Assembly: GCA_964513145.1 (NCBI GenBank) | Contig: CAZELK010000006.1 | Coordinates: forward strand, 2,051-66,050 | Origin: Candidatus Woesearchaeota archaeon | GTDB lineage: Archaea; Nanobdellota; Nanobdellia; SCGC-AAA011-G17; JACPIM01 | Length of the DNA stretch: 64,000 nt | Reading direction: 5' to 3' | Shown: one piece after another, positions 1 through 64,000 of the stretch | Layout: the number at the start of each line of letters is the position of its first letter | Position numbering within the stretch: the stretch's first letter is position 1 | Position numbers and translations under genes: made by a program | Notes under the pieces: model-generated | Databases searched by the model: none | Told to the model about the DNA's origin: nothing | What the model saw: the letters and a program-made list of their open reading frames with translations, nothing else

Positions 1-1
1 A

Positions 2-577
2 AAAATTGGAATTAAAAAGTTCTTAGATGAACAGCAATTTCAAAATAAAATTGAAGAGAAGAGACATGTTTCCCATTCTTACTACATAATTGGATTTAAA
101 ACAATAACAATAGACAATAATGAAAGTTATGCTTTAGATTTAATAAGCGCTATTTTAGGTTATGGCCAGAGTTCAAGATTATTTAATGAAATTAGAACAA
201 AAAGGGGTTTATCTTATAATACTGGTGCAATACATGAATGCAATAAAAATTATGGATATTTTGCTGCTTATGTGAGCACAGAACATAAAAATGTCAAACT
301 ATGCAGAGAATTAATATTAAAAGAATTTAAACTTAAAAGTTTAACTGAAAAAGAAGTTGAAGATGCAAAAATTTTTTTAGAGGGAACAATTTTATTAAGA
401 AATGAAGACACCAAAGAACTGGCTGTTTCTTTAGGACACTGGGAATATTATAAAAATGATGCCAAACAGTTCTATGAGTATATTAAAAAAATCAAAAAAG
501 TTTCAAAAGAAGATATTTTAAGAATTTCTAAAAAATATTTCACTGGAAAATATACTGAAATATTACTTCATAATTAA
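2..577 (+). CDS. Peptidase M16 (insulinase-like) family protein, C-terminal part; 5' end lies outside the window
   Basis: Open frame from position 2 with no stop before 575-577. Contains the M16 C-terminal-domain motif ...GYGQSSRLFNEIRTKRGLSYNTGA... (compare LGGGMSSRLFQELREKRGLAYSV). The ORF track shows only the Met-initiated tail 272..577. Confidence 0.6.
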   Translation, partial: KIGIKKFLDEQQFQNKIEEKRHVSHSYYIIGFKTITIDNNESYALDLISAILGYGQSSRLFNEIRTKRGLSYNTGAIHECNKNYGYFAAYVSTEHKNVKLCRELILKEFKLKSLTEKEVEDAKIFLEGTILLRNEDTKELAVSLGHWEYYKNDAKQFYEYIKKIKKVSKEDILRISKKYFTGKYTEILLHN

Positions 578-900
578 GTTTGTTTTTTATAAACAAGTTC
601 CCTAATTGGTGTGTTAAATTCTGCCTCAAAAAAAGCCTTATCTACTATCTTCTGGTATGATATTTTATTATCATAAAGAACAATTTGAGAACCTGAAGCA
701 AACAAAACAAGATTTCTACTATTGTATCCAGTCAAGAAATCCCTAGACTCCAAATCATTAGCACCAGGCTCAAAAGATATTATTTCACCTTTTGCAAAAT
801 GCTTTGAAGCTTCTAATGAAACTTTTAATCTGACTTCTAAAGGCATATTTGTCATTTTAAGGAGTATATCTAACCATAGTTCTTGGAAAAGCGATTGCAT
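574..900 (-). CDS. hypothetical protein (108 aa)
   Basis: ORF in the track. Convergent with the M16 gene (4-nt stop overlap) and overlaps the asnS 3' end by 44 nt. No recognisable motif. Confidence 0.3.
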   Translation of the reverse strand: MQSLFQELWLDILLKMTNMPLEVRLKVSLEASKHFAKGEIISFEPGANDLESRDFLTGYNSRNLVLFASGSQIVLYDNKISYQKIVDKAFFEAEFNTPIRELVYKKQT

Positions 901-2149
901 CTTTAATATTATCTAATTTGCAAACCCAAGCAATAATTCTTTCTACACCCATACCAAAACCAGAATGAGGTATAGAACCATATTTTCTTAAATCCAAGTA
1001 CCAAGTATAATTTTTTGGGTTTTCTCCCTGCTGTTTTAACCTTGATTCTATTTTTTCTGGATCTGTTTCTCTTTCAGATCCGCCTATTACCTCGCCATAA
1101 CCTTCTGGAGCCAGACAATCAAAACCAAGAACTGTTTTTGGATTTTTTTCATCTTCCTTCATATAAAAGGCTTTAATTTCCTTTGGGTATTTTGTAACAA
1201 AAATTGGGGTATCAAATAAAGCAACGATTTTTTCTTCTTCTATTGTTCTTAGATCTTTGCCCCATTTTACTTTCATATTTTGTTTTTTATCTAATAATTC
1301 CAGGGCTTCATCATAAGTTATTCTTGGGAATTTCTTTTCCAAAGTTGGCTTTAATTTTTCAATATTCCTTTCCAACACTTTTAATTCTTCAATATTCTTT
1401 TCCAGAACTGTTTTTACTATGTGTTTAATCAAGCCTTCAGCAAGATCCATTAAATCAGTAAAATGCAACCATGCAGCTTCAACTTCAGCATGCCAATATT
1501 CTGTTAAATGCCTTGAAGTTTTTGATCTTTCTGCCCTGAATGACGGGGCTATGCAATAAATTCTCTCGAGTGAAAATATTACTGCTTCTGCATACAATTG
1601 CCAAGACTGAGTCAGGTACATTGGCTTTCCAAAATAATCAACTTTAAACAATGTTGAGCCGCCTTCACAAGCATTTGGAGTAAATGATGGACTTTGATGT
1701 TCAAAATAATTATTTTTTCTAAAATATTCATGTATTGATCCAAATACTGTGCTTCTTATTTTTAATATCGCATTTAGTCTTCTTGACCTTAACCACAAAT
1801 GCCTGTTATCTAAAAGTAGTTCTTCGCTTTGATCTTTATTAATCGGAAAAACATCTGCAAAACCAACTACATTTAATTTTGATACCTGAATTTCATAACC
1901 AGTTACAGCCCTTTTATCTTCTTTTATTTCACCTTCAATTTCAACTGAACTTTCAATCAACAATTTGTTTGCGTCAGCCCATTCTTTTTCTGAAACATTG
2001 TCTTTTTTTACAACTGTTTGAATTATGTTAGATGAATCTCTTATTATCAAAAAAACAAGATCTTTCTGTTTTCTTTCCCTATAAACCCAACCACGGATAT
2101 TTACTGAGCCTTTTTTATTTTCAAGTGCTTCTTTAATAGATATAAACAT
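857..2149 (-). CDS. asnS: Asparaginyl-tRNA synthetase (class IIb)
   Basis: 430 aa. Motif 2 is FRAERSKTSRHLTEYWHAEVEAAW (AsnRS-type RHLxEFW..E.E). Motif 3 is GFGMGVERIIAWVCKLDNIKDAIAFPRT. Has an N-terminal OB anticodon-binding domain. Confidence 0.85.
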   Translation of the reverse strand: MFISIKEALENKKGSVNIRGWVYRERKQKDLVFLIIRDSSNIIQTVVKKDNVSEKEWADANKLLIESSVEIEGEIKEDKRAVTGYEIQVSKLNVVGFADVFPINKDQSEELLLDNRHLWLRSRRLNAILKIRSTVFGSIHEYFRKNNYFEHQSPSFTPNACEGGSTLFKVDYFGKPMYLTQSWQLYAEAVIFSLERIYCIAPSFRAERSKTSRHLTEYWHAEVEAAWLHFTDLMDLAEGLIKHIVKTVLEKNIEELKVLERNIEKLKPTLEKKFPRITYDEALELLDKKQNMKVKWGKDLRTIEEEKIVALFDTPIFVTKYPKEIKAFYMKEDEKNPKTVLGFDCLAPEGYGEVIGGSERETDPEKIESRLKQQGENPKNYTWYLDLRKYGSIPHSGFGMGVERIIAWVCKLDNIKDAIAFPRTMVRYTP

Positions 2150-2181
2150 AGAAATTATTCCTTATTTTAAGTTTAAAAATA

Positions 2182-2586
2182 TTACTTAAATTTTTCAGGC
2201 ACAAAAGCAGCCAGATAATTAGAATTAGTCGAGATTGCATTATTACTAATATGGTCAATATCAAATTTACCTGAACTCCTTTTTGAGTTTTTTTCAGCAT
2301 ATACCAAGTTATCATCAGACTCCAGAATAAGATCAATAGCCAATTGAGAATGCTCTTCTAAAAATGAAAGCTCGTAAAAATCAAATTTTTGGTGTCTTGA
2401 TTTCTTATTTTCTAATGCTGGAAGAATTTTTTTTCTGGTTATTTTTACCTCTTCAGGAAGATTAGAATATGAAAATGTTATGTTGCCATTTTCATCAGCA
2501 ATTACTCTTTCTCCCAAAAGCCTGTAAATACTTTTTCCAAATAATTCTAATTTTATTGTAACTGCCTCTAAAGTAGCTGTTTGCAT
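2182..2586 (-). CDS. hypothetical protein (134 aa), immediately upstream of asnS on the same strand
   Basis: ORF in the track, co-directional with and 33 nt upstream of asnS. No confident family assignment. Confidence 0.45.
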   Translation of the reverse strand: MQTATLEAVTIKLELFGKSIYRLLGERVIADENGNITFSYSNLPEEVKITRKKILPALENKKSRHQKFDFYELSFLEEHSQLAIDLILESDDNLVYAEKNSKRSSGKFDIDHISNNAISTNSNYLAAFVPEKFK

Positions 2587-2620
2587 ATAAAGTTACTAAA
2601 ATCCGAGTTTTTATAGTTAT

Positions 2621-3085
2621 TTATTCAATAAAGTCTTCAATAACTGGGCTAACCAGCTCTAAAAAGTCTATTGTCAACATGATAATGCTTTTTGTCATTA
2701 AACCAGCATTAAATGCTATTTCTTTATTTTTTAACAAAGATTTATCCACAAAGGTTTTTATTTTGAATATATTTCCAAATGGTGGAACTTCACCAGGAAC
2801 ACAATTTGTGACTTTAATTACTTCTTCTTTTGTAGCCAGACTTAGACTTTTTTTATTGATAATTAATCTTAATTTTTTTAGATCTATTTTTTCATTACCA
2901 GGCAAGACACATAAAATAAATTCCCCTTCAGATCTCAAGATTATTGCTTTAGCCCCCTGATCTTCTGTAGTTCCACGAACCCTAGCAGAATCTTTGGATG
3001 TCGGTGTAGGCTCATGATCTAATAATTTATAGCTTATATTTTTAGAGTTTAAAATTTGTTTTATTTCATTAAAAACTGGTTCCAT
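2621..3085 (-). CDS. YbaK/ProX-type aminoacyl-tRNA deacylase (trans-editing domain)
   Basis: 154 aa. Shows the YbaK/EbsC-like pattern (..GAKAIILRSEG.., ..PGEVPPFG..). Confidence 0.65.
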   Translation of the reverse strand: MEPVFNEIKQILNSKNISYKLLDHEPTPTSKDSARVRGTTEDQGAKAIILRSEGEFILCVLPGNEKIDLKKLRLIINKKSLSLATKEEVIKVTNCVPGEVPPFGNIFKIKTFVDKSLLKNKEIAFNAGLMTKSIIMLTIDFLELVSPVIEDFIE

Positions 3086-3143
3086 TTCAAAAAAATTTAA
3101 AACTAGGAAACTTTATAAATATATTTTAGGGAAGAAATATTAA

Positions 3144-3245
3144 GCCCGGGTAGCTCAGACTTTTCCTATATTTAGGAATTGGAGCAACAGGTAGAGCGCA
3201 TGGCTGTTAACCATGAAGTCGGTGGTTCGAGTCCTCCCCTGGGCG
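3144..3245 (+). tRNA. tRNA-Asn (anticodon GTT) with a ~29-nt intron in the D-loop
   Basis: Acceptor stem GCCCGGG/CCTGGGC. D stem GCTC...GAGC is interrupted by ttttcctatatttaggaattggagcaaca. Anticodon arm CATGG-CTGTTAA-CCATG, anticodon GTT. T arm GGTGG-TTCGAGT-CCTCC. Mature length is ~73 nt. Confidence 0.7.
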
Positions 3246-3302
3246 TTTCTCTTAACTGTGATTTATGGCTGTAAAATTTAGAATTTATTAAACATTATGA
3301 TA

Positions 3303-4250
3303 TTATTTGGAATTCTTATTTAACTTATAAACTTTATAGAAACTTACAAGACCTATGATAATCAATATAGTTGCAATTAATATTATATCATTTTGCCTTA
3401 TCCTATAATTAAATATTGTTATGTCAAATATTAAGAATTCAGAAATTAATTTAATTGTCTTTCTTGGAACAAATTCATAAAAACTACCTAAACCCAATGA
3501 TATAATGCCTAATATTAACCATAAAACTTTATTTATTTTTGGGTTGCTATAATTTTCTAGTTTATATGTAATAATAAAATAATAGATAATATTTGAAATT
3601 ATAAAAGCTGAAACAGCGTGAATTAAATCACTTGAAAATAAAAATATCACGATTGCTGCAATTAAACCAAATATAAGACCAGAATATCTCTTTTTAAAAA
3701 ATATAAGACTTATAAGTGATGCAATTACAAAGGCTAAAATTGATGGCGTAATTAAATTAAAAGTCATTAATGCTGCGGCTTCTTCCTCACCAATTCCTTG
3801 CAACTTAAATCTTGATATAATAAAAATTGCATCTAAGGCTAGAGAAGCAAAACTAGCTAAAATAACAAAACTTATTTTCTTTAACCACTCCTCGGCTTTA
3901 ACCAATTTTAAAGCAGAAAAATATGCTATTAACATGAAAAACGAATGCATGAAAAAGAACCAAAACTGTTCATCAACACGAAATAATTCCCTGTTAATAG
4001 TTGGGTTTGCAAATAAATAATAAATATAAAAAATAAATGGGCCAGAAATGCTTGTTACTATTCCTTCTTCTTTTCCTTTGCCTATAAATTGCGCTATTAA
4101 AAATACTGTTAGAAATATAAGTGTTAATTTTATTGCAACATAATTAAGATGAACAGCCCAATCAGTTGCCAAATGATAAGCAATGTCTAAACCATTCATA
4201 ACCAGAGTTATTAATATAGAAAAAATAATGTTTGAATATAATTTATTCAT
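3303..4250 (-). CDS. polytopic integral membrane protein, function unknown
   Basis: 315 aa, roughly 9 hydrophobic segments. No catalytic motif recognised. Confidence 0.55.
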   Translation of the reverse strand: MNKLYSNIIFSILITLVMNGLDIAYHLATDWAVHLNYVAIKLTLIFLTVFLIAQFIGKGKEEGIVTSISGPFIFYIYYLFANPTINRELFRVDEQFWFFFMHSFFMLIAYFSALKLVKAEEWLKKISFVILASFASLALDAIFIISRFKLQGIGEEEAAALMTFNLITPSILAFVIASLISLIFFKKRYSGLIFGLIAAIVIFLFSSDLIHAVSAFIISNIIYYFIITYKLENYSNPKINKVLWLILGIISLGLGSFYEFVPRKTIKLISEFLIFDITIFNYRIRQNDIILIATILIIIGLVSFYKVYKLNKNSK

Positions 4251-4251
4251 T

Positions 4252-4656
4252 TTACTCTATAATTATTGAGCCTTTCATTGATGTGTGAATACCACATATA
4301 TAATCTACTTTACCTGGCTTGTCAAATGTAAAAGAAACAGTATCTCCTGTTTGTAGTTCATCTGATGTTAATGAGCCATCCACAGATTCAACTGTATGAG
4401 TTGCGCTGTCTTCATTTCTCCATGTAACTGTTGTACCTGGCTTAATACGAAGCTCATTTGGCACAAATTTAAAACCTTTTATTATAACTTGCGCATTATC
4501 TCCACCAGCACTTACTCCTTTTGTGTCGCCTTTTTTCTCGACATCAACTGGCTGAGAAATTTGCTCTTGAGTATTTGGTTGATCAGAACTTTTGCAGCCA
4601 GATATTAAGATGGCTGACACTAAGAGAATAATTAAAACTAAAAATATCTTTTTCAT
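4252..4656 (-). CDS. Blue-copper (cupredoxin, plastocyanin/amicyanin-like) lipoprotein
   Basis: Signal peptide plus lipobox LISGC. Type-1 Cu ligands H (SATHTVE) and C-x2-H-x2-M (YICGIHTSMKG). Confidence 0.75.
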   Translation of the reverse strand: MKKIFLVLIILLVSAILISGCKSSDQPNTQEQISQPVDVEKKGDTKGVSAGGDNAQVIIKGFKFVPNELRIKPGTTVTWRNEDSATHTVESVDGSLTSDELQTGDTVSFTFDKPGKVDYICGIHTSMKGSIIIE

Positions 4657-4691
4657 AAATGACTTTTTATATTTTAAATATATAAATCTTT

Positions 4692-5054
4692 TTAATTTTG
4701 GCTTTGACGCAATTCAACTTTATATTCCAAGACTTCGCCAAAATCGCGGCCCTTTAAAATATTAATCTTTTCTACAGCTTCTCTTGAATTTCTTTTTCTC
4801 TGTTCTACAAAAGACTCAAAAATAAGCCTGTCTCTTCCAGATAAATTTGAAAATAACCCCCTATTTATATAATCCAAGAATGATAAGTATGCTGCATTAA
4901 TTGGTGTTAAACCTGGCTGGGCAACAATATTAGTTGAATATAAAACTATTTCTGAACCGTTTATATCTGCACAGATGTGTGTATTATATACTTCTGTTTC
5001 TGCAAGAGAAACTTCTATTTTTGCCTCAAACTTTTGCGTCTTTGGTTTTGCCAT
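4692..5054 (-). CDS. hypothetical protein (120 aa)
   Basis: ORF in the track, no overlaps. No recognised motif. Confidence 0.5.
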   Translation of the reverse strand: MAKPKTQKFEAKIEVSLAETEVYNTHICADINGSEIVLYSTNIVAQPGLTPINAAYLSFLDYINRGLFSNLSGRDRLIFESFVEQRKRNSREAVEKINILKGRDFGEVLEYKVELRQSQN

Positions 5055-5254
5055 AAAATAACCAAATGCAATAGTTTTTTATATCTATCCCTTTAAATTA
5101 TTACAATTATTGTACCTTTCATTTCTTGGTGAATACTGCAATGATAATAATATTTTCCTAGCTTATAAAAATAGTTTAATATAAAAAAATAAGCAGTCTT
5201 AATTGATACAACTTAAACAAAGTTTTTTTATAGTGCTAATTTATACTTAATATT

Positions 5255-5995
5255 ATGTTTGTAAATAATATAGATCCAGTATTATTTAAAATCGGATTTT
5301 TTGAAATAAGATATTATGGATTAGTTTATCTTCTTGGATTTTTACTTGTTTTTTACACTTTAAAGAAAAATAAAAAGGAATTAAATTTAACTGATGATAA
5401 TATTTATGATTTACTTTTATATTTATTCTTTGGCGTTATTTTTGGTGCGAGATTATTTTATTTTATTTTTGATGAGCCCTTTACATTAATTAATGAACCA
5501 TTAGAATTTTTTAAAATATGGCATGGGGGCATGAGTTTTTTTGGCAGCTTAATCGGAGTCTTATTATCCGGGTTTTTTTACTGCAAAAGAAAGCAAATTG
5601 ATTTTTTTAAACTTGGCGATTATTTAGTTATTCCAACCACGATTGCCTTAATTTTTGGCAGAATTGCAAATTTTATTAACGGGGAAATTGTCGGCACAGT
5701 TACAAATTTACCTTGGTGTGTCTTGTTTGAAGGTTATTCTGACTGCAGGCACCCTTATCAAATTTATGCTTCTTTTTCCCATTTTATTTTATTGTTAATT
5801 TTATTTAGAACTAGAAAAATAAAAACTAAAAACGGAGTTTTGTTAATTAACTTTATTATTTTTTATTCTGTTTTAAGAGTTATCACTGATTTCTTTAGAG
5901 ATGAGCCAAAATTTTTTGGCTTAACAATATGGCAGTTATTTAGCATAGTATTTGCAATAATTGGTTTAATAGTTTATAAGAGAATCAAAAAATAA
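5255..5995 (+). CDS. lgt: Prolipoprotein diacylglyceryl transferase (bacterial-type Lgt)
   Basis: 246 aa, multi-TM. Lgt signature GRIANFINGEIVG (compare GRIGNFINGEL) plus the conserved H/W/Y pattern. Lipobox proteins occur elsewhere in the window. Confidence 0.7.
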   Translation: MFVNNIDPVLFKIGFFEIRYYGLVYLLGFLLVFYTLKKNKKELNLTDDNIYDLLLYLFFGVIFGARLFYFIFDEPFTLINEPLEFFKIWHGGMSFFGSLIGVLLSGFFYCKRKQIDFFKLGDYLVIPTTIALIFGRIANFINGEIVGTVTNLPWCVLFEGYSDCRHPYQIYASFSHFILLLILFRTRKIKTKNGVLLINFIIFYSVLRVITDFFRDEPKFFGLTIWQLFSIVFAIIGLIVYKRIKK

Positions 5996-6266
5996 AATTC
6001 TGAACCCTGACTAAAGACTCTAAAAGACCGACTTTATCTGAACCTAGTTCATCTACAGCTTGCTCTGATATGGTTAATGAATAAAATATACACTTACAGC
6101 GATTTTCTTGAAAAATTTTGTTTATTTCTCTTTTTAATTCTTCATAAGAGATGTGGATAGTAAGGGCTTTACTTGCTTCTCTACTCTCGCCTTTAATAAG
6201 ACCAGTGATTTTTCCCAATGTATAATTAGTTCTTGGTTCATAATCAATTTTAAGTTCCATTGTCAT
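5985..6266 (-). CDS. hypothetical protein (93 aa)
   Basis: ORF in the track. Divergent from gatC with a shared promoter region. Confidence 0.4.
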   Translation of the reverse strand: MTMELKIDYEPRTNYTLGKITGLIKGESREASKALTIHISYEELKREINKIFQENRCKCIFYSLTISEQAVDELGSDKVGLLESLVRVQNFIF

Positions 6267-6349
6267 GCTAATCCGATTTATGGCTTATTTATATTATTTT
6301 CTGTTTAGGATAAGATTTTAATACCCCTTGCAATTAATTTAAAACTAAT

Positions 6350-6634
6350 ATGAAGATCGATAGAGAGCTTATAGAAAAAGTAGCCAAAATATCCAGATTA
6401 AATTTAAAAGACGAAGAGAAAGAACAATTTATTAAAGATTTTAAAGACATAATTGATACTCTCTCCAAATTAAACAAAATTAATACTGACAATGTTGAGT
6501 TAAGTGTCCAACCTGTTAGAGTTGAAAATGTTTTTCGAGAAGATAATATAGAAAAAAGTTTAGATGAAAAAGAAATATTTCTAAATGCCAAGCACAAAGA
6601 AAAAGGATTTTTTAAAGGACCAAAGATTTTATGA
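6350..6634 (+). CDS. gatC: Asp/Glu-tRNA amidotransferase subunit C
   Basis: 94 aa. First gene of gatC-gatA-gatB, overlapping gatA by 4 nt. Typical GatC N-terminus (..VAKISRLNLKDEEKEQF..). Confidence 0.75.
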   Translation: MKIDRELIEKVAKISRLNLKDEEKEQFIKDFKDIIDTLSKLNKINTDNVELSVQPVRVENVFREDNIEKSLDEKEIFLNAKHKEKGFFKGPKIL

Positions 6635-7953
6635 AAACTGAAGAAGCTATAAATGAAGCAAGAGAATTAAATAAAAAATATAATTTCTTTATTACAATTA
6701 ATGAGAATCTTTTTAATGAAAAAGCTTTGCCAAAAAATGAAACTAAGATTATTTCTGTTAAAGATAATATTTGCACAAAGGGATTAAGAACAACAGCGGG
6801 ATCTAAAATTTTAGAAGATTATTATCCTGTTTTTGATGCGACTGTAATTGAACTGGCAGGGAAAAAAGGATATTCTATAATTGGAAAAACTAGCATGGAT
6901 GAGTTTGGTTTTGGAAGTTTTTCTACAAATTGCGCTTATGAAATACCAAAAAACCCCTTGGATGAAACTAAAACTTGTGGGGGTAGTTCTGGTGGCGGGG
7001 CTGGTTATACTTATGCCAGCAAATTTAGTGCTGCTTCTATAGCTGAAAGCACTGGGGGGAGCATATCTTGTCCAGCTGCATTTTGCAGTGTTGTTGGGAT
7101 TACACCAACATACGGGTTAATTTCCAGACATGGATTAATTGATTATGCCAATTCCCTAGATAAAATTGGTGTTTTTGGCAAATCTGTAAATGATAGTGTC
7201 AGACTATTAAATTCTATTTCTGGTTTTGATGAAAAAGACAGTACCTCTATTAATAAGGAAAAAGAAAATTATGAAAATTATCTTGGAAAAGATTGCAAAA
7301 AATTAAAAATAGGAATTATAAAAGAATTTTGTTCTGGATTAAATAAAAATGTTGAAAAAGAATTTTGGAATGGGGTGAAAAAGTTAGAGGACAACGGCAT
7401 AAAAACCAAAGAAGTTTCTTTTAAATCCAGTGATTTGTGTTTAAGCACTTATTATATTATAGCAATGTGTGAAGCGTCTACAAATTTAGCTAAATATTGC
7501 GGCATAAGATATGGCATGAGCAAAGAATTGAAAGGAACTTTTAATGAATATTTTTCTTCAATAAGAGAAGAATTTTTAGGAAAAGAAGCCAAGAGAAGAA
7601 TTTTATTAGGCACTTTTATGAGGATGGCTGGATATAGGGAAGCTTATTATATTAAGGCTTTAAAATTAAGAACTTTGATTACGCAGGAATTTAAAAAATT
7701 ATTCAAAGAATTTGATGTTTTGTTAACTCCAACAATGCCAATATTACCACCAAAGTTTTCGGATATAAAAAAATTAACTCCTTTAGAAAATTATATGAGT
7801 GATGTTTTAACTGTTGGACCGAATTTGTGCGGTTTCCCAATGATTTCAGTACCTGTATTAAAAAATAAACCAGTTGGTTTGCATTTTATTGCAGATCATT
7901 TGCAGGAAAATAAAATAATAAGCATTGGAGATTTTTATGAAAGAGTCAGATAA
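6631..7953 (+). CDS. gatA: Asp/Glu-tRNA amidotransferase subunit A (amidase signature family)
   Basis: 440 aa. Amidase signature GGSSGGGAG and Ser-cisSer-Lys context. Confidence 0.9.
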   Translation: MKTEEAINEARELNKKYNFFITINENLFNEKALPKNETKIISVKDNICTKGLRTTAGSKILEDYYPVFDATVIELAGKKGYSIIGKTSMDEFGFGSFSTNCAYEIPKNPLDETKTCGGSSGGGAGYTYASKFSAASIAESTGGSISCPAAFCSVVGITPTYGLISRHGLIDYANSLDKIGVFGKSVNDSVRLLNSISGFDEKDSTSINKEKENYENYLGKDCKKLKIGIIKEFCSGLNKNVEKEFWNGVKKLEDNGIKTKEVSFKSSDLCLSTYYIIAMCEASTNLAKYCGIRYGMSKELKGTFNEYFSSIREEFLGKEAKRRILLGTFMRMAGYREAYYIKALKLRTLITQEFKKLFKEFDVLLTPTMPILPPKFSDIKKLTPLENYMSDVLTVGPNLCGFPMISVPVLKNKPVGLHFIADHLQENKIISIGDFYERVR

Positions 7954-9328
7954 TGCTAAAATAGGCTTAGAAATTCATTTGCAATTATATTTAAAGAGCA
8001 AGCTATTTTGCGGATGTTCGAGTGATTCCAGCAAACCCAATTCATCCTTATGTCCACTTTGTTTGGGACATCCTGGAAGCAAGCCAGTAATCAATAACAA
8101 AGCAATTGAATTAGGAATTAAATTGGGATTGGCTTTAAATTGTACAATAAATAAAGAAAATTACTTTTCAAGAAAAACTTATTTTTACCCAGACATGAGC
8201 AAAAATTATCAAATAACACAATATGAATATCCTTTATGCATAAATGGACATGTCAGATTTAAAGATAAAATAATCAGAATAAAGAGAATTCATTTGGAAG
8301 AGGATCCGGCTTCTATACAATATCCAAAAACTATTTCTGATTCTGAATATTGCTTAATTGATTATAACAGATCTGGGGTTGCTTTATGTGAAATTGTTAC
8401 AGAACCTGATTTAACTTCTGCTCAAGAAGCCAGGGAATTTCTAGAACAATTAGCAACTATAATTGATTACCTAGAAATTTATGACTCTAAAAAATTTACA
8501 ACAAGGGTTGATGCTAATGTTTCATTGCCAGGAACAAAAAGGGTTGAGATAAAAAATATTACTGGATTTAAAGCTGTAGAAAAGGCAATCGGGTTTGAAA
8601 TTTTAAGGCAGAAAGGCAAATTAAGAAGAAATGAAGAATTTAAACAAGAAACAATGCATTATGATTCTTTTAGCAATAAAGTAATCCCATTAAGAGAAAA
8701 AGAATTTGAAGAAGATTATGGATATATTTTTGATCCTGACTTGCCGAAGATTGTTGTTGAAGAAAAATTAATCAAAAAAATTAAAGAAACTATACCAGAA
8801 CTACCAACTGAGAAAATTGAAAGATTAATTGAAAAATATAAAATTAGTGCAAATACAGCCAGTATTCTGGCTTCTGAAAGAGAAATTTGCGACTTGTTCG
8901 AAGAAAGTGTTAAAAAAATTGACAAAGAACTAGCTATAAATTTTATTACAGTTACATTAAAGAAAGTCCTTAATTATAATAATTTGAAATTAAAAGACAG
9001 CAAATTGACTTTGGATAATTTTATTAATTTATTAAAATTAATTGGAAAAAAAGATTTAACATCAAGGATGGGTGATTTATTGCTGAGAAGACTTGTTTTG
9101 AGCAATAAAAATACTGATGAATTAATTAAAGAACTAGGTTTTAAAAAAATAGAGAATTTTGACAAGGCTGTTGATACTATATTGATCAAAAATAAAAAAT
9201 CTGTTGAAGATTATAAAATGGGAAATTCCAAGGCTTTACATTTCTTAATCGGACAAATTTTAAGGGAATTAAAAGACAAAGCAGACCCAAAAAGCATTGA
9301 GAAAAAAATATTAGAAAAAATAAAATAA
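7925..9328 (+). CDS. gatB: Asp/Glu-tRNA amidotransferase subunit B
   Basis: 467 aa. N-terminal GLEIHLQL...KLFCGC. GatB-type cradle (..DYNRSGVALCEIVTEPD..). C-terminal YqeY-like tail. The start could instead be the internal Met at 7937. Confidence 0.85.
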   Translation: MEIFMKESDNAKIGLEIHLQLYLKSKLFCGCSSDSSKPNSSLCPLCLGHPGSKPVINNKAIELGIKLGLALNCTINKENYFSRKTYFYPDMSKNYQITQYEYPLCINGHVRFKDKIIRIKRIHLEEDPASIQYPKTISDSEYCLIDYNRSGVALCEIVTEPDLTSAQEAREFLEQLATIIDYLEIYDSKKFTTRVDANVSLPGTKRVEIKNITGFKAVEKAIGFEILRQKGKLRRNEEFKQETMHYDSFSNKVIPLREKEFEEDYGYIFDPDLPKIVVEEKLIKKIKETIPELPTEKIERLIEKYKISANTASILASEREICDLFEESVKKIDKELAINFITVTLKKVLNYNNLKLKDSKLTLDNFINLLKLIGKKDLTSRMGDLLLRRLVLSNKNTDELIKELGFKKIENFDKAVDTILIKNKKSVEDYKMGNSKALHFLIGQILRELKDKADPKSIEKKILEKIK

Positions 9329-9331
9329 AAA

Positions 9332-9550
9332 TTACCTTCGTTTAGAAGGTTTTTCCATACCCATACATGCCTGACATTCTGGGCAGTGGCACATTGCTAC
9401 TGATCCGAATCCAATTAGCAAAAATAAAACTGACCACCACTGGATATTCCAAAAAGTCCATACATTAAGGTCTTTTAATAAAAATAAGACACCAACAACT
9501 AAAAATAGAACACCACATAGCTTTCTACATTTTTTACATCCCATCATCAT
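9332..9550 (-). CDS. small membrane protein with Cys cluster (72 aa), hypothetical
   Basis: Two TM helices plus the motif CHCPECQAC. Confidence 0.35.
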   Translation of the reverse strand: MMMGCKKCRKLCGVLFLVVGVLFLLKDLNVWTFWNIQWWSVLFLLIGFGSVAMCHCPECQACMGMEKPSKRR

Positions 9551-9568
9551 TTTACATATCCTCCTTTT

Positions 9569-10099
9569 TTAAATTATACTAGCTTTTTTTATTACTACAT
9601 CAGTTAAAGGTTTATCGCTTGTGTCTCTTTTTGCATTACTTATTTTGTCAACAACATCCATACCTTCAACTACTTTACCGAATACTGGATGTTTTGCATC
9701 TAAGAAATTATTATCAACTGTATTTATAAAAAATTGACTGCCACCAGTATTAGGACCTGCATTTGCCATTGATATAGTACCACGATTATTTTTATTATTT
9801 TTTGTAAATTCATCCTTTATTACATACCCTGGACCGCCTCTTCCTGTTCCAGTTGGATCACCGCCCTGAATCATGAAGTTCGGAATAACCCTATGAAAAA
9901 TAACTCCGTCATAGAATTTTGAATTAACTAATTTTTTGAAATTATCAGATGTAATTGGCATTGTATTTTCAAATAATTCTATCTTTATATTACCAACAGA
10001 TGTTTCCAATAATACTATGCTGTTCATTTTATTTTCTGTTTTAGGTGTACAACCAGTTATTAAAAATAACATTAATAAGATTACTACCTCTTTCCGCAT
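9569..10099 (-). CDS. Cyclophilin-type peptidyl-prolyl cis-trans isomerase, lipoprotein
   Basis: Cyclophilin motifs (FHRVIPNFMIQGGDP, GTISMANAGPNTGGSQFFI). The likely start is MRKEVVILLMLFLITGC (lipobox LITGC). The track ORF extends 37 codons further upstream to 10210. Confidence 0.8.
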   Translation of the reverse strand: MRKEVVILLMLFLITGCTPKTENKMNSIVLLETSVGNIKIELFENTMPITSDNFKKLVNSKFYDGVIFHRVIPNFMIQGGDPTGTGRGGPGYVIKDEFTKNNKNNRGTISMANAGPNTGGSQFFINTVDNNFLDAKHPVFGKVVEGMDVVDKISNAKRDTSDKPLTDVVIKKASII

Positions 10100-10175
10100 T
10101 TTACTTATAATACTTGTCATATTTATATAACTTTCTAAGTGATAAATTTTTAAATGTAAAATATGTCTTATTATC

Positions 10176-10457
10176 ATGGTTAGATATAAACAAAGATGCA
10201 TGCGCTGCAAAAATAATATGGTTATTGTAACCCAGAATACAAAATTTCCTTTGTGCTACGACTGCCAAAAAGACGAACTGCATAAAGATATAAAAGACCC
10301 CAAAATGAAAAAGATGTTTGAAATACCTGAGGACTTTTATAAAAATAATGCGTTTTTAAGATCAATAAAAATCAATTACATCAGATTTGGAAAATTATCA
10401 GACAAACAAATAGAATGGTTTAATAAAACTGTAGATGGATTGAAGAAAGATAAATAA
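10176..10457 (+). CDS. zinc-ribbon protein (CxxC...CxxC), hypothetical
   Basis: 93 aa with CMRC...CYDC. Confidence 0.4.
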   Translation: MVRYKQRCMRCKNNMVIVTQNTKFPLCYDCQKDELHKDIKDPKMKKMFEIPEDFYKNNAFLRSIKINYIRFGKLSDKQIEWFNKTVDGLKKDK

Positions 10458-10467
10458 TATTGAAACA

Positions 10468-11778
10468 TTACGGTGTTAATCTTTCTGGATCGCGGGGGAG
10501 CAATATTGCTTCACGTACATTTTCCAGATTTAACATTCTCTGGATTAACCTGTCAAAACCAATACCTGCTCCGCCATGAGGGGGAGTTCCGTATTTGAAA
10601 ATATTAGCATAAAAAGACATTTTATCTAGATCTATTCCCTTTTCTTTAGACTGCTCTTTTAAAATATTATAATTATTTTCTCTTTGTGAGCCTGAAGAAA
10701 TTTCTACACCTTTGTAAACTAAATCAAATGATTTTGTAACTTTTTTATTTAAACTTGAACGCATTTGATAAAATGGTTTTTTCTCCCAAGGATATAGTGT
10801 AATAAAAACCATATCTGAATCATATTTTTCTTTTATTATCTCGCCAATTAATTTTTCGCCCTCTGAATCTAAATCTTCATTTTCTTTTAATTTTTTTCCT
10901 TTTTTCTCTATTAGTTTTTTTGCTTCTTCCAATGTAATTCTTGGGACTTGTTTTGGAATATCAATTTTTACATTTAACAAATCTAATTCTTCTTTGCATT
11001 TTTCTTTTACACTTGCCAGAACAAATTTCATTAACTCCTCAAGAACATCCATAACGTCGTTTTCATCTTTAATAAAACCCATTTCAATATCTATACCAGT
11101 AAATTCTGTTAAATGCCTTGTTGTATGGGATTTTTCTGCCCTGAAAACTTCACCAATCTCATAGACCCTTTCCATGCCTGAAACTACGAACATCTGCTTG
11201 TAAACTTGCGGACTTTGTGTTAGGAATGCTTCTTTACCAAAATAATCAATACTAAATTGTTCAGCTCCAGATTCTACACCACCAGCTGTTATTTTTGGAG
11301 TATTAATAGAAATAAATCCTTTTTCCTCGAAAAAATTAGAAACTATATTGAAAACTTTTGATCTTACCTTGAATATTGCTGAAATTTGCGGTCTTCTTAT
11401 ATCCAAAAATCTATAGTCTAATCTTTTATCTATTAATGTTTTTGATTTCTCTGATGTGTCTATAGGCAGAGGAGTTAGTGATTCTGATAAAATTTTTAAA
11501 TCTTCAACTGAAATTTCATAACCTTTTTTTGCTTCTTTGCTTGTCTTTACCTTTCCTTCGATTTCAACAACAGATTCTATTGATATTTTGTGAATTTTAT
11601 TGAACAAATTTTCATTTATATTTTCTTTATGAGAAACACATTGAATTAAACCAGTTTTATCTCTTAATAAAATAAACTGGACTTTACCTAAAGACCTTAT
11701 TTCAGAAACCCATCCTTTTACAAGGACTTTTTTATCATTTAATTTTTCATTTATTTCCGATATAAAAATACGATCCAT
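10468..11778 (-). CDS. aspS: Aspartyl-tRNA synthetase, archaeal type
   Basis: 436 aa. Motifs are FRAEKSHTTRHLTEFTGIDIEMGF and GIGFDRLIQRM...LLPRDPERLTP. N-terminal OB fold. Confidence 0.9.
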   Translation of the reverse strand: MDRIFISEINEKLNDKKVLVKGWVSEIRSLGKVQFILLRDKTGLIQCVSHKENINENLFNKIHKISIESVVEIEGKVKTSKEAKKGYEISVEDLKILSESLTPLPIDTSEKSKTLIDKRLDYRFLDIRRPQISAIFKVRSKVFNIVSNFFEEKGFISINTPKITAGGVESGAEQFSIDYFGKEAFLTQSPQVYKQMFVVSGMERVYEIGEVFRAEKSHTTRHLTEFTGIDIEMGFIKDENDVMDVLEELMKFVLASVKEKCKEELDLLNVKIDIPKQVPRITLEEAKKLIEKKGKKLKENEDLDSEGEKLIGEIIKEKYDSDMVFITLYPWEKKPFYQMRSSLNKKVTKSFDLVYKGVEISSGSQRENNYNILKEQSKEKGIDLDKMSFYANIFKYGTPPHGGAGIGFDRLIQRMLNLENVREAILLPRDPERLTP

Positions 11779-11822
11779 TAAAAATTTGGTGATAACAAGA
11801 ATTTATAACATTTGCGGTTGAA

Positions 11823-12281
11823 TTATGCGCCCTGAGCTATTTCTTTTGACCAGAACTCGTATGCCTCCTTATAAAATTTAAGCCCATTTTTCATTTCTTT
11901 TTCAGCATCCCTAAACTGAATATGGGAGACTCCATAAATTAGATTAGACAGACCATTTCTAAAAAATCTGTCATCTCTTTTTGGGAAATTTAGTTTTATT
12001 TCTTCAGGTATTCCAGAAAATTTGATAATATATTCATTGTCATTTTCGCTTCTTTTTTTATTATCATAAAAACAACATTTATATAATTTTATTAAGTCAT
12101 AAAGAAAAATTACTTTTTGCAGGAAATCCCTTTCCCTTGTTTTAATTTTTAACATTGGACACAAGCATAAGGATTTTCGAAATGCATTGCTTTCCAAAGA
12201 CTTTAAACTCACATTATCTACAAATTCTGAGATTCTTCCTTTATAAAAATTTATTTTAGTTTCTAATGAATTCTCACTCAT
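11823..12281 (-). CDS. hypothetical protein (152 aa)
   Basis: ORF in the track. No recognised motif. Confidence 0.45.
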   Translation of the reverse strand: MSENSLETKINFYKGRISEFVDNVSLKSLESNAFRKSLCLCPMLKIKTRERDFLQKVIFLYDLIKLYKCCFYDNKKRSENDNEYIIKFSGIPEEIKLNFPKRDDRFFRNGLSNLIYGVSHIQFRDAEKEMKNGLKFYKEAYEFWSKEIAQGA

Positions 12282-12455
12282 TTTTAAGTTTTTGAAATGT
12301 TTTACTTATTTAATCTTTTGCTAATGGATTAAAACCTTTTTTATAAAGTTTTGAATTGAGATAAATAATGGCGAAGTCAGTTATTTATATTGAAACATTA
12401 TAAACTTTTTAATCCTGGAAAATATAGTTCAAAGAATTTATTTTTAAGAATTATT

Positions 12456-12848
12456 TTAATATTTAAGAATTCTCAAATTAACTATTCTAGCATAATGAGC
12501 ATCCCCAGTTATAAGCTTTTCATTATTTATTCGAGCAATTGCAGCAATCATTATATCTTCTGTTTCTATTGTTAAACCTTTTTGTATAAGTTCAGCTTCT
12601 ATTTCAGCAGCTTCTTTTGCACTTTTCTCATCTAAATTTAATATCTCTAATGATTGTAAAAGTTCTATTATTTTAGATTTTTCTTTTTCTGATTGACCAG
12701 AGATTAAAGCGCCTGTCCAAAGTTCCATAACTGAAGGAGCTGCGATTGTTAATCTTGTTTCTGTTCTGTCAATTTCTTCTTTTAAAGCTTTTACTATTTC
12801 TTTTCCCTGCAACAAATCAATTATAAAACTTGTTTCTAAGCACGCCAT
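12456..12848 (-). CDS. vapC: PIN-domain ribonuclease (VapC-like toxin)
   Basis: 130 aa. N-terminal LETSFIIDLL carries the PIN acidic residue. A 4-nt-separated upstream partner (12851..13102) is present. Confidence 0.8.
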   Translation of the reverse strand: MACLETSFIIDLLQGKEIVKALKEEIDRTETRLTIAAPSVMELWTGALISGQSEKEKSKIIELLQSLEILNLDEKSAKEAAEIEAELIQKGLTIETEDIMIAAIARINNEKLITGDAHYARIVNLRILKY

Positions 12849-12850
12849 TT

Positions 12851-13102
12851 TTATTTTTCTTTAAATTTGTTAACAATTTGCTTTATTCTTAGTCTATGTG
12901 TTTCATTACGTTTTTTTCTTAATTCGTAAACTGAGTTTTCCAGTTTTCTTCCTTTTTCTTCCGATAAAATACCAAAAAAATTGCTAAGGGGCTTACGTTT
13001 TGAAACTCTAATAATTGTTTCACTAAAACTCTCTCTTGGGGCTTTTAATGATCTAAGGGCTTCATAAGCTTCCTTTGTTACAGTGATAGTTTTTATTGCC
13101 AT
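12851..13102 (-). CDS. VapB-like antitoxin (83 aa)
   Basis: Sits upstream of the PIN gene. Its N-terminus (AIKTITVTKEAYEALRSLK) is paralogous to 36064..36297 (ATKCITVTNEAYERLAHLK). Confidence 0.65.
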   Translation of the reverse strand: MAIKTITVTKEAYEALRSLKAPRESFSETIIRVSKRKPLSNFFGILSEEKGRKLENSVYELRKKRNETHRLRIKQIVNKFKEK

Positions 13103-13154
13103 ATTATGTTTAATAATGTTTAATTATATAAACGTTACTATGTTTAGTTTAGAA

Positions 13155-14579
13155 TTATTTTAATAATTTTTTTAATAAATCAGAAAGTTTTTTTCCGTCA
13201 ATTGAGCCTCTAAATGTTTTCATTGCTTCGCCCATTAAAGCTGAAAATGAAGCTCCTTTATTTTTAATTATTAATTCTTTTAATTTTATTTCTACTTCTT
13301 TTACATTAATTTGTTTATATTTATTTAAATCAATGTGCTTGCCTTGGGCTAAGTCCAATAATATCTCTTTTGCAGCTTCTCTTGTTATTCTTTTTTCTTG
13401 GAGATTTTTAAAAATAAACTCAAAATCTTTTTGTGATAATTTTTCTGGGCTGACATTAAATCTTCTTCTTATTTCTTTTGGATATTCAACCAATAACTCA
13501 GCCATCAAACTTGGATTTAGACAGTATTTTTCAGAATAATAGTCAAAAGGTATGCTTTCTTCCAAAATTTCTCTTGCAAGCTGTTCGTTTATTTTATATT
13601 TTTTCTCGAAATTTATTGCTCTTTCTGTTAGTAATTCTGGTATTTCAATTTGAGACAATAACTCTTTTGTTATTCTTATTAGAACTATATCTGTCTCAAC
13701 ATACATTCTGGAGCCTGTTGGCATTGGTCTTAAAAATGTTGATGTGAAATCCGGCTCAACTTTTCTAACTTCTGCTTTTAATTCTTTTTTATTTTTTATA
13801 TTTTCTAATTGCCTATTTATTTCATTTTCTATTGTTTTTGGAATTCCTCTTAAATCCTGAAAACCTTTTAATTCTACTCTTGGATGGTCTTTAATACTTA
13901 CATTCACATCCTGTCTTATTGAACCCAATCCAGATTTAAATTTTCCTGTTGATTTTAATATCATCCCCAAATATTCAGCAATTTCTTTTGCATGTTCGGG
14001 ATCTTTTATACTTGAATCTGTTGCTATTTCTATTAATGGAATTCCTAGTCTGTCTAAATTATAAATAACTGATTTTTCATCTTGTTTTATTTTTTTAGCC
14101 GCTTCTTCTTCTAAACAAATTGTGGGAATTTTTACTTCCCCTTTTGAAGTTTTTATAGAACCATTAATTGCGATTAAAGTAGTTCTTTGGAAACCAGAAA
14201 TATTAGAACCGTCAACTATAACCTTTCTCATTATTTGAATTTCATCAATTATTTTTGCATTTGTTAAAATAGCAACCTGTAAAGCAACTTTTAGTGCTTC
14301 TTTATTTAATTTTTCGGGCGGGGATTCGTCCAAATCAACTAAACAAGTTGTGTCTTTATTAATTTCATATATAAAGATTTTATCTTTTTGTGTTTCATAT
14401 AAAGCAGCTATATCTATTCCCCCTAATTCTCCGGCAGAAGCTTTTAATTTTCTTTTAATTGTATGGTCTACTTTTTCTGTATTTGTCAAAGAAGGACATT
14501 CACAAAATAATTTATGAGTTTCAATCTGCCTGTGAATTTCTAGACCAATACGTAAACCTAATTCTTTATAATTTAGCAT
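13155..14579 (-). CDS. gatE: Glu-tRNA(Gln) amidotransferase subunit E, compact form
   Basis: 474 aa. GLEIHRQI..KLFCEC and the GatE-specific VDGSNISGFQRTTLIAINGSI. It is ~150 aa shorter than typical GatE (~620 aa); the AspRS-like insertion domain appears absent or reduced. Confidence 0.75.
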   Translation of the reverse strand: MLNYKELGLRIGLEIHRQIETHKLFCECPSLTNTEKVDHTIKRKLKASAGELGGIDIAALYETQKDKIFIYEINKDTTCLVDLDESPPEKLNKEALKVALQVAILTNAKIIDEIQIMRKVIVDGSNISGFQRTTLIAINGSIKTSKGEVKIPTICLEEEAAKKIKQDEKSVIYNLDRLGIPLIEIATDSSIKDPEHAKEIAEYLGMILKSTGKFKSGLGSIRQDVNVSIKDHPRVELKGFQDLRGIPKTIENEINRQLENIKNKKELKAEVRKVEPDFTSTFLRPMPTGSRMYVETDIVLIRITKELLSQIEIPELLTERAINFEKKYKINEQLAREILEESIPFDYYSEKYCLNPSLMAELLVEYPKEIRRRFNVSPEKLSQKDFEFIFKNLQEKRITREAAKEILLDLAQGKHIDLNKYKQINVKEVEIKLKELIIKNKGASFSALMGEAMKTFRGSIDGKKLSDLLKKLLK

Positions 14580-15054
14580 TTTTTACTTTATTACTTAATC
14601 TATCCCATTTCATAGTATCTTTTTCAAAAAAAGATAATGCTTTTACTAAGTTCTTTTTATTTAAAGATTTTGATATGCAAATCCATCGACCATAATTATC
14701 TAATTTTATTTTTTTCATTGGTAATAGTTTAGATAATATCTCATGACATCCCCTGATTATTTTTTTACTTTTACACGAAACTTGTATATTTCTTGTTTTT
14801 CTAAGTACATGCCCTTCAAAAGTCATAAAGCCACATAAAAAGGCAATTCGAAATTTTAAATTTGAATTTTTAATCAATTTTGGTTCTGTTACAGTATACG
14901 TTTTCTCACCTAAAGGAAAGCCCAAAAATTTATTTAAGTATCTAACAACAATTTTATTATCTAAATCAATTCTAAAGGCTTTCTTTTTCTTACATTTCTT
15001 TAATTTCGATTTTATTCCAAATATATGAAAAATCCAACCTTGAAGTTTTAGCAT
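14566..15054 (-). CDS. LAGLIDADG-like (single-motif) homing-endonuclease-like protein
   Basis: 162 aa, very basic. Carries RIAFLCGFMTFEGHV, which resembles LAGFIDGDG. Confidence 0.4.
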   Translation of the reverse strand: MLKLQGWIFHIFGIKSKLKKCKKKKAFRIDLDNKIVVRYLNKFLGFPLGEKTYTVTEPKLIKNSNLKFRIAFLCGFMTFEGHVLRKTRNIQVSCKSKKIIRGCHEILSKLLPMKKIKLDNYGRWICISKSLNKKNLVKALSFFEKDTMKWDRLSNKVKNAKL

Positions 15055-15164
15055 TGAACTCTCATACGCTTCTGTAATATTTATAGCGTTGGATATTGTT
15101 AAAGTAATTTGTTTATTTTCTCTAAATTTATATAGTTCTTTAGGAATAATTGATATTGTATTTT

Positions 15165-15722
15165 TTAGTGTGTATTTTTTAGTCTAATTCTTAAAGCCTT
15201 TTTTGTTTTAAATATTTTAAATTCGTAATTATTATTTTTTAAAATTTTAATTAAATCTTCTTTAATTTTTGAATCTTTAATTTCTATTCCTATCCTATTA
15301 CATATATTGCCGTCTGCTGCATGCGCTCCACAAATTTTCGCTAGATCTATATTAATAGTTTTAACAGCTTTTATTGGTTTCGACTTATTACTATTACATT
15401 TAATATATTCAACATTTTCATTTATTAAATTAAAGTATTTGGGAGCTTTACATAAGGATATGACCATTTCAAATAAGGGAATTGGAATCCATTCGCGATC
15501 ATTATAAATTATTTCTTCAATTGGTCCTAAACTACATTTTAATCTATTCTTAATAATTCTAGATAACTCCTTCTTTGATAATTGCTTTTCTTCTATTATT
15601 TGGTTGAATAAACCCATAAAACTCTTTCTTAAATTCTTTCCCTTAAAACAAATCCAACTTTTTGGCGAGATATCTACTTTTTTATCATGAAGTTTAAATA
15701 AATCAAATTTATTTTTAGACAT
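15165..15722 (-). CDS. LAGLIDADG-like (single-motif) homing-endonuclease-like protein
   Basis: 185 aa with LAKICGAHAADGNI. Adjacent to and co-directional with 14566..15054. Confidence 0.4.
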   Translation of the reverse strand: MSKNKFDLFKLHDKKVDISPKSWICFKGKNLRKSFMGLFNQIIEEKQLSKKELSRIIKNRLKCSLGPIEEIIYNDREWIPIPLFEMVISLCKAPKYFNLINENVEYIKCNSNKSKPIKAVKTINIDLAKICGAHAADGNICNRIGIEIKDSKIKEDLIKILKNNNYEFKIFKTKKALRIRLKNTH

Positions 15723-15944
15723 TTAATAATGGTAGGTAAGTTATTATATAAACTGCAGGCTGGTCTTTGTCTTGTCTAGTAGTTTTGTCCTGTTGTTAAA
15801 ATGTTGTTATAAGCCTTATAAATCAATTTTAGTCCGAAAGATTTTTGGTTGTCTTGTATTAATTTTCGGAGAAGTCGGAAATTTTACGAAATTAATAGTT
15901 CTAGAACACAAATCTTTTTATATTAATCTTATCACGAATAATTT

Positions 15945-16235
15945 ATGGGTGGGGGTACAGGTGATTGCGAACTTGGAGATTCTGAGTTAAAGGAAGTTTA
16001 TAGTTTAGAATTTTTAACAACTATTGATGGGGAAGAATTTACAAGGAAGCAAATTGGCTTTTCAAAGGAGAAGTTTGTTGTTTTAAATGTACATGGCTCC
16101 AGATGTGAACATAAAGAGGTTCAAATAGGTCCTGATTTATATGCTTTATTTAAGGAACAAGCTTTAAAAGGAAGTTATAGGTCTGCAAAAGAGTTTTGTG
16201 CAGGCTTAGAAAAATCTCCTGAGAAAATTTATTAA
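15945..16235 (+). CDS. hypothetical protein (96 aa)
   Basis: ORF in the track. Convergent with gatD (stop overlap). Confidence 0.35.
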   Translation: MGGGTGDCELGDSELKEVYSLEFLTTIDGEEFTRKQIGFSKEKFVVLNVHGSRCEHKEVQIGPDLYALFKEQALKGSYRSAKEFCAGLEKSPEKIY

Positions 16236-17515
16236 TTTATTTCTGTTCTTTTTGATATTTCGCCATGTAAATTTTCATGAAATAATTCCTTAACTTTATT
16301 TTTAGGATAATTGCTTAAAAGCCAGGCTATTTTTATAAAAGCAGTTTCTGTTAATATATCCAGTAAATTTCCTATTACTCCTGCTTCCTGCAATAAACGA
16401 CCTGTAGAATAAACATTCATATTTATTCTACCGTAAATTGTTTGGGAGGTAGCTATTACAGGAATTTTTTTAGCTAATTTTTTTATTTCATTGTATATTT
16501 TTTTATTTTCTTTTGTGTATTTGTCAATTTCATTTATTGGAAAATTACCTGCAAGACCAAAACCTTCCAATATTAGCGCATCAAAATTTCTGTAATTAGA
16601 TATCTCTTTTGAAATCATATTTGGGTGTGATTTAAGAATGCCTATTTTCAATTTAGAATTAAATAGATTTAATTTTAAAGATTTATTTTCTTTTTTAACA
16701 TGCGGCTTTAAGAATGTAATATTGCCTTTTGAACTAATTCTTGCAATTGGCGAATCATTAACAACTTTAAAGGCATCTCTTGATGACGTGTGCATTTTTC
16801 TTGTTTTTAATGACGGCATTATCAAGCAGTTATCATCATTTGTTGATTCGTGCATGCAAATTGCAACGCCCTGAAAATCTGTTTTTGCTATAAAATTCGC
16901 TGCAGATATCAAATTTAATGCTGCATCAGTACTACCCCTGTCTGAGCTTCTTTGAGAACCTACCAAAATTACCGGGACATTTAAATTTTCCAGAATAAAT
17001 GTTAATGATGCTGATGTGAAGGCTAATGTGTCTGTGCCATGAGTTATTATTATGCCGTCAACCCCTTCTTTTATTTCCTTTTCAATTTCCTTTGCTATAA
17101 TATTATAGTGATTAAAATTCATGTCTTCTGAGAACATGCTGCTGATTAACCTTGATTTTATATTTGCTATTTTTTGAAGCTCGGGAAACATTGCAATGAT
17201 TTCTTCTGGGGTAAATTTTGATATTACACCCCCAGTTTCATAAGAAACCCTGCTTGAGATTGTTCCACCAGTATGAAGAATAGAAATTGTTTTTAGTTCT
17301 TTTTTAAATTGGATCTTTTGCTGTTCCTGATTTTTCTCTTCAAATTTCTTTATTAATTTTATAGATTTAATATTCTTTTTTAGAATTCCAATATTATACC
17401 CTGAAGACAACTTTATTACAATAATTTCCTTATTTTCTGATGGAACAAATGCCCCATTTAATACCCCTTTATTTGTGCTGATCTCTATTAAGTCGCCCAA
17501 ATTAAAATTCTGCAT
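16232..17515 (-). CDS. gatD: Glu-tRNA(Gln) amidotransferase subunit D (asparaginase-like)
   Basis: 427 aa. Asparaginase motifs HTGGTI and THGTDT, with the GatD N-terminal domain. Confidence 0.85.
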   Translation of the reverse strand: MQNFNLGDLIEISTNKGVLNGAFVPSENKEIIVIKLSSGYNIGILKKNIKSIKLIKKFEEKNQEQQKIQFKKELKTISILHTGGTISSRVSYETGGVISKFTPEEIIAMFPELQKIANIKSRLISSMFSEDMNFNHYNIIAKEIEKEIKEGVDGIIITHGTDTLAFTSASLTFILENLNVPVILVGSQRSSDRGSTDAALNLISAANFIAKTDFQGVAICMHESTNDDNCLIMPSLKTRKMHTSSRDAFKVVNDSPIARISSKGNITFLKPHVKKENKSLKLNLFNSKLKIGILKSHPNMISKEISNYRNFDALILEGFGLAGNFPINEIDKYTKENKKIYNEIKKLAKKIPVIATSQTIYGRINMNVYSTGRLLQEAGVIGNLLDILTETAFIKIAWLLSNYPKNKVKELFHENLHGEISKRTEIN

Positions 17516-17921
17516 TTATTTTAAATAAAATTACAAGTATAAAAATTATATTATTTTAAACTTTTATAAAATTGAGTTAATATGTTTACTAGAAAATATA
17601 TTTTCAAACTTATATCTTCTACTTCAAAAATATTTATATATTCAGAAAGAGTAAATAAATAATATTAAATTAAAAAGTTCATTTCGTGTGTTTGATTTTA
17701 ATTGGCGTTAAAATCAACTTAGTGTGTTTGAAATGAAATTTGGCTAATTTATTTCTAAACTAATTAGATTTATTTTCTTTGGCTTGAGTTTAAATCATTT
17801 AATCATTAAACCCTGAAAATTTATTTCTAAGAAGAATATATTATGAACTATAATATAAACTTTGTTGTGGTTCAGTATATATATCAAGATCAAAAATAAA
17901 AAAGTGGGGAGGAGAGTTAAT

Positions 17922-19022
17922 ATGATGGAAAGTTTTGTAAACCAGGCTTTGAAAAATACTAAAGAATTTGGTATGGATGATGTTCATGTTGGTGTAGCCA
18001 ACATTAAGGTTGTAGGTTGTGGTGGTGGAGGAAGTAATACTGTTACTTGGCTTCATAAGAAGGGTATTTCTGGAGCAGAGGTTGTAGCTCTTAATACTGA
18101 TAAACAGCATCTTGAAATTTCAAGTGCTGATTACAAAATTTTAATTGGAAAAGAATTAACAAGGGGTTTAGGCTGCGGCGGATTTCCTGAAAAGGGAAGA
18201 GAAGCAGCTAAAGAAAGTTTGCATGATTTAAAAGAAGTTTTGAAAAGTTCTGACATGGTTTTTGTTTGCGCTGGTTTGGGCGGAGGAACTGGAAGCGGAA
18301 GTGCACCAGTTGTAGCTCAATTAGCAAGAGAACAAGGGGCTATTGTTATTGGTACTGTTACTATGCCTTTTGATATTGAAAGGGCCAGGGTTGATAAAGC
18401 TGAATTTGCTTTACAACAATTAAGAGAAGTTAGTGATACTGTTATTGTTATTGACAACAACAGATTAACGAGTATTGCAGGAAACTTACCAATACAACAA
18501 GCATTTGCTGTTGCAAATGAATTAATTTCTACAATGATTAAGGGTATTGTTGAAACAATTGCAGTTCCATCATTAGTAAACTTAGACTATGCTGATGTAA
18601 AGGCAATAATGTCCAATGGTGATGTATCTGTTGTTGGTATTGGAGAAAGTGATACTGATTCAAGAGTAGAGGAAGCAACAAGAAGGGCATTAACAAACCC
18701 ATTATTGGATGTAAGTTATGATGGTGCAACTGGCGCTTTGATACACATAACTGGCGGAGATGACTTAACTTTAGATGAGGTCAATAGAACTGGTGAATTA
18801 ATTACTGAGAGTCTAGACCCTGATGCTAATGTTATCATGGGTGCAAGAATTGAACCTAGCATGAAAGGCAAGATAAGAGTTATGACTATTATAACTGGCG
18901 TAAACTCCCCATATATTCTTGGAAGGGTTGACAAGAAAAAATTTGCTAACCCTGGAGTGAAAGTTAGCCCTGATTTAGGGATAGACATGGTTGGGCTAAC
19001 TGCAGCTACAAGAAGGTTTTAA
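17922..19022 (+). CDS. ftsZ: Cell division GTPase FtsZ
   Basis: GGGTGSG tubulin signature. The N-terminus is MMESFVNQAL.. and GGGGEG aligns 8 nt upstream of ATG 17922. The track ORF starts at an upstream Met, 17862. Confidence 0.9.
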   Translation: MMESFVNQALKNTKEFGMDDVHVGVANIKVVGCGGGGSNTVTWLHKKGISGAEVVALNTDKQHLEISSADYKILIGKELTRGLGCGGFPEKGREAAKESLHDLKEVLKSSDMVFVCAGLGGGTGSGSAPVVAQLAREQGAIVIGTVTMPFDIERARVDKAEFALQQLREVSDTVIVIDNNRLTSIAGNLPIQQAFAVANELISTMIKGIVETIAVPSLVNLDYADVKAIMSNGDVSVVGIGESDTDSRVEEATRRALTNPLLDVSYDGATGALIHITGGDDLTLDEVNRTGELITESLDPDANVIMGARIEPSMKGKIRVMTIITGVNSPYILGRVDKKKFANPGVKVSPDLGIDMVGLTAATRRF

Positions 19023-19028
19023 GCTCCT

Positions 19029-19096
19029 GGGCATACTTTCCCCCATGCCCATGCTAAATCTTGCTAGTGCCATAGGCACTAGCTACTTTTTTTTAT
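19029..19096 (+). terminator. two GC-containing hairpins followed by a T9 run downstream of ftsZ
   Basis: GGGCAT-n10-ATGCCC, then GCTAGTGCC-ata-GGCACTAGC, then tactttttttttattttt. Confidence 0.35.
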
Positions 19097-19127
19097 TTTT
19101 AAACAGTTATACACAAGGAGATAAGAG

Positions 19128-20108
19128 GTGAAACTTTTGAATAAGGAAACAAAGATTTTTTTAATGGTTTTTTTAATTCTTGGCATAGGCTTTTTATCTA
19201 CTAATTTGGAAATAACTGGAAATACTCATTTAGTTAAGACAGAAAATAAATATTTTGAAGATTTGCCAACTGAATTAACAATAAATTCTTATCCTCCAAA
19301 GGCTGATATTTATATTTCTGGAAATTATATTGGACAAACGCCATTAACATTAACTGCCTTAGATCCGACATTATATGAAATTGAATTGAGGAAAATTGGA
19401 TATTATAATTTAAAAGAAAAAATAAATCTAGAAGCTAATATAGATAATGTAATAAGACTTGATTTAACAAAAATTGGGGAGGGAAGTTTATTTATCGACT
19501 CAAATATTAAAGAGGCTGATATTTACATAAATAATGAATTATCAGGAATCACACCAAAAAAAATATCTTTACTTGAAGGAGTTTATGATATAAAAATAAG
19601 AAAAAATAATTTCGCTGATTTTTTTACCTCGAAAGCAATAAAAGCTGGACAAAATGATAAATTATTTGCTAATTTAGACAATAAGAATTCTGGAAGCATG
19701 TATGTAGAAACTGAACCTAATGATGCAAAAATTTTAGTTGATGATGTTTATCAGGGTGTTACACCAAATTTACTAGGATTAAATACTGGTTCATATATTG
19801 TTAGAGTTGAAAAGGAAGGCTATGATTCAAAAACATTTAATGTTGAAATAAAAGAAAATGAGAGAAAAGACATTATAGCAAAATTAGATGCCAGTTTAGG
19901 CACTTTATTTGTCGGATCAGAGCCTTTTGGAGCCAAGATTTATATTGACGGAACTTATCAAGGAGTTACTCCAAAAATAGTTTCTGGTTTAGGTGATGGT
20001 TTTCATACTTTAAAAATAACCAAGGACTATTATGAGGAATATTTAGGTACAATAAAAGTAAAGAGACTGTATCCGAATAGTATTTATGTAAAATTAGTTA
20101 GAAAGTAA
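19128..20108 (+). CDS. PEGA-domain cell-surface protein (GTG start)
   Basis: Signal/TM peptide plus four PEGA-like repeats (..YIGQTPLTL...IELRKIGY.., ..VYQGVTPNLL...VRVEKEGY.., ..TYQGVTPKIV...LKITKDYY..). RBS aaggag lies 9 nt upstream. Confidence 0.7.
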   Translation: MKLLNKETKIFLMVFLILGIGFLSTNLEITGNTHLVKTENKYFEDLPTELTINSYPPKADIYISGNYIGQTPLTLTALDPTLYEIELRKIGYYNLKEKINLEANIDNVIRLDLTKIGEGSLFIDSNIKEADIYINNELSGITPKKISLLEGVYDIKIRKNNFADFFTSKAIKAGQNDKLFANLDNKNSGSMYVETEPNDAKILVDDVYQGVTPNLLGLNTGSYIVRVEKEGYDSKTFNVEIKENERKDIIAKLDASLGTLFVGSEPFGAKIYIDGTYQGVTPKIVSGLGDGFHTLKITKDYYEEYLGTIKVKRLYPNSIYVKLVRK

Positions 20109-20113
20109 ATTTT

Positions 20114-20755
20114 TTATTTTTTTATGATATTTTTTAGATTGGATTTTATTTTCTGAAATAAACTTTTTATTATATTTTTTATTTTATCAACTGGCTTTTC
20201 TTGTCCCCAACCAATTTCCTCAGCAGTCTTGTCTCCATATTTATTAAAAGATATAATCCTTTTTAGAGATACTTTTAATGGTTCTTTAAATGGCTTGTCA
20301 TAAGGATAACCAATTGTCAAGATTATTTGTGGCTGAATTCCTTCATCTATTCTTAATATCCTAGAAACTGCCTTTGGATCAAAAACATCGACCCAACACG
20401 TACCTAAACCAAGATCTACAGATTTTAATGAGATCAAGATTGCTGCAGCTGCAGAATTTTGAATAGAGTATTTTTCTGAGTTGTTTTTGTAATATGTTTT
20501 TAGTCTATTTATGTCACTGCAAACAACTATAAATAATGTGGCTGTATTCATCCAATATTGTCTTAAAGAAGCTTCAGCAATCTTGTTTTTTTTATCTTTA
20601 TCATTTACAGCTATAAACCTAAAATCCTGAAGATTTCCAGAATTTGGTGCATATCTTGCTGCATCCAATAAAAGAGTTAGTTTTTCAAATTCTACAGCTT
20701 TGTCAAGATACTTTCTTATGCTGCGACGAGTTTTTATTGCCTGATCTAAATCCAT
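20114..20755 (-). CDS. Nitroreductase-family oxidoreductase
   Basis: 213 aa. N-terminal AIKTRRSIRKY and a nitroreductase fold pattern. Confidence 0.7.
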   Translation of the reverse strand: MDLDQAIKTRRSIRKYLDKAVEFEKLTLLLDAARYAPNSGNLQDFRFIAVNDKDKKNKIAEASLRQYWMNTATLFIVVCSDINRLKTYYKNNSEKYSIQNSAAAAILISLKSVDLGLGTCWVDVFDPKAVSRILRIDEGIQPQIILTIGYPYDKPFKEPLKVSLKRIISFNKYGDKTAEEIGWGQEKPVDKIKNIIKSLFQKIKSNLKNIIKK

Positions 20756-20795
20756 ATAACAAGCTTTAAATTTATTAAATATTTAATTCTTTCTG

Positions 20796-22478
20796 ATGGA
20801 ATACAGCTATTTAGTTAAATATTATCTTGAATTAGGAAGCACAACAAAAAGACTGGAGAAGGTTGATATTCTTTCTAAACTCTTTAAAGAGGCTGATACT
20901 GAAGAACTTAGCTTAATCGTTTATTTAATTGAGGGAAGTGTTTTTCCTGAATTGGATGAGAGAAAAATAGGTTTTAGTTCCAGGCTTATGTTGAAGGCCC
21001 TAAGTTCTGTTACTGGTGTAAACCAAGATGAAATTGAAAAATTATTGAATATAAAGGGAGATTTAGGTTTAGTTGCTGAAGAATTAATTAAAAAGAAAAA
21101 ACAAACTACCTTAGATTCTAAAAATTTAGATATTCAGAAAGTTTTTCATAATATAAGAAAATTAGCTGAATTAGAAGGAGAAGGAACTGTAAATAAAAAA
21201 GTACAATTAGTTTCAGAATTATTAGGAAATGCAAAACCAATTGAAGCAAAGTTTATTGCAAGAACAATTTTAGAAGATTTGAGGGTTGGAGTTAAAGAAG
21301 GGATTATTCGGGATGCTATCAGCAAGGCATTTAATGTTGATGTCAAAGAAGTTGAGGATTCTTTTAACTTGATTATTGATTATGGGGAAGTTGCAAAACT
21401 AGCTAAAAAAAATAAATTAAAAGAAGTTTCAATTACTCTTGGGAAACCATTAAAATTAATGCTTGCCATTTTAGTAAAAAACATTAAAGAAGGTTTTGAG
21501 GCCCTGGGAAAACCTGTTCAAGCAGAGTTTAAATTGGATGGTTTTAGGGTCAGTGCACATAAAAATAAAGACAATATTATAAAATTGTTCACAAGAAGAA
21601 TGGAAGAGGTTACAAAACAATTCCCAGATGTGATATCTATTCTAAAAGATAATGTTGATGCAAAGGAGTTTATTTTAGATTGTGAAATTGTTGGCATAGA
21701 CAAAGATAATGGAAAATATCTGCCTTTTCAAAGCATTTCACAGAGAATAAGGAGAAAATATGACATTGAGAAAATGGCCAATGAATTTCCAGTTGAGGTT
21801 AATATTTTTGACGCAATATATTATAATGGAAAAAACCTGATGCAAATTCCATTAATTGAAAGAAGAAATATTTTAGAGAAAATTGTTAAAGGGAAAAAAG
21901 GAAAAATTGCATTAACTAAAAAACTTATTAGTGACAATGAAAAAGAACTTAATAATTTTTTCAAGGAATCATTAAAATCCGGAAATGAAGGTTTGATGTT
22001 AAAAAATATTAATTCTTTATATGTTCCAGGGAGATATGTTGATGGCTGGTGCAAATTAAAAAATGTTCTGGAGCCCCTGGACTTAGTAATTGTAAAATGT
22101 TTTTTTGGCGAAGGGAAGAGAGCTGGATGGTTAACTAGTTTTACTGTTGCATGCAGATCTGGAAATAAGTTTCTTAATATTGGTGATGTAAGTACTGGGT
22201 TAAAGGAGAAAGAAGGTGAAAACGGAGTGACTTATGAAGAGATGACTAATTTACTTAAACCTTTGATTAAAGAAGAAAAAGGGAAGGAAGTTATTGTTGA
22301 ACCCAAGATAGTAATAGAAGTCGGATATGAAGAAATTCAAAAAAGTACAACAAGCAGTTCTGGCTTCTCCCTGCGCTTTCCAAGATTCTTATTTTTACGT
22401 GAAGATAAGCCATTAAATGAAATAAATACTATAAATGATGTTGAAAAGATCTATAAAATGCAAAGAGGAAAGAGATAA
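20796..22478 (+). CDS. lig: ATP-dependent DNA ligase
   Basis: 560 aa. KxDG adenylation motif (EFKLDGFRV) and motifs III to VI. Confidence 0.9.
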   Translation: MEYSYLVKYYLELGSTTKRLEKVDILSKLFKEADTEELSLIVYLIEGSVFPELDERKIGFSSRLMLKALSSVTGVNQDEIEKLLNIKGDLGLVAEELIKKKKQTTLDSKNLDIQKVFHNIRKLAELEGEGTVNKKVQLVSELLGNAKPIEAKFIARTILEDLRVGVKEGIIRDAISKAFNVDVKEVEDSFNLIIDYGEVAKLAKKNKLKEVSITLGKPLKLMLAILVKNIKEGFEALGKPVQAEFKLDGFRVSAHKNKDNIIKLFTRRMEEVTKQFPDVISILKDNVDAKEFILDCEIVGIDKDNGKYLPFQSISQRIRRKYDIEKMANEFPVEVNIFDAIYYNGKNLMQIPLIERRNILEKIVKGKKGKIALTKKLISDNEKELNNFFKESLKSGNEGLMLKNINSLYVPGRYVDGWCKLKNVLEPLDLVIVKCFFGEGKRAGWLTSFTVACRSGNKFLNIGDVSTGLKEKEGENGVTYEEMTNLLKPLIKEEKGKEVIVEPKIVIEVGYEEIQKSTTSSSGFSLRFPRFLFLREDKPLNEINTINDVEKIYKMQRGKR

Positions 22479-22655
22479 TCTAAAAATTATTTTTGCAGTT
22501 TAAAATATATTTAATACTATACAAATCTTTTATCATAATAATATTTATATAGTAGTATCGAACTACAACTAAGTAGGAATAGTTTGTTGTTAAAAAAGAG
22601 AGTTTATATTGTACATGAGTAGTTAAAAAGTAGGTGATACCTGGGAGGGTTTATA

Positions 22656-23483
22656 ATGATTGTTAAAGATGATTTTTTAAATAAATTGAGACAATATTTC
22701 TCGCTAAATCTTTATGAAGTAAGGATTTGGACTGCACTTCTTTCTCGGGGTGTTTCCACTGCTGGTGAATTAAGTGACATTGGCAATGTTCCCAGATCAA
22801 GGGCTTATGATGTTTTAGAAAGTTTAGAAAAAAAAGGGTTTGTTGTAATGAAATTGGGCAAACCAATAAAATATTTGGCTGTTGAACCACTAGAAGTTGT
22901 TCACAGGGTTAAAAAAATAGTTAAACAAGTTTCTGATGAAAAAGTGAAAAAATTAGAAGACTTGAAAGGCAGTGATGTCTTGGGAGAACTTAATTTATTG
23001 TATAAACAAGGCATAGAGTTTGTTGAAGCAAGTGATTTATCAGGAGCTATCAGGGGAAGACACAATTTGTACACACATTTAGAAACTATGATAAAAAATG
23101 CAAAGAAAAGCGTTACAATAATGACTACAAGTAAGGGAGTTTTAAGAAAAATTGAGGCATTAAAACCTGAACTAGAAAGGCTTGCAAAGAGAGGAGTTAA
23201 TATCAGGATAGCTGCGCCAGTTTCCAAAGAAAATTTAGGTGCACTTCAAGAAGTTTCCAAAATAGCAGAAATAAGGCATAATGAAAATGTTCAGGCCAGA
23301 TTTGTGCTTGTTGACGGAAAAGAGATAATGTTTATGGCTTTAAATGATGATGAAGTTCATCCAAGCTATGATCTTGGTGTCTGGGTAAATACGCCTTATT
23401 TTACAACTGCAATGGAAAACATGTTCCAAACTTGCTGGAAAGATTTTGAACCTGTAGAAAAAGCTGTTGCCAGGATTAAGTAA
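22656..23483 (+). CDS. TrmB-family transcriptional regulator
   Basis: 275 aa. N-terminal wHTH (LYEVRIWTALLSRGVSTAGELSDIGNVPRSRAYDVLESLEKKGFV) plus a TrmB C-terminal domain. RBS gggaggg. Confidence 0.75.
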   Translation: MIVKDDFLNKLRQYFSLNLYEVRIWTALLSRGVSTAGELSDIGNVPRSRAYDVLESLEKKGFVVMKLGKPIKYLAVEPLEVVHRVKKIVKQVSDEKVKKLEDLKGSDVLGELNLLYKQGIEFVEASDLSGAIRGRHNLYTHLETMIKNAKKSVTIMTTSKGVLRKIEALKPELERLAKRGVNIRIAAPVSKENLGALQEVSKIAEIRHNENVQARFVLVDGKEIMFMALNDDEVHPSYDLGVWVNTPYFTTAMENMFQTCWKDFEPVEKAVARIK

Positions 23484-23493
23484 TTTATTATTT

Positions 23494-24273
23494 TTATATT
23501 TTTAATTTTCCCTTTTGCCAATCATTTACAATCATTCTGGAAGCAGATTCAAGATCCAAGACACCACCTTTTTTTAATTTGCCTTTTGATTTTGCTATTT
23601 CTTTTAGTGTTTCTAAAATGTCTTTTTTTACTTTTATATTATATTTATTTTCCAAAATTTTTTTGTTTTTTCTTATTAGATTTTCCAGAATTTTATAAGC
23701 TACTTCTTCATGATCTTCAATATTTGTCAGGGCAGATTTTAAGGCTAAATCTGATTCTTTTTTTTCCTTAGAAGGTATTACACCAGGAGTGTCTATTAAT
23801 TTAATATTTTTACTTAAATTAATCCACTGCATTCCCCTTGTAAAACCAGCAACTGGGCTTGTTCTTGCTTTTTTTCTTCCAATTAAATAGTTTATTATTG
23901 AAGATTTACCAGTATTTGGATAGCCAACTACACCTATAGTCATTGGTCTCTTTTTTACTGAACTGGTTATAGCTTTTATTAACCTTAATTTTCCACGCCT
24001 ATCTTTGCATGAAACTGGGACAGTTAATGATATTTCTTTTAGATTATCAAATGCCTGATGCAATTCATTTAAAGATACTAGATCAGACTTATTTAATATA
24101 AAAATAAATTTCTTGCCATAATCTCTCATCTTATTTTCTATTACTTCATTTCTTGTTTCATTGTAAAATCTTGAGTCCAAAACATTCAGTATTATATCTG
24201 ATTTTCTTAATATTTCGTCAACTATTTTCCAATATCTTGTCTTGACTGCACGCCAGTTTTTTGACTTTGCCAT
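23494..24273 (-). CDS. Circularly permuted ribosome-biogenesis GTPase (YlqF/RbgA/Nug family)
   Basis: 259 aa. The G4 motif (ILNKSDL) precedes G1 (GYPNTGKSS), which precedes G3 (DTPGV). Confidence 0.75.
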   Translation of the reverse strand: MAKSKNWRAVKTRYWKIVDEILRKSDIILNVLDSRFYNETRNEVIENKMRDYGKKFIFILNKSDLVSLNELHQAFDNLKEISLTVPVSCKDRRGKLRLIKAITSSVKKRPMTIGVVGYPNTGKSSIINYLIGRKKARTSPVAGFTRGMQWINLSKNIKLIDTPGVIPSKEKKESDLALKSALTNIEDHEEVAYKILENLIRKNKKILENKYNIKVKKDILETLKEIAKSKGKLKKGGVLDLESASRMIVNDWQKGKLKI

Positions 24274-24366
24274 AAAACATTATCCGCATAATTAGTATAT
24301 AAAATTAATCAATGAATTTTTAGATTTACAGACAATATTTATATAGTAAACAAATATTTTTTTATT

Positions 24367-26022
24367 ATGGATTTTAAAGAAGAGATTGTCAAAGAACTTA
24401 AAAAAGAAGTTAATGCTGATATTAATTTAGAAGTTCCGCCAGAATATAAACTTGGGGATTATGCTTTTCCTTGTTTTTCTTTATCTAAAACATACAAAAA
24501 AGACCCAAAAATAATTGCCTTAGAATTAAGCAAGAAAATTAAAAGCAAATACTTTTATGCAGAAGCAAATGGTCCGTATGTTAATTTCTTTTTAAGCAGA
24601 AAATTATTTGCTGAGAAACAAATCAAGGAAATTTTAGAAGGAATAAAAATAAAACCCAAGAATAAGAAAATATTGGTAGAATATTGCCATGCCAACACTC
24701 ATAAGGCTTTTCATATTGGACATACTAGAAACATCTGCTTTGGGGAGTCTATGTCAAGAATTCTTGAATACACTGGAAATAAAATAATAAGAGCAAACTA
24801 CCAAGGTGATATAGGGATGCATGTAGCTAAAACAATTTACGGCTTACTTAATTTAAAAAAATTAAAATTAAAAAAACCAGTGAAAAATAAAGGAAAATGG
24901 ATTGGACTAGTTTATGCTGCAGCAAGCAATCTTGTTTCCAATAATGAAGATGTTGCAAAAGAAGTTAATGAAATTAACCAGAAACTCTATGCTGGTGATA
25001 AAGAACTAATTAAAATCTGGAAAGAATCGAGAAAGTGGAGCATAGATTATTTTGAGAAGACAGTTTATCCTGATTTTAATGTTAAATTTGACAGATTTTA
25101 TTTTGAGAGTGAGGTTGAAAAACACGGAATAAAAATAGTTAAAAAATTAAAAGATGCGGGACATGCAAAACTCAGTGATGGGGCTATAATTGTAGATTTA
25201 AATAATTATAATCTTGGAATTTTTTTAATTTTAAAAAGTGATGGTACTGCCTTGTATTCTACCAAAGATTTAGCATTGGCAGAGCTGCAAGAAAAAGAAT
25301 TTAAACCAGATATGATAGTGCATATTGTTGGTTCTGAACAGAATCTATATTTTAAACAATTATTTAAAACACTGGAACTATATAACAAAAAAATAGCTGA
25401 CAAAGAGAAACATCTTTCTTATGAACTTGTAATTTTACCAACTGGGAAAATGTCTTCACGTGAAGGAAAAGTTGTTTTATACGACGATACTTTAAATGAA
25501 ATGACTGAATGTGCTGAAAAAGAAATAAAATCCAGAGACAAAGTAAATGAAAAAGAATTAAACAGGCGGGCCAAAATTATTGCACTTGCTGCAATAAAAT
25601 ATGCAATGCTATCACAAAATGCAAAAAAAGTGATTGTTTTTGAACAAGAAAAGTCTATTTCATTTGAGGGTGATACTGGTCCTTATTTATTATATTCTTA
25701 TGCAAGAGCAGGCTCAATATTAAGAAAAGACAAGAAAAAATATAAATTTAAAGTTGGTGACATAAATGATCCAGAATATCTAGTAATAAATAAATTAAGC
25801 AAATTTAAAGAAGTAATTGAGAAAGCAAGTGAACAAATGGATCCATCAATAGTTGCAAATTATGCTTTTGAGCTTTGCAAATTATTTAATGAATTTTATC
25901 ATTCTTCACAAGTTATTGGTTCAGGAAGAGAAGAATTTCTTATTTACTTAACCAAGGCTTTTAATAATATATTGGGAAAAGCATTGTATTTATTGGGCAT
26001 AGAAACTTTAGAAAAAATGTAA
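24367..26022 (+). CDS. argS: Arginyl-tRNA synthetase
   Basis: 551 aa. HIGH motif (ANTHKAFHIGHTRN) and a DALR anticodon-binding C-terminus. Confidence 0.9.
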   Translation: MDFKEEIVKELKKEVNADINLEVPPEYKLGDYAFPCFSLSKTYKKDPKIIALELSKKIKSKYFYAEANGPYVNFFLSRKLFAEKQIKEILEGIKIKPKNKKILVEYCHANTHKAFHIGHTRNICFGESMSRILEYTGNKIIRANYQGDIGMHVAKTIYGLLNLKKLKLKKPVKNKGKWIGLVYAAASNLVSNNEDVAKEVNEINQKLYAGDKELIKIWKESRKWSIDYFEKTVYPDFNVKFDRFYFESEVEKHGIKIVKKLKDAGHAKLSDGAIIVDLNNYNLGIFLILKSDGTALYSTKDLALAELQEKEFKPDMIVHIVGSEQNLYFKQLFKTLELYNKKIADKEKHLSYELVILPTGKMSSREGKVVLYDDTLNEMTECAEKEIKSRDKVNEKELNRRAKIIALAAIKYAMLSQNAKKVIVFEQEKSISFEGDTGPYLLYSYARAGSILRKDKKKYKFKVGDINDPEYLVINKLSKFKEVIEKASEQMDPSIVANYAFELCKLFNEFYHSSQVIGSGREEFLIYLTKAFNNILGKALYLLGIETLEKM

Positions 26023-26062
26023 GAACAATTTTGAAAAAAGCATTCGCGGAAAAACTTAGAAA

Positions 26063-26350
26063 TTATTTTTTATCAAATTCAACTTCTAATCCGCCAAATG
26101 ATTTTGCAATCAGATTATATATGAATGCAGTCAATAAGCCGGCAAAGAAACCCAGTGCGCCGTAAAATATTGGCAATATAATTATAAACCCAAATCCAAA
26201 GGAACCGAACATCATGGATTGTGTTGCCAAAGGGCCTGCAACTAAAGAGATTAAAGCAAAAAATATACCAAAAATAAGCCCAATAAGAGCCATTGAAATA
26301 GAATATATTTTGGCCATTGACAAAACATGAATTTTTTTTAAAACAACCAT
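26063..26350 (-). CDS. small membrane protein (95 aa), hypothetical
   Basis: Three predicted TM helices. Confidence 0.45.
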   Translation of the reverse strand: MVVLKKIHVLSMAKIYSISMALIGLIFGIFFALISLVAGPLATQSMMFGSFGFGFIIILPIFYGALGFFAGLLTAFIYNLIAKSFGGLEVEFDKK

Positions 26351-26437
26351 GATATTGTTATTTGACTTGGCTATATAAATATTAAGCGCTATATTGCAGT
26401 AGTAACTTTTATAAATAGTTTTTATTAAATTTATTAG

Positions 26438-26734
26438 ATGGAAACTGACTTTGGTGATTTATTTGCTTATCATGGTTTTAATAATATTACTATCAGAAAT
26501 GCAGTAAGAATAATTAAAATAATAAAAATTAATACTGCTAAGCGGGGTGTTAATTATTTAAATCCAAATGAATTAGAAATTTTAGTTGATAATTCTAATA
26601 TAATACATCTTTTGGTTGATAAAAAAATCCTTAAATTAGATAATGGGAATTACTCCCTTGATGAAGAAGGCATTAACAGATTAATTGAGAAAACAATGGG
26701 TGAAGAACCTGCTTACTTTATAGAGGGTTTTTAA
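26438..26734 (+). CDS. hypothetical protein (98 aa)
   Basis: ORF in the track. Confidence 0.4.
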   Translation: METDFGDLFAYHGFNNITIRNAVRIIKIIKINTAKRGVNYLNPNELEILVDNSNIIHLLVDKKILKLDNGNYSLDEEGINRLIEKTMGEEPAYFIEGF

Positions 26735-27093
26735 AATGAAAACTGTCAATCATAAGAAATGAATCAGTGTTAATGAGTTAGTTAAAGAAATGGAAAATTC
26801 TTGAATGAGTGGGGCAATGGTTCCTGATTGCGTGAAAAATATTATTGTTGAAAATAATAATCTTTATCATAGCTTTCCATTTAATTTATGAGGCTGTTAA
26901 AGACATGATATAATTTTCTACTTATGAATAATTGCAAAGTCTTTAAATATTGTTTTGTATTTATTAATAACATGGCAAAAGATAAAGATAAAAAGAAGGA
27001 ATATAAGAAAAAAGAGTATTATGAAAAAGATGAGGATATGGAAGATGAAGACATGGATGATGAAATAGAAGACGACTTAGATAAAGATGAAAA

Positions 27094-27792
27094 TTAACCA
27101 ATAAATTTTGGCAATGTCTTTTTCATATTAAAAGAATTTTTATTTTGTATAGGCAAGACTATTCTCGAAACTACTGCATTTAATGAATAAGGAAGGCGAA
27201 TTAATCTTATCCTTCCTTCTGTAACCCATTTATCCAGACCATAATTTTCAAATCTTTTTGCAAGCTCTTTTCTTTCTTTAATTCCGAATGTGTAGGCTTT
27301 TTTATCAAAAACATGAACATGGCAACCACGACCAGAATAGACTATTATAATTTTTTTAAAATCTAATTTCTCTTTTAATTTAAATGCATTCTCTATTGAT
27401 TTAATTATACATTTATTGCACACATCTCTGCAATTACAATCCAAATTATTTGCATCAATATCGAAGACAAGCTCCTGACCGAGAAAATTTTTACATTTGA
27501 AAAAATTTTTAGTTTTAAAACAGAATTTACATACTTTATTTCCTTTATGCAAATTTCTGTCATAATAGACGTCTTCTGGGAGATATTGCAATAGTTTTTT
27601 TCTTAAAGTTTTTGTTCTGAAAAATATTAATTTATTGTCTTTTCTAGGATTCTTTGTTATTTTAGTTTCTGTTCCCAAATCAACTGCAAAATATCCAGGC
27701 TTTACTTTAAAAAACGATAATGCTTTTTTTTCATTAAACTCTTTTGAATAAAAACTCTTCCTATCTTTTAAAGTAGAAGGCTTAAATATCAT
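27094..27792 (-). CDS. priS: DNA primase small subunit PriS (compact)
   Basis: 232 aa. Catalytic acidic motif (ELVFDIDANN), a Zn knuckle (CNCRDVCNKC) and SGRGCHVHVFD (compare SGGRGYHVHV). Confidence 0.65.
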   Translation of the reverse strand: MIFKPSTLKDRKSFYSKEFNEKKALSFFKVKPGYFAVDLGTETKITKNPRKDNKLIFFRTKTLRKKLLQYLPEDVYYDRNLHKGNKVCKFCFKTKNFFKCKNFLGQELVFDIDANNLDCNCRDVCNKCIIKSIENAFKLKEKLDFKKIIIVYSGRGCHVHVFDKKAYTFGIKERKELAKRFENYGLDKWVTEGRIRLIRLPYSLNAVVSRIVLPIQNKNSFNMKKTLPKFIG

Positions 27793-27951
27793 TAATATTT
27801 AGAATAGAACTGATTTTAATAAGTTTTTGGAAAGAGCACCTCTTTTTTTGTGCTCTTTTTTGAAATTAGAATTATTGCCCAGTATATAAACATTTATTGA
27901 ATGAAAGACATAGATTGAGAAATATTACAATAAATTTATATACAGAAATAA

Positions 27952-28272
27952 TTGAAAAATTTGATGAATCAATTATATTATGTATATAAAACAAATGAGA
28001 AGCTTACAGTGTATTCATCAGCCAATGAATTTGTCTATAAACGATTTACGCAATTTAAAAGTTTAATTGAATTTTTTTCTGAAATAATTGCTGATCATCA
28101 CAAACCGACACCTGATTTAAGTTATGACGTGCCTTCTGAACTTAAAAAAAGAAAAGATGGTGTAAAAAGAGTTCCCTTAGAAATAACAACATTATTTGAT
28201 TTAGTCAGAAGTCTGCATGATGCCTCTGAAAAACAAATTAAGAAAGGGATTAGACAAAACATCAATCAATAA
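27952..28272 (+). CDS. hypothetical protein (106 aa)
   Basis: ORF in the track. Confidence 0.4.
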   Translation: MKNLMNQLYYVYKTNEKLTVYSSANEFVYKRFTQFKSLIEFFSEIIADHHKPTPDLSYDVPSELKKRKDGVKRVPLEITTLFDLVRSLHDASEKQIKKGIRQNINQ

Positions 28273-28305
28273 ATTTATATATAATTAATTAAAATATTAA
28301 ATACA

Positions 28306-28566
28306 ATGGAAATAAAAAAGAAGTGCTGGCCCCAATCTTTTCAATTAATGTTAGATGGCAAGAAAAATTTTGATTTAAGACTTGCTGATTTTGATTTAAA
28401 TGAAGATGATACAATTATTTATGAGGAATGGGATCCTAAAACCAAGAAATATAGCGGAAGAGTTCTGAAAAAGCAAGTAAAAAATCTCAGGAAATTTAAG
28501 GCTACTGAATTTAACTCTATTCAAGACATAGAAAAATTCGGACATTATGCTATAGAATTTGAGTAA
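28306..28566 (+). CDS. small PUA/ASCH-like (DUF3850-like) protein
   Basis: 86 aa. The N-terminal region resembles ASCH/DUF3850. Confidence 0.35.
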   Translation: MEIKKKCWPQSFQLMLDGKKNFDLRLADFDLNEDDTIIYEEWDPKTKKYSGRVLKKQVKNLRKFKATEFNSIQDIEKFGHYAIEFE

Positions 28567-28646
28567 TTCTGGGTCTTAGTTTAATTATAAAAAGATTTAT
28601 AGTTAATTTTAAATATCTCAGGAAATTTCTATTTATGGGGTGATTC

Positions 28647-28922
28647 ATGGGAAATAAACTTTTATTTTTTACGGGAGAAGAATGTCCCCATTGTCATGAC
28701 TCTTTGCCGCTAATAGCCAGACTAGAAAAAGAACATAAACTTAAAATTGAAAAGATTGAGGTTTGGCATAATGCCAAAAATGCAGCTATTCTTGAGAAAT
28801 TAGACAATGGCAAATGTGGCGGTGTACCTTTTTTTTATAATGAAAATACAGGTGGATGGATTTGTGGAACTCCAAATTCTTATGAAGATTTAAAAGAGTG
28901 GGCTTTAGGCAAAAAGAAATAG
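28647..28922 (+). CDS. Thioredoxin/glutaredoxin-fold protein
   Basis: 91 aa. CPHC redox motif near the N-terminus. Confidence 0.6.
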   Translation: MGNKLLFFTGEECPHCHDSLPLIARLEKEHKLKIEKIEVWHNAKNAAILEKLDNGKCGGVPFFYNENTGGWICGTPNSYEDLKEWALGKKK

Positions 28923-28923
28923 T

Positions 28924-29991
28924 ATGTTAAGAATTTTAAAGAAGTTTGAAGTAAAAAGATTAGAAGTTTTAAATAAAGAAGGAAAGTATGATAAAAAATT
29001 AATGCCTAAGCTTAATAATAAAGACATAAAAAAGATTTATGAAGCAATGATTCTTACAAGAGTTTTTGATAGGAAAGCATTAAATTTACAGAGGCAGGGG
29101 AGATTAGGAACATATGCATCTATGGAGGGACAAGAGGCAACTATTATTGGTTCTGCTTATGCTTTAAAAAAAGAAGATTGGTTATTTCCTTGCTTTAGAG
29201 AAAATGGTGCCTTAATATTAAGAGGTCAATCAATGGAAGATTTGTTTCTTTATTGGGGCGGAGATGAAAGGGGAATGAATATTCCAAAAGATGTTAATAA
29301 CTTTCCAATAGCAATTCCAGTAGGCACACAAATATTACATGCTGTTGGTGTTGCTTTGGGAGCTAAAATACAAAATAAGAAAATATGCAGCTTAGTATAT
29401 TTTGGTGATGGTGCGACTTCAGAAGGAGATTTTCATGAAGGTCTGAACATGGCAGGAGTATTTAAATTACCTGTTGTTTTTATCTGCCAGAATAACCAGT
29501 GGGCAATTTCTGTACCATTAAAAAAACAAACTGCTTCTGAAACATTAGCACAAAAAGCGATAGCTTATGGTTTTAATGGCATACAAGTTGATGGAAATGA
29601 TGTGCTTGCTGTTTACAAAGCAACCAAAGAGGCTTTGGACAATGCAAGAAATGGGAATGGGCCGACTTTAATTGAATGCCAAACTTATAGAATAAATGAT
29701 CACACAACTTCTGATGATTCTAAAAAATACAGGAATGAAAAAGAAGTTACTGAATGGAAAAAGAAAGACCCGATAATAAGATTATGGAATTTCATGAAAA
29801 GAAAAAAACTGTGGAACAAAAAATATGAGCAGAAAATAATTGAAAAATCTACCAAAGATGTTGAGGCTGCTGTTAAAAAAGCTGAGTCAACACCAAAACC
29901 AAAAGTTGAAGACATGTTCAAATATGTTTACAGCAATATAACTCCAATACAAAAAGAAGAATTAGAATCTTTTAGGAAAAATGAAAACTAA
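28924..29991 (+). CDS. pdhA: Pyruvate/2-oxoacid dehydrogenase E1 component alpha subunit (TPP-binding)
   Basis: 355 aa. TPP motif GDGATSEGDFHEGLN...N. Confidence 0.85.
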   Translation: MLRILKKFEVKRLEVLNKEGKYDKKLMPKLNNKDIKKIYEAMILTRVFDRKALNLQRQGRLGTYASMEGQEATIIGSAYALKKEDWLFPCFRENGALILRGQSMEDLFLYWGGDERGMNIPKDVNNFPIAIPVGTQILHAVGVALGAKIQNKKICSLVYFGDGATSEGDFHEGLNMAGVFKLPVVFICQNNQWAISVPLKKQTASETLAQKAIAYGFNGIQVDGNDVLAVYKATKEALDNARNGNGPTLIECQTYRINDHTTSDDSKKYRNEKEVTEWKKKDPIIRLWNFMKRKKLWNKKYEQKIIEKSTKDVEAAVKKAESTPKPKVEDMFKYVYSNITPIQKEELESFRKNEN

Positions 29992-30967
29992 AATGGCTAA
30001 ATTAAATTTAGTAGAAGCAATAAACCTAGGATTAAAACAAGAAATGAAAAGAGACAAAAATGTAGTCATTTTGGGAGAAGATGTTGGCAAAGACGGCGGG
30101 GTTTTTAGAGTTACAGATAATTTACAAAAAATTTTTGGTGAAAAAAGAGTTTTTGACACACCTTTATGTGAATCTGGTATTGTCGGGGCTTCAATAGGCA
30201 TGGCTGTTTTTGGATTAAAACCTGTTTGCGAGATTCAATTTGATGGTTTTATTATGCCTGCTATTGATCAAATAATAACTCATGCAGCAAGAATCAGAAA
30301 CAGATCAAGGGGCAGATTTAAAGCTCCAATTGTTATAAGATGTCCTCATGGTGGTGGAATTAAGGCTCTGGAACATCATTCTGATTGTCCCGAGGTTTTA
30401 TTTGCCCATATACCCGGACTAAAAGTTGTTATACCTTCAACACCTTATGATGCAAAGGGATTAATTGCAAGTGCTATTAGAAGTGATGATCCAGTGATAT
30501 TTTTTGAACCTAAAAAAGTTTATAGGGCTATTAAAGAAGAAGTTCCTGAAAAAGAATATGTTATTCCAATAGGAAAAGCAAAAATTGTTCAAGAAGGAAA
30601 TGACATAACAATAATATCTTATGGTGCAATTATACATAAAGTAAAAGAAGCTGCAGATAAATTAAATGAAATCAGCTGCGAAATCATAGACTTAAGAACA
30701 TTAAGTCCATTAGATGAAGAAACAATTATTGATAGTGTGAAAAAAACTGGAAGAGCTTTGATTGTTCATGAAGCGCCAAAAATGTTTGGTGTTGGTGCAG
30801 AGATAAGCGCATTAATAAATCAAAAGGATTTATTGAGCCTGGAAGCACCTATAGAAAGAGTTGCTGGTTATGATGTTGTTGTTCCTTTGCCAAAATTAGA
30901 GGACTATCATATTCCGAATGTCGAAAGGATTATTAATGGAATAAAAAAAGTTGTTAACTTTGAATGA
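29981..30967 (+). CDS. pdhB: Pyruvate/2-oxoacid dehydrogenase E1 component beta subunit
   Basis: 328 aa, transketolase-like Pyr/C-terminal domains. Overlaps pdhA by 11 nt. Confidence 0.85.
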   Translation: MKTKMAKLNLVEAINLGLKQEMKRDKNVVILGEDVGKDGGVFRVTDNLQKIFGEKRVFDTPLCESGIVGASIGMAVFGLKPVCEIQFDGFIMPAIDQIITHAARIRNRSRGRFKAPIVIRCPHGGGIKALEHHSDCPEVLFAHIPGLKVVIPSTPYDAKGLIASAIRSDDPVIFFEPKKVYRAIKEEVPEKEYVIPIGKAKIVQEGNDITIISYGAIIHKVKEAADKLNEISCEIIDLRTLSPLDEETIIDSVKKTGRALIVHEAPKMFGVGAEISALINQKDLLSLEAPIERVAGYDVVVPLPKLEDYHIPNVERIINGIKKVVNFE

Positions 30968-30973
30968 GGTATC

Positions 30974-31867
30974 ATGAGTTTGGAATTAAGAATTATTGAA
31001 CCTGGGAAAAAAAATGGTGCATTTAACACTGCTTTAGATATGGCTCTTTTAGAATTAGTTGGAAATAATGAAAGCAAACCAACTATTGTACTTTCTGACT
31101 GGGAACCAACTGTTTCTTTAGGCAATTCTCAAAATTATTTTTTAGATGCTGATGAAGAAGCTTGCAGAAGACGCGGTGTTCAGATTGTAAGACGAAAGTC
31201 CGGCGGACAAGCTGTTTTTTTAGATGATAATTATTTTGTATTTTCAGTTATTGCCAAACCAAATATGTTCCCAAAAGACCTCACTATTTTAAGAAAATGG
31301 TTTTGCAATTTAGTTATTGAAATGCTTACTGATTATAATATCCCTGCTGAGTTTTATCAACCAGATAATATAGTTATAAAAGATGGTAATAGGTTTAGAA
31401 CATTGGGCAATTCCGGGCAAATTATTACTAACAAAGCAATTGTTGTACATGGATCTATAAGATATTCTTTAAAAAATCTTGATATAATGACTGATGTTTT
31501 AAAAGTAAATGGTCAAAAATTACATCAGTTTAAAGATGAAATTGAGAATATTCTCGCTGATGTTGAAAGATATAAATGCAAAATTGACTTAAAGCAAGCT
31601 TTCTTAGATCATTTCTCAAGCAAATACCAAGCTAATTTTCTTAGGGGTGAATTAAGCTTAACTGAAAAAAATAAAACAAATAAAATTGCAGATGATTTAA
31701 TTAAAAATGTTTCTGGAGAAATAAATTATAAATCCAGGGGTGTATGTTACTTTTTCTTAAATGGACAAAATTTAGTCCCTTCTCTTCAAAAATTTTTACC
31801 TGAAAATAAACCAAGTGAATGGCTTGATTCAGTTATCCAGCTTGAGGAAAGTGTAAATGGCATTTGA
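30974..31867 (+). CDS. lplA: Lipoate-protein ligase
   Basis: 297 aa. RRKSGGQAVFLD matches the LplA/LipB BPL_LPL motif. Embedded inside the PDH operon. Confidence 0.8.
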   Translation: MSLELRIIEPGKKNGAFNTALDMALLELVGNNESKPTIVLSDWEPTVSLGNSQNYFLDADEEACRRRGVQIVRRKSGGQAVFLDDNYFVFSVIAKPNMFPKDLTILRKWFCNLVIEMLTDYNIPAEFYQPDNIVIKDGNRFRTLGNSGQIITNKAIVVHGSIRYSLKNLDIMTDVLKVNGQKLHQFKDEIENILADVERYKCKIDLKQAFLDHFSSKYQANFLRGELSLTEKNKTNKIADDLIKNVSGEINYKSRGVCYFFLNGQNLVPSLQKFLPENKPSEWLDSVIQLEESVNGI

Positions 31868-33110
31868 ATTTAAATTTCCCGATGTAGGCGAGGGAATTCA
31901 TGAGGGAGAAATAGTTAAATGGCTTGTTAAAGAGGGAGATTCTGTAAAAGAAGATCAGCCATTATTAGAAGTGCAAACAGACAAGGCAATTGTCCAAATT
32001 CCAAGCCCAAAAACCGGGACTATATTAAAAATAAATTTTAAAACAGGCAACACTGTTAAAGTTGGCGAGGTTCTAATTGTAATTGGGGTGAAAGGTGAAC
32101 AAAATTCAAAGACAAAAGGTTTTGCAGTTGTCGGGAAATTAGAGGAAGCCAAAGATGAAGAGGCTTTGCCAAAACAAACTTTTAGGAAATTTGAGCAAAA
32201 CAAAAACACTGGAAAAGTTTTAGCCACACCAAAAGTCAGGGCTTTGGCTAAAAGATTAGGTGTTGATATTAACTTAATAAAAGGAACTGGAAAAAACGGG
32301 ATTATTTTTGATGATGATATAATAAACTTCAGCAAGAAACCGCTTTCTGAGAAAGTTTTACCTAAAACTGATAAACAAGGAATTAAAATAACAAAGAAAT
32401 ATGATTTTTACGGTTATGTTGACAGAGTGCCATTAAAAGGTCTGAGAAAAATTATTGCAGAGAATATGGTTAAATCAATTACAAAAGCAGTTCATGTTAC
32501 TCACATGGATTTTGCTGATGTTACTTATTTAACTGGTATTAGAGAAAGAGAAAAAATAAAGCTGCAGAAAAATGGAATAAAATTAACTTATTTACCTTTT
32601 ATTATCAAGGCAGCCATATCTGCTTTGAAAGAACACCCATATTTAAATTCTACATTAGATGAAGAAAATCAAGAGATTATCTTAAAAAAATATTATAATA
32701 TCGGAATAGCTGTTGATACTGAAGACGGCTTAATAGTTCCTGTAATTAAAAGGGCTGAAACAAAAGAAATTTCAGAACTTGCAAAAGATATTTCTAATTT
32801 AAGTAATCTAGCTAAAGAAAGAAAAATTGATTTAAGTGATCTAAAAGGCGGAACATTTACTATTACAAATATTGGCAGTATTGGTGGAACTTATGCAACG
32901 CCAATTATTAATTATCCTGAAAGTGCGATACTGGCTTTAGGCAGAATTCAAGACAATGCTTTAGTTATTAATAATAAAATACAAATTAGGAAAATATTGC
33001 CTTTTTCATTATCATTTGATCATAGAATTTTGGATGGTGCTGAAGCGGCAAAATTTGCCAACAAAGTTAAATCTCTTTTAGAAGACCCAGACTCTTTATT
33101 AAAATCTTAA
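31857..33110 (+). CDS. pdhC: Dihydrolipoamide acyltransferase (E2) of 2-oxoacid dehydrogenase complex
   Basis: 417 aa. Lipoyl domain (EVQTDKAIVQIPSP), E3-binding linker, and catalytic SFDHRILDGA. Confidence 0.85.
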   Translation: MAFEFKFPDVGEGIHEGEIVKWLVKEGDSVKEDQPLLEVQTDKAIVQIPSPKTGTILKINFKTGNTVKVGEVLIVIGVKGEQNSKTKGFAVVGKLEEAKDEEALPKQTFRKFEQNKNTGKVLATPKVRALAKRLGVDINLIKGTGKNGIIFDDDIINFSKKPLSEKVLPKTDKQGIKITKKYDFYGYVDRVPLKGLRKIIAENMVKSITKAVHVTHMDFADVTYLTGIREREKIKLQKNGIKLTYLPFIIKAAISALKEHPYLNSTLDEENQEIILKKYYNIGIAVDTEDGLIVPVIKRAETKEISELAKDISNLSNLAKERKIDLSDLKGGTFTITNIGSIGGTYATPIINYPESAILALGRIQDNALVINNKIQIRKILPFSLSFDHRILDGAEAAKFANKVKSLLEDPDSLLKS

Positions 33111-33389
33111 TTCCAGACCAGAAGCAGATTTAGGTTTTGAAGCACATAATTCGTTTGCTCTTTTTAATTCTGATCTATATCTTAATAAAATATTAAGTTC
33201 CGGCTCTTGAACTTGTTCTGAAAATCTGCTTAAAAAATCTTTTAATTTTTTATTTACATACCTAAAGTTATCTTCTTTAACTTCTATAAATCTAAGGAGT
33301 TCATTATCCGGATCTTCAGTTTGCAATTTAGCATACTCTGCAATTAATACTGAAGTTGCCATTTCATATGCTGATTTTATGCTTGTCAT
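33099..33389 (-). CDS. hypothetical protein (96 aa)
   Basis: ORF in the track, convergent with E2. Confidence 0.35.
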   Translation of the reverse strand: MTSIKSAYEMATSVLIAEYAKLQTEDPDNELLRFIEVKEDNFRYVNKKLKDFLSRFSEQVQEPELNILLRYRSELKRANELCASKPKSASGLELRF

Positions 33390-33442
33390 AAAAAAAATTA
33401 CCTTTACTTAGGTTTATAAATATTGCTAAATGTAATAATCTT

Positions 33443-34273
33443 ATGGAGTCAATTGGCGGACAAGCCCTGATTGAGGGTGTTTTAATGCGAAATAAAAGCA
33501 TTATTGGAATAGCAATTAGGAAACCAAACGGGCAAATTAAAACTGAAAAGCAACAATCTAATTTATTTGACAAATACAGAAAAATAATTTTTTTAAGAGG
33601 GATAATTGTTTTAATAGAAACTTTATATATTGGAACAAAGGCATTAATATATTCTGCTAATGAAGCTTCTTCTGAAAAAGATGAAAAAATCTCAAAAAAA
33701 GAAATATTTCTTAGCATATTCTTATCTTTAATATTTGGTGTGGGTTTTTTTATTTTGCTGCCATTTTATCTTACGAAATTTCTGGTTGATGATGGAATCT
33801 TATTTAATATTATTGACGGGTTATTGAGGGTATTTATTTTTATTATATATGTTATTGCAATTTCTTTTATGAAAGACATTAAAAGAGTTTTCCAATATCA
33901 TGGTGCTGAACACATGGCTGTACACTGCTATGAAAATAAAGACAAACTTACTGTAAATAACTGCAGAAAATACTCAACTATCCATGTTAGGTGTGGAACT
34001 AATTTCTTGTTTATAGTGTTATTATTGAGTATTATTGTATTTTCTTTTATAATAAGCGATATTTGGTATATTAAACTTCTTTCAAGAATAATTTTAATTC
34101 CTTTAATTGCTTCGCTTTCTTATGAGTTTTTAAAACTAAGCAGCAGATTTGAGAATTTCTTTTTAATAAGAATATTAACAAAACCAGGGCTGTTATTACA
34201 GAAAATAACCACGAAAAAGCCAGATGACAAGCAAATTGAAGTTGCCATATCTGCTTTGAAACTAGTTTCTTAA
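33443..34273 (+). CDS. DUF1385 (YqhQ-like) membrane protein
   Basis: 276 aa. IEGVLMRN, HGAEHM and a TM segment. Confidence 0.65.
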   Translation: MESIGGQALIEGVLMRNKSIIGIAIRKPNGQIKTEKQQSNLFDKYRKIIFLRGIIVLIETLYIGTKALIYSANEASSEKDEKISKKEIFLSIFLSLIFGVGFFILLPFYLTKFLVDDGILFNIIDGLLRVFIFIIYVIAISFMKDIKRVFQYHGAEHMAVHCYENKDKLTVNNCRKYSTIHVRCGTNFLFIVLLLSIIVFSFIISDIWYIKLLSRIILIPLIASLSYEFLKLSSRFENFFLIRILTKPGLLLQKITTKKPDDKQIEVAISALKLVS

Positions 34274-34274
34274 T

Positions 34275-35213
34275 ATGCAAATAAAAAACAAGTTTCCCAA
34301 ATTATCTAGCAAGGCTTTACTCAGCCCTATGTCTGGAGTAACAGATATAGCATTTAGAATACTTGCGAAAAAATATGGGGCTGGCTTAACTTATACGGAA
34401 TTTGTAAGCAGCGCCGGAATTGTGCGAAATAATAAAAATACTTTAGAAATGATTAAGACTGTGCCTTCTGAAAAACCTGTAGCTGTACAATTATTTGGGA
34501 ATAATGTTCAAGAGGTTGTTGATGCTGCAAAATTAATTGAAGACCAATTTGATGTTATTGATGTGAACTGCGGGTGTCCAGCATGGAAGGTTATAAAAAC
34601 CGGATCCGGAAGTGCGATGTTAAATGATGTCAATAAAATTGGCAAATTTATCAATAAACTTTCTTCATCTATAAACAAACCAGTCACATTGAAAATAAGA
34701 ACTGGGGTTGATGATAAAAAAGTTAATGCTGTTGAAGTTGCTAAAACAGCTGAAGAAAATGGTGCCAGTGCAATAGCTGTACATGGAAGAACACAAAAAC
34801 AAGGTTATAGTGGATCTGCTAACTGGGAAATTATTAAAAAAGTTAAAGAATCTGTAAATATTCCTGTAATTGGTAATGGTGATGTTTTTAGTCCTGAAAT
34901 TTTTAAAGAAAGATTAGAGCAAAGTAATGTTGATTTTATTATGATAGCAAGGGCAGCTATTGGAAACCTGTTTATTTTCAAACAAATTAAAGATTATATA
35001 AAATCAGGAACTTATGAAATTAAAAACCCTCTGGAACAATTCTCTGAATATTGTGTTCTTGCTGAGAAATATGAAGTTCCATTTAAGCTTGTTAAAAATC
35101 ATGCAATAAGATTTACAAAGGGTCTTGAAAAAGGATCAAAATTAAGAGAATTATTATCAAAATGCAATAATTTAAATGAAATAAAAAAGATAATATCTAA
35201 TTATGTTATTTAG
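34275..35213 (+). CDS. dus: tRNA-dihydrouridine synthase
   Basis: 312 aa. TIM-barrel FMN motifs (VDVNCGCP, catalytic K in ..LKIRTG.., AVHGRT). Confidence 0.85.
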   Translation: MQIKNKFPKLSSKALLSPMSGVTDIAFRILAKKYGAGLTYTEFVSSAGIVRNNKNTLEMIKTVPSEKPVAVQLFGNNVQEVVDAAKLIEDQFDVIDVNCGCPAWKVIKTGSGSAMLNDVNKIGKFINKLSSSINKPVTLKIRTGVDDKKVNAVEVAKTAEENGASAIAVHGRTQKQGYSGSANWEIIKKVKESVNIPVIGNGDVFSPEIFKERLEQSNVDFIMIARAAIGNLFIFKQIKDYIKSGTYEIKNPLEQFSEYCVLAEKYEVPFKLVKNHAIRFTKGLEKGSKLRELLSKCNNLNEIKKIISNYVI

Positions 35214-35254
35214 AACACAATTATTTATAAAATTAATTTTTTGTTAAAATTGAA

Positions 35255-35674
35255 ATGGACAAAGGCGAGTTTAAAATTCCAAGAGTTGGAAGTGCTATTC
35301 TAGTAGAAGATAATGGCAAATATCTTCTTGGCAAAAGGAACAAGCAAAATTACCAAAATTTCTGGGTTATTCCTGGCGGAAAAGTTGAATGGGGCGAGAA
35401 TTTAGAACAAGCAGGAATAAGGGAACTTAAAGAAGAAACAAATCTTGATGTTGAAATTGTGAAATTTCTTGGATGGAAGGAAATAATTAATACTAAAGAT
35501 GATTATCATAGATATGTTTTCTTTTTCCTGGGAAAATTAAAAGACCATGAGGTTGATATTAAAACTCTAGAAGATGTAAGTGAGGCGAAGTTTTTTGCAA
35601 TTGATGAAATAAAGAAAATTGACTTATTGGCCAATAGCGCTAAAGAAGTTTTTAAAATGATTAATTTATGGTAA
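35255..35674 (+). CDS. NUDIX hydrolase
   Basis: Nudix box GGKVEWGENLEQAGIRELKEETNL. Confidence 0.8.
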   Translation: MDKGEFKIPRVGSAILVEDNGKYLLGKRNKQNYQNFWVIPGGKVEWGENLEQAGIRELKEETNLDVEIVKFLGWKEIINTKDDYHRYVFFFLGKLKDHEVDIKTLEDVSEAKFFAIDEIKKIDLLANSAKEVFKMINLW

Positions 35675-36067
35675 TTAATAAGTTTCTATTTCTAAATTCT
35701 TTATTCTAGAAAAATCGCTAATATCTCGTGTTAAAACTTTCTCTTTTTTTAATAAGGCTATGGCGCCTATCATTATATCAATTGATCCAATCATATTCCC
35801 TTCTTTAGAAAGTTGTCCATCTATCTCTCCAGCTCTTTCTGCAGATTCTTTATTTAAAGAAATAATAAGTTGACTTCCTAAAATTTTCTCTATCTCTCGC
35901 TTTTCTTTTTCATATTTTTGACTTTTTATTAAACCGCTAAAAAGCTCAAATATAGACAAAGTTGTAATTATTAATGGCTCATTTTTTCTGATTAATTCTT
36001 CCAATTTCTTTAAGGCGTTCTCTTTTTTTCTTAATAAATCTATAATAAAACTTGTATCTAAAATCAT
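35675..36067 (-). CDS. vapC: PIN-domain ribonuclease (VapC-like toxin), second copy
   Basis: 130 aa. N-terminal ILDTSFIIDLL. Overlaps the upstream antitoxin gene by 4 nt. Confidence 0.8.
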   Translation of the reverse strand: MILDTSFIIDLLRKKENALKKLEELIRKNEPLIITTLSIFELFSGLIKSQKYEKEKREIEKILGSQLIISLNKESAERAGEIDGQLSKEGNMIGSIDIMIGAIALLKKEKVLTRDISDFSRIKNLEIETY

Positions 36068-36297
36068 TGTAATTCTTTTGCGGTTTTATCTAATTCCTTT
36101 CGCATTCTTTTATTTAAATCTTTAATATTATTTTCTAATTCGTCTGCGGCCTTACTAGACAATAATCCAACAATATCAAATAAAGACCTTTTATTTGTAA
36201 TTCTATTGATCACATCACTAAAGCTTTCTTTTTGTTTTTTTAAATGTGCTAGTCTTTCATAAGCTTCATTTGTTACAGTAATACATTTAGTTGCCAT
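36064..36297 (-). CDS. VapB-like antitoxin (77 aa), second copy
   Basis: Paralogous to 12851..13102. Upstream of the PIN gene. Confidence 0.65.
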   Translation of the reverse strand: MATKCITVTNEAYERLAHLKKQKESFSDVINRITNKRSLFDIVGLLSSKAADELENNIKDLNKRMRKELDKTAKELQ

Positions 36298-36395
36298 AAA
36301 ACTAAATACATTTATATATATTTAAATATTTCTACTATAATTCTAACTTTAAAACCTTGAAATAAATCGAAATAAATACTGGAGAAATCCAATAT

Positions 36396-37829
36396 TTAAC
36401 TTATTATAGAACTATACAAATTTATAGCTTCTGCAAAGGAGGCTGATGACAAGGATTTAGTGTCTATATAGTCTTTAATTGAGTTTAATAATTTCTCTGC
36501 TTTCTCAAGATATTCCTTATTATTTGTTTTTTTATATAAAGCCAATAATATTTTAACAGCCAAAGAATTTTCTTCTGTATCAATTCTTCTTATTTTTAAA
36601 TAACCAAAATTATCTTCTGAGTCTTGTATATCATAAAAAACTGTTTTATTTTTATCAAAGAAATTGTTAATTGTTTTCTCAATTAATTTCTCTGCTAAAC
36701 CCATGTATTTTTTTTCATTGGTGCTTAATAAAGAACTAATTAATAATAAATGATTTTTTAGCAAGCAAGGCTCACGAGCTTTAGAATCGTAAAAATGCAT
36801 AACCCCCTTACCTGAAACCATATTTACTATTATGAAATCCAATATTTTCAAAGCAATTTCCCCATATCTGGAATCTTTTAAAATTTCCGAAGCAATTAAA
36901 AATGAATTTATTGCATAACAATTAAAAGCTAAAAATAAAGTCTTGTCAATGAAAGGCTTTTTATATTCTGATCTTTGTTTTAATGTTAGTTTACTGTATT
37001 TTTCATCTGCATCTTGGCTTGAATAAAAGAATGTTTTTTCTTTATTCAAAAAAACTTCTATAATAAAATTAATTGTTTTTAATGCAACTTCTTTATATTT
37101 CTCATTTTCTGTCAATTTATACAAATATAAAAAGTTCTTCAATAATCTTGCATTGTCGTCAAGTAATTTTTCATAATGCGGGCTTGACCAATCTTGCTGC
37201 TGTGCATACCTATAAAAACCGCCTTCTTCTTTATCAAATATTTCATTATCAGCCATAGTTGAAAGGGTTTTTGTTAATATTACTCTTGCGTTTTTTTCTT
37301 CATCAAATAACATCATCAAAAAATCTATGATCTGATGATTTGGAAATTTTGGGAGAGGTCCAAAACCACCAAAGTATGGATCATAAGAAAGTTCTATTGT
37401 GCTTAAAATCTCCTGCTGCATTTTTTGTAAATCAGTATTATTGAATTTTGGCAATTCGAAAATTATTTCTTCTTTTATTTCTTTCTTGAATTTTTCTAAA
37501 GCATTGTCCAAAAAGTCCAACATATCAAAGGGTGGCAAGTATAAAGCACCTAGAATTAATCCGCCTTCTTTGTTCAAAATTGCTGTACTTGGCCAACCAC
37601 CCAAATTATATCTATTATTTATGTCTGGCCGTTTATCTGTATCAACCCTAATTGGAATAAAATTGTTATTTATTTTGTCAATAACTTTTGTGCTGGAATA
37701 TGTATCTTTATCTAATCTGTGGCACCAATGGCACCATATTGCAGATATGCTTAATAAAATCGGTTTTTTTTCTTTTTTTGATTTTTCAAAAGATTCTTTA
37801 CTCCATTCTAGCCAATTTGGTTTATCCAT
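36396..37829 (-). CDS. Thioredoxin-domain protein, DUF255 / YyaL family
   Basis: 477 aa. N-terminal thioredoxin-like fold (ISAIWCHWCH) followed by an alpha/alpha-barrel-like region. Confidence 0.75.
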   Translation of the reverse strand: MDKPNWLEWSKESFEKSKKEKKPILLSISAIWCHWCHRLDKDTYSSTKVIDKINNNFIPIRVDTDKRPDINNRYNLGGWPSTAILNKEGGLILGALYLPPFDMLDFLDNALEKFKKEIKEEIIFELPKFNNTDLQKMQQEILSTIELSYDPYFGGFGPLPKFPNHQIIDFLMMLFDEEKNARVILTKTLSTMADNEIFDKEEGGFYRYAQQQDWSSPHYEKLLDDNARLLKNFLYLYKLTENEKYKEVALKTINFIIEVFLNKEKTFFYSSQDADEKYSKLTLKQRSEYKKPFIDKTLFLAFNCYAINSFLIASEILKDSRYGEIALKILDFIIVNMVSGKGVMHFYDSKAREPCLLKNHLLLISSLLSTNEKKYMGLAEKLIEKTINNFFDKNKTVFYDIQDSEDNFGYLKIRRIDTEENSLAVKILLALYKKTNNKEYLEKAEKLLNSIKDYIDTKSLSSASFAEAINLYSSIIS

Positions 37830-37881
37830 TTCTAGACTATCAACAATAGAATTTATAAAGTATTTTGTTATCTTCAGAAAA

Positions 37882-39645
37882 ATGAAAAAAATAGCAGTAA
37901 TAATTGATAAAGGCAGGTGCTATCCAGAAAGATGCCAACATGAATGCATGAAGTTTGATCCTGTCAACAGATCTGGAGGGCAAGGTTTTCATTTAGGTAT
38001 AGATGGAAAATCCTGTATTGACGAAAAAATAGCTACTGAAATGCATAAAATTTGTGCAAAGAAATGTCCTTTTAACGCAATTACTATTGTAAATTTACCA
38101 GAAGCTTTGAAAGAAGAACCAATTCACAGATTTGGAAACAATGGATTTATGCTTTATGGTCTGCCTTTGTTTAAAGAAAATAAAGTCATCGGTATTTTGG
38201 GTAGAAATGGAATTGGCAAAAGCACGGCATTAAATATTTTATCAGGAAGCTTAGTGCCAAATTTAGGAAGATATGATGAGAAAACTAAAGATGAGAATGT
38301 AATAAGCAGATATTCTAAAGTTTCCTTAGGTGGTTATTTTAAAAAATTATATGATGAAAAAATTAAATTCTCATACAAACCGCAAAGGGTTGAATTAATC
38401 AACAAGGCTTTTGATGGAAAAGTTATTGACTTGTTAAAAAAAATTGATGAAAAAAATGAAAGCGAAAGATTAATTGAAGAATTTGAACTTGACAAAATAA
38501 AAAATAGAAATATTAAAGACTTATCTGGGGGAGAATTACAGAAATTAGCAATAATTGCAACTTATGTAAAAAAAGCAGATTATTATTTTTTTGATGAACC
38601 TTCTTCTTTTTGTGATATTCAAAACAGAATTAAACTTGCAAAACTAATAAAAGAATTAAGCAAAAATTCTAGTGTCATTGTAGTTGACCATGATTTAGCT
38701 ACTTTGGATTTTGTTTCTGATGAGATTCAAATTGTTTATGGCGAGCCTGGGGCATATGGTATTTTTTCCCAAAGCAAGGGAATAAGCAGGGCAATTAATG
38801 AATATCTTGAAGGCAATTTAAAGGAAGAAAACATCAGATATAGAAATTACAGCATTAATTTTAATCCATTGACTTATAGAAGAGAGCATCATAATGAAAT
38901 ATTTCTTGAAATTCCCTTATTGAGAAAGCATTTTAGTGATTTTAAATTAGAAATAAACAAGTTTAATTTATTTAAAGGGCAGGTTGTTGCTATAATGGGC
39001 GCAAATGGATTAGGGAAAAGCACATTTTTGAATATTATTTCTGGAAAAATTAAGGCAGACAATTCTGATTTTAAAATTAAAAATGTTTCATACAAAGAAC
39101 AAGACCTAGAAAGCAAAGACATGAGTGTAAATGAATATTTATTATCAAAAGGAAATGATCTTTTTACAGATAACTGGCTAAAATCAATTTTAATTGAAAA
39201 GCTTAATTTAGAAAGATTATTTGATGACAATATGAAGACCTTATCTGGCGGAGAACTGCAAAAAGTAAATATTGCCGGGGCTTTGGCAAAAAAAACTGAC
39301 ATCGTACTACTTGATGAGCCGTCAGCTTTTATTGATGTTGAAGACAGATTGAAAGTAGCTGAAATAATAAAAGATTTTGCAATTAAAAAGGAGATATGCG
39401 CTATTATTGTTGACCATGATATCCAATTTATTGATTATTTGGCAGATGCTATTTTAGTTTTTGAAGGAATACCTGGAAAAGAAGGAAGAGTTTCTGGGCC
39501 TTTTTTAAAAAATGATGGCATGAATAAAGTTTTAAAAAATCTTGAGATTACCTATAGAAAAGATAAAGATACGAACAGGGCAAGAATAAACAAAGAAGGT
39601 TCTCAATTAGACCAGATGCAAAAAAATAAAGGGGAATATTACTAG
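37882..39645 (+). CDS. abcE1: ABCE1 / RNase L inhibitor (ribosome recycling factor, twin-ABC ATPase with N-terminal 4Fe-4S domains)
   Basis: Start is MKKIAVIIDKGRCYPERCQHEC (two Cys clusters). Two NBDs (GRNGIGKST and GANGLGKST, LSGGELQ x2). The track ORF starts at 37399, an upstream in-frame extension that overlaps the opposite-strand gene and is not credible. Confidence 0.9.
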   Translation: MKKIAVIIDKGRCYPERCQHECMKFDPVNRSGGQGFHLGIDGKSCIDEKIATEMHKICAKKCPFNAITIVNLPEALKEEPIHRFGNNGFMLYGLPLFKENKVIGILGRNGIGKSTALNILSGSLVPNLGRYDEKTKDENVISRYSKVSLGGYFKKLYDEKIKFSYKPQRVELINKAFDGKVIDLLKKIDEKNESERLIEEFELDKIKNRNIKDLSGGELQKLAIIATYVKKADYYFFDEPSSFCDIQNRIKLAKLIKELSKNSSVIVVDHDLATLDFVSDEIQIVYGEPGAYGIFSQSKGISRAINEYLEGNLKEENIRYRNYSINFNPLTYRREHHNEIFLEIPLLRKHFSDFKLEINKFNLFKGQVVAIMGANGLGKSTFLNIISGKIKADNSDFKIKNVSYKEQDLESKDMSVNEYLLSKGNDLFTDNWLKSILIEKLNLERLFDDNMKTLSGGELQKVNIAGALAKKTDIVLLDEPSAFIDVEDRLKVAEIIKDFAIKKEICAIIVDHDIQFIDYLADAILVFEGIPGKEGRVSGPFLKNDGMNKVLKNLEITYRKDKDTNRARINKEGSQLDQMQKNKGEYY

Positions 39646-39692
39646 TTCTTAATACGAAAACTATTTATATATGTTAAACTATACCATATATA

Positions 39693-39995
39693 TTGGCAGA
39701 AGAGATATTCAACCATAAGAATATTGATGAAAATGGAAATATTACAGAAATTAAAATATTAAAAATTCCGAAAACAACTGATAACCCTGAAGGTATTTCA
39801 TATTCGCTTGTTTATATAAAAAATGATAAGCGCATAATTGGTTATGACAATTTTGGCGGACATAAAATAAATACAAATTGCCACCATAAACATATTAAAA
39901 ATAGAATTGAAATTTATGAATTTATAGATGAATGGAAATTAATACAAGATTTTATGGATGATATTAAAAAAATAAATAAAGGAGTTATAAAATGA
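39693..39995 (+). CDS. small His-rich protein (100 aa), possible toxin-antitoxin or regulatory partner
   Basis: NTNCHHKHIKNR motif. Overlaps the downstream HTH gene by 4 nt (ATGA). Confidence 0.4.
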   Translation: MAEEIFNHKNIDENGNITEIKILKIPKTTDNPEGISYSLVYIKNDKRIIGYDNFGGHKINTNCHHKHIKNRIEIYEFIDEWKLIQDFMDDIKKINKGVIK

Positions 39996-40366
39996 AAATC
40001 AAAAACATAAAAATTACTATAAATGACAGAAAACAAGCTTTGAATGAATTCGCCCATACATTAGCAAGAGCTCGAGAAGGTGAAATAATCTACAAACATA
40101 AAGAAATTTCATTTCAAGATGTTTATACATTAAGAAAATTTCTAACTGAAAAAAGAATAGAATTACTACATATAATAAAACATTATAATCCAGAATCAAT
40201 GTATGAATTAGCAAAAATTGTTAATAGAGATTTAAAAAGCATAACTACAGATATATCTATTTTAAAAGATTTAAATCTAGTAAGTCTAGAAAAAATTAAA
40301 GAAAAAAGAATAAAGGTCAAACCCAAAGTTGAATTTAATAAAATAAATGTTGAAATTACAATATAA
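39992..40366 (+). CDS. predicted HTH transcriptional regulator (124 aa)
   Basis: Central wHTH-like segment (SMYELAKIVNRDLKSITTDISILKDLNLV). Confidence 0.5.
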   Translation: MKIKNIKITINDRKQALNEFAHTLARAREGEIIYKHKEISFQDVYTLRKFLTEKRIELLHIIKHYNPESMYELAKIVNRDLKSITTDISILKDLNLVSLEKIKEKRIKVKPKVEFNKINVEITI

Positions 40367-40509
40367 CTATCAGAAATGGGCGATTTAGAAATAATAGAAA
40401 AATTAACTGCTAAAAGTAAGCTTACAAAGAAAGATGTTTTAGAATTAAGCAGAAAAATAAATAATAATGTATCAAGAAAACTGGGATTATATTAATATAA
40501 TTAAAGGCA

Positions 40510-41367
40510 TTATTTTTTATTTTTTTCGCGCGCGAGACGTACCCCGAGCCCGCCATTCGAGAGATCAGGATTGCCATTGCAGCCCAGGTAAGCCCAGTCA
40601 GCAACAGCACCGAACCAAGCGACTCTACAATCAACAGGATACCAATAATTAAAATCAGTTCCTTCTTTTGTTGGCATTCCCTGCTTATTAAAAGAACTTA
40701 ATTCAACTTTACAGTCTTTCATTACACAAGTTTCTAGAGGTTCAGAATTTGTTGCTTCTAGTTTTTTACATTTAGTTCTATGATTGTAATTTAAATGTAA
40801 ATTTCCATTTTTATCTTCGAATTTGGCATCTAACCATTCTGCCCTATAAGGATCTCTTACTTCTGTAATATCCAAATAAAGAGTTTGCAAATCTGATTTT
40901 GATATTTTATTTCCCAATCCATCTTCTGCTTTACCTGATTTTAATAATAAAAGAAAATCTGCAAATTCTCTTAAGTTTAACATTCTTGCATCTTGCTTAT
41001 GGGCTTCTTTATGAGTTTCATACCAATTATTTCGGTGTAATATTCTTTCTTTAGCAACATATAAACTATGAGAAGGCATGAAAACATAATCTGCCAAATT
41101 AGCTTCTTGAACTGAAGTTATTTTTTCTAGTTTTTTCCCAATCATCTCTTGTTCTGTTACTTCTTCGGACTTTTCTTCTTGTTTTTTGTCTTTCTTTGAT
41201 TTTTCTAGCTGAATTTCTTGTTCAATATTGTCTGTTAAATATAATCCAGAACCAACTATTTCATTTAATTTAAATAGATAATCTTTCGAGAATTTATCAG
41301 AATCTGATATTTCTTTGCATATTTTCTCTAGTTCACTTTTCCAAGCTTCAAATGATTCAAAAACCAT
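40510..41367 (-). CDS. hypothetical protein (285 aa) with a compositionally foreign, GC-rich C-terminal domain
   Basis: Acidic/Lys-rich middle. C-terminus CRVAWFGAVADWAYLGCNGNPDLSNGGLGVRLAR is encoded by a ~60% GC stretch (40510-40640) with non-native codons (ctg, ggc, gcg, cgc). Confidence 0.55.
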   Translation of the reverse strand: MVFESFEAWKSELEKICKEISDSDKFSKDYLFKLNEIVGSGLYLTDNIEQEIQLEKSKKDKKQEEKSEEVTEQEMIGKKLEKITSVQEANLADYVFMPSHSLYVAKERILHRNNWYETHKEAHKQDARMLNLREFADFLLLLKSGKAEDGLGNKISKSDLQTLYLDITEVRDPYRAEWLDAKFEDKNGNLHLNYNHRTKCKKLEATNSEPLETCVMKDCKVELSSFNKQGMPTKEGTDFNYWYPVDCRVAWFGAVADWAYLGCNGNPDLSNGGLGVRLAREKNKK

Positions 41368-41529
41368 CTTAATTTTTGATAAATTTAAGCTTTTAAATCT
41401 TTCGACTTATTACTACTTATAAGTTATCAATATTACTTAGATAGTTTTAAATACTCTGATTGAGAATTATGTTCTATATACTTAGCTAGTATGGCTTTGT
41501 ATAGATAAATTAAATAGGAGAGATAAATA

Positions 41530-41703
41530 ATGGGATTTGAACACAAAGGCGGAAGAAGAGAAGGCGGAGGCGGATTTCAAAGAGAAGAATTTGAAATAAC
41601 TTGTGCTGATTGTCAGCAAAAGGCCAAAGTACCTTTCAAGCCAAGACCAGACAGACCTGCATATTGCAGAGAATGTTATAACTCTAAACATAGAGACAAG
41701 TAA
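41530..41703 (+). CDS. small Gly/Arg-rich zinc-ribbon protein (57 aa)
   Basis: MGFEHKGGRREGGGGF...CADCQQ...CRECYN. RBS aggagag lies 8 nt upstream. Preferred over the antisense track ORF 41482..41691. Confidence 0.45.
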   Translation: MGFEHKGGRREGGGGFQREEFEITCADCQQKAKVPFKPRPDRPAYCRECYNSKHRDK

Positions 41704-41724
41704 GAATTCTAAAGTAATTTTTAT

Positions 41725-42351
41725 TTAGGGGAAATTTTTTATTTTTGTTTTATTTTTTATTTTATAGTTAGATAGATTTCTATTTGTTTTTGCTAATTTT
41801 AATCTGGTTTCTTTAACCAATGCTAAAGATACAAAAACAGAAATCAAAGACAAAGTAAACATTGTAAAAAATAAGGCTTCAAAACCAAAGTATGAAACTA
41901 AAAAACCACCAGCTAAAGCTGCCAAAGAACTTATTATATAACTCATAGATTCCCAAGCACCCCATTCTGAAACATATTTATTTTTATCAATATTTTTTGA
42001 ATATAATCCATCATATAATGGAGATAAAACAGCTATTGCAAAACCAAATATTACCTCAACTATATACAAATGAACTGGTTTCGAGACAAACATATAACTA
42101 AAAAAACCCACTGAACTCAACAAATAACCAACTGGGAGCAATTTTTCTTTGTATTTTAGTCTATCCTCCCACTTGCTTATAATATAAATCAAAATTCCTG
42201 CGCTAATAGAAAATATGGCAATTGCGTAGCTTGCTTCTAAAATACCACCTTCAATTTTTTCAACAAAAATAGCATAAATCGGACCCAACATATTATTGAC
42301 GAATGTTGAAAATGCAGCAGCTAATAAAAGTATATTCAACTCTTTTTTCAT
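41725..42351 (-). CDS. 6-TM membrane protein (half-MFS-like)
   Basis: 208 aa, six hydrophobic helices. Confidence 0.5.
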   Translation of the reverse strand: MKKELNILLLAAAFSTFVNNMLGPIYAIFVEKIEGGILEASYAIAIFSISAGILIYIISKWEDRLKYKEKLLPVGYLLSSVGFFSYMFVSKPVHLYIVEVIFGFAIAVLSPLYDGLYSKNIDKNKYVSEWGAWESMSYIISSLAALAGGFLVSYFGFEALFFTMFTLSLISVFVSLALVKETRLKLAKTNRNLSNYKIKNKTKIKNFP

Positions 42352-42476
42352 GAATAAAAATAGATTTAATAAATATATAAATTTAATTAAAAAATTTTAC
42401 ACTCTTTTTTTGGCTTGGACTATTTAAAAAAGATTGCACCATTATAATTTTTAAAAAAATAATTTCCCAAATATTT

Positions 42477-42746
42477 TTATTTGGCATTTTGATCAACTAT
42501 TTTTTCCAGCTTGCCTTCTTCATGGCCAAATTCTTCTAATTTTCCGTTAATTAACTTGTAAGAGGTTTTACTAAAATGATCGTAGTTGCCATCGTTATCA
42601 AGATCGAAATAAGTTACTGTTTCTTTTTTAATTTCTTTTCTTTCTACTATTCCGAATGGATTAAATTTAAAGACAGCACATCTTAAAAAGTAAAGAGCGC
42701 CTAAAGCAGCCAGTACTCCAATAATGTAATTTTGTTTTTTTGACAT
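42477..42746 (-). CDS. hypothetical membrane-anchored protein (89 aa)
   Basis: N-terminal TM helix. Sits 1 nt from the sufC stop. Confidence 0.4.
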   Translation of the reverse strand: MSKKQNYIIGVLAALGALYFLRCAVFKFNPFGIVERKEIKKETVTYFDLDNDGNYDHFSKTSYKLINGKLEEFGHEEGKLEKIVDQNAK

Positions 42747-42747
42747 A

Positions 42748-43494
42748 TTAATTAGTTTCTTGCAATAATTTCTCGTAACCTTTGCTTTCTAATTCTACAG
42801 CCAAATCATGAGATCCTGTTTTTTTTATTTTTCCATCTACAAAAATATGAACTTGGTCTGGCTTTATGTACTGCAAAATTCTATTATAATGCGTAATCAA
42901 CAAAATACCCATATTAAGATTTTTTTTAATTGTGTTAATTCCTTCTGCAATTATCTTTAATGAATCTATGTCTGTACCACTGTCTGTTTCATCAAGAATT
43001 GCAAATTTTGGTTCTAAAATTGCCAACTGCAGTATTTCTGCCTTTTTCTTTTCTCCGCCAGAAAAGCCTTCGTTTAAATATCTTCTTGCAAATTTTTCAT
43101 CCATTTTTAACATTGACATTTTATCTTTCATTAATTTGTAAAACTCTAATACTGACATAGAAGAATCTTTTAATGTATTTAATGCTGTTCTTAAAAAGTT
43201 TGACAGGGTGACGCCGGAGATTTCAGAAGGATACTGGAAAGACAAAAATAACCCTTTTTTAGCCCTTATTTCCGGATTTGCATTTGTTATATCTTCTCCA
43301 TTTAATAAAATTCTCCCTTTTGTTATTTTGTATTTTGGTGAGCCCATTAAAGTATTTCCCAAAGAAGTTTTGCCGCTTCCATTCGGACCCATCAAAGCAA
43401 CTACTTCGCCTTTTTTTATTCTTAGATTTACGCCTTTGATTATTTCTTTATCTTCCAATGAAACATGCAGATCTTCAATTAATAATTCTTCCAT
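42748..43494 (-). CDS. sufC: Fe-S cluster assembly ATPase SufC
   Basis: Walker A GPNGSGKTS, signature LNEGFSGGEKK, Walker B ILDETDSG. The likely start is MEELLIEDLHV; the track ORF extends 12 codons upstream. Confidence 0.9.
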   Translation of the reverse strand: MEELLIEDLHVSLEDKEIIKGVNLRIKKGEVVALMGPNGSGKTSLGNTLMGSPKYKITKGRILLNGEDITNANPEIRAKKGLFLSFQYPSEISGVTLSNFLRTALNTLKDSSMSVLEFYKLMKDKMSMLKMDEKFARRYLNEGFSGGEKKKAEILQLAILEPKFAILDETDSGTDIDSLKIIAEGINTIKKNLNMGILLITHYNRILQYIKPDQVHIFVDGKIKKTGSHDLAVELESKGYEKLLQETN

Positions 43495-43504
43495 ATTTAT
43501 TCCC

Positions 43505-43945
43505 CTACAAACATACCTTATTTTTATCAATTACATTAAATATTTCTCCGCGGTATATTTTAATTACTCTTCTCAATGCTTCCAAACCTAAACAAGCACA
43601 TTTAACTCTTACTGGGCTAATCGGGATACTTAAAAGTTCGTAAACTTTTTCTTTTGTTATCCTTTCTGCTTCTTCTATTGTTTTCCCCTTTATTTCAGAA
43701 AGTAACATAGATGAGGCAGCCATACTTATTGCACAACCTTTCCCAAAAAATCTTATGTCTTTTATATAGTCACTTTCTATTTTAATTTGTACAGTTTCTT
43801 CATCCCCACACAATGGATTGAATTCCCTATGCTGAGCATCGAAATTTTCCAATTTACCAAATTGTCTTGGGTGTGTATAATGATCCAGAATATTCTCTCT
43901 GTAAATGCCTTCGCCAGCATAATTTTTATCAATTATTTCTGTCAT
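43505..43945 (-). CDS. sufU: SufU/IscU-type Fe-S scaffold (NifU N-terminal domain)
   Basis: 146 aa. Conserved Cys in LCGDEETV, GCAISMAAS and VKCACLG. Confidence 0.8.
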   Translation of the reverse strand: MTEIIDKNYAGEGIYRENILDHYTHPRQFGKLENFDAQHREFNPLCGDEETVQIKIESDYIKDIRFFGKGCAISMAASSMLLSEIKGKTIEEAERITKEKVYELLSIPISPVRVKCACLGLEALRRVIKIYRGEIFNVIDKNKVCL

Positions 43946-45173
43946 TTTTAAAAATGCTCCTTACTTTGTCTAAAGCCAAAATAAATTTATCAATTTCTTC
44001 TTTTGTATTGTAAAAATACAAACTTATTCTGCAAAGTGCTGCTTCTTTTAAAACTTCCCTTACCAAAGGCATTGCACACATGTGGCCAGCCCTTATTGCT
44101 ATGCCTTCTGAATCCAATATTGCAGCAACATCATGGGGATGAATGTCTGATAAATTAAATGATATTAAAGAGGACCTGTTTTTCGGACCATATATTTTTA
44201 TATCTTTTTGATCGAGTAATTTTTTATATAAATAATTTGTAAGCTCTTTTTCATAATCTTCGATATTTTCCATACTGATAAAATTCAGATAATCTATTGC
44301 TGCACCAAAAGCAACTGCTTCAGCAATTTGAGGAGTGCCTGCTTCAAATTTCCAAGGCAATGTATTAAAAGTTGCATAGTCAAATGCAACTTCTCTTATC
44401 ATATCTCCACCATACAGGAAAGGAGTCATTTTTTCCAATAAATGTTTTTTACCATATAAAACCCCTATTCCAGTAGGGCCGCACATTTTATGACCTGAAA
44501 AAACCAAAAAATCTACATCCAAATCTTTTACATCAACCTTCATGTGCGGAACACTTTGGGCACCATCAACAATGAATAATGAATTATTTTCATGAACTAA
44601 TCTTGATATTTCCTTTACTGGATTTATTGTACCCAATACATTTGAGACATGTGTTATTGAGACTATTTTTGTTTTTTTATTTAATAGTTTTTTTAAATGG
44701 TTTAAATCTAAATTTCCTTCTTTGTCTACTTTTACAAAGTTCAATTTTAATTTTTTTAGTTTTGCTAATTGCTGCCAAGGAACTATATTGCTGTGATGCT
44801 CCATTTGGGAGACAATTATTTCATCATTTTCATTTAAATTATTTAACAATGAATAAGCAACTAAATTCAATGACTCAGTTGTATTTTTAGTAAATATTAT
44901 CTCTTCGAAACCAGAATTAATAAATTCAGCAACTTTTTTATGGGCTTCTTCGTACAGCAAAGTTGATTCTTCAGCTAATTTGTGAATACCACGATGAATA
45001 TTTGCATTGTGTTTTTCAAAGAAATCTTTTAATGTATTTATAACAATTGCTGGTTTTTGTGATGTAGCTCCAGAGTCCAAATAGATTAAAGGCTTATTAT
45101 TAACTATTCTAGCAAGTATTGGGAAGTCTTTTCTTATCTTCTCTATATTAATTTGTTTTGTTAAAATTTCCAT
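43929..45173 (-). CDS. sufS: Cysteine desulfurase SufS (class II aminotransferase V)
   Basis: 414 aa. PLP lysine in FSGHKMCGPTGIG and catalytic Cys in RAGHMCAMP. Confidence 0.9.
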   Translation of the reverse strand: MEILTKQINIEKIRKDFPILARIVNNKPLIYLDSGATSQKPAIVINTLKDFFEKHNANIHRGIHKLAEESTLLYEEAHKKVAEFINSGFEEIIFTKNTTESLNLVAYSLLNNLNENDEIIVSQMEHHSNIVPWQQLAKLKKLKLNFVKVDKEGNLDLNHLKKLLNKKTKIVSITHVSNVLGTINPVKEISRLVHENNSLFIVDGAQSVPHMKVDVKDLDVDFLVFSGHKMCGPTGIGVLYGKKHLLEKMTPFLYGGDMIREVAFDYATFNTLPWKFEAGTPQIAEAVAFGAAIDYLNFISMENIEDYEKELTNYLYKKLLDQKDIKIYGPKNRSSLISFNLSDIHPHDVAAILDSEGIAIRAGHMCAMPLVREVLKEAALCRISLYFYNTKEEIDKFILALDKVRSIFKNDRNN

Positions 45174-45174
45174 T

Positions 45175-46359
45175 TTATTTTAATTTAGAATTTATTGCTT
45201 TTCTAAGATTTTTTCTTGCCTCTTTTATTTTAATTTTTCTTATTATTGGATCAAAAAAACCTTTTATCATTAATTTTACAGCCTTATCTTCAGGCAATCC
45301 CCTTGATTTCAAGTAAAATAATTTTTCTCTGTCTAATCTCGAGACTGTTGTACCATGACTACATTTTACATCATTATTGTTAATTTCTAAATTCGGTATC
45401 GGGTCTATCTCAGCATTTGAACTTAATAACAAAGCATCCTGCTTTTGATAACCATTTGAGTTTGAGGCATTTTCAGCTATTTTTACAAGACCATTATAAA
45501 CTACTTTTGATTTATTATCTAAAACGCCACGAACAGCCATATCTGATTTTGTATGCTTAGAATTGTGGTATATTGAAGAATTAAAATCAAACTGCTGCTC
45601 TTTGTTTGAGAAAAATAAACTAAAAACATTTGTGCTTGAGCCTTCTTCTTCTAATTTTGTAAGTATTTCTGATTTTGTTAATTTACTGCCTAAGCAAAAA
45701 TCAATCCAATTAATATTTGCATTTTTGTTAACAACAGCTCTTTTTGTAGAAAAATTTATTGTGTTTTGTGAAAGATTTTGGAAGTTTATATAATTTAAAC
45801 TTGAATTATTATTTACAAAGATTTCTGTTATTTTTGTTTTGTAGGATTTATTTTCATTGCTTGATAATTCTTCTTCAAAAATAGATGCTGAACTATTTTC
45901 ACCTAAAATAATTATATTATGCTGAAATTCTGAATCTCCACCTATATTTGATAATTTAATGGGCTCTTTTAAAGTAACATTCTCTGGGACATATACTAAT
46001 ACCCCTTTATTCCATAATAATGTATGCAAGGCTTCGAATTTACCTATTGATGGAAAACAAGAAAGAAAATGTTTTTTTATTAAATCTTCATGGCTTTTTA
46101 ATGCTACAGATAAATTTTCTATAATTACATCTTTATAGTTTGGTAATTTAATTTCTTTTTTCTCCGGAAGTTGAATCTCGTTTAGATTTATTTCTGATGA
46201 GTTAAGAGTTATTGCTATCCCGTACTTTAATTGTGGCAATGGCAAAGAATTGAAAATATTTAAAGCATTTAATCTTTTTTCCTTCATCCAAGCAGGCTCA
46301 TCGCTATTTTGGATTTGGTTTATTATTTCTCTGTCCTGAAAATTTAAATTTTGATTCAT
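45175..46359 (-). CDS. sufD: Fe-S cluster assembly protein SufD
   Basis: 394 aa. SufB/D beta-helix family. Shorter than the adjacent SufB and lacks its Cys motifs. Confidence 0.8.
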   Translation of the reverse strand: MNQNLNFQDREIINQIQNSDEPAWMKEKRLNALNIFNSLPLPQLKYGIAITLNSSEINLNEIQLPEKKEIKLPNYKDVIIENLSVALKSHEDLIKKHFLSCFPSIGKFEALHTLLWNKGVLVYVPENVTLKEPIKLSNIGGDSEFQHNIIILGENSSASIFEEELSSNENKSYKTKITEIFVNNNSSLNYINFQNLSQNTINFSTKRAVVNKNANINWIDFCLGSKLTKSEILTKLEEEGSSTNVFSLFFSNKEQQFDFNSSIYHNSKHTKSDMAVRGVLDNKSKVVYNGLVKIAENASNSNGYQKQDALLLSSNAEIDPIPNLEINNNDVKCSHGTTVSRLDREKLFYLKSRGLPEDKAVKLMIKGFFDPIIRKIKIKEARKNLRKAINSKLK

Positions 46360-46390
46360 TTTAACCTTTTTTGTGAAAAAAACTTTTTAT

Positions 46391-47800
46391 TTAACCCAGA
46401 GACTTATCCATTTCTAATTCAATTAACCTGTTTAATTCTACAGCATATTCCAGTGGCAGTGCTTTTACTATTGGTTCTATAAAACCAGCTACAATCATTT
46501 TCATAGCCTGTTCTTCTGACAAACCTCTTGATCTTAAGTAAAATATTTGTTCATCACTTATTTTACCAACAGTTGCTTCATGAGCTATTTCAGCGTCATT
46601 TTCTTTTATTTCCATATAAGGAAATGTATTTGATTTTGACTGCTCATCAATTAGCAGAGCGTCACATTGAACAGCAGCTTTTGTATTTAAAGCGCCTTTT
46701 GCAACTTTCAACAAACCCCTATAAGATGTTATACCGCCGTCTTTGGCAATACTCTTTGATCTTGTTACTGATGTTGTTTCAGGAGCTAAATGATAAATTT
46801 TTGTTCCAGTATCCTGATTTTGTCCTTTACCTGCGAATGCAATTCCAAGAAAATCCGATCTTGCTTTTCTTCCAATTAAAACAGAACAAGGATATAACAT
46901 TGTACATCGGCTTCCCGAATTTCCATTTAACCAGTTGATTGTACCTTCTTCATCTACAATTGCTCTTTTTGTATTTAAATTAAAAGTATTTTTTGACCAA
47001 TTTTCTACACTTATGTAAGATGCTTTTGCTTTTTTCTTAACATGAATTTCAACACAACCAGCATGAATAGAACTTGCTACATACTGCGGAGCGGAGCAAC
47101 CTTCAAAATATTGCATTTCTGCACCTTCATCTACAATAATTAAAGTATGTTCAAATTGACCCATTTTTTCTGCATTCATTCTGAAATAAGCTTGTAATGG
47201 AACTTCAACTTTAACATTTTTAGGTATATAAATAAAAGTCCCACCAGACCAGACTGCAGCATGCAAAGCAGAAAACTTATGCAAGGCAACTGGAACACAT
47301 CTTGTCATAAAATGCTTTTTAAATAATTCCGGATATTTATTAATAGCTATGTCACAGTCAGTGAAAATGACCCCTTTTTCTTCCAAATCTTTTTTTAAAT
47401 TATGATAAACTGCCTGAGACTCATATTGCAATCCAACGCCACCAAGAACATTTCTTTCTGCTTCTGGAATTCCTAATTTTTCAAAGGTTCTCCTAATATC
47501 TTCTGGCAAGTCTTCCCATTTTGTTGCATTCTCTTTTGCATCGGGAGTAGCGAAAAATTTTATTTTATTAAAATCATTCATTAATTGACTTATATCAGGA
47601 CCCCAATTCGGAATTGGCATGGAGTTAAATATTTTTAAAGCATTTAACCTAAATTGGCGCATCCATTCAGGTTCCTTTTTATAATCAGAAATTTTATGAA
47701 TAATTTCTTCTGTTAAACCTTCGCCAGCAATGTATTTAAACCGATCTTCATTTTTATGATCAAACATCTCTCTTGATAATTGTTCTTGAATTTGTTTCAT
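46391..47800 (-). CDS. sufB: Fe-S cluster assembly protein SufB
   Basis: 469 aa, with a typical SufB conserved C-terminal region. Confidence 0.9.
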   Translation of the reverse strand: MKQIQEQLSREMFDHKNEDRFKYIAGEGLTEEIIHKISDYKKEPEWMRQFRLNALKIFNSMPIPNWGPDISQLMNDFNKIKFFATPDAKENATKWEDLPEDIRRTFEKLGIPEAERNVLGGVGLQYESQAVYHNLKKDLEEKGVIFTDCDIAINKYPELFKKHFMTRCVPVALHKFSALHAAVWSGGTFIYIPKNVKVEVPLQAYFRMNAEKMGQFEHTLIIVDEGAEMQYFEGCSAPQYVASSIHAGCVEIHVKKKAKASYISVENWSKNTFNLNTKRAIVDEEGTINWLNGNSGSRCTMLYPCSVLIGRKARSDFLGIAFAGKGQNQDTGTKIYHLAPETTSVTRSKSIAKDGGITSYRGLLKVAKGALNTKAAVQCDALLIDEQSKSNTFPYMEIKENDAEIAHEATVGKISDEQIFYLRSRGLSEEQAMKMIVAGFIEPIVKALPLEYAVELNRLIELEMDKSLG

Positions 47801-47802
47801 TT

Positions 47803-48972
47803 TTATATTAGAATTTTTGATTCTACCTCCCTCTTGAAAGTTTTATTTCTAAGAATGTCTACAATCTCAGCCAGAATTTTAGCAACATAATTTATTTCTT
47901 CCTCTGTATTAAATTTTGATAATGTAAACCTTAAAGTCCCTCTTGCATAATCTTCGGAAATATTTAATGCTCTTATCACATGGCTTACGCCAATTTTATG
48001 CGAAGAACATGCTGAACCGCTGGAAACATAAATTCCATAATCATTTAAATGCAAGATTAAAGTTTCAGACTCCATTCCCTTAATTGATATGTTTAAAGTA
48101 TTGGGGAGTCTTAATTCAGGGTGACCATTTAATTTTGAATTTTGTATTTTTAATAGTGAACTTTCTAATTTATTTCTTAGACTAATTAATTTTTTTACAA
48201 TTACTTCCTTATCTTGCTGTGAAATCTCCAAGGCTTTTGTAAAACCTATTATTGACAACAGGTTCTCAGTTCCAGATCTTAAACCAAATTCCTGCTCTCC
48301 ACCATGAATTAATGGATCCAATTTTATTCCTTTTTTTACATATAATAAGCCGGCTCCTTTTGGGCCATGCATTTTTATTGAATTTAATGTTAGTAATGAA
48401 CAATTTAAGTTATTCACATTTAAATCCAATAAAAAAGCTTGACAAGCATCTGTGTGGAAAATAATATTCTTTTCTTTTGATATATTTCCTATTTCAGAAA
48501 TATTTTGTATAGTTCCGATTTCATTATTTGCGTAGATTATTGAAATTAGAATTGTATTTTTTGTAATCTCTTTTTTTAGTTTTTCTAAATCTATTAAACC
48601 ATATTTATCCACGTCCAGATAAGTTACCTTAAAACCCTGTGTTTCCAAATATTTACATGTGTTTAATACAGAATGATGCTCTATTTTTGATGTGATAATA
48701 TGATTGCCTTTTGATTTGTTTGCAAAGACAGCACCTTTAATTGCTAAATTATTACTTTCAGTTCCGCCTGAAGTGAAAATAATTTCGTTAGATCCTGTTT
48801 TTAAAATTTCAGCTGCTTTTTGCCTGCAGTTGTCCAAGATGTTTTTTGCTTCGCTACCAAGATCGTGAAAACTACTTGGATTATAATAAATTTCCTCATA
48901 TTTCTGCATTTCTTCTTTAACTAATGGATCTAGTTGTGCAGAAGCTGCATTGTCAAGATAAATTTGTTTCAT
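47803..48972 (-). CDS. Cysteine desulfurase, NifS/IscS-like (class I)
   Basis: 389 aa. PLP Lys in SIKMHGPKGAG and SGSACSS active-site loop. Confidence 0.85.
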   Translation of the reverse strand: MKQIYLDNAASAQLDPLVKEEMQKYEEIYYNPSSFHDLGSEAKNILDNCRQKAAEILKTGSNEIIFTSGGTESNNLAIKGAVFANKSKGNHIITSKIEHHSVLNTCKYLETQGFKVTYLDVDKYGLIDLEKLKKEITKNTILISIIYANNEIGTIQNISEIGNISKEKNIIFHTDACQAFLLDLNVNNLNCSLLTLNSIKMHGPKGAGLLYVKKGIKLDPLIHGGEQEFGLRSGTENLLSIIGFTKALEISQQDKEVIVKKLISLRNKLESSLLKIQNSKLNGHPELRLPNTLNISIKGMESETLILHLNDYGIYVSSGSACSSHKIGVSHVIRALNISEDYARGTLRFTLSKFNTEEEINYVAKILAEIVDILRNKTFKREVESKILI

Positions 48973-49345
48973 TTTTTTTTGTTAAGCAAATATCACAAGT
49001 ATCTGGCAAGCCTTCGTTATGATATTGACAGGCTTTACAAACAACTTTATTTTGTAGTGCACTTTCAAGCAAATGCTGCATTTCTTGGAACAATAATTTT
49101 CCATTTTGTGAAATTAATTGCGCTGATTTTTTTATCTCTTCTTTTGTCTGATCATCAAATGTAATTTCGTTTGCCCTTTTTTCCCGGATATATTGTGAAA
49201 CTGCTGCTTCTGTTACTCCTATTACCTTAGCTATAGTTTTTTGATCCAAGCCAAGCTTTTTCATTTCCAAAGTTAATTCTTTCCTTAAAGCAGGCAGAAT
49301 ATACCAAACAGCTATTTCCTGAGGTTGTAGATTTTTCTTAACCAT
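48953..49345 (-). CDS. HTH (XRE-like) transcriptional regulator with C-terminal Cys cluster; first gene of the suf operon
   Basis: 130 aa. HTH segment QKTIAKVIGVTEAAVSQYI. C-terminal CKACQ...CDIC. Confidence 0.6.
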   Translation of the reverse strand: MVKKNLQPQEIAVWYILPALRKELTLEMKKLGLDQKTIAKVIGVTEAAVSQYIREKRANEITFDDQTKEEIKKSAQLISQNGKLLFQEMQHLLESALQNKVVCKACQYHNEGLPDTCDICLTKKNETNLS

Positions 49346-49453
49346 AGTTAATTTTTGTTCTTAAATATATATAAAACTATCTGTTCGACCTTATTCTCCC
49401 TTAAAAGTGGTATTTGCCAAATAAAAAATTTTAAAATGGCGTGAAACCTTAAT

Positions 49454-49594
49454 ATGAAAATGAAATGCACTATATGTGGAGAAAAAATTGAAACTGGAAT
49501 TTTAGATAAGGTTAGAGGGACTTATATAAAGAAAAAAATTGTCTGTTCTGCTTGCCAAAGCAAATACAAAGACAAGATTTTAGAAAAAATTTAA
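49454..49594 (+). CDS. small zinc-ribbon protein (46 aa), tentative
   Basis: MKMKCTICGEKI...CSACQSKY. Too short for the ORF track. Confidence 0.3.
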   Translation: MKMKCTICGEKIETGILDKVRGTYIKKKIVCSACQSKYKDKILEKI

Positions 49595-49626
49595 TTAAAA
49601 TAAATTATTGACAAGAATAATTATAT

Positions 49627-49698
49627 GCCTCTGTAACTCAATGGCAGAGTGCCGCCTTCGTAAGGCGGAGGTTTTGGGTTCAAATCCCATCAGAGGCT
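49627..49698 (+). tRNA. tRNA-Thr (anticodon CGT)
   Basis: Acceptor GCCTCTG/CAGAGGC. D arm ACTC-AATGGC-GAGT. Anticodon arm CCGCC-TTCGTAA-GGCGG. T arm TTGGG-TTCAAAT-CCCAT. Discriminator T. Confidence 0.85.
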
Positions 49699-49709
49699 TT
49701 ATTACAAAA

Positions 49710-49853
49710 TTATTTTATTTTTTCACGTAATTTGTTTAAAAGCTTATATTCCTCTTTTGTTGCATTACCTTCTTTGCACTTTGCTTCTAAGGCAGCAAGT
49801 TGCTCACGATATCCTTTTTGTACTTTAACTATATCTTTTTTTCCACAACCCAT
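49710..49853 (-). CDS. small Lys-rich protein (47 aa), tentative
   Basis: MGCGKKDIVKVQKGYREQLAALEAKCKEGNATKEEYKLLNKLREKIK. Obtained by manual translation; not in the track. Confidence 0.25.
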   Translation of the reverse strand: MGCGKKDIVKVQKGYREQLAALEAKCKEGNATKEEYKLLNKLREKIK

Positions 49854-50286
49854 TTTAAATATGTATTTTGTTAATATTTAAATATTGGGAAACAATTTGC
49901 GTATAGGACACAGACATATTACAGAGAACTTTGCATAATTAACTTTTTACAGAGAACTTTTATATTATTTGGGTTTGGTCCAATTACAACTTTAAGTTGT
50001 GTGGGTTTTCTTTGTTTTTTATTTAATTTTTAATTAAATTGTTATAGCTCTTGCTATGTTGCTTTTTATTAGGAAATTTAGTCTGTGAAAATTGTATGCT
50101 AGGTATACAAATCCCTGCTGCACATAAACTCTTGGTTTTCTATAATAAAAATATCTTCAAGTTCTACTTCTCTCGTTGTATGTGTTCAGGAAAATATCTG
50201 GTAGTATTGAAAGTGCAATTCTCCAAGTACAGTTCCTGCTAACAGATCCAAACTAACTCTCGTGGCTTCGCCAGGGGCTTTAATCC

Positions 50287-50940
50287 CTAATAGATAATAA
50301 ATTCAGACATTGGACCATTGCCATTTCCACGAAAATGAATTTTTTTTGCATGCAGGTTATAGCGATTAAATTCTGATATAGCAAGGCAACCTGAGAAAAT
50401 ATCATACTCATTGCTTCCTGTTATAACTACACCACCCACATTATAACCCTCTACTACGCCAAATGTTGGTGGGGGAATTTTATCTGTAAAAGGTATAGCA
50501 CCGCTGTTGCGCAATAAACTTATAATAGCATTGTCTGCTTCTGAACCAATTGCTATGAAGTTAGTTGAAAAAGGATCTTGTACATTTCTTGCTTCTTGAA
50601 TTACATCCTGAGAAAAGGATGCATTAGAACCATATCTCCTTTTGACTTCAGCTTCTAAGTCTATTTTTATTTTAAAAGCACCTTGACGTACTTGAGAAAT
50701 TGGATTTATTGAATTACTACGACTAATATTACTACCAATAATAATTCTTGAGGTTTGATAGCTTATTATAAAATCATCTAATCTTTTATCTATATAGTCA
50801 AGCTGAATGCCTCCTTGCAACTGGGTTGATTTTTGACTTGATGATGAACTACCACAACCATAATTTTTGCCAATAACAATTGCTGCAAGACCTTTTGCTG
50901 CTACAGAAAAAAACTCTCTTCGATTTAATGATTTTTTCAT
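50287..50940 (-). CDS. Tat-signal (twin-arginine) exported protein, function unknown
   Basis: 217 aa. N-terminal NRREFFSVAAKGLAAIVIG is a classic Tat motif. Gene GC is visibly above the window average. Confidence 0.55.
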   Translation of the reverse strand: MKKSLNRREFFSVAAKGLAAIVIGKNYGCGSSSSSQKSTQLQGGIQLDYIDKRLDDFIISYQTSRIIIGSNISRSNSINPISQVRQGAFKIKIDLEAEVKRRYGSNASFSQDVIQEARNVQDPFSTNFIAIGSEADNAIISLLRNSGAIPFTDKIPPPTFGVVEGYNVGGVVITGSNEYDIFSGCLAISEFNRYNLHAKKIHFRGNGNGPMSEFIIY

Positions 50941-51041
50941 ATAACACCCCTAATTTAGTTTGATTATATAACTTAATAAATATTATTGTAGTTAAGACAT
51001 CTTTCGAAAGGTTAAAATCTTTAAGTGTTTTTTAAATAGGT

Positions 51042-51275
51042 ATGGCTAAAATAAAATACAAAGTATTGTGCAAGAAATGCAAGAAATATTTTACTCCTGT
51101 AAAAAGCAAAATATCTTATTTGGGTTATTGCAAAGAATGCAGTTTTATACCTGGCAAATGCAGATTCATCACTGAAATTGGCTATCCTTGCGTAAATGAT
51201 GCTGAATTTTTTGGCTATTGCATACAACATTTTTTGAAGGTTCCTTTATCTAAATTGACAAAAGAAGTGAAATAA
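51042..51275 (+). CDS. zinc-ribbon protein (77 aa), hypothetical
   Basis: CKKCKK...CKEC pattern. Confidence 0.4.
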   Translation: MAKIKYKVLCKKCKKYFTPVKSKISYLGYCKECSFIPGKCRFITEIGYPCVNDAEFFGYCIQHFLKVPLSKLTKEVK

Positions 51276-51322
51276 TTTATGAAGAAAATTTTATAAAGTA
51301 ACTACTTCTCTGTTCTTTTTAT

Positions 51323-51503
51323 GTGGGGGTGCCAGAGCCTGGTCAATAAGTTTGACTAAATGGGCAGGAACAGAGTTGCTAAACTCAGATTGCCAAACTT
51401 AAGATTTCCTATGAGAAATCCTGTGGCTTAGTGCCTACGCAGGTTCAAAATAAGCTTTTGGAGCTCGTAACTCCTAGAACTTAGGAAAGCCCTGTCCCCC
51501 ACA
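51323..51503 (+). ncRNA. structured RNA, probably an intron-containing tRNA (tRNA-Leu-like)
   Basis: 7-bp terminal helix GTGGGGG/CCCCCAC plus A discriminator. The 5' part TG-CCAG-AGCCTGGTCAA matches the tRNA-Leu D arm with extra inserted nucleotides. The T stem GCAGG...CCTGT flanks TTCAAAA plus ~40 nt inserted. Candidate Leu anticodon loops are CTTAAGA and CTCAGAT. I could not fold the middle unambiguously. Confidence 0.35.
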
Positions 51504-51637
51504 TTTATCATTTTATAATTTATACCTACACTTTATCGCATTATTAATTATGTAGTGTTAACCCAAATAATAATCAAATTTATTTTTTGCAACTTATTCG
51601 AATAGTTTAAAAATAGATTTTAGTTCTGTTTTTTATT

Positions 51638-51762
51638 GCCTGGGTAGCTTAGCTAGTGGAGCACAGAATTCGCTCAGACCCTTGGTATAAACTTTGAAAG
51701 TTTTTATCAAAGCTAAGAAAACAAAAAGGGTGAGGTCGCGGGCGCAAATCCCGTCCTAGGCT
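51638..51762 (+). tRNA. intron-containing tRNA-like gene (possibly tRNA-Thr GGU) with an atypical T-loop
   Basis: Acceptor GCCTGGG/CCTAGGC plus T discriminator. D arm GCTT-AGCTAGTG-GAGC. Variable AGGTC. T arm GCGGG-CGCAAAT-CCCGT. A tentative anticodon stem GACCC/GGGTG with loop TTGGTAT requires a 13-nt and a ~40-nt insertion. Followed by T7. Confidence 0.45.
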
Positions 51763-51789
51763 TTTTTTAAACAAAATATTTTTGTATGC

Positions 51790-51948
51790 AACTTAAAAAC
51801 TTTTAATTAATGACAAAATAAATAATACTATGAAAATTACAAATAGAATTTTTGCTATTGATGCAGAAACTCCAGCAATAAATCTGAAACCTAATATGCC
51901 CGTTATTATTGCTACTATTAAAAATGTTAATGTCCAACCAAGCACCAT
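51790..51948 (-). CDS. DUF1328 / UPF0391 small membrane protein (52 aa)
   Basis: [51 protein letters not shown] matches the family consensus (M.GW...FL..A....LGF..IAG.A..IAKILF.IFL). Not in the track (<60 aa). Confidence 0.6.
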
Positions 51949-52076
51949 GATAGATAAATATTTTTAGCACTTATAATCTTATGTTGTGGTTTTTCAAACT
52001 ACAGCTATAAGAATTCTCATATTATCAAAGCTTCAAACTACGGAACTTATTTAAATAACAACCAAATAACAATCAT

Positions 52077-52547
52077 ATGGACTTAAAAGAAGAGTATGAA
52101 AAATTAAGAAAAAATTACAAACTTCCCAGTTATGAAGATTTAGACAGAGAATTTGAACTGCTTTATGTTGCCAAATTAGAAGAAATAAAATTCCCATTAA
52201 GATTTATCAGGAGAAGAATTACAGATAAACTTAGCTGGTTTTGCAATATGATGCAAAATATAATACAGCCCAATCCAGGTTCTTTAATAAGTCTAGAAGA
52301 AAGCAAGTTTTTTTCAGACAATGACAGAGCAAAAATAATAAATCTACTAAAAGAATTAATGTATTTTGAAAGAGAGTCGCTTATTTTAGAAGTTTATTTT
52401 AATGAAAAAGATGATGTTGAATTTATAAATAATATCTTTGACATCTGGGACAAAACAAAAAAAGAAATTAAATTTATAACAGATATACTTAAAAAAGGCT
52501 GGAAAAAAGAAATGAAAAAAGAGGAAAAAGAACATTATTTTGGCTAA
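52077..52547 (+). CDS. hypothetical cytoplasmic protein (156 aa), first gene of the pilus locus
   Basis: ORF in the track. Lies 2 nt upstream of the first pilin-like gene. Confidence 0.5.
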   Translation: MDLKEEYEKLRKNYKLPSYEDLDREFELLYVAKLEEIKFPLRFIRRRITDKLSWFCNMMQNIIQPNPGSLISLEESKFFSDNDRAKIINLLKELMYFERESLILEVYFNEKDDVEFINNIFDIWDKTKKEIKFITDILKKGWKKEMKKEEKEHYFG

Positions 52548-52549
52548 AG

Positions 52550-53221
52550 ATGAATAAAAGAGGTCAGGTTTATATCTTATTTGCATTAGTTATAGCCTTA
52601 GTTGTTTTTGTTTTAACTAATAAATCAAACATAATCAATATTACTCCTAGTGACAGCGAGTTTAAGGAGATATCAGAAAATTATGAAACTGAAAGCAGCA
52701 ATCTTGTAAGTTCTTTAATAAAATTTAATAAACTTGATGAAGAAATATCAGAACAGTTTGCAACATTCAGCATTTTATTTACACAATATTCAAAAAGCAA
52801 AAATCCTTCTTTTGGACTGGTTTATTTTCTTAATCACAATAATGTTTTAAGAGTAGGAAATTTTTTAGATAAAAATATAAAAGTAACTGGCGGCAGTTCT
52901 GATATTAATCTTGAGGGCTGTTATTCCCTTGTTCCTGTTTTTATAAATTATAATACTTTTCAAATAAACAATTATATTGATTATGAAACATACAGGCGCA
53001 ATTCTATTACTTCCCCATGTGTTAATGAAATAACACCAGCGCCTGATCAAATAATTTTGAAAATAGGTGATGAAGAAATTGAATATGAAGTTAATATTAT
53101 ACCACAACAACCCAGGGTTGTAGTCATAAGCAGGGAAAACTTGTTTCAAGACAGAAAGGTTTTTTTAGATGATCAATTTGTAAAAGGAAAAAGACATAGG
53201 GATAATAGAGATGATGATTAA
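52550..53221 (+). CDS. class III signal peptide (archaeal type IV pilin-like) protein
   Basis: MNKRGQVYILFALVIALVVFVL: a K/R-G-Q cleavage motif followed by a hydrophobic helix. Confidence 0.55.
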   Translation: MNKRGQVYILFALVIALVVFVLTNKSNIINITPSDSEFKEISENYETESSNLVSSLIKFNKLDEEISEQFATFSILFTQYSKSKNPSFGLVYFLNHNNVLRVGNFLDKNIKVTGGSSDINLEGCYSLVPVFINYNTFQINNYIDYETYRRNSITSPCVNEITPAPDQIILKIGDEEIEYEVNIIPQQPRVVVISRENLFQDRKVFLDDQFVKGKRHRDNRDDD

Positions 53222-53657
53222 AAAAAAGGGACAGTCTGAATTTGTAGCATATGTTTTGCTGATAGGCATGGCTGTTGCACTAGCATCAATAATCGGAGTA
53301 TGGAGTTTTAATAATGCACAAAAAGTTAGTGATAATATAATAAAACAAAACAAAATAGAAGAAAAATGCGACCAATTAGCTATTAGCAGCAAAATTATTT
53401 GCCTTAATAATGCTGTAGATTCTATTAGTATTTCTAACACCGGCTATTTTACAATTGATGAAGTTAAAATAACTAATCCAGAAACTGGGCTGGAAAATTG
53501 CTTTAATAAAGTCACAAAAATAAAACCAGGAGAGTCCAGGATTACACAAACTTTAAATAATTGCGATACTGCCATATTATTGCCTTTAGTCAAGATTTCA
53601 GATGATGAGACAATAGGGTGCAGTGAAAAAAAATTGGTGTTGAAATTAATATGTTAA
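53211..53657 (+). CDS. class III signal peptide (archaeal type IV pilin-like) protein
   Basis: MMIKKKGQSEFVAYVLLIGMAVALASIIG: KKGQ|S, a classic prepilin peptidase site. Confidence 0.65.
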   Translation: MMIKKKGQSEFVAYVLLIGMAVALASIIGVWSFNNAQKVSDNIIKQNKIEEKCDQLAISSKIICLNNAVDSISISNTGYFTIDEVKITNPETGLENCFNKVTKIKPGESRITQTLNNCDTAILLPLVKISDDETIGCSEKKLVLKLIC

Positions 53658-54103
53658 AATTTAGAAAGAGGGGTATTTCGCCTTTAATTGCAACTGTGTT
53701 GCTGATCGGGTTTACTGTTGCTATTGCAGCAATAGTAATTTTCTGGAGCAGAAATTTTGTAAAAGAAAAGGCAGAAAAAGAAGGTGCTTTATCAGAAAAA
53801 AAATTAAAATGTGAAAATGTAGAAATTGACATTAAAAGCATTGATAAATTAAATAAAAATATTGTTATTGAAAATAAAGGCAATGAGGACATTGATGGAT
53901 TTATATTAAGAGTTGTTTCTGGTGGTGTTGGATCAGATAAAATTACATTAAAATTAGAAGCTTTAAAAACAGCAACAATTACATATTCTTTTGATTTGGA
54001 AACAAATTCAAAAATTGATTTGATACCAGCATTAAAACCAGAAGGAACAAATGCACCTTTGGTTCCTTGCTCAAATAAACATAAAGTTATAAAAACTGAA
54101 TAA
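53651..54103 (+). CDS. archaeal type IV pilin (Pilin_N / class III signal peptide)
   Basis: MLKFRKRGISPLIATVLLIGFTVAIAAIVIFW. Confidence 0.7.
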   Translation: MLKFRKRGISPLIATVLLIGFTVAIAAIVIFWSRNFVKEKAEKEGALSEKKLKCENVEIDIKSIDKLNKNIVIENKGNEDIDGFILRVVSGGVGSDKITLKLEALKTATITYSFDLETNSKIDLIPALKPEGTNAPLVPCSNKHKVIKTE

Positions 54104-54120
54104 ATTTTAAGGAGGTAAAA

Positions 54121-54579
54121 ATGAGATTTTTAAATAAAAAAGGTATTTCACCTTTAATTGCAACTGTATTATTAATAGGATTTACTGTTGCCTTGGCTGC
54201 AGTAGTCATTACATGGGGCAGCGGATTTGTAAACAGGGTTACAACTGGCACTGACCAAAGAACTTCAAAGGCTATCTCATGCACAGGTGATCTGGATTTT
54301 GAAATTACAAAAGTAACATGTCCAGACACAATACTTGTCAATAACAAAGGCAATTTAGCTATTGAAAGCTTAAATTTAAGATTTTTTGATGAAAATGGAA
54401 ATCTAGCTGGAGTTCCTGCAACAACAGCGCCAATAGAAAAATATGAATTGAAATCAATTACACAAGCTATACCAGTTGGAACAACAAAAGTAGAGGCAAT
54501 TGCAACAGTTATAATTGACGGACAAGAAGCAGTATGCAGTGAAGCAGCAAAACAAAGAACATTTAGCCCAGCCTGCTAA
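54121..54579 (+). CDS. archaeal type IV pilin (class III signal peptide), paralog
   Basis: MRFLNKKGISPLIATVLLIGFTVALAAVVITWGSGFV. Conserved Cys at ~55 and at the C-terminus (..FSPAC). Strong SD aaggaggt 5 nt upstream. Confidence 0.75.
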   Translation: MRFLNKKGISPLIATVLLIGFTVALAAVVITWGSGFVNRVTTGTDQRTSKAISCTGDLDFEITKVTCPDTILVNNKGNLAIESLNLRFFDENGNLAGVPATTAPIEKYELKSITQAIPVGTTKVEAIATVIIDGQEAVCSEAAKQRTFSPAC

Positions 54580-54649
54580 ATTTTTTTCTTTTTTTATTAT
54601 TTATGAGTTAATATACTTCTTTATATAATTGAATTAATTTTATTTTTTT

Positions 54650-55111
54650 ATGGGGTTTTTAAATAAAAAAGGTATTTCACCTTTAATTGCAACTGTATTA
54701 TTAATAGGATTTACTGTTGCCTTGGCTGCAGTAGTCATTACATGGGGCAGCGGGTTTGTACAAAGAATTACAACTGGGACTGAAGACAGAACAACAAGAA
54801 CTGTAACTTGCACTAGTGATGTAAACTTTGAAATTACAAAAGTTGACTGTAATACAAAAGCAGTTACAATAACAAATACTGGTGATTTTCCTATCCTTGG
54901 ATTTACATTTAGATTTTTTAATAGTGGAGGCGATTATTTGGGAATGACAAATGGTGATGGAGCAAATAAATTTGAGGTTAAAATTATTAATCTTCAAAAT
55001 ATCCCTTCTACAACCAGCAAAGTAGAAGCTTTATCAACAATAATACTTGAAGGTCAGAATGTTACATGCAAAGATATAATCAAAGAAAAAATATTTAGTC
55101 CAGCTTGTTAA
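54650..55111 (+). CDS. archaeal type IV pilin (class III signal peptide), paralog
   Basis: N-terminal ~105 nt are identical to 54121..54579 bar one mismatch. C-terminal ..FSPAC. Confidence 0.75.
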   Translation: MGFLNKKGISPLIATVLLIGFTVALAAVVITWGSGFVQRITTGTEDRTTRTVTCTSDVNFEITKVDCNTKAVTITNTGDFPILGFTFRFFNSGGDYLGMTNGDGANKFEVKIINLQNIPSTTSKVEALSTIILEGQNVTCKDIIKEKIFSPAC

Positions 55112-55143
55112 TTCTGGTAGCTTAATGAATTAAAGGATTCTCG

Positions 55144-55716
55144 TCAAATCAACTTTTTAACTTTAACTCTTATTTTTTCCGGATATCTTTTCAAATAAGT
55201 TTCTAATCTTTTAAAATTTATTTTCTTTTTTATTTCTCTTAATAATTGTTTATCAATTGACTGATTAAAAACCACCATGTCAATAAATGTTTTTTCAATA
55301 TCTGAGTACGGAAAGTAAAAACTACCCTCTTTTAAAAGCTCAAAACCAAAAAAATACTTTTTATTAATATTTCTTATCAAAACATTTGTCCCCAAAAATT
55401 CTCTAATTCCCCTTCTAACTTTTTTTGTAGTTAAAATTACAGGTATTGTTTCCTGCTCCCATAAACCATAAAAACTTAAGGCGGTTTGCAATCCTAAATA
55501 AGCTGGTTTAAATGCAAAAACAGGAAGAGAACTTTCGTCATATTTTGTATAAAATCCCTTACCAACTTTTTTTACTTTATTTTTCTTTAAAAGATTTGAA
55601 ATTAATAATTTTGCATAGTTATTCTTTCCAATTATTCTCTCAATAGATTTAAAGTCTACTACTGGACTTCTTTCAAATAATCTCTCTATTTTTTTTAAAT
55701 GTATTTGTTTTCCCAT
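55144..55716 (-). CDS. AbiEi-like (type IV TA antitoxin-like) wHTH protein
   Basis: 190 aa. N-terminal ..LLKKNKVKKVGKGFYTKYD.. resembles the AbiEi_4 domain (L..G.l.rv.rGvY). Overlaps the upstream gene by 22 nt. Confidence 0.45.
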   Translation of the reverse strand: MGKQIHLKKIERLFERSPVVDFKSIERIIGKNNYAKLLISNLLKKNKVKKVGKGFYTKYDESSLPVFAFKPAYLGLQTALSFYGLWEQETIPVILTTKKVRRGIREFLGTNVLIRNINKKYFFGFELLKEGSFYFPYSDIEKTFIDMVVFNQSIDKQLLREIKKKINFKRLETYLKRYPEKIRVKVKKLI

Positions 55717-56174
55717 TTCTTTTTTATATAATCAAACATTTCGTCAGAAGAAGGAATAATTCCTTCAGTAATTATGGCTTTTAAATTACTTTCATCAATT
55801 GGTTTTTTATAATATTTAATTAGTTTTTCAATATCTTTATTGTGAATTTTAGAATTTTTCAACAAGAAGAAAATATCCCATAAATCCCTGACTTTAAATC
55901 TTTTTAGATAAGTATTAATTTTTTCAATTAAAAAATCTTCAATTGTCAGACTATAAATCGAGATTAAAGTCCCATCAGACATTTCATAATCACAAATTAC
56001 GCCTGAAATCTTTTGAAAGGTCGCTTCCAATCTAACAGAAGTTCTATCAAATTCCAGTTCAGAATAAATGCTATTTTCTGATATCTTTTTCTTCTTAATT
56101 TGAAATCCTATCTTTTTTAAATTTTCAAATAATAACTCAATTTTTGAATTATCGTTTGGAAAATAAAAATCCAA
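55695..56174 (-). CDS. AbiEii-like nucleotidyltransferase-fold protein (short)
   Basis: 159 aa. C-terminal VRDLWDIFFLL matches the AbiEii (DUF1814) RDlYDl..L motif. The N-terminal NTase motifs are degenerate or truncated. Confidence 0.4.
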   Translation of the reverse strand: MDFYFPNDNSKIELLFENLKKIGFQIKKKKISENSIYSELEFDRTSVRLEATFQKISGVICDYEMSDGTLISIYSLTIEDFLIEKINTYLKRFKVRDLWDIFFLLKNSKIHNKDIEKLIKYYKKPIDESNLKAIITEGIIPSSDEMFDYIKKKWENKYI

Positions 56175-56425
56175 ATCTTCAGAAAATCTTTTTCCCTGAT
56201 AACATCTCCATATCCCTGTTCCCCCATAAAACTGCTTTTTTTAAATAGAATAAACTTCCTGAACAATTAAATCCTGGGCATAAGCTATTTTTTTGTGAGT
56301 TTCCCTGTTCAATCTTATCTGCAAAGGTAATTTTTCCATATTATTAACAAAAGTTATATATCTATATATCTTTCTGTTAATATAATAAATAACTAAAAAA
56401 CTTTCTATTTTATATTATTTATTGT

Positions 56426-56546
56426 ATATTTACTCATTATTAATGAATTATAGATACGATTAATATGGTAAACCTTCCTACTATTCACTATCCTAATGAA
56501 ACTCCCACATAAATAGTGAATAATACCTCATATTTTCTATTGAGAA
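56426..56546 (+). repeat. direct repeat copy A (~121 bp core, diverged extension to ~56610)
   Basis: atatttactcattattaatgaattata...ttcactatc...aataatac[ct]tcatattttctatt[t]gagaa. About 85% identical to 59265..59386. Confidence 0.7.
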
Positions 56547-56640
56547 GTTTGCAAAATAGTTAATTTAGATTTGTCACTTATACAAAAAGCTTTCTAATAT
56601 TAATAGTAAACTTTATAAGTAAGCTTTCTATTTATATTAT

Positions 56641-57927
56641 ATGGATTTTAAAAGTATAATTAAAGAACAAAGAGAAGAACTCGAAAAAATAGAAAGAGAA
56701 GAAAAAATAATAGAAAGAACTAATTTAGAAGAGTCTAAAATAGCATTAAAATACCCAAATATACTTGCTATTTTAGGTATTAGAAGGTGCGGTAAGTCAA
56801 TTTTTTCATATTTATTGGCAAAACCACATAAATTTGCATACATTAATTTTGATGACGAAAGGCTAGCTGGATTGAAAAGTGGGGACTTGAACAAGATTTT
56901 AGAATCTTTTTATGAAATTTATGGAGATATAGAATTTATAATTTTAGATGAAATACAAAATATAGATAACTGGGAACTATTTGTCAATAGATTAAGAAGA
57001 ACAAAAAAAATAATCTTAACAGGAAGCAATTCTAAACTTTTATCAGGGGAATTATCAACTCATTTAACTGGAAGATACTTAAATAAATTATTGTTTCCAT
57101 TTTCTTTTAAAGAACTATTAAAATTGAAAGATTTTAAAGAAAATAATGTTTATACAACACAAGAAAAAGCAAAAATTATGGGACTTTTGCAAGAATATCT
57201 TGAACTGGGTGGATTCCCGGAAGCATATAAATTTGGAAGAGGAATAATTTTAAGAATTTATGAAGATATATTAACAAAGGATATTTTATTAAGACACAAT
57301 ATAACCAAGAGAGAAGAAATAAAAAAATTAGCTAAATACTTAATAACAAATTCTTCTGGAGAAATAACTTATAGCAAATTAGCAAAAATATTTAATATTA
57401 AACATGTTTCAACAATATCTAACTGGATTTCGTTTCTCGAAAATGCTTTTTTGATTTTTAGATTGGAAAGATTTGACTTTAAGTTAAAACAGCAATTTAT
57501 AGCTCCAAAGAAAGTATATTGTATTGATTCCGGACTTGTTAATTCAATAGGGTTTCAATTCTCAGAAAATAAGGGAGAAATTATTGAAAATGAAGCTGCA
57601 TTAGAATTACAGAGAAGAAAAGCTATAGATAAATCTCTTGAAGTTTATTATTGGAAAAACCATCAGCAGAATGAAGTAGATTTTGTTCTAAAAAGAGACA
57701 AAAAAATAGAAAGTTTAATTCAAGTCAGCTATATAAACTCAAAAGAAGAAATAAAAGAAAGAGAAATTAATTCTTTAATAAAAGCAAGCAAAGAGCTAAA
57801 ATGTAAAAATCTTGTTGTTATAACCTGGGATTATGAATCAGAAGAAAAGTTTTATGGAGAAGAGATTAAATTTGTTCCATTATGGAATTGGCTGCTTGGA
57901 TATAAAGAACATATTAAAATAAACTAA
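56641..57927 (+). CDS. AAA+ ATPase, AAA_14/DUF4143 family
   Basis: 428 aa. Walker A GIRRCGKS, Walker B IILDEIQ, DUF4143-like C-terminal half. Confidence 0.8.
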   Translation: MDFKSIIKEQREELEKIEREEKIIERTNLEESKIALKYPNILAILGIRRCGKSIFSYLLAKPHKFAYINFDDERLAGLKSGDLNKILESFYEIYGDIEFIILDEIQNIDNWELFVNRLRRTKKIILTGSNSKLLSGELSTHLTGRYLNKLLFPFSFKELLKLKDFKENNVYTTQEKAKIMGLLQEYLELGGFPEAYKFGRGIILRIYEDILTKDILLRHNITKREEIKKLAKYLITNSSGEITYSKLAKIFNIKHVSTISNWISFLENAFLIFRLERFDFKLKQQFIAPKKVYCIDSGLVNSIGFQFSENKGEIIENEAALELQRRKAIDKSLEVYYWKNHQQNEVDFVLKRDKKIESLIQVSYINSKEEIKEREINSLIKASKELKCKNLVVITWDYESEEKFYGEEIKFVPLWNWLLGYKEHIKIN

Positions 57928-57998
57928 GTCATCATTTATTGTTATCACTATTGATTTAAGACAATAATTTATATAGAGAAATTTATATAAAATTATAG

Positions 57999-58505
57999 AT
58001 GAGATTTTTAAATAAGAGGGGTATTTCTCCTTTAATTGCAACTGTATTATTAATTGGGTTTACTGTTGCCTTGGCTGCAGTAGTTATTACTTGGGGCAGC
58101 GGGTTTGTTAACAAGGTTACTTCAACTACAGAAGAAAGCACATTAAAAACAATTTCCTGCACTACTGATGTAAGTTTTGAAATTACAAAAGTAACATGTG
58201 ATACTGAACCTGGAAATCCAGATCCAAGCACAATAACTGTAGATAATCGCGGTAGTTTAGATATTGAAGGTCTAATTTTAAGATTTTATGATATTAATGG
58301 AGAGGTTTCTGGAGAAGCAACCAATACTGAACCCATTGGTAAATTCGAAGTTAAAACTATTTTGTTATATCCTGACACAATTCCGCAAGAAAAAATACCA
58401 ACTGAGACAACTAAAGTAGAGGCAATTGCAGTAGTCAAATATAATGATCAAAATTTAACTTGTGGTGGGAATGCAAGACAGAAATCATTTACTCCTTCCT
58501 GTTAA
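57999..58505 (+). CDS. archaeal type IV pilin (class III signal peptide), paralog
   Basis: MRFLNKRGISPLIATVLLIGFTVALAAVVITWGSGFV. C-terminal ..FTPSC. Confidence 0.75.
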   Translation: MRFLNKRGISPLIATVLLIGFTVALAAVVITWGSGFVNKVTSTTEESTLKTISCTTDVSFEITKVTCDTEPGNPDPSTITVDNRGSLDIEGLILRFYDINGEVSGEATNTEPIGKFEVKTILLYPDTIPQEKIPTETTKVEAIAVVKYNDQNLTCGGNARQKSFTPSC

Positions 58506-58512
58506 TTCTTAC

Positions 58513-59094
58513 ATGAAAAAAGGCCAGATATGGACATCAGCAGTTTTGTATATAGTTATAGGAGTAATTACAATATCAATTATTTTAAGTGCTGGGGTAC
58601 CTTTAGTAAATAAATTAAAAGATAAAAATACAATAATCCAAACAAAAGAATTAATGCTGGACTTGGATAAAGTAATTAGGGAAGTTAGAAATGAGGGGCC
58701 TGGTTCGAAAAGGGTTATACAGCCTTTTGTTATAAAGGATGGAAATTTTTTTATTAATACAACAAATAATGAAAATAAAATACAATGGATATTGAAAACT
58801 AGTGCTGTATTTGTTGAACCTTGTGGAAAAACAAAAGCAGACTGCTTAAGCAATAATTTAATTATTAAAGAGGGGCCTTTAAGTATTTATGACACTGATA
58901 CTATTGTTGAAGATGAATATATTATTAATTTGGAATTAGACTATGCTGGCGTTGGTTTTTTGAAAATGAAAGAGGGTCTTGGCAAAGATGCGCCTTTGCT
59001 AGGGAGATTTTCTTTTATAATTGAAAATTCTGGTGCTGATATTACAAGAAGTCCACCAACGAACCTGCCTGATTTGGATATTACAGTAAATTGA
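58513..59094 (+). CDS. class III signal peptide (pilin-like) protein
   Basis: MKKGQIWTSAVLYIVIGVITISIIL. The track ORF (58462) extends upstream into the preceding gene. Confidence 0.6.
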   Translation: MKKGQIWTSAVLYIVIGVITISIILSAGVPLVNKLKDKNTIIQTKELMLDLDKVIREVRNEGPGSKRVIQPFVIKDGNFFINTTNNENKIQWILKTSAVFVEPCGKTKADCLSNNLIIKEGPLSIYDTDTIVEDEYIINLELDYAGVGFLKMKEGLGKDAPLLGRFSFIIENSGADITRSPPTNLPDLDITVN

Positions 59095-59264
59095 ACGGTT
59101 TCTTCAAAAAAAAAGTAAGAACTTGATTTTTATATCCTAACTAAGCTTTTCATTTATTTTCTTGAGATTGAAAAGTATTATTTTTTGCAGATTTGAAAGT
59201 AATTTTTTATCTTCTCTTGCTCTTGCCCCTTTAGTATAATTCAGGTATTCGTCCAGCAATCTGC

Positions 59265-59386
59265 ATATTTACTCATTATTAATGAATTATATATGGGATT
59301 AATATGGCAGACCCCCCTATTATTCACTATCATAATAATATTTCACCATAAATAATGAATAATACTTCATATTTTCTATTTGAGAA
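59265..59386 (+). repeat. direct repeat copy B
   Basis: See copy A. A further diverged similarity exists at ~59420-59445 versus ~56585-56610. Confidence 0.7.
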
Positions 59387-59567
59387 ACACCTTAAATCTG
59401 TAGTCTGACTAAAATAAGAAAACCATAAATTTTCTCTTACTATTAATGGTGAGGAAGGCAGGGGTTTTGCTGGACTGGGTTTTTCATGGTAATGTTACTA
59501 TTTATTTGTTAATGCACTTCTTTATATAGAATAAGTTGATAATTTATTTATAAAAGAGCTGTGTTAA

Positions 59568-60815
59568 ATGAAATTAGAAAATACATTAACTATTTTTTGT
59601 ATTTCCCTTTTGGGTTTTTTATTGTTATTAGTTAATTTTTATACTGTTAAATATAATGAAGACATTACTGGACAAATTGTATTAAGTGATTTTGCCTTGT
59701 TTGGTGCTGCTGCTTCTGGTGATAAAAATGCATGCAATGCCATTGCAAGCACTTATGCAGGAAATTTGGATGTTTTACCAAAATCAGTTTTAGATGCATG
59801 CAGATTTCCAAAGACTCCTTCTTTTTCTACACAAGTTGATAATTTAAACTTGGAACAATTAGATACAAATCTGAAAAATGTAGACAATTCTATTGCACAA
59901 TTAGATTTATTAGGATCTGCCATGAGCAACAGTATACCTAGTCTAAAAGAAGAAAAAACTACTTTAGAAGGTGAATTTATTTCTCTTAAAACTGAGATCC
60001 CTAAGTTAGCAACTACTATTTCTGAATTTGATACAAAACTTAGAAAAGTTAATTCAGATTTAAGCAAAGCAAAAAGTAAACCCTGCAAAATATTTCAAAC
60101 CAGCTGCAAGACTTTAAAGAACCAAGAAGTTTCTAAATTTAAATCTGAAGCTGATTTATTAAATAAAGACAAATCTTCTGCAGTAAGGAATAGCAAAGGA
60201 AAAACAGTTTTATTAAATAATAAAAGAGCTAAATTAAGTGATTTATCTTCCCAAATACAATTAGCTGAACAAGTTAAAGCTAATATTGGAAATAAGAAAA
60301 ATGAATTAAATAAGTTAAAGAATGACATTACTAATAAAATAAGTGAATTGGAAAAAGAAATTTTAGATGAAACAATTCGTGTTGAAGATGAGGATGATAT
60401 ATCAAATGCAGAAGTATCCAAAACTAGTAAAGTCTGCCATTGCACTCTGCGAGAGATAACAGAGGTAGAATGCAAGAAGAAAGGAATTCCTATTCAAACT
60501 GGTCCTGAAACTATTACTCCTTGGGAAGAAGGTGTTGCAAGTGGCGGTACTTGGAAAGTTTATCTTGATCGGGGTTTTGGTATGTCTGCAACAAAGTGCA
60601 CGCGTGATTTGATTTATCCAGATGGTGCCTGTAATTCTGATGCGGACTGCATAGAGGGCTGTGCCTTTAAAATGCAGGATCAAGGGTCGACGGCGAGACT
60701 TGATTGCTTGGATACAGTGGAAAGAATTTGTGCAAAGAGAGGAGGGACAACGAATAAACTTTACTGGCCTGTTCGAAAGGAAGGTATTTGTTTGGATGTA
60801 GTTAGCGCTCCTTGA
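59568..60815 (+). CDS. membrane-anchored coiled-coil protein with Cys-rich C-terminal domain (candidate surface/adhesin protein)
   Basis: 415 aa. N-terminal signal anchor. ~250 aa Lys/Asn/Leu-rich coiled coil. C-terminal ~130 aa with 14 Cys (CHC...ECKKKG...CTRD...CNSDADCIEGC...). The C-terminus is encoded by GC-rich DNA. Confidence 0.6.
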   Translation: MKLENTLTIFCISLLGFLLLLVNFYTVKYNEDITGQIVLSDFALFGAAASGDKNACNAIASTYAGNLDVLPKSVLDACRFPKTPSFSTQVDNLNLEQLDTNLKNVDNSIAQLDLLGSAMSNSIPSLKEEKTTLEGEFISLKTEIPKLATTISEFDTKLRKVNSDLSKAKSKPCKIFQTSCKTLKNQEVSKFKSEADLLNKDKSSAVRNSKGKTVLLNNKRAKLSDLSSQIQLAEQVKANIGNKKNELNKLKNDITNKISELEKEILDETIRVEDEDDISNAEVSKTSKVCHCTLREITEVECKKKGIPIQTGPETITPWEEGVASGGTWKVYLDRGFGMSATKCTRDLIYPDGACNSDADCIEGCAFKMQDQGSTARLDCLDTVERICAKRGGTTNKLYWPVRKEGICLDVVSAP

Positions 60816-61059
60816 AACATAGGTTTAGCACCCAAACTTAATCTTTAACTGCTTTAGGTGCTAATAAATATCAATAAGAATTGCACTACCAATACCGAAG
60901 ATTTTATTTTTCATTTAATTATTACTAAATAAATAACATCCTTATTAATTAAGGGTGAAGTCAGATTATCTTGTAGAACTCTCGGGGACTTTCTATAACA
61001 ACTTTTTTAATCCTGTTTCAAACATAGCTTTTAAATATTAGAAATGCAAATAATTATTT

Positions 61060-64000
61060 ATGTTAGGTCAAAATAAAGAGGTTATAGAGTTCAAGCCGAT
61101 TTTTTACATAAATCCAAGACCAGAGATAGCTGAATTACCTGATGTAAAAGAAAAGCAAAAAATAGATGTGAGATATGTTTTATTAGAACCTTATGTAAAT
61201 GCACATATTTTCTGGGACAAAGAAAACAATGAACTTGTATATTATGTTGAAGAACCACAATTAGATGAAAAAGAATTAAATGTCCTGAATATTTTAGAAA
61301 ATGGGATAAATGAATTAATAAACATCAGCTTTATTGCAATGAAAAATACTGATGTTGTAGTTGAATATTTAGAAAAAAACATAAGGGTTTTATTAAATGA
61401 ATTGAAAATAAGCATTTCCAAAGAATCTTATTTAAAATTAATGTATTATATTTACAGAGATTTTGTTGGACTAAATGAAATTGAGCCTTTGCTAAAGGAT
61501 TATTATATTGAAGATATTGAATGCAATGGTGTTAATACTCCAATTTACATTGTCCATAGAAAATACAGGAATTTAAGAACAAATATTATTTTTAAAGATG
61601 CAAAAGAATTAACTAGTTTTGTAGAAAAATTAGCACAAAAATGCGGGAAATATATATCTTATGCTTCCCCTTTATTAGACGCAAGTTTGCCAGATGGGTC
61701 GCGTATTCAAGCAACATTCACGCAAGATATTTCTTCAAGAGGACCAAGTTTTTGCTTTGCTGACGGATATTTACAATTAAATAATGGCGAGGTTGTGAAA
61801 ATAAATAAATTATTTGAAAAATGTAAAAATGACTTTGGTTCAAGTTTTGATAAAGAAAATGAAATTGTTAATGTAACTAATGTTGGTGTTTGCGGAGTTG
61901 ATGAAAATAATTTAAAACAAATTGATTCTAAACTAAAAACTATAATAAAATTGAAACCACCTGAAGAATTAGTAAATATTGGATTTGATGATGGTTCAGA
62001 AATAATCACAACTACAAACCACTTATTTCATGTGGTGGATAATGATTTAAGCCTTTTAGAAGCACATAAATTAAAAACCGGGTTGTTTGTACCTATGCCT
62101 TCTAAAGTAGATGTAGAGGGTTGCATGCAATCTATCAACATAGTCAATTTAATAAAGGAATTTTCTTATTTATATAAAGTCTGTCTAGTTTCAAACCAAG
62201 AAATTAAAAACATAGTTTCCAACAATATTGATTTTTATAAAAATAAAAGCAGAGATTATAGAATACAAATGGCTCAGGACTATACAGTACATAATTCTTA
62301 TTTCTATGAGATTCTTTCAAGAGGAAGCTCAATTTCTTTTGAAGTTCTTAATGAAATATGTGATCTTAATTCTCTGGATGAAATCAATTTAGTTGTTTAT
62401 GGCGGTCCTGTTAAAAAAGAAAGAAAATCTATAAATGTACCAAAAATTTTAGATGAGGAATTAGCTTATCTGGCTGGTGCTATAATTAGTGATGGTCATC
62501 TCAGTAAATATAGTATTGATATTGCTTGTTATAATACTGGATTTACAAATGCGGTTACTACCAGACTAAAAAATAAATTTGGGAAATTTAATGTCTATTA
62601 TAATGGTACCAGAGTTTATTTGTGCAATCTATTTGTGCCTTTTTTCTTCAATAAAATATTTGGCATACCTTATGGAAGGAAAGCAAAAATTGTAAATATT
62701 CCGGAGATAATATTTAAATCAGATAATAAAATAATTGCCGCTTTTTTAAAAGGTTTATTTGACGGTGATGGGACATGCAAATCTGGAATAAGCTATAAAA
62801 CAAGCTCCAAAGAACTTGCAGAACAATTAACTTATTTATTAGCCAGATTAGGGTTATATTCCAAAATTATACTTAAAAAGAATATGTATAGAGTTCTTAT
62901 ACCGTCAATTTATGAAAATATTTATTCTGAAAAAATTAATTTTTGTGATACTTTTAAAATTAAATGTTTGAGCGAGTTACTTTTGAAGAAAGGAAATAAT
63001 GCCAAATCTTATATTAGACATGGCAGAGTCCCTGCAAAACCCATCCTGAACTTAATGAAAGATGTGGGTTTATCTAAAAATAAAGCAAGTAAATTATGTA
63101 AAGTGAGCTATAACAGATTAGTACATTATGACTCCTTGTCAAAACCTTTTGTTAAACAAATAATTAGTTTAATAGAATTGGAAATAGAAAACAAGGGGAT
63201 AAAAAACTGCAAATTAGACTACATAAAATGGTTAGTTGGATGTGAACAAGAATTTGTTAAAATTAAACATGTAAAAATCTTTGAAAATAAAAATAAAATA
63301 CCAGTTTATGATATAGAATTAGAACCTTGTAAATTCTTTATAGCTGGAAACAAACCAATGAATATTTTTGATACAGTTAGAAAATTTACAAAAGACCCAT
63401 GGACCCCAGTTAAATTAATGCAATTTAAAACAGTTTCACCAGAAATTTTGGCTTATCTCTGGCTGTTAATAGAAAATGAAGCAAATATAATGATAATCGG
63501 CGGAACTGGTTCTGGAAAAACTTCTTTTCTGAACTCGATTGCTTTTTTTATTCCGCCAGCAGCAAGGGTTGTTTCAATTGAGGATAGTGTCACTGGAGAC
63601 TCCGAGATTATATATAAAAATAAAGATAAAATTGAAAAATTAACAATAGGTAAATTAACAAAATTAGTAAATAGTAAAAAAATTAATTTAGAAAACATTG
63701 AAATTTTGACAGTAGATGATGACTGGAAAGTCAGATTTGGAAAACCCAGCAAATTTATAAAACATTCAACAAATAAAGATATATTCAAAATTACAACTTC
63801 GACTGGCAGAATAATAGAGGTAACAAAAGATCATTCTTTGTTTACACTAACCACTTCCGGATTAGTTGAAGTAAAACCAGAGAATTTAGAAGAAAATGTA
63901 TCCTGTATTGCTGTTCCCAGAGTTCTGCCTATAGAAGGAAAAGGTTTTTTTGATATTAATTTAATTAATCATTTAAATTATTTTAATGAAGATTTTTTAA
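61060..64000 (+). CDS. FlaI/GspE-family type IV pilus/archaellum assembly ATPase, interrupted by two inteins; 3' end outside the window
   Basis: Extein ...SRIQATFTQDISSRGPSF | TVRKFTKDPWTPVKLMQ...IMIIGGTGSGKTSFLNSIAFFIPPAARVVSIED | ... aligns to FlaI (..SRRGTSFTIRKF.., Walker A, ..ISIEDT..). The ORF stays open to the window end. Confidence 0.8.
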   Translation, partial: MLGQNKEVIEFKPIFYINPRPEIAELPDVKEKQKIDVRYVLLEPYVNAHIFWDKENNELVYYVEEPQLDEKELNVLNILENGINELINISFIAMKNTDVVVEYLEKNIRVLLNELKISISKESYLKLMYYIYRDFVGLNEIEPLLKDYYIEDIECNGVNTPIYIVHRKYRNLRTNIIFKDAKELTSFVEKLAQKCGKYISYASPLLDASLPDGSRIQATFTQDISSRGPSFCFADGYLQLNNGEVVKINKLFEKCKNDFGSSFDKENEIVNVTNVGVCGVDENNLKQIDSKLKTIIKLKPPEELVNIGFDDGSEIITTTNHLFHVVDNDLSLLEAHKLKTGLFVPMPSKVDVEGCMQSINIVNLIKEFSYLYKVCLVSNQEIKNIVSNNIDFYKNKSRDYRIQMAQDYTVHNSYFYEILSRGSSISFEVLNEICDLNSLDEINLVVYGGPVKKERKSINVPKILDEELAYLAGAIISDGHLSKYSIDIACYNTGFTNAVTTRLKNKFGKFNVYYNGTRVYLCNLFVPFFFNKIFGIPYGRKAKIVNIPEIIFKSDNKIIAAFLKGLFDGDGTCKSGISYKTSSKELAEQLTYLLARLGLYSKIILKKNMYRVLIPSIYENIYSEKINFCDTFKIKCLSELLLKKGNNAKSYIRHGRVPAKPILNLMKDVGLSKNKASKLCKVSYNRLVHYDSLSKPFVKQIISLIELEIENKGIKNCKLDYIKWLVGCEQEFVKIKHVKIFENKNKIPVYDIELEPCKFFIAGNKPMNIFDTVRKFTKDPWTPVKLMQFKTVSPEILAYLWLLIENEANIMIIGGTGSGKTSFLNSIAFFIPPAARVVSIEDSVTGDSEIIYKNKDKIEKLTIGKLTKLVNSKKINLENIEILTVDDDWKVRFGKPSKFIKHSTNKDIFKITTSTGRIIEVTKDHSLFTLTTSGLVEVKPENLEENVSCIAVPRVLPIEGKGFFDINLINHLNYFNEDFL
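61753..63372 (+). mobile_element. Intein 1 (540 aa) with LAGLIDADG homing-endonuclease domain
   Basis: Starts CFADGY (block A). Block B TTTNHLFHV. Two LAGLIDADG motifs (LAYLAGAIISDGH, IAAFLKGLFDGDG). C-terminal block VYDIELEPCKFFIAGNKPMNIFD followed by +1 Thr; the last residue appears to be Asp rather than Asn. Confidence 0.75.
63586..64000 (+). mobile_element. Intein 2 (partial), inserted at the conserved IED|T site
   Basis: Begins SVTGDSEII (Ser1 block A). Block B TKDHSLF. Continues past the window end. Confidence 0.55.

Follow-up and report, generated by a model that had tools for sequence, protein, structure and literature searches.

A 64,000-nt stretch of archaeal DNA (hereafter the window) carries a gene for tRNA-Asn(GUU) of a Woesearchaeota-like DPANN archaeon that is, with little doubt, functional and interrupted by a single 29-nt intron, which would be spliced out by an endonuclease between tRNA positions 15 and 16; the cleavage, the ligation and the enzyme are steps that I infer. 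A preliminary description of this DNA had proposed a tRNA-Asn with a D-loop intron. The exon blocks, ARAGORN on the spliced sequence, the archaeal homologues and an intronless gene all bear this out, and the insert length and the GUU anticodon given there were likewise correct.

The gene occupies 3144-3245 of the forward strand (Table 1), and its exon blocks read GCCCGGG UA GCUC AG... on one side of the 29-nt insert and ...GGUA GAGC G CAUGG CUGUUAA CCAUG AAGUC GGUGG UUCGAGU CCUCC CCUGGGC G on the other; CCA is not encoded. Anticodon GUU and discriminator G73 are identity elements of tRNA-Asn. The exons are collinear and contiguous, which distinguishes the gene from split and permuted tRNA genes. 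ARAGORN does not find this tRNA-Asn in the unspliced window DNA, even with its intron option (-i), which covers anticodon-loop introns only, and calls just a tRNA-Thr elsewhere. Once the 29 nt are deleted it calls a 73-nt tRNA-Asn(gtt), so that the ARAGORN check suggested earlier failed on the unspliced DNA and succeeded on the spliced sequence. The Rfam tRNA model covers only 3188-3241 (30.2 bits, against a gathering score of 29), and a permissive Rfam scan of the window for more disrupted tRNAs returned nothing beyond the known tRNA-Thr and this tRNA-Asn half-match. The spliced cloverleaf is standard but not "perfect", as it had been called: its T-stem has a mismatch, U51.U63, and G5.U68 is a wobble pair, both of which are also present in intronless relatives. 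The acceptor stem shows a compensatory change, with G7-C66 in the window versus A7-U66 in three related loci (L028, L045, L087). ARAGORN accepts all three possible deletion registers as a 73-nt tRNA-Asn, and thus the cloverleaf alone cannot place the junction.

Table 1. Coordinates of the tRNA-Asn gene, its intron and associated features (positions in the window unless a metagenome contig is named).
Feature	Position	Strand	Remarks
Exon 1	3144..3158	+	tRNA positions 1-15: acceptor 5' strand GCCCGGG, U8 A9, D-stem 5' strand GCUC, A14 G15
Exon 1 end	3158	+	junction set by BHB geometry and the intronless allele
BHB-type intron, 29 nt	3159..3187	+	predicted at tRNA position 15/16
Exon 2	3188..3245	+	tRNA positions 16-73, starts C16 A17 G18 G19 U20 A21
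Exon 2, D-stem 3' strand GAGC	3194-3197	+	tRNA positions 22-25
Anticodon GUU	3206-3208	+	in the anticodon arm of exon 2
Discriminator G73	3245	+	last base of exon 2, after T-arm and acceptor 3' strand
Central BHB helix H, exon strand GCUC	3153..3156	+	tRNA positions 10-13; minimum-energy fold and ensemble
Central BHB helix H, intron strand GAGC	3182..3185	+	mimic of the D-stem 3' strand; pairs with 3153-3156
5' bulge A G / A	3157..3159	+	predicted cut after G3158; flanked by H and the intron helix
Intron helix h	3160..3181	+	closing pair C3160-G3181, tandem U.U, six base pairs, UAUU loop
3' bulge A A / C	3186..3188	+	predicted cut after A3187; no outer helix h'
CTTTATAAAT box	3111..3120	+	24-33 nt upstream of the tRNA 5' end
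T-rich tract TTTCTCTT	3246..3253	+	read from the sequence; follows the discriminator
AsnRS gene (asnS)	857..2149	-	NCBIfam NF003037, 515.6 bits vs cutoff 414
ORF without annotation	2182-2586		between AsnRS and tRNA-Asn
YbaK-like deacylase	2621-3085		between AsnRS and tRNA-Asn
GatC, GatA, GatB	6350-9328
Non-discriminating AspRS	10468-11778		NF003483 at 578 bits
GatE	13155-14579	-
GatD	16232-17515
Intronless tRNA-Asn in L129	about 45-120	-	metagenome contig
Intronless tRNA-Asn in L134	about 750-822	-	metagenome contig

The archaeal bulge-helix-bulge (BHB) consists of a 4-bp helix between 3-nt bulges that hold the cut sites (PMC7714728; PMC3239211). In the minimum-energy fold of the precursor, the D-stem strand GCUC of exon 1 pairs with the intronic GAGC to form the central helix H, leaving AGA as a 3-nt bulge. 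The pairs of H have a probability of 0.94-0.96 in the precursor ensemble, against 0.013 for pairing with the true D-stem partner, and the conformer that combines the BHB with the cloverleaf (-33.9 kcal/mol) is favoured over that with the mature D-stem (-30.7 kcal/mol). Within the intron, helix h comprises the closing pair C3160-G3181, whose probability in the ensemble is only 0.44, a tandem U.U (3161-3162 / 3179-3180) and six pairs (3163-3168 / 3173-3178). The minimum-energy fold also pairs AACAG in the 3' splice-site region (3186-3190) with CUGUU of the anticodon loop (3204-3208), replacing the anticodon stem, and its energy lies 1.8 kcal/mol below that of the BHB-plus-cloverleaf conformer. 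This pairing is probably an artefact of the folding model; the complementarity would survive, with a wobble, in relatives whose corresponding sequence ends in AAUAG.

An outer helix h' closing the 3' bulge was looked for in the window and in the wider family of homologous introns, and was neither present nor conserved. A17 faces A9 in the window, and a pair between position 17 and A9 would be possible in 15% of family members only (52 distinct inserts, among the matches listed). Helix h is present and h' absent, so this is not the strict hBHBh' (3-4-3) motif but one of the relaxed hBH or bulge-helix-loop (BHL) class, which according to published work needs a broad-specificity EndA (PMC5829648; PMC3239211). 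In other respects the element has the features of a BHB intron: a 4-bp helix between exon and intron with the splice sites in the flanking bulges on opposite strands, predicted cuts two nucleotides after each strand of H that give the correct mature sequence, exons that join into a standard cloverleaf, and compensatory changes that keep the helices across homologues. The fold, the geometry of the family, the covariation and the cut rule agree with the earlier proposal of a BHB-type intron at a non-canonical D-loop position in an archaeon, and folding the junctions, as had been recommended, did reveal the GCUC/GAGC helix and its bulges, albeit in the relaxed form.

The position of the cuts can be read by comparison with canonical introns. 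In the canonical 37/38 layout the exon strand of H is formed by positions 32-35, the 5' bulge by 36, 37 and the first intron nucleotide, and the 3' bulge by the last two intron nucleotides and nucleotide 38. Across 32 canonical 37/38 introns from the same loci as the D-loop introns, the strand pairing with C32-U35 sits exactly 2 nt before the 3' splice site: at this offset all four pairs form in 25/32 and at least three in 30/32, and no other offset ever reaches four. Whether the cut follows the second or the third bulge nucleotide cannot be read from the canonical introns on their own, since A stands both at the first intron position and at nucleotide 38. The rule of cleavage after the second bulge nucleotide comes partly from the 37/38 convention and from known biochemistry.

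It is the intronless alleles that settle the matter. In a scan of metagenomes I identified two contigs, L129 and L134, whose tRNA-Asn gene has no intron, matches the exons of the window at 100% identity (including T-stem GGUGG/CCUCC and acceptor GCCCGGG/CCUGGGC) and has a D-loop that reads AGCAGGUA. A cut at 15/16 gives the mature D-loop A14 G15 C16 A17 G18 G19 U20 A21, which is AGCAGGUA, whereas the intermediate register gives AGAAGGUA and 17/18 gives AGACGGUA. The intronless D-loop thus puts the cut after the second bulge nucleotide, and the predicted cuts fall at 3158/3159 and 3187/3188, with the intron at 15/16. The preliminary description had placed the junction at 3160/3161 and 3189/3190 (17/18), two bases too far downstream by this comparison. 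At positions 16-17, further intronless relatives read UU, UC or CA, in agreement with the Y16/W17 that follows the 3' bulge in intron-bearing genes. In L134 a ybaK-like gene lies about 1.3 kb from the tRNA-Asn and is 77% identical (DNA) to that of the window; L134 therefore comes from a related organism and not from the same strain. Taken together, these sequences indicate a polymorphism for presence or absence of the intron against a background of identical exons.

The D-loop insert is not peculiar to the window. A search with the pattern TAGCTCAG-N12-42-GGTAGAGC-N6-CTGTTAA in one genome per prokaryotic species yielded at least 119 loci, and at least 96 matches (95 archaeal loci and the window) were left after removal of bacterial tandem or partial tRNA duplicates. 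Archaeal matches listed include MAGs labelled Woese-, Pace-, Nano-, Aenigmat-, Micr- and Iainarchaeota, Nitrososphaerales and Hod-/Heimdallarchaeota. Sequence comparison excludes chance as the origin of the insert: in at least 95 archaeal loci besides the window the tRNA-Asn is interrupted in its D-loop, and there is an intronless gene whose exons are 100% identical.

The window and at least 52 archaeal MAG loci share one layout: GCUC, AG/a, a variable helix, GRGY, aa/Y, W and GGUA. Introns of this family are thus widespread among the tRNA-Asn genes of DPANN archaea. The figures that follow refer to 52 distinct inserts among the matches listed. The intron strand of H is GAGC in 42, GGGC in 5, GAGU in 3 and GGGU in 2, all of which can pair with GCUC. 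At the six helix positions beside the 5' bulge, standard pairs fill 91% of cells, as against 57 +/- 3% (maximum 67%, 1000 shuffles) when partners are shuffled and 47-71% in slid registers, and each position uses 4-6 standard pair types; on this alignment the intron helix shows strong covariation. The last two intron nucleotides are AA in 45/52, the first (the third of the 5' bulge) is A in 48/52, and position 16 is invariably C or U. Among the matches listed, the introns are 15 to 40 nt long. The tandem U.U after the closing C-G pair, which the window has, is rare in the family; in two loci (L121 and L128), as in the window, a 2x2 internal loop interrupts the intron helix at pairs 2-3.

Several relatives depart from this simple arrangement. 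Many tRNA-Asn genes carry a 15/16 intron together with a canonical 37/38 intron (L003, L008, L018-L020, L034, L038, L040, L056, L063, L069, L114, L118 and others), and four (L027, L035, L047, L086) have an apparent further insertion after the variable loop or inside the T-arm. In Nitrososphaerales (L007, L031, L050, L055, L059, L074, L080, L092, L112, L117, L119) tRNA-Asn appears to carry a D-loop intron that reads AG/a ... GGGC ag/C GU GGUA; the H strand and 5' bulge match those of the DPANN family, which implies, from the sequence pattern, a 15/16 position and a 9-nt D-loop. In Hod-/Heimdallarchaeota (Asgard; L009, L025, L051, L061, L068, L094) the D-loop insert is out of the 15/16 register and may lie at 17/18. 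A search for the 15/16 geometry in other isoacceptors, covering about 1 Mb of loci (8-kb pieces centred on tRNA-Asn), gave one spurious match that was not a tRNA and no sign of transposition.

The bacterial matches to the search pattern, discarded as tandem or partial tRNA-Asn duplications, consist of a full tRNA-Asn with a fragment ending in TAGCTCAG 20-40 nt upstream. Ten cyanobacterial loci are of this kind (L005, L006, L015, L029, L082, L091, L105, L106, L108, L115), and the fragment is kept as GTAATCGTAGCTCAG in several MAGs of Okeania and other cyanobacteria. It could have arisen by partial duplication of the 5' end of the tRNA, or belong to another tRNA as its end.

Gene content and synteny identify the host of the window as a Woesearchaeota-like DPANN archaeon. 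The G+C content of the window is 27-31%, and its archaeal genes include those for GatD, GatE, ABCE1/RLI, the primase small subunit, an ATP-dependent DNA ligase, TrmB and an archaeal pilin. Over its first 10 kb the window shows synteny with contigs that belong to MAGs labelled Candidatus Woesearchaeota; AsnRS of L045 is 89% identical to that of the window, and GatC, GatA and GatB of L045 and L087 are 70-84% identical. Upstream of the tRNA gene, the CTTTATAAAT box recurs at a similar distance in about eleven close relatives (L045, L087, L121, L123, L126, L128, L130, L133 and the intronless L129 and L134) and is probably an archaeal BRE/TATA promoter element; the TTTCTCTT tract that follows the discriminator is a probable archaeal transcription stop. 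The gene had been described as next to asnS, but the two are about 1 kb apart, on different strands and with two ORFs between them. Synteny with AsnRS is common to L045, L121, L123 and L130.

Genes for amide aminoacyl-tRNA synthesis cluster at 857-17515, around tRNA-Asn. The genes of the direct (AsnRS) and the indirect (ND-AspRS plus GatCAB) routes to Asn-tRNA neighbour each other here, grouped around the tRNA on which both routes act. AsnRS or GatA/GatB likewise lies within 8 kb of an intron-bearing tRNA-Asn in L077, L084, L107, L114, L118 and L069. GatE has 474 aa, compared with a profile of about 620-630, and matches it in two stretches; by this comparison it seems to be without the central insertion domain. 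An ORF of 162 aa that weakly matches LAGLIDADG_3 (14566-15054, -) overlaps its start and is followed by a 185-aa ORF without a family match (15165-15722, -); the LAGLIDADG_3 region may represent either a homing endonuclease encoded on its own or the remains of an intein.

Elsewhere in the window, two bacterial-type genes are candidates for horizontal transfer into DPANN: a prolipoprotein diacylglyceryl transferase, Lgt (5255-5995, +; TIGR00544 at 158 bits, cutoff 119), and a DusB-type tRNA dihydrouridine synthase (34275-35213, +; TIGR00737 at 308.5 bits, cutoff 293). In an ORF of at least 980 aa (61060-64000, +) that continues beyond the window, a T2SSE-type secretion/pilus ATPase is joined to an intein splicing domain and to a LAGLIDADG homing endonuclease. 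Just past tRNA-Thr (49627-49698), eight ORFs of 148-223 aa without a Pfam match occupy 50287-55716 and are followed by an AbiEii-like fragment (55695-56174); the run of eight is possibly an integrated element, or else an island specific to the lineage.

How would such a precursor be processed? The D-stem strand GCUC would pair with the intronic decoy GAGC and not with its mature partner, creating the 4-bp central helix. The 5' splice site would then lie in the 3-nt bulge AG/A, closed by the intron hairpin, and the 3' splice site two nucleotides past the decoy strand, AA/C, in a region that no helix closes. The archaeal splicing endonuclease EndA would cut both sites and an RtcB-type ligase would join the exons, with ...GCUCAG-CAGGUAGAGC... 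as the predicted join; after ligation GCUC would re-pair with the true GAGC at positions 22-25, and CCA would be added. Genes for EndA, RtcB and the CCA-adding enzyme were not found within the 64-kb window, in which almost all ORFs of at least 100 aa were compared with Pfam or NCBIfam, and so for the enzyme I rely on the literature on DPANN archaea. Narrow-specificity EndAs of the alpha4 and alpha'2 types need the strict 3-4-3 hBHBh', and it is (alpha-beta)2 and epsilon2 EndAs, which have a specific loop, that cut relaxed motifs (PMC3239211; PMC5829648; PMC6379350). Kaneta et al. reported that several DPANN lineages have alpha4-type EndAs bearing an L3 insert, and linked these enzymes to more tRNA gene disruption; they also took the incomplete tRNA sets of DPANN genomes to suggest that disrupted genes go undetected (PMC5829648). 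One Woesearchaeota and one Pacearchaeota genome are among the surveyed DPANN lineages for which L3-loop EndAs and numerous disruptions of tRNA genes are described (PMC5829648). By analogy, the enzyme acting here is probably an EndA with the L3 insert. The earlier remark that such introns characterise certain archaeal lineages fits the same report, in which the host group already features with many disrupted tRNA genes (PMC5829648).

Known systems offer partial parallels. The pre-tRNA-Glu(UUC) of Methanopyrus kandleri also has a short endonuclease-type D-loop intron in a relaxed BHB that is open on one side (PMC5829648); its HBh' motif requires an EndA of broad specificity to be cut well (Kaneta et al. 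2018, PMC5829648). However, M. kandleri is a euryarchaeon and not a DPANN archaeon, the isoacceptor and the junction are different, and its tRNA-Glu has a canonical intron as well, whereas the window gene has a single intron whose open side is the 3' bulge. Closer in host is the hBH/BHL intron at 59/60 in pre-tRNA-Cys(GCA) of ARMAN-2, which is short and relaxed, with one bulge unclosed (PMC3239211), and for which cleavage by an epsilon2-type DPANN EndA was shown experimentally (Fujishima et al. 2011, PMC3239211); that intron, however, is in the T-loop and has 13 nt, as opposed to 29 nt in the D-loop of the window. Thermoproteales and Thaumarchaeota have BHB introns at many positions outside 37/38 (Sugahara et al. 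2008 via PMC4033280; PMC8450103), but these belong to another intron sequence family, and their lineages use an (alpha-beta)2 EndA with the L1/CSL loop. With the canonical 37/38 intron (strict hBHBh') the window intron shares the pairing of four exon nucleotides with an intron strand that stops 2 nt ahead of the 3' cut, as well as bulges of the form NN/a and aa/N; it differs in position and in the outer helix h', a role played by the anticodon stem at 37/38 and without a counterpart in the window. Non-canonical BHB introns, including relaxed D-loop ones, are already well documented in Crenarchaeota, Thaumarchaeota, M. kandleri, N. equitans and ARMAN, and the window intron reveals no new mechanism.

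Could the intron be real but lie at 17/18, with exon 1 ending ...AGAC at 3160 and exon 2 starting GGUA at 3190? ARAGORN accepts the product equally as a 73-nt tRNA-Asn, but the 5' cut would then sit within the covarying intron helix and not in a bulge, the 3' cut would fall 4 nt past the H strand, an offset never valid for the canonical introns of the same loci, and the intronless genes with identical exons, which have the D-loop of the 15/16 product, refute it; I give it next to no credence. No more credible is that the 29 nt are retained as an enlarged D-loop in the mature tRNA, or that they form a self-splicing element akin to group I. Were the insert retained, sequestration of the D-stem strand (p about 0.95) would leave the tRNA with no D-arm and no G18/G19-T-loop geometry. 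As for self-splicing, 29 nt is far below the size of ribozyme introns (more than 200 nt), and no Rfam intron family matches the insert even at E<=1. The BHB geometry, moreover, matches what the canonical endonuclease introns of the same genomes show, which speaks against both versions.

A little more weight, though still not much, can be given to the idea that this is a decaying or insertion-disrupted tRNA-Asn pseudogene and that the cell uses another copy, which could be located elsewhere in the genome, beyond the 64-kb window. The U51.U63 mismatch in the T-stem and the tandem U.U in the intron helix would fit such decay. Yet the same exons, U51.U63 included, are found in intronless genes of relatives whose flanking protein gene is only 77% identical, which argues that the exons are under purifying selection. 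The internal loop of the intron helix likewise has its counterpart in L121 and L128, and since both irregularities recur in relatives (the former in L129 and L134), both seem to be tolerated. The promoter box is conserved, as are the intron geometry and covariation in more than 50 genomes. I therefore hold, with high confidence, that the tRNA-Asn gene of the window is functional, with its intron predicted at 15/16.

A broader reading is that the 15/16 introns of tRNA-Asn make up one widespread and old family, with termini A/C-UUUU... ...G-GAGC-AA/Y, in MAGs labelled Woese-, Pace-, Nano- and Aenigmatarchaeota, that Nitrososphaerales have a similarly placed counterpart, and that the intron is still being gained or lost, because genes with identical exons exist with and without it. 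I regard this as a tentative and rather doubtful generalization. If it were true, the motif without h' would be a natural substrate with which to test the broad specificity of the alpha4-type L3-loop EndAs of DPANN, proposed by Kaneta et al. 2018 from correlation only (PMC5829648).

For the organism itself, the consequence is more immediate. Standard finders of the ARAGORN and Rfam type miss the gene, and the genome would seem to be without tRNA-Asn, which matters for DPANN, where missing tRNAs are often taken as reduced coding capacity. The BHB models of tRNAscan-SE 2.0 were trained on Crenarchaeota/Euryarchaeota and Thaumarchaeota, not on DPANN (PMC8450103). The corrected junction supplies the true sequence of the mature tRNA; more than 50 homologous introns with matched intronless alleles could be used to train tRNA intron models specific to DPANN, and the same set offers natural substrates for studying EndA specificity in DPANN lineages.

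Follow-up and report, generated by a model that had tools for sequence, protein, structure and literature searches.

A bacterial-type prolipoprotein diacylglyceryl transferase, probably long resident, beside lipobox proteins in a Woesearchaeota/Nanoarchaeota-type genome

Prolipoprotein diacylglyceryl transferase (Lgt) gives bacterial surface proteins their lipid anchor by moving the diacylglyceryl group of phosphatidylglycerol to the lipobox Cys. The bacterial substrate is the sn-1,2-diacyl form of this lipid; archaeal lipids are built on the mirror-image glycerol backbone. The enzyme family (PF01790, TIGR00544; structures 5AZB and 5AZC) is not new; database annotations list it for archaea, but the literature denies it there, papers of 2018, 2025 and 2026 describing archaea as being without Lgt. 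For the E. coli enzyme, the functional roles of residues and a list of essential positions have been reported (PMC13251419). Lipobox lipoproteins are established in Haloferax, where they are lipidated by AliA/AliB (arCOG02177/arCOG02178 of Haloferax volcanii), and they are predicted to be abundant in DPANN archaea (Hong et al. 2025; PMC12462473), so that the premise of the initial annotation, which called Lgt-dependent lipoproteins a bacterial trait, needs correction as far as lipobox proteins in general are concerned. PF01790 is only marginally similar to arCOG02177 (Hong et al.). Some archaeal genomes are rich in predicted lipoproteins but carry neither AliA nor AliB (Hong et al. 2025), and another lipidation enzyme is therefore needed in these organisms. 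Among archaeal proteins, a diphytanylglyceryl-Cys anchor was first reported for halocyanin, the lipobox-bearing blue-copper protein of Natronomonas pharaonis (cited in PMC12462473). What is surprising about the locus described below is the bacterial-type enzyme in an archaeon, not its lipobox substrates.

The locus was analysed within a 64-kb stretch of DNA (the window). Matches above the curated cut-offs (in brackets) were obtained for gatE_arch with 468 bits (319), gatD_arch with 414 bits (324), RLI with 728 bits (469), aspS_nondisc with 503 bits (368) and the archaellin/pilin N-terminal domain with 39.5 bits (20), bearing out the earlier view that the genome is of archaeal type. The window also encodes PriS, TrmB and an ATP-dependent DNA ligase, and its contig carries an intron-bearing tRNA-Asn. 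We conclude that the window probably represents a DPANN archaeon of low GC content and Woesearchaeota/Nanoarchaeota type, whose chromosome contains a long-resident, apparently functional Lgt that would lipidate lipobox proteins. The relevant features are the following:

3303–4250, minus strand: polytopic membrane protein of a family without assigned function (315 aa), directly downstream of the cupredoxin gene and in the same orientation
4252–4656, minus strand: type-1 copper cupredoxin, amicyanin/halocyanin-like (134 aa; PF13473, PF00127), bearing a lipobox behind a Sec signal peptide, predicted substrate of Lgt
4594–4608, minus strand: cupredoxin lipobox L17-I-S-G-C21 (LISG|C), read directly from the sequence
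4692–5054, minus strand: 120-aa open reading frame between lgt and the cupredoxin gene, of uncertain gene status, with gene calls in two Logan assemblies
5255–5995, plus strand: lgt, encoding a prolipoprotein diacylglyceryl transferase homolog of the archaeal (DPANN) Lgt clade (246 aa), assigned by profile, structure and residues
5657–5695, plus strand: Lgt signature G135-R-I-A-N139-F-I-N-G-E144-I-V-G147, from the alignment to 5AZB and the columns invariant in alignment A1
9332–9550, minus strand: small Cys-rich membrane protein (72 aa) with a LiaI/LiaF-like TM region (PF18917, 28.9 bits; cut-off 27), downstream of the cyclophilin gene
9569–10099, minus strand: cyclophilin-type peptidyl-prolyl isomerase (176 aa; PF00160, 181.6 bits), bearing a lipobox behind a signal peptide, predicted substrate of Lgt
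10049–10063, minus strand: cyclophilin lipobox L13-I-T-G-C17 (LITG|C), read directly from the sequence

The lgt product had been annotated as a clear Lgt homolog bearing the motif GRIANFINGE (residues 135–144, bases 5657–5686), and this identification withstood profile analysis, with a score of 205 bits against PF01790 (cut-off 24.9) over profile positions 1–238 of 240. The equivalog model TIGR00544 was matched with 158.2 bits (cut-off 118.9), and comparison with E. coli Lgt (PDB 5AZB) gave an E-value of 7e-33. An AlphaFold2 model of the protein (pLDDT 90.7, pTM 0.88) had 5AZB as its sole significant match in the PDB (E=3.8e-13, TMq 0.77). The signature residues G142, R143, N146, E151 and G154 of the E. 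coli enzyme correspond to G135, R136, N139, E144 and G147, while the position of G145 is occupied by Ala; the R, N, E and G of the signature are invariant across 38 archaeal Lgt homologs. Outside the signature, Y26 maps to Y21, G98/G99 to G91/G92, G104 to G97, D129 to D122, Y235 to Y204, R239 to R208 and R246 to R215. All mapped residues from Y21 to R215 are invariant or nearly so in the 38 homologs, and conservation extends to all of Y26, G99, G104, Y235, R239 and R246, which are essential in E. coli. An exception is H103, the proposed catalytic base within the motif H103-GGL (PMC13251419), which is replaced by F96 in the window Lgt and is F, H or Y across the archaeal clade. Since Y, W or F also occurs here in bacteria, among them Firmicutes and Actinobacteria (PMC13251419), H103 is not strictly defining for Lgt. 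The open reading frame was thus confirmed as a genuine Lgt of full length that has the fold and signature motif of the bacterial enzyme and, apart from H103, its essential residues; it is apparently functional.

In common with bacterial Lgt, the protein has a full-length profile match, a 7-TM body with an N-terminal beta-arm, the motif GRxxNFxNxExxG together with equivalents of Y26, R143, N146, G154, R239, Y235 and R246, and lipobox-bearing substrates encoded close by. It differs in that it is shorter than the E. coli enzyme (246 versus 291 aa), with a much reduced periplasmic head domain, and in having F for H103 and D for E243. Moreover, archaeal Lgt proteins contain a near-invariant, clade-specific Cys pair (C155 and C164, 'WC...CRHP'), whereas bacteria usually have 'PRHP' at this site. 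Its host is an archaeon, with a membrane presumably composed of ether lipids of opposite glycerol chirality, and an Lsp partner has so far not been seen in the window and about 170 kb of related loci.

The two lipobox proteins named in the initial annotation were both present. The start codon of the cupredoxin gene lies 599 bp from that of lgt, in agreement with the distance of about 600 bp given previously, and the two genes are divergent, with the 120-aa open reading frame (no Pfam/NCBIfam match, no homolog in related loci) between them. The cupredoxin begins with MKKIFLVLIILLVSAILISG|C, the last residue being Cys21, and matches PF13473 with 46.6 bits (cut-off 27) and PF00127 with 38.6 bits (cut-off 21.2). 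The type-1 copper ligands H87, C121, H124 and M127 are all present in the spacing C-x2-H-x2-M. It shares with halocyanin the small type-1 copper domain, the N-terminal lipobox, a flexible linker after Cys+1 and a weak match to TIGR03102 (39.8 bits), which lies under the equivalog cut-off of 93.8, and it likewise remained below the amicyanin equivalog cut-off. Unlike in haloarchaea, which favour Tat, its signal is of the Sec type, and its host is a DPANN archaeon with Lgt as the neighbouring enzyme. The lipobox is retained in 33 of 36 cupredoxin homologs, although signal peptides and linkers diverge. For the cyclophilin, the mechanically called open reading frame (9569–10210) was shortened to the ATG at 10099, which fits the homologs and yields the N-terminus MRKEVVILLMLFLITG|C. 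Its lipobox is kept in three genomes, reading LIAG|C and FITG|C in the orthologs from loci L083 and L169, respectively. Cupredoxin and cyclophilin are predicted to be extracytoplasmic by family, which agrees with the redox and folding roles outside the cytoplasm suggested before. When all start codons of the 64-kb window, in six frames, were scanned with a PROSITE-style lipobox and signal-peptide rule, only these two open reading frames matched. The mean expected in first-order Markov random sequences was 0.21, and two or more matches occurred in 1% of them; within the window, the lipobox motifs are therefore more frequent than chance.

The association of lgt with a lipobox gene recurs. In five archaeal loci (the window, L083, L169, L008 and L011), a gene for a lipobox cupredoxin lies no more than 600 bp from lgt, with Lgt in the other loci 37–60% identical to the window Lgt; synteny holds among genomes at 57–60% Lgt identity, and the same arrangement is found in several Woesearchaeota genomes that were assembled separately, the contigs reaching up to 288 kb. 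These observations support a link between Lgt and lipobox proteins that is conserved in relatives. The 315-aa membrane protein adjoins the cupredoxin in L083 and L169 as well. It has no Pfam or NCBIfam match, and every named one of its 80 homologs is a Woesearchaeota hypothetical protein; its AlphaFold2 model reached a pLDDT of 91.4, yet no fold match was found in the PDB. This protein does not resemble Lgt (hhalign probability 1.5%). Homologs of the 72-aa Cys-rich protein occur in L083 and L090.

The best 120 homologs of the window Lgt are 45–100% identical to it, and those with names are all assigned to Woesearchaeota, Nanoarchaeota or 'archaeon'; contigs of homologs carry the archaeal genes for PolB, Sec61beta, NAC and RNase P p30. 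One Lgt match is labelled 'Methanosarcinales', probably owing to a binning or labelling error. In trees that were unrooted, built by neighbour joining and biased in their bacterial sampling, 47 archaeal sequences were monophyletic relative to 72 bacterial ones (bootstrap 95/100), and a larger tree placed 109 of 140 representatives (50% identity) in the archaeal clade, which contained no known bacterial sequence and in which most members bear no taxon name. Clustering at 50% identity divides the clade into at least about 100 groups. Its mean distance is 0.89, compared with 0.81 for the sampled bacteria, and the nearest non-archaeal sequences, from proteobacterial, Desulfobacterota and Nitrospirota sources, are 33–41% identical. 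The archaeal clade is thus large and monophyletic, with a diversity close to that of the sampled bacterial phyla and without a sign of recent transfer; a transfer, if there was any, would be ancient and affect the whole clade. The phylogeny proposed earlier as a means of finding the donor accordingly delivered an archaeal clade and no donor, the clade being nested in no sampled bacterial group. The GC3 of lgt is 0.215, inside the range of the housekeeping genes (0.15–0.23), and the suggestion of horizontal acquisition finds no support as far as a recent event is concerned.

Against this background, the recent arrival of a complete Lgt-Lsp(-Lnt) pathway from bacteria in the window genome is very improbable. 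Lgt is otherwise universal in bacteria, many cross-domain transfers are found in DPANN genomes (PMC8407392) and the nearest non-archaeal relatives are the bacterial groups named above, but the GC3 indistinguishable from that of housekeeping genes, the apparently all-archaeal best 120 homologs, the bacteria-like diversity of a monophyletic clade, the synteny kept at 57–60% Lgt identity and the lack of Lsp or Lnt nearby all argue against it. That a bacterial lgt was misjoined to, or misbinned with, an archaeal contig is highly improbable: archaeal Lgt entries do come almost entirely from metagenome-assembled genomes, and one match bears the doubtful 'Methanosarcinales' label, yet archaeal markers flank lgt on both sides in a 64-kb stretch of uniform composition, the gene order is identical in two Logan assemblies from independent read sets, and the arrangement recurs in the separately assembled genomes described above. 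The depth and monophyly of the archaeal clade, outside every sampled bacterial group, would also fit a vertical relic, with Lgt in the archaeal or universal ancestor, retention in part of the DPANN archaea and derivation of AliA from Lgt elsewhere, in line with the proposal by Hong et al. of a possible origin of AliA within the Lgt family. We consider this quite unlikely, since among named sequences archaeal Lgt is confined to Woesearchaeota/Nanoarchaeota-type genomes, the 33–41% identity to proteobacterial-type Lgt is the typical spread among bacterial Lgts, the trees have the limits stated above and DPANN genomes have taken up many bacterial genes.

A further alternative concerns function rather than origin. 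A native AliA-type system could lipidate the lipobox proteins, leaving Lgt redundant, restricted to few substrates (e.g. the neighbouring cupredoxin alone) or engaged in another lipid transfer. AliA (arCOG02177) occurs in DPANN 'with some gaps', 64 kb of the host genome are in view and H103 is not conserved; on the other hand, the remaining catalytic residues are strongly conserved across a deep clade, Lgt repeatedly adjoins lipobox genes, and the lipoprotein-rich archaea without AliA/AliB need another enzyme (Hong et al.). This explanation therefore appears unlikely. AliA/AliB and the window Lgt do have in common the predicted thioether lipidation of the lipobox Cys in exported archaeal proteins and lipoprotein genes in the neighbourhood.

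If the long-resident Lgt lipidates these proteins, the cupredoxin, the cyclophilin and other lipobox proteins would be exported by Sec, and Lgt would join the glyceryl-lipid part of an anionic phospholipid with a glycerol headgroup to the thiol of the +1 Cys through a thioether bond. The signal peptide would then be removed by some peptidase, so that a copper redox protein and a folding catalyst would be tethered on the outer face of the sole membrane. Candidate lipid donors are archaetidylglycerol, an archaeal ether lipid of opposite glycerol stereochemistry, and host-derived ester phosphatidylglycerol; activity of the window Lgt on archaeal lipids is assumed. Of the pathway postulated in the initial annotation, Lgt is the one component seen. 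The window and the related archaeal loci (about 170 kb), which make up a small part of any genome, yielded neither Lsp nor Lnt; Lsp (PF01252) was sought by phmmer with an approximate E. coli LspA query and by motif scans, and no Lnt-like protein was seen among annotated open reading frames of at least 400 aa.

It is tempting, if still tentative, to equate the Woesearchaeota/Nanoarchaeota Lgt clade with the 'additional lipoprotein lipidation pathway' of Hong et al. 2025, in which case the lipid that it attaches might be archaeol taken from archaetidylglycerol, or else one scavenged from the host. If this were true, an Lgt active site would accept the opposite glycerol stereochemistry, and the clade would stand as a surviving intermediate in the evolutionary link that has been proposed between Lgt and AliA.

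The lgt gene of the window, encoding a predicted prolipoprotein diacylglyceryl transferase, is read from the plus strand, and the minus-strand trio of genes on its 5' side points away from it. On its 3' side lie gatC, gatA and gatB, followed by minus-strand genes for a 72-aa membrane protein and a cyclophilin. The relevant features are as follows:

3303-4250, minus strand, 315-aa membrane protein
4252-4656, minus strand, cupredoxin (134 aa)
4692-5054, minus strand, 120-aa ORF
5255-5995, plus strand, lgt (246 aa)
9569-10099/10210, minus strand, cyclophilin

The 246-aa ORF was matched by PF01790 with 205 bits (cut-off 24.9) over nearly the whole profile, by the NCBI equivalog model TIGR00544 with 158 bits (cut-off 118.9), and by the crystallised E. 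coli Lgt (5AZB) with E=7e-33. An AlphaFold2 model built from 38 homologs reached a pLDDT of 90.7, and 5AZB was its sole significant PDB match (E=3.8e-13, TM 0.77). The initial annotation had called this ORF an Lgt homolog on its signature motif, and the profile scores and the fold match bear this out: the protein adds a new, archaeal member to an enzyme family already known.

The E. coli residues listed as essential or conserved in mBio 2026 (PMC13251419) were mapped onto the window protein. Identical residues were found for Y26 (Y21 in the window), G98/G99 (G91/G92), G104 (G97), D129 (D122), G142/R143 (G135/R136), N146 (N139), E151 (E144), G154 (G147), Y235 (Y204), R239 (R208) and R246 (R215). 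Across the 38 homologs, the mapped residues are invariant or nearly so despite an overall identity of 45-69%. E. coli E243 is replaced by D, and H103 by F, with F, H or Y among clade members; in many bacteria this position is Y, W or F (PMC13251419). Retention of essential residues in such divergent homologs indicates purifying selection on a predicted active enzyme. The head domain is short; two nearly invariant cysteines in it, C155 and C164 ('WC...CRHP'), are typical of the archaeal Lgt clade. In two divergent Woesearchaeota-type loci (L086, 8241-9314; L170, 8799-9959), the gene immediately 5' of lgt encodes a GILT-family thiol reductase that is membrane-anchored and has a CxxC motif, and these neighbours may be linked to the conserved Cys pair.

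Putative lipoproteins were sought by testing all start codons of the six frames against a PROSITE-like lipobox rule, which asks for K/R close to the N-terminus, an h-region free of charged residues and the pattern [LIVMFWSTAG]2-[LIVMFYSTAGCQ]-[AGS]-C with Cys at residue 14-36. In the window, the rule matched two proteins and no others, the cupredoxin (LISG|C, Cys21) and the cyclophilin (LITG|C, Cys17), compared with a mean of 0.21 matches in Markov random sequences, at least two being reached in 1% of trials. Of the 36 cupredoxin homologs found in databases, 33 have a lipobox, where it closes an otherwise divergent signal peptide and is followed by a variable Ser/Gln/Pro-rich linker; the C-x2-H-x2-M copper site is present in 35 of the 36. 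Cyclophilin orthologs from two other genomes keep the lipobox as LIAG|C and FITG|C. This conservation among homologs is stronger evidence than the chance-hit statistics, and both lipoboxes of the initial annotation withstand scrutiny. An archaeal precedent for a lipid-anchored cupredoxin is halocyanin, a blue-copper protein with a lipobox, cited in PMC12462473 as the earliest protein from archaea for which a diphytanylglyceryl-Cys anchor was reported. One further ORF (50287-50940, minus strand, 217 aa) resembles a Tat lipoprotein, with a Tat-like start (NRREFF) followed by '...IVIGKNYGC GSSSSSQ'. Its lipobox is non-canonical (N and Y at -3 and -2); it fails the rule, has no family match and was not counted.

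In five loci, namely the window and the following four, a gene for a lipobox cupredoxin lies 600 bp or less from lgt:

L083, Lgt 60% identical to that of the window, lipobox cupredoxin within 600 bp
L169 (Woesearchaeota, GCA_016185635.1), Lgt 59% identical, lipobox cupredoxin within 600 bp
L008 (Woesearchaeota), Lgt 40% identical, lipobox cupredoxin immediately downstream on the same strand
L011 (Woesearchaeota), Lgt 37% identical, cupredoxin immediately downstream

The L011 gene encodes a 314-aa lipobox protein whose C-terminal cupredoxin domain has no copper ligands. Out of 23 archaeal-type loci, several being too short to include neighbours, these five show at least three independent lgt-cupredoxin arrangements. 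In two other loci (L093 and L094), further lipobox ORFs are found no more than 1.3 kb from lgt. In L089, the ORF downstream of lgt is cupredoxin-like; it has neither a lipobox nor copper ligands and was not counted.

The 315-aa polytopic membrane protein encoded directly downstream of the cupredoxin has homologs in L083 (8564-9511) and L169 (400-1344). Its family comprises ~80 proteins in a long (~315-aa) and a short (~242-aa) form, all named members being from Woesearchaeota, and N18, D21, H25, H33, Y36, K40, R86, D92, E93, Q94, H101 and E154 are invariant. It matched no Pfam or NCBIfam family, and its AlphaFold2 model (pLDDT 91.4) had no fold match in the PDB. A diverged enzyme of the Lgt or AliA type was considered and rejected, given the absence of similarity to Lgt (hhalign probability 1.5%) and of a PDB fold match. 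The protein might act in copper handling, as the redox partner of the cupredoxin, or in lipoprotein processing.

The contig that carries lgt also encodes, above curated cut-offs, archaeal GatE (gatE_arch, 468 bits), GatD (gatD_arch, 414 bits), RLI/ABCE1 (728 bits), an archaeal-type non-discriminating AspRS (503 bits) and a series of proteins with archaellin/type IV pilin N-terminal domains, as well as PriS, TrmB and an ATP-dependent DNA ligase. G+C is uniform across the window (~29%), and the GC3 of lgt (0.215) falls within the range of the housekeeping genes (0.15-0.23). Two Logan assemblies, made independently from separate sequencing runs, reproduced the gene order membrane protein-cupredoxin-lgt-gatCAB-cyclophilin. 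Given the archaeal markers, the uniform composition and the agreement of the two assemblies, it is very unlikely that lgt reflects a chimera or contamination. The observation as a whole, an Lgt together with lipobox proteins in an archaeal genome, is confirmed.

The best 120 matches in a collection of 5.8 billion proteins were 45-100% identical to the window Lgt, and every one with a named source came from Candidatus Woesearchaeota, Nanoarchaeota or an 'archaeon'. In GTDB species representatives, which were scanned with two peptide patterns and, like the metagenomes, with a bias towards the patterns used, the nine best loci among the matches listed were archaeal MAGs (37-48% identity). Desulfobacterota, Nitrospirota and Alphaproteobacteria came next (33-41%), and these closest bacteria among the matches listed single out no donor lineage. 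Distant clade members also lie among archaeal genes: one has PolB and PyrI in its surroundings, and a 288-kb Woesearchaeota contig with another carries Sec61beta, NAC, ribosomal protein S2 and RNase P p30.

In a neighbour-joining tree of 249 trimmed columns, 47 archaeal Lgt sequences formed one clade against 71 bacterial sequences and E. coli Lgt (bootstrap 95/100); the E. coli sequence used agrees with the aligned segments of 5AZB. Mean distances were 0.89 within the archaeal clade, 0.81 among the sampled bacteria and 1.35 between the groups. A profile search of 1.84 billion representatives at 50% identity was used for a larger neighbour-joining tree, in which 109 of the top 140 sequences fell inside the archaeal clade as defined by 48 known archaeal sequences, with no known bacterial sequence among them; most clade members in these distance-based trees are metagenomic sequences without a taxon name. 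Spot checks assigned two clade members lacking 'CRHP' to Woesearchaeota and Nanoarchaeota, and 'PRHP' sequences outside the clade to Rickettsiales and Desulfurellales. 'CRHP' does not mark the archaeal clade cleanly and was discarded for this purpose, since named Woesearchaeota and Nanoarchaeota also have FRHP and other variants. One archaeal-clade Lgt, 41% identical to that of the window, lies on a contig of 33.6% GC labelled 'uncultured Methanosarcinales archaeon' (L007, CAYXZV010000009.1); either this is a DPANN contig that was wrongly binned or labelled, or it hints that the clade reaches beyond DPANN.

We conclude from these comparisons that the window Lgt belongs to an old, diverse, archaea-associated lineage and is not a recent import. 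The pathway had initially been read as horizontally acquired, an interpretation that survives only in part: the GC3 of lgt and the depth of the archaeal clade speak against a recent import, and a transfer, if there was one, would be ancient and common to the whole clade. We favour an ancient transfer from bacteria, given that DPANN genomes carry many bacterial genes (PMC8407392). Vertical inheritance of an archaeal Lgt is the alternative, and neighbour-joining trees with biased bacterial sampling do not decide between the two.

By the established Lgt mechanism, a lipobox protein would first be exported by Sec; Lgt would then link Cys+1 through a thioether to the glyceryl-lipid moiety of a phospholipid with a glycerol headgroup, and a peptidase would subsequently cut off the signal peptide. 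This order of steps is carried over to a system in which an intact Lgt, conserved lipobox substrates and their conserved adjacency are observed. The donor of bacterial Lgt is sn-1,2-diacyl phosphatidylglycerol, and archaeal lipids are sn-2,3 ethers. Woesearchaeota are generally regarded as scavengers of lipids that have no lipid synthesis of their own. Signal peptidase II (Lsp) was not found with phmmer (E. coli LspA as query) and three motifs in six frames of the window and nine archaeal loci, the latter spanning ~170 kb and the whole search covering a few percent of any genome.

Several other features of the contig were recorded. A tRNA-Asn(GTT) gene (~3143-3245, plus strand), ~1 kb away from the AsnRS gene (857-2149), has a D-arm insert of ~24-33 nt at a non-canonical intron position; Rfam detects its 3' part alone (30.2 bits), and ARAGORN finds the tRNA only with the insert deleted. 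AsnRS and the non-discriminating AspRS are both encoded in the window, as are archaeal GatDE (13155-17515, minus strand) and GatCAB (6350-9328, plus strand) amidotransferases. At 474 aa, GatE is short for its 622-position model, which it matches in two stretches, and two ORFs with no assigned identity (14566-15054 and 15165-15722) stand between GatD and GatE. At least five archaeal pilin-like genes form a cluster (52550-59094) that is closed by a gene for a 2011-aa T2SSE/PilB-type ATPase (~61060 to beyond 64000, plus strand; 4548-10583 in locus L168), for which the Pfam hits listed include Intein_splicing and LAGLIDADG_3 three times; two T2SSF genes come next, and DNA recovered beyond one end of the window contained pilus-assembly genes only. 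Judged by N-terminal sequence only, 28924-33110 (plus strand) holds an apparent 2-oxoacid dehydrogenase operon (E1 alpha, E1 beta, lipoate-protein ligase-like, E2) and 42748-48972 (minus strand) an apparent full Suf Fe-S assembly operon, which would appear to represent a fairly rich metabolism for a small DPANN genome.

No mention of Lgt in Woesearchaeota or DPANN was found in the literature searched. Three papers state the opposite, namely that archaea have no Lgt, and take this absence as an argument that archaeal lipids need a different enzyme; that picture is built on RefSeq and arCOG genome sets, which are poor in DPANN metagenome-assembled genomes. The NCBI annotation pipeline already gives these proteins the Lgt name, and the finding is new to the literature searched, not to the databases, in a well-known enzyme family. 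Hong et al. 2025 (PMC12462473) noted that some archaeal genomes have many predicted lipoproteins and neither AliA nor AliB, the lipidation proteins of Haloferax volcanii, and inferred that further archaeal lipidation pathways await discovery. The archaeal Lgt clade is an obvious candidate for lipidation in such archaea.

With a deep Lgt clade seated in archaeal chromosomes and conserved lipobox substrates encoded next to it, the published distribution of the enzyme needs correction. The clade makes testable whether an Lgt fold uses sn-glycerol-1-phosphate ether lipids or whether these lipid-scavenging symbionts have bacterial-type phospholipids, and it adds predicted lipid-anchored blue-copper proteins and foldases to the surface equipment of Woesearchaeota.

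Follow-up and report, generated by a model that had tools for sequence, protein, structure and literature searches.

DGR variable proteins usually have a C-type lectin fold as their scaffold, and in the elements of Bordetella phage BPP-1 (Mtd) and of Treponema (TvpA) the variable region (VR) lies in a C-terminal domain of this fold and the adenines of the template (TR) are found in AAC and AAT codons. In both elements a GC-rich IMH is located at the end of the VR and a divergent IMH* at the TR, and in Bordetella TR and VR are collinear. The archaeal family analysed here resembles these two elements in its C-terminal C-type-lectin VR, its AAC and AAT adenines and its IMH- and IMH*-like ends, but it differs from them in showing no sequence similarity and in the make-up of its cassette, in which no Avd gene was recognised and which comprises an AAA_5 ATPase, a 580-aa protein and two or three paralogous targets. 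With the DGRs described from Nanoarchaeota and other DPANN archaea (Paul et al., 2015, PMC4372165; Wu et al., 2018, PMC5758913) it shares the AT-rich archaeal host, the DGR-type reverse transcriptase (RT), the 3'-terminal position of the VR in an 'orphan' target without a Pfam match, the adenine-specific substitutions and the possibility that several targets share one TR; nanoarchaeal DGR targets were initially described as orphans (PMC4372165). In contrast to those elements, a distance of at least 23 kb separates the target gene studied here from any TR or RT, its family was not linked to a named one in this analysis, and most TRs of the family (12 against 6 collinear ones) contain an insert of the bulge-helix-bulge (BHB) type that is undescribed in either of the two studies.

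The window, by which we mean the whole 64-kb stretch of DNA that was analysed, has an overall GC content of 29.1%, and its 100-nt GC maximum (0.62, compared with a median of 0.29 and a 99.9th percentile of 0.51) is found at 40496-40652. The GC-rich island reported in the preliminary description is therefore real, but its length was overstated at 130 bp, as the strictly anomalous stretch measures about 98 nt (40527-40624, on the minus, coding, strand of the ORF at 40510-41367). This stretch codes for residues 248-280, and the final five codons (EKNKK) and the stop codon are AT-rich once more. On the coding strand, GC amounts to 62.9% in the 97 nt at 40527-40623 versus 28.6% in the remainder of the gene, and GC at third codon positions to 0.59 versus 0.15, whereas adenine falls from 43% in the remainder of the gene to 10.3%, and at third positions from 0.49 to 0.03. 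Depletion of adenine, ahead of GC richness as such, is the most diagnostic property of the island. Its codons had been described as almost absent from the rest of the window, which holds for CTC, TCG, GCG and CGC (together with CGT, 0.65-1.7 per 1000 codons in the window's other 37 long ORFs), but GGC and CTG are less rare in the same ORFs (10.1 and 5.2 per 1000 codons, respectively). A scan of the window for other adenine- or thymine-depleted GC islands revealed no second VR-like segment. The remaining GC peaks of the window, when judged by eye, looked mostly like coding sequence.

We consider it very probable that the island is the VR, together with the IMH-like end, of a DGR target gene whose product has a C-type-lectin fold and which belongs to a DPANN archaeon. 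The element to which it belongs is of a known kind, and the gene is a further DGR target in this group of archaea. The features of the locus, all on the minus strand of the window, are the following:

40510 to 41367, minus strand: DGR target gene of 285 aa (P0001), recognised from the ORF, its homologs and the fold of its product
40510 to 40526, minus strand: native AT-rich tail of the ORF, AAAAAAATAAAAAATAA, encoding the EKNKK end and the stop codon and lying outside the retroelement-written segment, read from the sequence
40527 to 40543, minus strand: IMH-like, GC-rich 3' end of the VR, GGTACGTCTCGCGCGCG, recognised by VR/TR comparison
40544 to 40624, minus strand: VR proper, 81 nt, AGTCGCT...GCTCGG, homologous to the TR, recognised by TR comparison
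40555/40556, minus strand: predicted footprint of an exon-exon junction, TCGAA|TGGCG, inferred on the basis of the TRs of related loci

The anatomy of the element becomes evident from related loci. Around two homologs of P0001, P0002 (locus L001) and P0004 (locus L004), three copies each of the GC-rich segment are present; two of the copies form the 3' ends of paralogous genes and the third, located between genes, is rich in adenine and has AAT, AAC and AGG codons. L001 possesses a full RVT_1 RT gene, whose product shows LGNYTSQ, a hallmark of DGRs, and the catalytic YVDD, and L004 begins within a truncated RT gene that retains the same motif. This layout of a TR, VRs and an RT identifies the anatomy as that of a DGR. 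In other related DPANN loci, too, a TR is accompanied by one to three VRs and a DGR-type RT (GNxTSQ...YVDD), and RT genes (Pfam RVT_1; GN[YL]TSQFF...YVDD) adjoin TRs in 24 of 86 loci, usually just downstream of the TR. Comparison of each locus with itself gave 44 TR-VR pairings, some of them counted twice from one contig, in which at least 75% and mostly 100% of the mismatches fall on TR adenines. On average, the TRs of 18 loci contain 50% GC and 27% A and the 31 VRs of the same loci contain 61% GC and 12% A, against a background of 33% GC.

For the comparison with the window VR, the TR of L001 was used as template, which comes from a related locus and not from the genome of the window. After removal of its insert (see below), the TR differs from the 81-nt VR proper at 12 of 22 adenines and at none of the 59 other positions, and when the alignment is extended to 85 nt, so as to include a fixed end that reads GGAATA in the TR and GGGGTA in the VR, all 13 mismatches fall on TR adenines and none on the 60 non-A positions. 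The last two of these 13 differences are identical in every VR and belong to the distinction between IMH and IMH*, not to mutagenesis. With the unspliced L001 TR, differences are seen at 16 of 27 A sites and at 2 of 63 non-A sites. The adenines of the TR occupy first and second codon positions (AAT, AAC, AGG, GAC, GAG), and the VR proper encodes V-A-W-F-G-A-V-A-D-W-A-Y-L-G-C-N-G-N-P-D-L-S-N-G-G-L-G. The IMH-like end GGTACGTCTCGCGCGCG is located 17 nt before the stop codon of the target ORF. The VRs of L001, L004, L007 and L008 share it in the form GGGGTACGT[C/G]TCGCGCGCG, and in the window the motif occurs once even when three mismatches are allowed, with 0 occurrences expected. In its place the TRs carry AATAACTCTGGTTTCTAGG as the IMH* equivalent; every TR reads GGAATAAC at this position, and the TR sequence opposite the VR end GGTACGTCTCGCGCGCG is AATAACTCTGG....

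P0001 has 56 homologs, and those that carry a name are from DPANN archaea (Woesearchaeota or Nanoarchaeia). Neither P0001 nor any of these homologs has a match in Pfam or NCBIfam. Across the body of the protein the homologs are 60-75% identical, and in their last 40 or so residues hypervariable positions are interspersed in a fixed scaffold, VA.F.A.A..A.L.C...P..S...LGVR.AR. Residues 1-89 of P0001 form a helical, charged N-terminus predicted with low confidence, and residues from about 90 to 285 were modelled by AF2 from the family alignment as a C-type-lectin-like domain with a pLDDT above 90. In a Foldseek search against the PDB, essentially all of the top 50 matches of this model were C-type lectin-like domains, among them LOX-1, DC-SIGNR, NKR-P1B, langerin and NKG2D, with probabilities of up to 0.98 and target TM-scores of up to 0.70, although the E-values were weak (0.016 or higher) and no solved DGR variable protein was among these 50 matches. 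By sequence, the family profile matches NKG2-D with an E-value of 2.6e-4. P0001 is thus predicted to adopt a C-type-lectin-like fold with its variable residues in the C-terminal part.

When the alignment of TRs and VRs is extended past the first 69 nt or so, an insert of 18-30 nt becomes apparent in the TRs of 12 distinct loci, and this insert is absent from all 20 cognate VRs and from the window VR. It measures 18 nt in L001, L004, L007, L025/L033 (whose introns are identical and were counted as one of the 12 TRs), L041 and L058, 21 nt in L015 and L016, 24 nt in L013 and L019, 26 nt in L032 and 30 nt in L042; six TRs (L021, L028, L038, L055, L070 and L072) have no insert and are collinear with their VRs. 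Intron-bearing TRs read CTCGAA[18-30 nt]TGGCG or similarly. Downstream of the insert the homology between TR and VR resumes with locus-specific bases that co-vary (GGCGAGC in L001, CCCGACC in L004, GCTGACC in L007), and adenines are mutagenised in the VRs on either side of the insert site. The homed cDNA spans the insert site and yet lacks the insert. With the insert excised, 294 of 472 A sites versus 9 of 1233 non-A sites differ in the 20 TR-VR pairs from the 12 intron-bearing loci. Both positions after CTCG are variable among VRs and must therefore be templated by adenines, whereas the next position is T in every VR and must derive from the U immediately after the insert, so that the junction is uniquely fixed by the pattern of variable positions.

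Archaeal BHB introns, which are known from tRNA, rRNA and a few mRNAs and are cut by EndA (PMC6379350, PMC12397907), consist of a 4-bp helix, two 3-nt bulges and an inner helix h', and the geometry of the insert matches the motif as it has been defined (PMC6379350). Insert and flank together read CUCG-AAA-[h' stem-loop]-CGAG-A(U/A/G)U, and in 12 of 12 distinct TRs the helix H is formed by 4 bp (CUCG/CGAG, with CGGG in L016), bulge B1 by AAA and bulge B2 by A[U/A/G]U, followed inwards by a helix h' of 2-6 bp. In the BHB alignment 92.6% of the cells pair, compared with 30-51% in controls in which the partner strand was slid by 1-3 columns. Compensatory changes were observed at four pairs of h' (UCU/AGA, UCUC/GAGA, UCUUU/AAAGA, UUUAAC/GUUAAA, UCUA/UAGA); helix H is invariant and therefore gives no covariation. 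No outer exon-exon helix h was seen on inspection of the intron-bearing TRs, so that the relaxed HBh' form alone fits, a form that Nanoarchaeota, Crenarchaeota and ARMAN cleave with their broad-specificity endonucleases (PMC6379350). In the crystal structure of ARMAN-2 EndA with RNA the scissile phosphate links the second bulge nucleotide to the third (PMC12397907), and cleavage of the TR in this manner predicts the junction CUCGAA|UGGCG, which is the junction of all 20 cognate VRs and of the window VR (40556|40555). Like archaeal BHB introns, the TR insert is short and its predicted cleavage follows the second nucleotide of the bulge, but unlike them its host RNA is the template of a retroelement and its splicing is deduced from DNA, by comparing TR with VR.

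Within the window itself, the GC peak at 3138-3281 corresponds to a gene for tRNA-Asn(GTT) with a D-loop split by an intron of 29 nt, and ARAGORN finds this tRNA solely once positions 3159-3187 are removed. The geometry of this intron, GCUC-AGA...GAGC-AAC, is of the BHB type and is the same as that of the TR insert. As the tRNA-Asn needs removal of the 29-nt intron, the organism must be able to splice BHB introns at non-canonical positions.

From these comparisons it seems fairly probable to us that the TR insert is a mini-intron of the BHB type that is removed by RNA splicing before the RT copies the template. Such an intron might also shield the DNA of the TR from self-homing. No description of a BHB insert in a DGR TR was found in the literature searched, which did not extend to Paul et al. 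2017 (Nat Microbiol), reportedly the main survey of DPANN and CPR DGRs, in which a TR insert may be mentioned. As far as the searchable literature shows, a BHB-type intron in a DGR template is undescribed.

In the mechanism that we propose, the window VR would be serviced in trans by a TR of the L001 type located elsewhere in the genome. This TR, like those of the 12 related loci, would carry a BHB mini-intron of 18-30 nt, which the archaeal tRNA-splicing endonuclease and a ligase would excise from the TR RNA ahead of reverse transcription. In a DGR the RT copies the TR RNA into cDNA, misincorporating opposite template adenines, and the cDNA is substituted for the VR with which the target gene ends; here the VR would thereby come to record the spliced junction TCGAA|TGGCG. 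In the C-type-lectin-like domain, about 12 codons of the ligand-binding face would be rewritten in this way. Positions that have to stay constant require bases other than A in the TR, so that the scaffold codons use G, C or T in place of the A preferred by the genome; rewriting of A to N strips further adenines from the VR, and the GC-only, IMH-like end marks the segment as homing recipient. The GC island accordingly results from avoidance of adenine in the scaffold, A-to-N rewriting and the IMH-like end, and these three together explain the seemingly foreign codons without foreign DNA.

The preliminary description had assumed a patch of special origin, and the stretch is indeed foreign to the local composition, but each of the three explanations that it offered fails as stated. 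A recent horizontal, for example host-derived, patch of DNA that entered the 3' end of the gene by recombination would account for a composition foreign to the genome, but more than 50 homologs from independent samples carry the same patch in the same place, the patch is depleted of adenine and not merely GC-rich, and it differs from the TR at adenines only, which makes such an origin very improbable; what was wrong is the source, as the segment would be templated from another locus, the TR of a DGR, via reverse transcription. The idea of a horizontal patch nevertheless comes close in spirit, in that the segment does derive from another locus. GC islands in AT-rich archaea are often RNA genes, as the peak at 3138-3281 with its tRNA illustrates, and a structured RNA (a non-coding RNA, a terminator or a regulatory element) might overlap the end of the coding sequence. 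However, no match to a tRNA (ARAGORN) or to Rfam was obtained for the island even at E-values of up to 10, folding is no better than that of dinucleotide shuffles on either strand (z = +0.86 and -0.64), and the variation among homologs tracks codons and TR adenines and not base pairs, so that we give little credence to a selected RNA structure. An assembly chimera or a sequencing artefact could be suspected from the abrupt change in composition at both edges and is the least credible of these explanations, as the reading frame continues through the patch and closes in the family-conserved terminus LGVRLAREK, the same GC-rich 3' end occurs in 31 VRs from 18 independently assembled related loci, and an identical architecture is present in assemblies that stem from many samples and pipelines. 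Orthologs with native AT-rich codons, which had been named as a sign of an artefact, were looked for among these loci and not encountered, the mean GC of the VRs being 0.61 versus a background of 0.33.

Two further alternatives concern the way in which the VR was written. Either the window VR is serviced in trans as a remote target, and the genome then has more than one TR, or it is possibly a relic, a segment that a DGR wrote earlier, that no TR or RT services at present and that purifying selection on the lectin-fold scaffold maintains. The 64-kb window, which is part of a contig of 84,025 nt, contains no TR (blastn with a word size of 7; search for the IMH motif), no RT (searches for the YxDD and GxxxSQ...YxDD motifs) and none of the cassette genes for the AAA_5 ATPase, the 580-aa protein and the RT (tblastn with the cassette proteins of L001), and as the nearest edge of the window is 23 kb from the VR, none of them occurs within 23 kb on either side, as would be expected of a relic. 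In addition, the VR residues CDWDPSSSNADLG of a paralog, P0006, taken to be encoded on the same contig outside the window, cannot be derived from a TR of the L001 type, so that there must be two or more TRs in the genome unless one of the VRs is a relic. On the other hand, remote targets are a known feature of DGRs (PMC5758913), the IMH-like end of the window VR is intact and identical to that of VRs adjoining TRs, the VR agrees with the L001 TR at all 59 non-A sites, and the 26 third codon positions among them that are not templated by A are all identical to those of L001, a result with a chance of about 0.03 given that synonymous third positions upstream are 87% identical. The intact end and the 26 of 26 third positions favour a serviced target without being decisive, and a relic seems rather unlikely to us. 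As to the insert, it could remain unspliced in the TR RNA and be skipped by the RT, through template jumping or slippage across the hairpin during cDNA synthesis. Indels between TR and VR affect about 7% of DGRs according to Wu et al. (2018, PMC5758913), who attributed them to slippage close to AAC repeats; here too the difference in length lies beside an AAC codon, which the insert follows, and the case for splicing rests on the comparison of TR and VR at the DNA level. However, those indels vary between VRs, whereas the present insert is a single, structured and precisely bounded element of 18-30 nt conserved across loci. Its boundaries are identical in 20 VRs in spite of this range in length, direct repeats at the boundaries are no longer than 1-2 nt, and the same organism splices an intron of the same geometry in its tRNA-Asn. 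Moreover, the deletion is asymmetric: the 5' strand of helix H (CUCG and AA) is kept and its 3' strand (CGAG and AU) is lost, as predicted by BHB splicing and unlike the bypass of a hairpin by a polymerase. Skipping by the RT therefore appears doubtful, and removal of a BHB mini-intron from the TR RNA is the reading that we prefer.

For the recognition of DGRs, adenine-poor and GC-rich 3' ends of genes in AT-rich genomes offer a simple signature of a VR that can be read from the sequence alone, even when TR and RT are distant, and DGR finders that demand a collinear alignment of TR and VR will truncate or miss elements that bear an insert. The TR insert, which is a feature of the family, matters more than the feature of the window itself. 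If it is indeed a BHB intron, it would extend the known substrates of the archaeal splicing endonuclease by a new class and would provide a mechanistic explanation for at least some of the TR/VR 'indels' earlier ascribed to slippage of the RT. It would also be a natural read-out of RNA splicing in DNA, in which every VR records one splicing event, and the DGRs of this family would be the first retroelements known to have a template that depends on archaeal BHB splicing.

Inserts resembling the bulge-helix-bulge (BHB) motif of archaeal introns, 18-30 nt in length, were found inside template repeats (TRs) of diversity-generating retroelements (DGRs) and were missing from all cognate variable regions (VRs). 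Their positions in the related DPANN loci fetched for comparison (L numbers) are listed.

BHB-like inserts in TRs (locus:positions)
L001:11103-11127
L004:5870-5894
L007:6773-6797
L013:1730-1760
L015:1821-1848
L016:1441-1468
L019:12901-12931
L025:2901-2925
L032:855-887
L033:8432-8456
L041:834-858
L042:11615-11651
L058:2815-2839

The window itself contains a split tRNA gene with a BHB intron.

3144-3245, + strand, tRNA-Asn(GTT) gene, recognised by ARAGORN after intron removal
3159-3187, + strand, 29-nt BHB intron in the D-loop of this gene

The 4-bp central helix of the intron is formed by GCUC and GAGC, and the bulges are AGA and AAC. With the unspliced window sequence ARAGORN did not call the gene, and the Rfam match was partial, covering 3188-3241 only; after removal of the intron, a tRNA of 73 nt was called by ARAGORN.

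Two further features of the window were noted from sequence and translation.

18944-19089, + strand, GC peak (0.50) with two short perfect hairpins
37399-39645, + strand, long ORF including a protein similar to ABCE1 (RNase L inhibitor), judged by eye from its translation

The hairpins of the GC peak, GGGCATACTTTCCCCCATGCCC and CTAGTGCCATAGGCACTAG, are followed by a T-run; this segment could act as a terminator or encode a small RNA, and no Rfam family matched it at gathering score. In the ORF, 4Fe-4S motifs and two ABC ATPase domains were discerned by eye, and an ABCE1-like protein is consistent with an archaeal genome; its true start probably lies far downstream of the listed GTG at 37399.

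The DGR cassette of L001 has the following layout.

L001:4503-11110, reverse transcriptase (RT), 55-aa ORF, AAA_5 ATPase (442 aa), target 1 (293 aa), 580-aa protein, target 2 (258 aa), TR

The same arrangement occurs in L004, L007, and L009. In this type of cassette about 5.4 kb separates the RT from the TR downstream of it; in most other loci the RT directly follows the TR. No Avd-like accessory gene was recognised.

A second paralogous target, P0006 (251 aa, 64-74% identical), is recorded outside the window on an 84,025-nt contig, which was assumed to be identical with that of the window. The TR needed to account for the VR residues of P0006 differs at at least three non-adenine positions from the TR fitting the window VR; this implies a genome with at least two TRs or one in which one of the VRs is a relic.

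Follow-up and report, generated by a model that had tools for sequence, protein, structure and literature searches.

A four-intron tRNA-Leu(UAA) gene with a candidate second anticodon cassette in a Woesearchaeota-like archaeon

An interrupted tRNA-Leu gene and its parts

Positions 51323–51503 on the forward strand of the window, that is, the whole 64-kb stretch of DNA analyzed here, hold what is almost certainly a genuine four-intron tRNA-Leu(UAA) gene. The host is a tiny, low-GC, Woesearchaeota-like DPANN archaeon, of a lineage with 29% GC that is mesophilic in appearance. The gene is located in a conserved Thr(CGU)–Leu–Thr(GGU) cluster and is interrupted in the D-loop at 21/22 (13 nt), at 30/31 (28 nt), at 37/38 (14 nt), and in the T-loop at 59/60 (40 nt). 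Its parts and flanking elements are given below in window coordinates, each with its strand and, in brackets, the basis of the assignment; local positions, where used, are the window coordinate minus 51322.

Before TTTATAAA, + strand: purine-rich run GAAGAAAA (sequence)
51290..51297, + strand: TATA-like box TTTATAAA, putative promoter element (sequence)
51323..51346, + strand: exon 1, tRNA positions 1–21 (alignment to the intronless orthologues L041 and L059)
51347..51359, + strand: intron 1, UAAGUUUGACUAA, 13 nt, D-loop 21/22 (central helix 4/4)
51360..51368, + strand: exon 2, positions 22–30, AUGG G CAGG (alignment to intronless orthologues)
51369..51382, + strand: intron 2a, AACAGAGUUGCUAA, 14 nt (BHB central helix 4/4, including one G.U)
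51383..51389, + strand: CAG cassette ACUCAGA, putative exon (7/7 identity in 10 distinct genes)
51390..51396, + strand: spacer UUGCCAA, intronic in either route (central helix 4/4)
51397..51403, + strand: UAA cassette ACUUAAG (in all orthologues; product called tRNA-Leu(taa))
51404..51417, + strand: intron 3, AUUUCCUAUGAGAA, 14 nt, canonical 37/38 (BHB pairing)
51418..51449, + strand: exon 4, positions 38–59 (alignment)
51450..51489, + strand: intron 4, 40 nt, T-loop 59/60 (BHB pairing)
51490..51503, + strand: exon 5, positions 60–73 (sequence and alignment)
51504..51530, + strand: T-rich tract beginning TTTATCATTTTATAATTT, likely transcription stop (sequence only)

Exon 1 comprises the acceptor 5′ strand GUGGGGG (51323–51329), U8 and G9, the D-stem strand CCAG, and the D-loop AGCCUGGUCAA, and departs from L041 and L059 at only two positions, both in the acceptor stem and each changed together with its pairing partner. 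Exon 4 contains the anticodon-stem 3′ strand UCCUG, the 15-nt variable arm UGGCUUAGUGCCUAC, the T-stem strand GCAGG, and UUCAAA, while exon 5 provides C60, the T-stem strand CCUGU, the acceptor strand CCCCCAC (51496–51502), and the discriminator A73 at 51503, with CCA unencoded. An earlier sequence-only reading had already picked out the acceptor helix, the CCAG-AGCCUGGUCAA D arm followed by 13 extra nucleotides (51347–51359), and the GCAGG/CCUGU T arm around UUCAAA with 40 extra nucleotides (51450–51489), and had suggested a multi-intron tRNA-Leu. That suggestion holds, as BHB-guided intron removal gives an 86-nt product that ARAGORN calls tRNA-Leu. The insertions it placed in the D- and T-loops are both real, but the anticodon arm has two more, one at 30/31 and one at 37/38. 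Its proposed TATA-like element, tttttat (51314–51320), is present upstream but lies right against the start of the gene and is an unlikely TATA box. We infer that the conserved promoter box is instead TTTATAAA, with its center at about −29 from the mature 5′ end; TATA-like boxes centered at −27 to −30 are seen in 41/68 distinct orthologous upstream regions.

Removal of the four introns yields a type II tRNA-Leu(UAA) of 86 nt with a 7-bp acceptor, a D arm with G18 and G19, a 7-nt anticodon loop with U33, a long variable arm of 15 nt, a T arm with UUCRA, and A73. ARAGORN assigns the spliced 86-mers of the two routes described below to tRNA-Leu(taa) and tRNA-Leu(cag). The splicing scheme tested was derived by hand, and when the same intron lengths were spliced out at random, ARAGORN called a tRNA in 12 of 3000 schemes; the arrangement of tRNA parts is far beyond chance. 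Applied to the spliced and intronless sequences together, RNAalifold finds four of the arms (acceptor, anticodon, variable, and T), with compensatory changes at 8 pairs, and pairs the D arm in another way that departs from the cloverleaf. An anticodon stem GGAAA/UUUCC around CUUAAGA was assumed at first and then dropped, the exons being fixed by CAGGA/UCCUG and by the orthologues. On the unspliced gene, ARAGORN makes no call at the locus, either with or without its intron search, and the Rfam search that the sequence-only reading had proposed gives no match at the gathering score nor at E ≤ 10, an outcome to be expected when four introns interrupt a gene. In Logan assemblies of four sequencing runs, window positions 47460–51440 recur with 0 mismatches, and contigs from two of those four runs likewise reproduce 51420–53506; thus, the sequence is not an assembly artifact. 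Exact protein look-ups aimed at the source genome yielded nothing beyond short Logan contigs, from runs SRR12113383, SRR12113384, SRR12113420, SRR12113422, and SRR12113424.

Splice motifs and the orthologue family

Using exon 4 as the search pattern, we retrieved 87 stretches of metagenomic DNA. In the resulting family, Woesearchaeota-like genomes and metagenomes contribute ~70 distinct orthologues. These have 0 to 5 introns, always at the same five positions, the counts being approximate because the spliced-alignment dynamic program adds spurious terminal "introns" where acceptor stems differ. L041 and L059 contain no introns and L003 two, and L002, a GTDB Woesearchaeota genome, has four at sites identical to those in the window. 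The presence or absence of inserts thus varies among orthologues with precise boundaries, and introns at common sites are unrelated in sequence. The UAA product differs from the intronless L041 at 5 of 86 positions (94% identity), and four of the five differences make up two compensatory acceptor pairs. The intronless orthologues L041, L059, and L088 score 54–56 bits against Rfam RF00005. One member, L086, looks like a true split gene at 30/31, which suggests that split and double-cassette architectures are evolutionarily connected. Automatic labels in the family can mislead: ARAGORN calls one double-cassette gene Leu(CAG) and neighboring Thr genes Leu. The "Leu(cag)i(33,8)" that it reports downstream at several single-cassette loci is a tRNA-Thr(GGU) with a 27/28 intron and a 3′ end ..GCUCAG, and the idea of a complementary distribution was therefore dropped.

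The introns in the window are bounded by BHB motifs with 3-nt bulges, a 4-bp helix, and a predicted cut after the second bulge nucleotide. At 5 of the 6 junctions the central helix is fully paired in exact register, a state (4/4) that, junction by junction, shuffled introns reach in 0.3–2% of trials; at the T-loop junction 3/4 pairs form, which shuffled introns match in 17% of trials. The introns of 13–14 nt take relaxed bulge-helix-loop forms. Intron 1 is of this type, with GGUC pairing GACU and bulges AA|U and AA|A. Intron 2a runs from the 30/31 5′ site to just before the CAG cassette, with GGCA pairing UGCU and bulges GG|A and AA|A, and its equivalent is a full hBHBh′ motif in L052, L015, L073, L020, and L089. 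The spacer UUGCCAA constitutes a second 30/31-type 3′ splice motif, in which UGCC pairs the same exon GGCA with the bulge AA|A. UGAG of intron 3 pairs CUUA of the UAA cassette with one U.G pair and CUCA of the CAG cassette perfectly, the 37/38 3′ splice site being common to both routes. For intron 4, UUC pairs GAA alongside an A.G mismatch, with AA|A and AG|C as bulges, UAAG:CUUA as the inner helix, and the T stem as the outer helix.

These registers were examined across the family with constructs anchored at exon boundaries only and with slid registers as the control. Pairing is 95.9% at 30/31 (24–45% slid), 98.6% at 21/22, where orthologue introns are longer (28–68% slid), 80% at 59/60, where 15 distinct orthologues have an intron (25–66% slid), and 73.6% at 37/38 (36–50% slid). 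The 30/31 central helix is 100% paired across the family, including a compensatory GACA:UGUC in L028 and L079, and its inner helix has double changes at all 5 pairs. Collectively, the family covariation and the slide controls support the exact splice register at all four sites.

The sequence-only reading had also entertained a degenerate or pseudo-tRNA and another small RNA. The former would make the locus a decaying tRNA-Leu gene that has gathered insertions and is no longer processed. Standard detectors do miss the gene, and the number of insertions is unusually large; however, an in-register BHB bounds every insertion, the splice motifs are intact, and the exons match intronless orthologues with every stem difference compensatory. 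In addition, the promoter box has been conserved, no stem is broken once the introns are removed, the insertion sites are common to the ~70 orthologues with covarying helices, and the gene has kept its place between the two Thr genes. No other tRNA-Leu(UAA) candidate was found within the 64-kb window, though UUA is its top Leu codon. We consider decay very improbable. That the locus encodes a regulatory sRNA or tRNA-like element, with tRNA likeness at its ends only, is scarcely credible. The unspliced 181-mer folds stably (−63.7 kcal/mol) and matches no Rfam family, yet its five exon blocks jointly rebuild a complete type II cloverleaf, some orthologues are without any insertions, and conservation is limited to exons and splice motifs rather than extending over the whole 181-nt fold.

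Two anticodon cassettes at one locus

The two anticodon loops between which the sequence-only reading could not decide, CUUAAGA and CUCAGAU, are both represented, CUUAAG at 51398–51403 and CUCAGA at 51384–51389; the choice was undecided because both belong to genuine conserved cassettes with BHB-compatible flanks. The UAA cassette reads A31 C32 U33 U34 A35 A36 G37, and the CAG cassette reads A31 C32 U33 C34 A35 G36 A37, anticodons UAA and CAG, respectively, both Leu. The CAG cassette would be an exon in the CAG route; in the UAA route it belongs to the 28-nt intron at 30/31. The reading we prefer, to which we give a probability of about 0.6, is that mutually exclusive BHB folds of one transcript lead to either tRNA-Leu(UAA) or tRNA-Leu(CAG).

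Under this model, the functional gene would be transcribed into a 181-nt primary transcript with four intervening sequences, and each intron would fold with its adjacent exon into a BHB or a relaxed bulge-helix-loop. The archaeal tRNA splicing endonuclease (EndA) would cut the introns out and an RNA ligase would join the exons. By the default route, introns 21/22, 30/31, 37/38, and 59/60 would be removed to give the 86-nt tRNA-Leu(UAA). The 30/31 region would hold two tandem anticodon mini-exons, each behind a UGCY-AA 3′ splice motif; both motifs could pair with one exon segment, G25 G26 C27 A28, and C32–A35 of either cassette could pair with one UGAG located just upstream of the shared 37/38 3′ site. 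Because the cassette folds are mutually exclusive, a single transcript could mature in two ways. In local positions, cuts after 46, 74, 81, and 95 would produce tRNA-Leu(UAA), and cuts after 46, 60, 67, and 95 would produce tRNA-Leu(CAG), the tRNA body being common to both. Archaeal LeuRS recognizes A73 together with the long variable arm and is not known to read the anticodon. We infer that the CAG form is made and used, and that EndA performs the cleavage.

The order ACUCAGA then ACUUAAG is found in 11 loci (10 distinct sequences) from ~7 divergent lineages, whose flanks have no nucleotide similarity except weak 63–73% coding matches. Double-cassette contigs include Ga0080064_1000049, Ga0209726_10000014, Ga0233425_10001810, Ga0209541_10000244, Ga0209515_10000435, and Ga0210057_1000335, and single-cassette ones include Ga0066341_11 and JAGVZG01. 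Nine intervening regions were compared, without L089, which differs from L020 by 1 nt, and L087, which has the same sequence as L079. No 5- to 7-mer outside the two cassettes occurs in all nine; 0 of 224 intronic 7-mers are common to all, and intron segments average 55–69% identity. This pattern in 10 distinct genes on divergent contigs suggests purifying selection on both cassettes. The CAG cassette adjoins the anticodon stem directly in L036, L028, L079, and L069, and for L036 ARAGORN reports a tRNA-Leu(cag) that contains a canonical 27-nt intron. Whichever route is considered, the central helices of all double-cassette genes reach 3/4 pairs or more, and those in the window reach 4/4. After splicing, the CAG anticodon loop would consist of CUCAGA and A38 (CUCAGAA). 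No covariation restricted to the CAG 37/38 helix was detected when the double-cassette genes were searched for it; opposite position 34, 6 of the 8 double-cassette types compared have G and 2 have A, and about half of the single-cassette genes have G. A regular expression for motif–cassette–motif–cassette, run over ~0.7 Mb of DNA, returned only Leu genes plus AT-rich noise. In splicing intermediates the competing UAA and CAG folds lie −6.5 to +1.4 kcal/mol apart, and in the full window precursor the UAA route is favored by ~5 kcal/mol. This advantage fits the codon usage of the window, in which UUA is the most used Leu codon and UUA and UUG together number 1065 against 73 for CUG. The design has probably been kept in at least seven divergent Woesearchaeota-like lineages, with intermediates linking it to ordinary intron-containing and split genes.

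The same four-intron gene could, however, make tRNA-Leu(UAA) only, with ACUCAGA an inert part of the 30/31 intron. The segment could then be left over from a 15-nt tandem duplication (UUGCCAA-ACUUAAGA) or from a second intron at the same site, and would always be lost with the 30/31 intron, possibly in two nested steps. This is a real possibility, though we judge it to be the less probable explanation. It is favored by a tandem repeat in the window with a period of ~14 nt (local positions 49–63 and 64–77) and by the more stable UAA-route fold of the precursor. Moreover, position 37 is A in the CAG cassette but G in CUN-reading Leu tRNAs, including the stand-alone Woesearchaeota tRNA-Leu(CAG) in L001; the 37/38 motif of L036 (UAAG) and L069 (UAGG) is perfect with the UAA cassette and makes a C.A mismatch with the CAG cassette; and ~60 of the ~70 distinct orthologues are without a CAG cassette. 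In archaea, tRNA-CNN species can be dispensable (PMC6000648). On the other hand, an inert segment should drift, and ACUCAGA is retained 7/7 in ~7 lineages in which the neighboring intron has only 55–69% identity. Among the orthologues the cassette is either intact or absent, no decayed copies having been seen. It is always placed such that BHB cuts would deliver it to positions 31–37, and always lies directly behind G30 or behind a UGCY-AM 3′ splice motif. At the 5′ ends of single-cassette 30/31 introns, no constraint on the sequence is seen.

Meaning and comparison with known systems

In a full-text literature search, with most subscription journals outside it, we found no description of alternative tRNA splicing that yields two isoacceptors, nor of archaeal tRNA genes with four introns. 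If the two-product reading is true, this would be the first example found in which a tRNA precursor undergoes alternative cis-splicing. The anticodon repertoire would then be larger than the number of genes indicates, RNA folding could set the isoacceptor ratio, and a rare CUG reader would arise as a minor product beside an abundant UUA/UUG reader. Even without the two-product claim, the four BHB introns exceed the maximum of three per archaeal tRNA gene given in the published accounts consulted (PMC4033280; PMC8450103). The family, which ranges from intronless genes through genes with one to five introns to double-cassette and apparently split ones, offers a test of how introns, split genes, and shared pieces evolve in tRNAs. 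The incomplete tRNA sets predicted for DPANN archaea in one study (PMC5829648) may in part reflect finders that miss or mislabel genes with four to five tiny introns and anticodons inside "introns". DPANN EndAs with an extra loop are associated with tRNA genes that are heavily disrupted and with predicted tRNA sets that are incomplete, and loop-bearing EndAs are reported in DPANN, including one Woesearchaeota genome (PMC5829648).

Comparison with canonical archaeal tRNA-Leu reveals the same 7-bp acceptor, A73, AGCCUGGUCAA D-loop with G18 and G19, long variable arm, and UUCAAA T-loop, as well as U33 and G37 in the UAA form. In contrast to the canonical gene, the gene in the window has four interruptions and a second anticodon cassette. 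Multiple-intron tRNA genes, known from Thermoproteales (Pyrobaculum, Thermofilum, Caldivirga), ARMAN, and Cyanidioschyzon merolae, likewise combine introns at 37/38 with non-canonical sites in the D-loop, anticodon stem, and T-loop, have a BHB or relaxed BHB for each intron, and are missed by standard finders. However, there are differences. Four introns are present here, which would mean five excised segments with two-step cutting of the double-cassette region, and relatives have up to five, compared with the archaeal maximum of three in those accounts; the host is a DPANN archaeon and not a crenarchaeote, as the Thermoproteales are, and several of its introns are only 13–14 nt long. The C. 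merolae introns are removed sequentially, with 37/38 last (PMC3728597), and by analogy removal here presumably follows the same order.

The split tRNAs of Nanoarchaeum equitans and the tri-split tRNA-Gly of Caldivirga maquilingensis, as described in PMC4033280, join their pieces via BHB motifs. They resemble the present case in that synonymous isoacceptors have common body pieces and an exchangeable anticodon piece. In the split systems, however, separate genes are joined in trans, whereas here both anticodon pieces lie in cis on one transcript; the exons are contiguous, on one strand, and behind one promoter-like box, so that the gene in the window is not itself a split or tri-split gene. In eukaryotic mRNAs with mutually exclusive exons, one docking sequence pairs with a single selector at a time. 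By analogy, one of two tandem cassettes would be chosen here by competing pairings, with an endonuclease and a ligase acting on BHB motifs in place of a spliceosome, exons of 7 nt, and a tRNA as the product.

Predicted introns of the tRNA-Leu locus

The locus at window 51323-51503 (+) reads, 5' to 3', GUGGGGGUGCCAGAGCCUGGUCAA UAAGUUUGACUAA AUGGGCAGG AACAGAGUUGCUAA ACUCAGA UUGCCAA ACUUAAG AUUUCCUAUGAGAA AUCCUGUGGCUUAGUGCCUACGCAGGUUCAAA (40 nt) CCCUGUCCCCCACA. A sequence-only reading had proposed a multi-intron tRNA-Leu here, and all the elements it listed are found in this stretch. ARAGORN (including its intron search) and Rfam (to E<=10) make no call at the locus, and the only complete tRNA they report in the 64 kb (GC content, 29%) is tRNA-Thr(CGU), at 49627-49698.

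In archaeal bulge-helix-bulge (BHB) motifs a 4-bp helix lies between two 3-nt bulges, and cleavage follows the second nucleotide of a bulge. By this geometry a 4-nt exon segment that stops two nucleotides short of the 5' cut pairs with a 4-nt intron segment that stops two short of the 3' cut. In canonical introns the third-last intron nucleotide pairs with position 32, consistent with the rule used. Applied by hand, this rule yields four introns falling exactly at the places required by the cloverleaf.

Table. Predicted introns, by tRNA position: length; BHB helix; distinct sequences compared; pairing in the true register; pairing when slid
D loop, 21/22: 13 nt; GGUC:GACU; 9; 98.6%; 28-68%
30/31: 28 nt; GGCA:UGCC; 29; 95.9%; 24-45%
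37/38: 14 nt; CUUA:UGAG; 22; 73.6%; 36-50%
T loop, 59/60: 40 nt; UUC:GAA plus an A.G mismatch, inner helix UAAG:CUUA, outer helix the T stem; 15; 80%; 25-66%

In-silico removal of these introns gives an 86-nt product that ARAGORN names tRNA-Leu(taa), bearing out the multi-intron proposal. Random splicing with the same intron lengths produced any tRNA call in 12 of 3,000 schemes, and shuffling the introns gave central helices as well paired as the observed ones in 0.3-2% of trials, depending on the junction, and in 17% at the T-loop junction. The locus is almost certainly a four-intron tRNA-Leu gene.

Logan contigs from four runs match window 47460-51440 with zero mismatches, and those from two of the four match 51420-53506. 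Four of the five upstream-protein contigs stop at 51440 and the fifth earlier, at 50972, while the downstream contig begins at 51420, within exon 4. This suggests that exon 4 recurs across co-occurring strains or species, breaking assembly graphs at 51420-51440.

Orthologues and neighboring tRNA genes

Searching GTDB genomes with the exon-1 pattern returned four loci: L001, an intronless tRNA-Leu(CAG) of a Woesearchaeota MAG; L002, the orthologous tRNA-Leu(UAA) of Candidatus Woesearchaeota RIFCSPHIGHO2_02_FULL_30_43, whose four introns match those of the window exactly in position; L003, an orthologue with two introns (30/31 and 37/38); and L004, a tRNA-Leu(GAG) of Nanoarchaeota. An exon-4 pattern retrieved 87 DNA stretches from metagenomes. 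Both searches together give ~70 distinct orthologues with 0 to 5 intervening segments each (approximate counts), at five recurrent sites: about 15/16, 20-22, 30/31, 37/38, and 59/60. The second D-loop site (about 15/16) is also interrupted in L052, L007, L016, L021, L044, L060, L028, and L074, which carry four or five segments per gene by approximate spliced alignment. The covariance-model check suggested in the sequence-only reading, run on intronless orthologues of the spliced product (L041, L059, and L088), came out in its favor, with Rfam tRNA scores of 54-56 bits. Between L041 and that product there are five differences in 86 positions, and two compensatory acceptor pairs account for four of them.

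Covariation was assessed on constructs of 7 exon nucleotides, the first 6 and last 11 intron nucleotides, and 2 exon nucleotides (30/31, 37/38, 59/60) or the first 5 and last 10 intron nucleotides (21/22), anchored on exon boundaries only; pairs were then counted against the BHB structure (Table). The 29 distinct sequences at 30/31 have a fully (100%) paired central helix, double changes occur at five of five inner-helix pairs, and exon changes are matched in the intron, as in GACA:UGUC (loci L028 and L079) and GAGC..:UGCU. Judged by this covariation, the inserts are genuine BHB introns in exact register.

Further features of the window are as follows:

51638-51762 (+): tRNA-Thr(GGU) gene, not detected by ARAGORN or Rfam; spliced 73-mer named tRNA-Thr(ggt) by ARAGORN
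51665-51677 (+): its 27/28 intron, 13 nt, GAGC:GCUC
51688-51726 (+): its 37/38 intron, 39 nt
3144-3245 (+): tRNA-Asn(GUU) gene, Rfam match partial only (3188-3241); spliced 73-mer named tRNA-Asn(gtt) by ARAGORN
3159-3187 (+): its D-loop intron, 29 nt, GCUC:GAGC
43929-48972 (-): Suf iron-sulfur cluster operon upstream of the tRNA cluster, with two SufB/D-like proteins and a class-V aminotransferase/SufS-like protein

The T loop of the window tRNA-Thr(GGU) is CGCAAAU, with C54 G55 replacing U54 U55 (orthologues, UUCRA); an independent Logan contig has the same bases. The order tRNA-Thr(CGU), tRNA-Leu, tRNA-Thr(GGU) is common to window 49627-51762 and metagenomic locus L036 (7146-7553), and Leu followed by Thr(GGU) occurs at many other loci. 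Because ARAGORN's intron search reads intron bases ..GCUCAG as the anticodon, tRNA-Thr(GGU) with a 27/28 intron is misnamed Leu(cag), Leu(tag), Leu(aag), or Leu(caa) at L011, L024, L034, L060, L054, L031, L063, and L036 7460-7553, which calls for caution when such genomes are annotated automatically. An apparent neighboring Leu(CAG) gene was rejected as such a misread tRNA-Thr(GGU). Pfam gives no match for six small ORFs near the tRNAs (50287-50940; five between 52077 and 54579).

A second anticodon cassette and two predicted splicing routes

The sequence-only reading had offered CUUAAGA or CUCAGAU as the anticodon loop; both are flanked by splice motifs. They correspond to two 7-nt cassettes (positions 31-37), ACUCAGA (CAG) and ACUUAAG (UAA). 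AACAGAGUUGCUAA, 5' of ACUCAGA, ends in UGCU-AA and pairs with the same exon GGCA, and the CAG cassette pairs perfectly (CUCA:UGAG) with the UGAG before the shared 37/38 3' site. Cuts after local positions 46, 60, 67, and 95 (window coordinate minus 51322) give, in silico, an 86-nt tRNA-Leu(CAG) with loop CUCAGAA.

The order ACUCAGA...ACUUAAG recurs at 10 more loci in two architectures, the CAG cassette being preceded by a BHB intron (window, L052, L015, L073, L020, and L089) or directly following G30 (L036, L028, L079, which is identical to L087, and L069). In L036, ARAGORN calls a tRNA-Leu(cag) whose canonical 27-nt intron holds the UAA cassette. Outside the tRNA, the double-cassette loci have nothing in common at the nucleotide level except weak 63-73% coding matches, and so count as about seven divergent lineages. 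In the nine intervening regions compared, every 5- to 7-mer present throughout belongs to one of the two cassettes, 0 of 224 intronic 7-mers are common, and intron segments average 55-69% identity; no decayed cassettes were seen.

The 30/31 fold takes up G25-A28 and so rules out the anticodon stem, which the CAG 37/38 fold would require; the two folds would be mutually exclusive. A splicing intermediate or L036-type precursor could then have two outcomes. If the stem forms, a long 37/38 intron containing the UAA cassette would be removed, yielding the CAG form; if GGCA pairs with the downstream UGCC, the CAG cassette would be removed, and the short 37/38 intron next, yielding the UAA form. Constrained ensemble energies, indicative only, separate the folds by -6.5 to +1.4 kcal/mol in the isolated anticodon arm and favor the UAA route by ~5 kcal/mol in the full window precursor (likewise indicative), owing to a GAGUU:AACUC hairpin in which the CAG cassette is sequestered. 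Codon usage in the window (UUA 812, UUG 253, and CUG 73 of 14,389 codons) would be consistent with UAA as the major product and CAG as the minor one.

From these sequence features we put at roughly 0.6 the probability that the locus encodes two isoacceptors by alternative BHB splicing. The main rival, that the CAG cassette is always discarded, is possible but less likely. Several points weaken the CAG reading: A37 is atypical (the stand-alone L001 CAG gene has G37), the CAG 37/38 helix of L036 and L069 contains a C.A mismatch, CAG-specific covariation was not found in the double-cassette genes compared, and most relatives lack the cassette. Moreover, tRNA-CNN species can be dispensable, according to PMC6000648. 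The cassette may have arisen by tandem duplication of UUGCCAA-ACUUAAGA, followed by change of U34 to C and loss of one A, which would explain its A37.

Relation to known tRNA gene arrangements

Reviews (PMC4033280) and the tRNAscan-SE 2.0 paper (PMC8450103) give up to three introns per archaeal tRNA gene, and PMC5829648 describes disrupted genes and incomplete predicted tRNA sets in DPANN genomes, one Woesearchaeota genome among them. One metagenomic locus, L086 (Ga0209541_10006429), has the Leu gene only from position 31 on (its 3' part), ~60 nt upstream of the exon-4 match; its leader is UAUUGGCUUUUCAAUUGCUAA|ACUUAAG, with its own promoter-like AAAAACTTTATAAAAC, and it adjoins a divergent ORF. 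It looks like a tRNA-Leu split at 30/31 with its 5' piece elsewhere; the double-cassette genes L015 and L052 are its relatives. For cis alternative splicing of a tRNA we found no case in the full-text literature, whose coverage was incomplete, so that this does not amount to evidence that none exists. Conceptually, the double cassette comes closest to the Caldivirga tri-split tRNA, in which, as PMC4033280 describes, anticodon-bearing pieces are exchanged between synonymous tRNAs; there the pieces are exchanged in trans, whereas the two cassettes of the window lie in cis.
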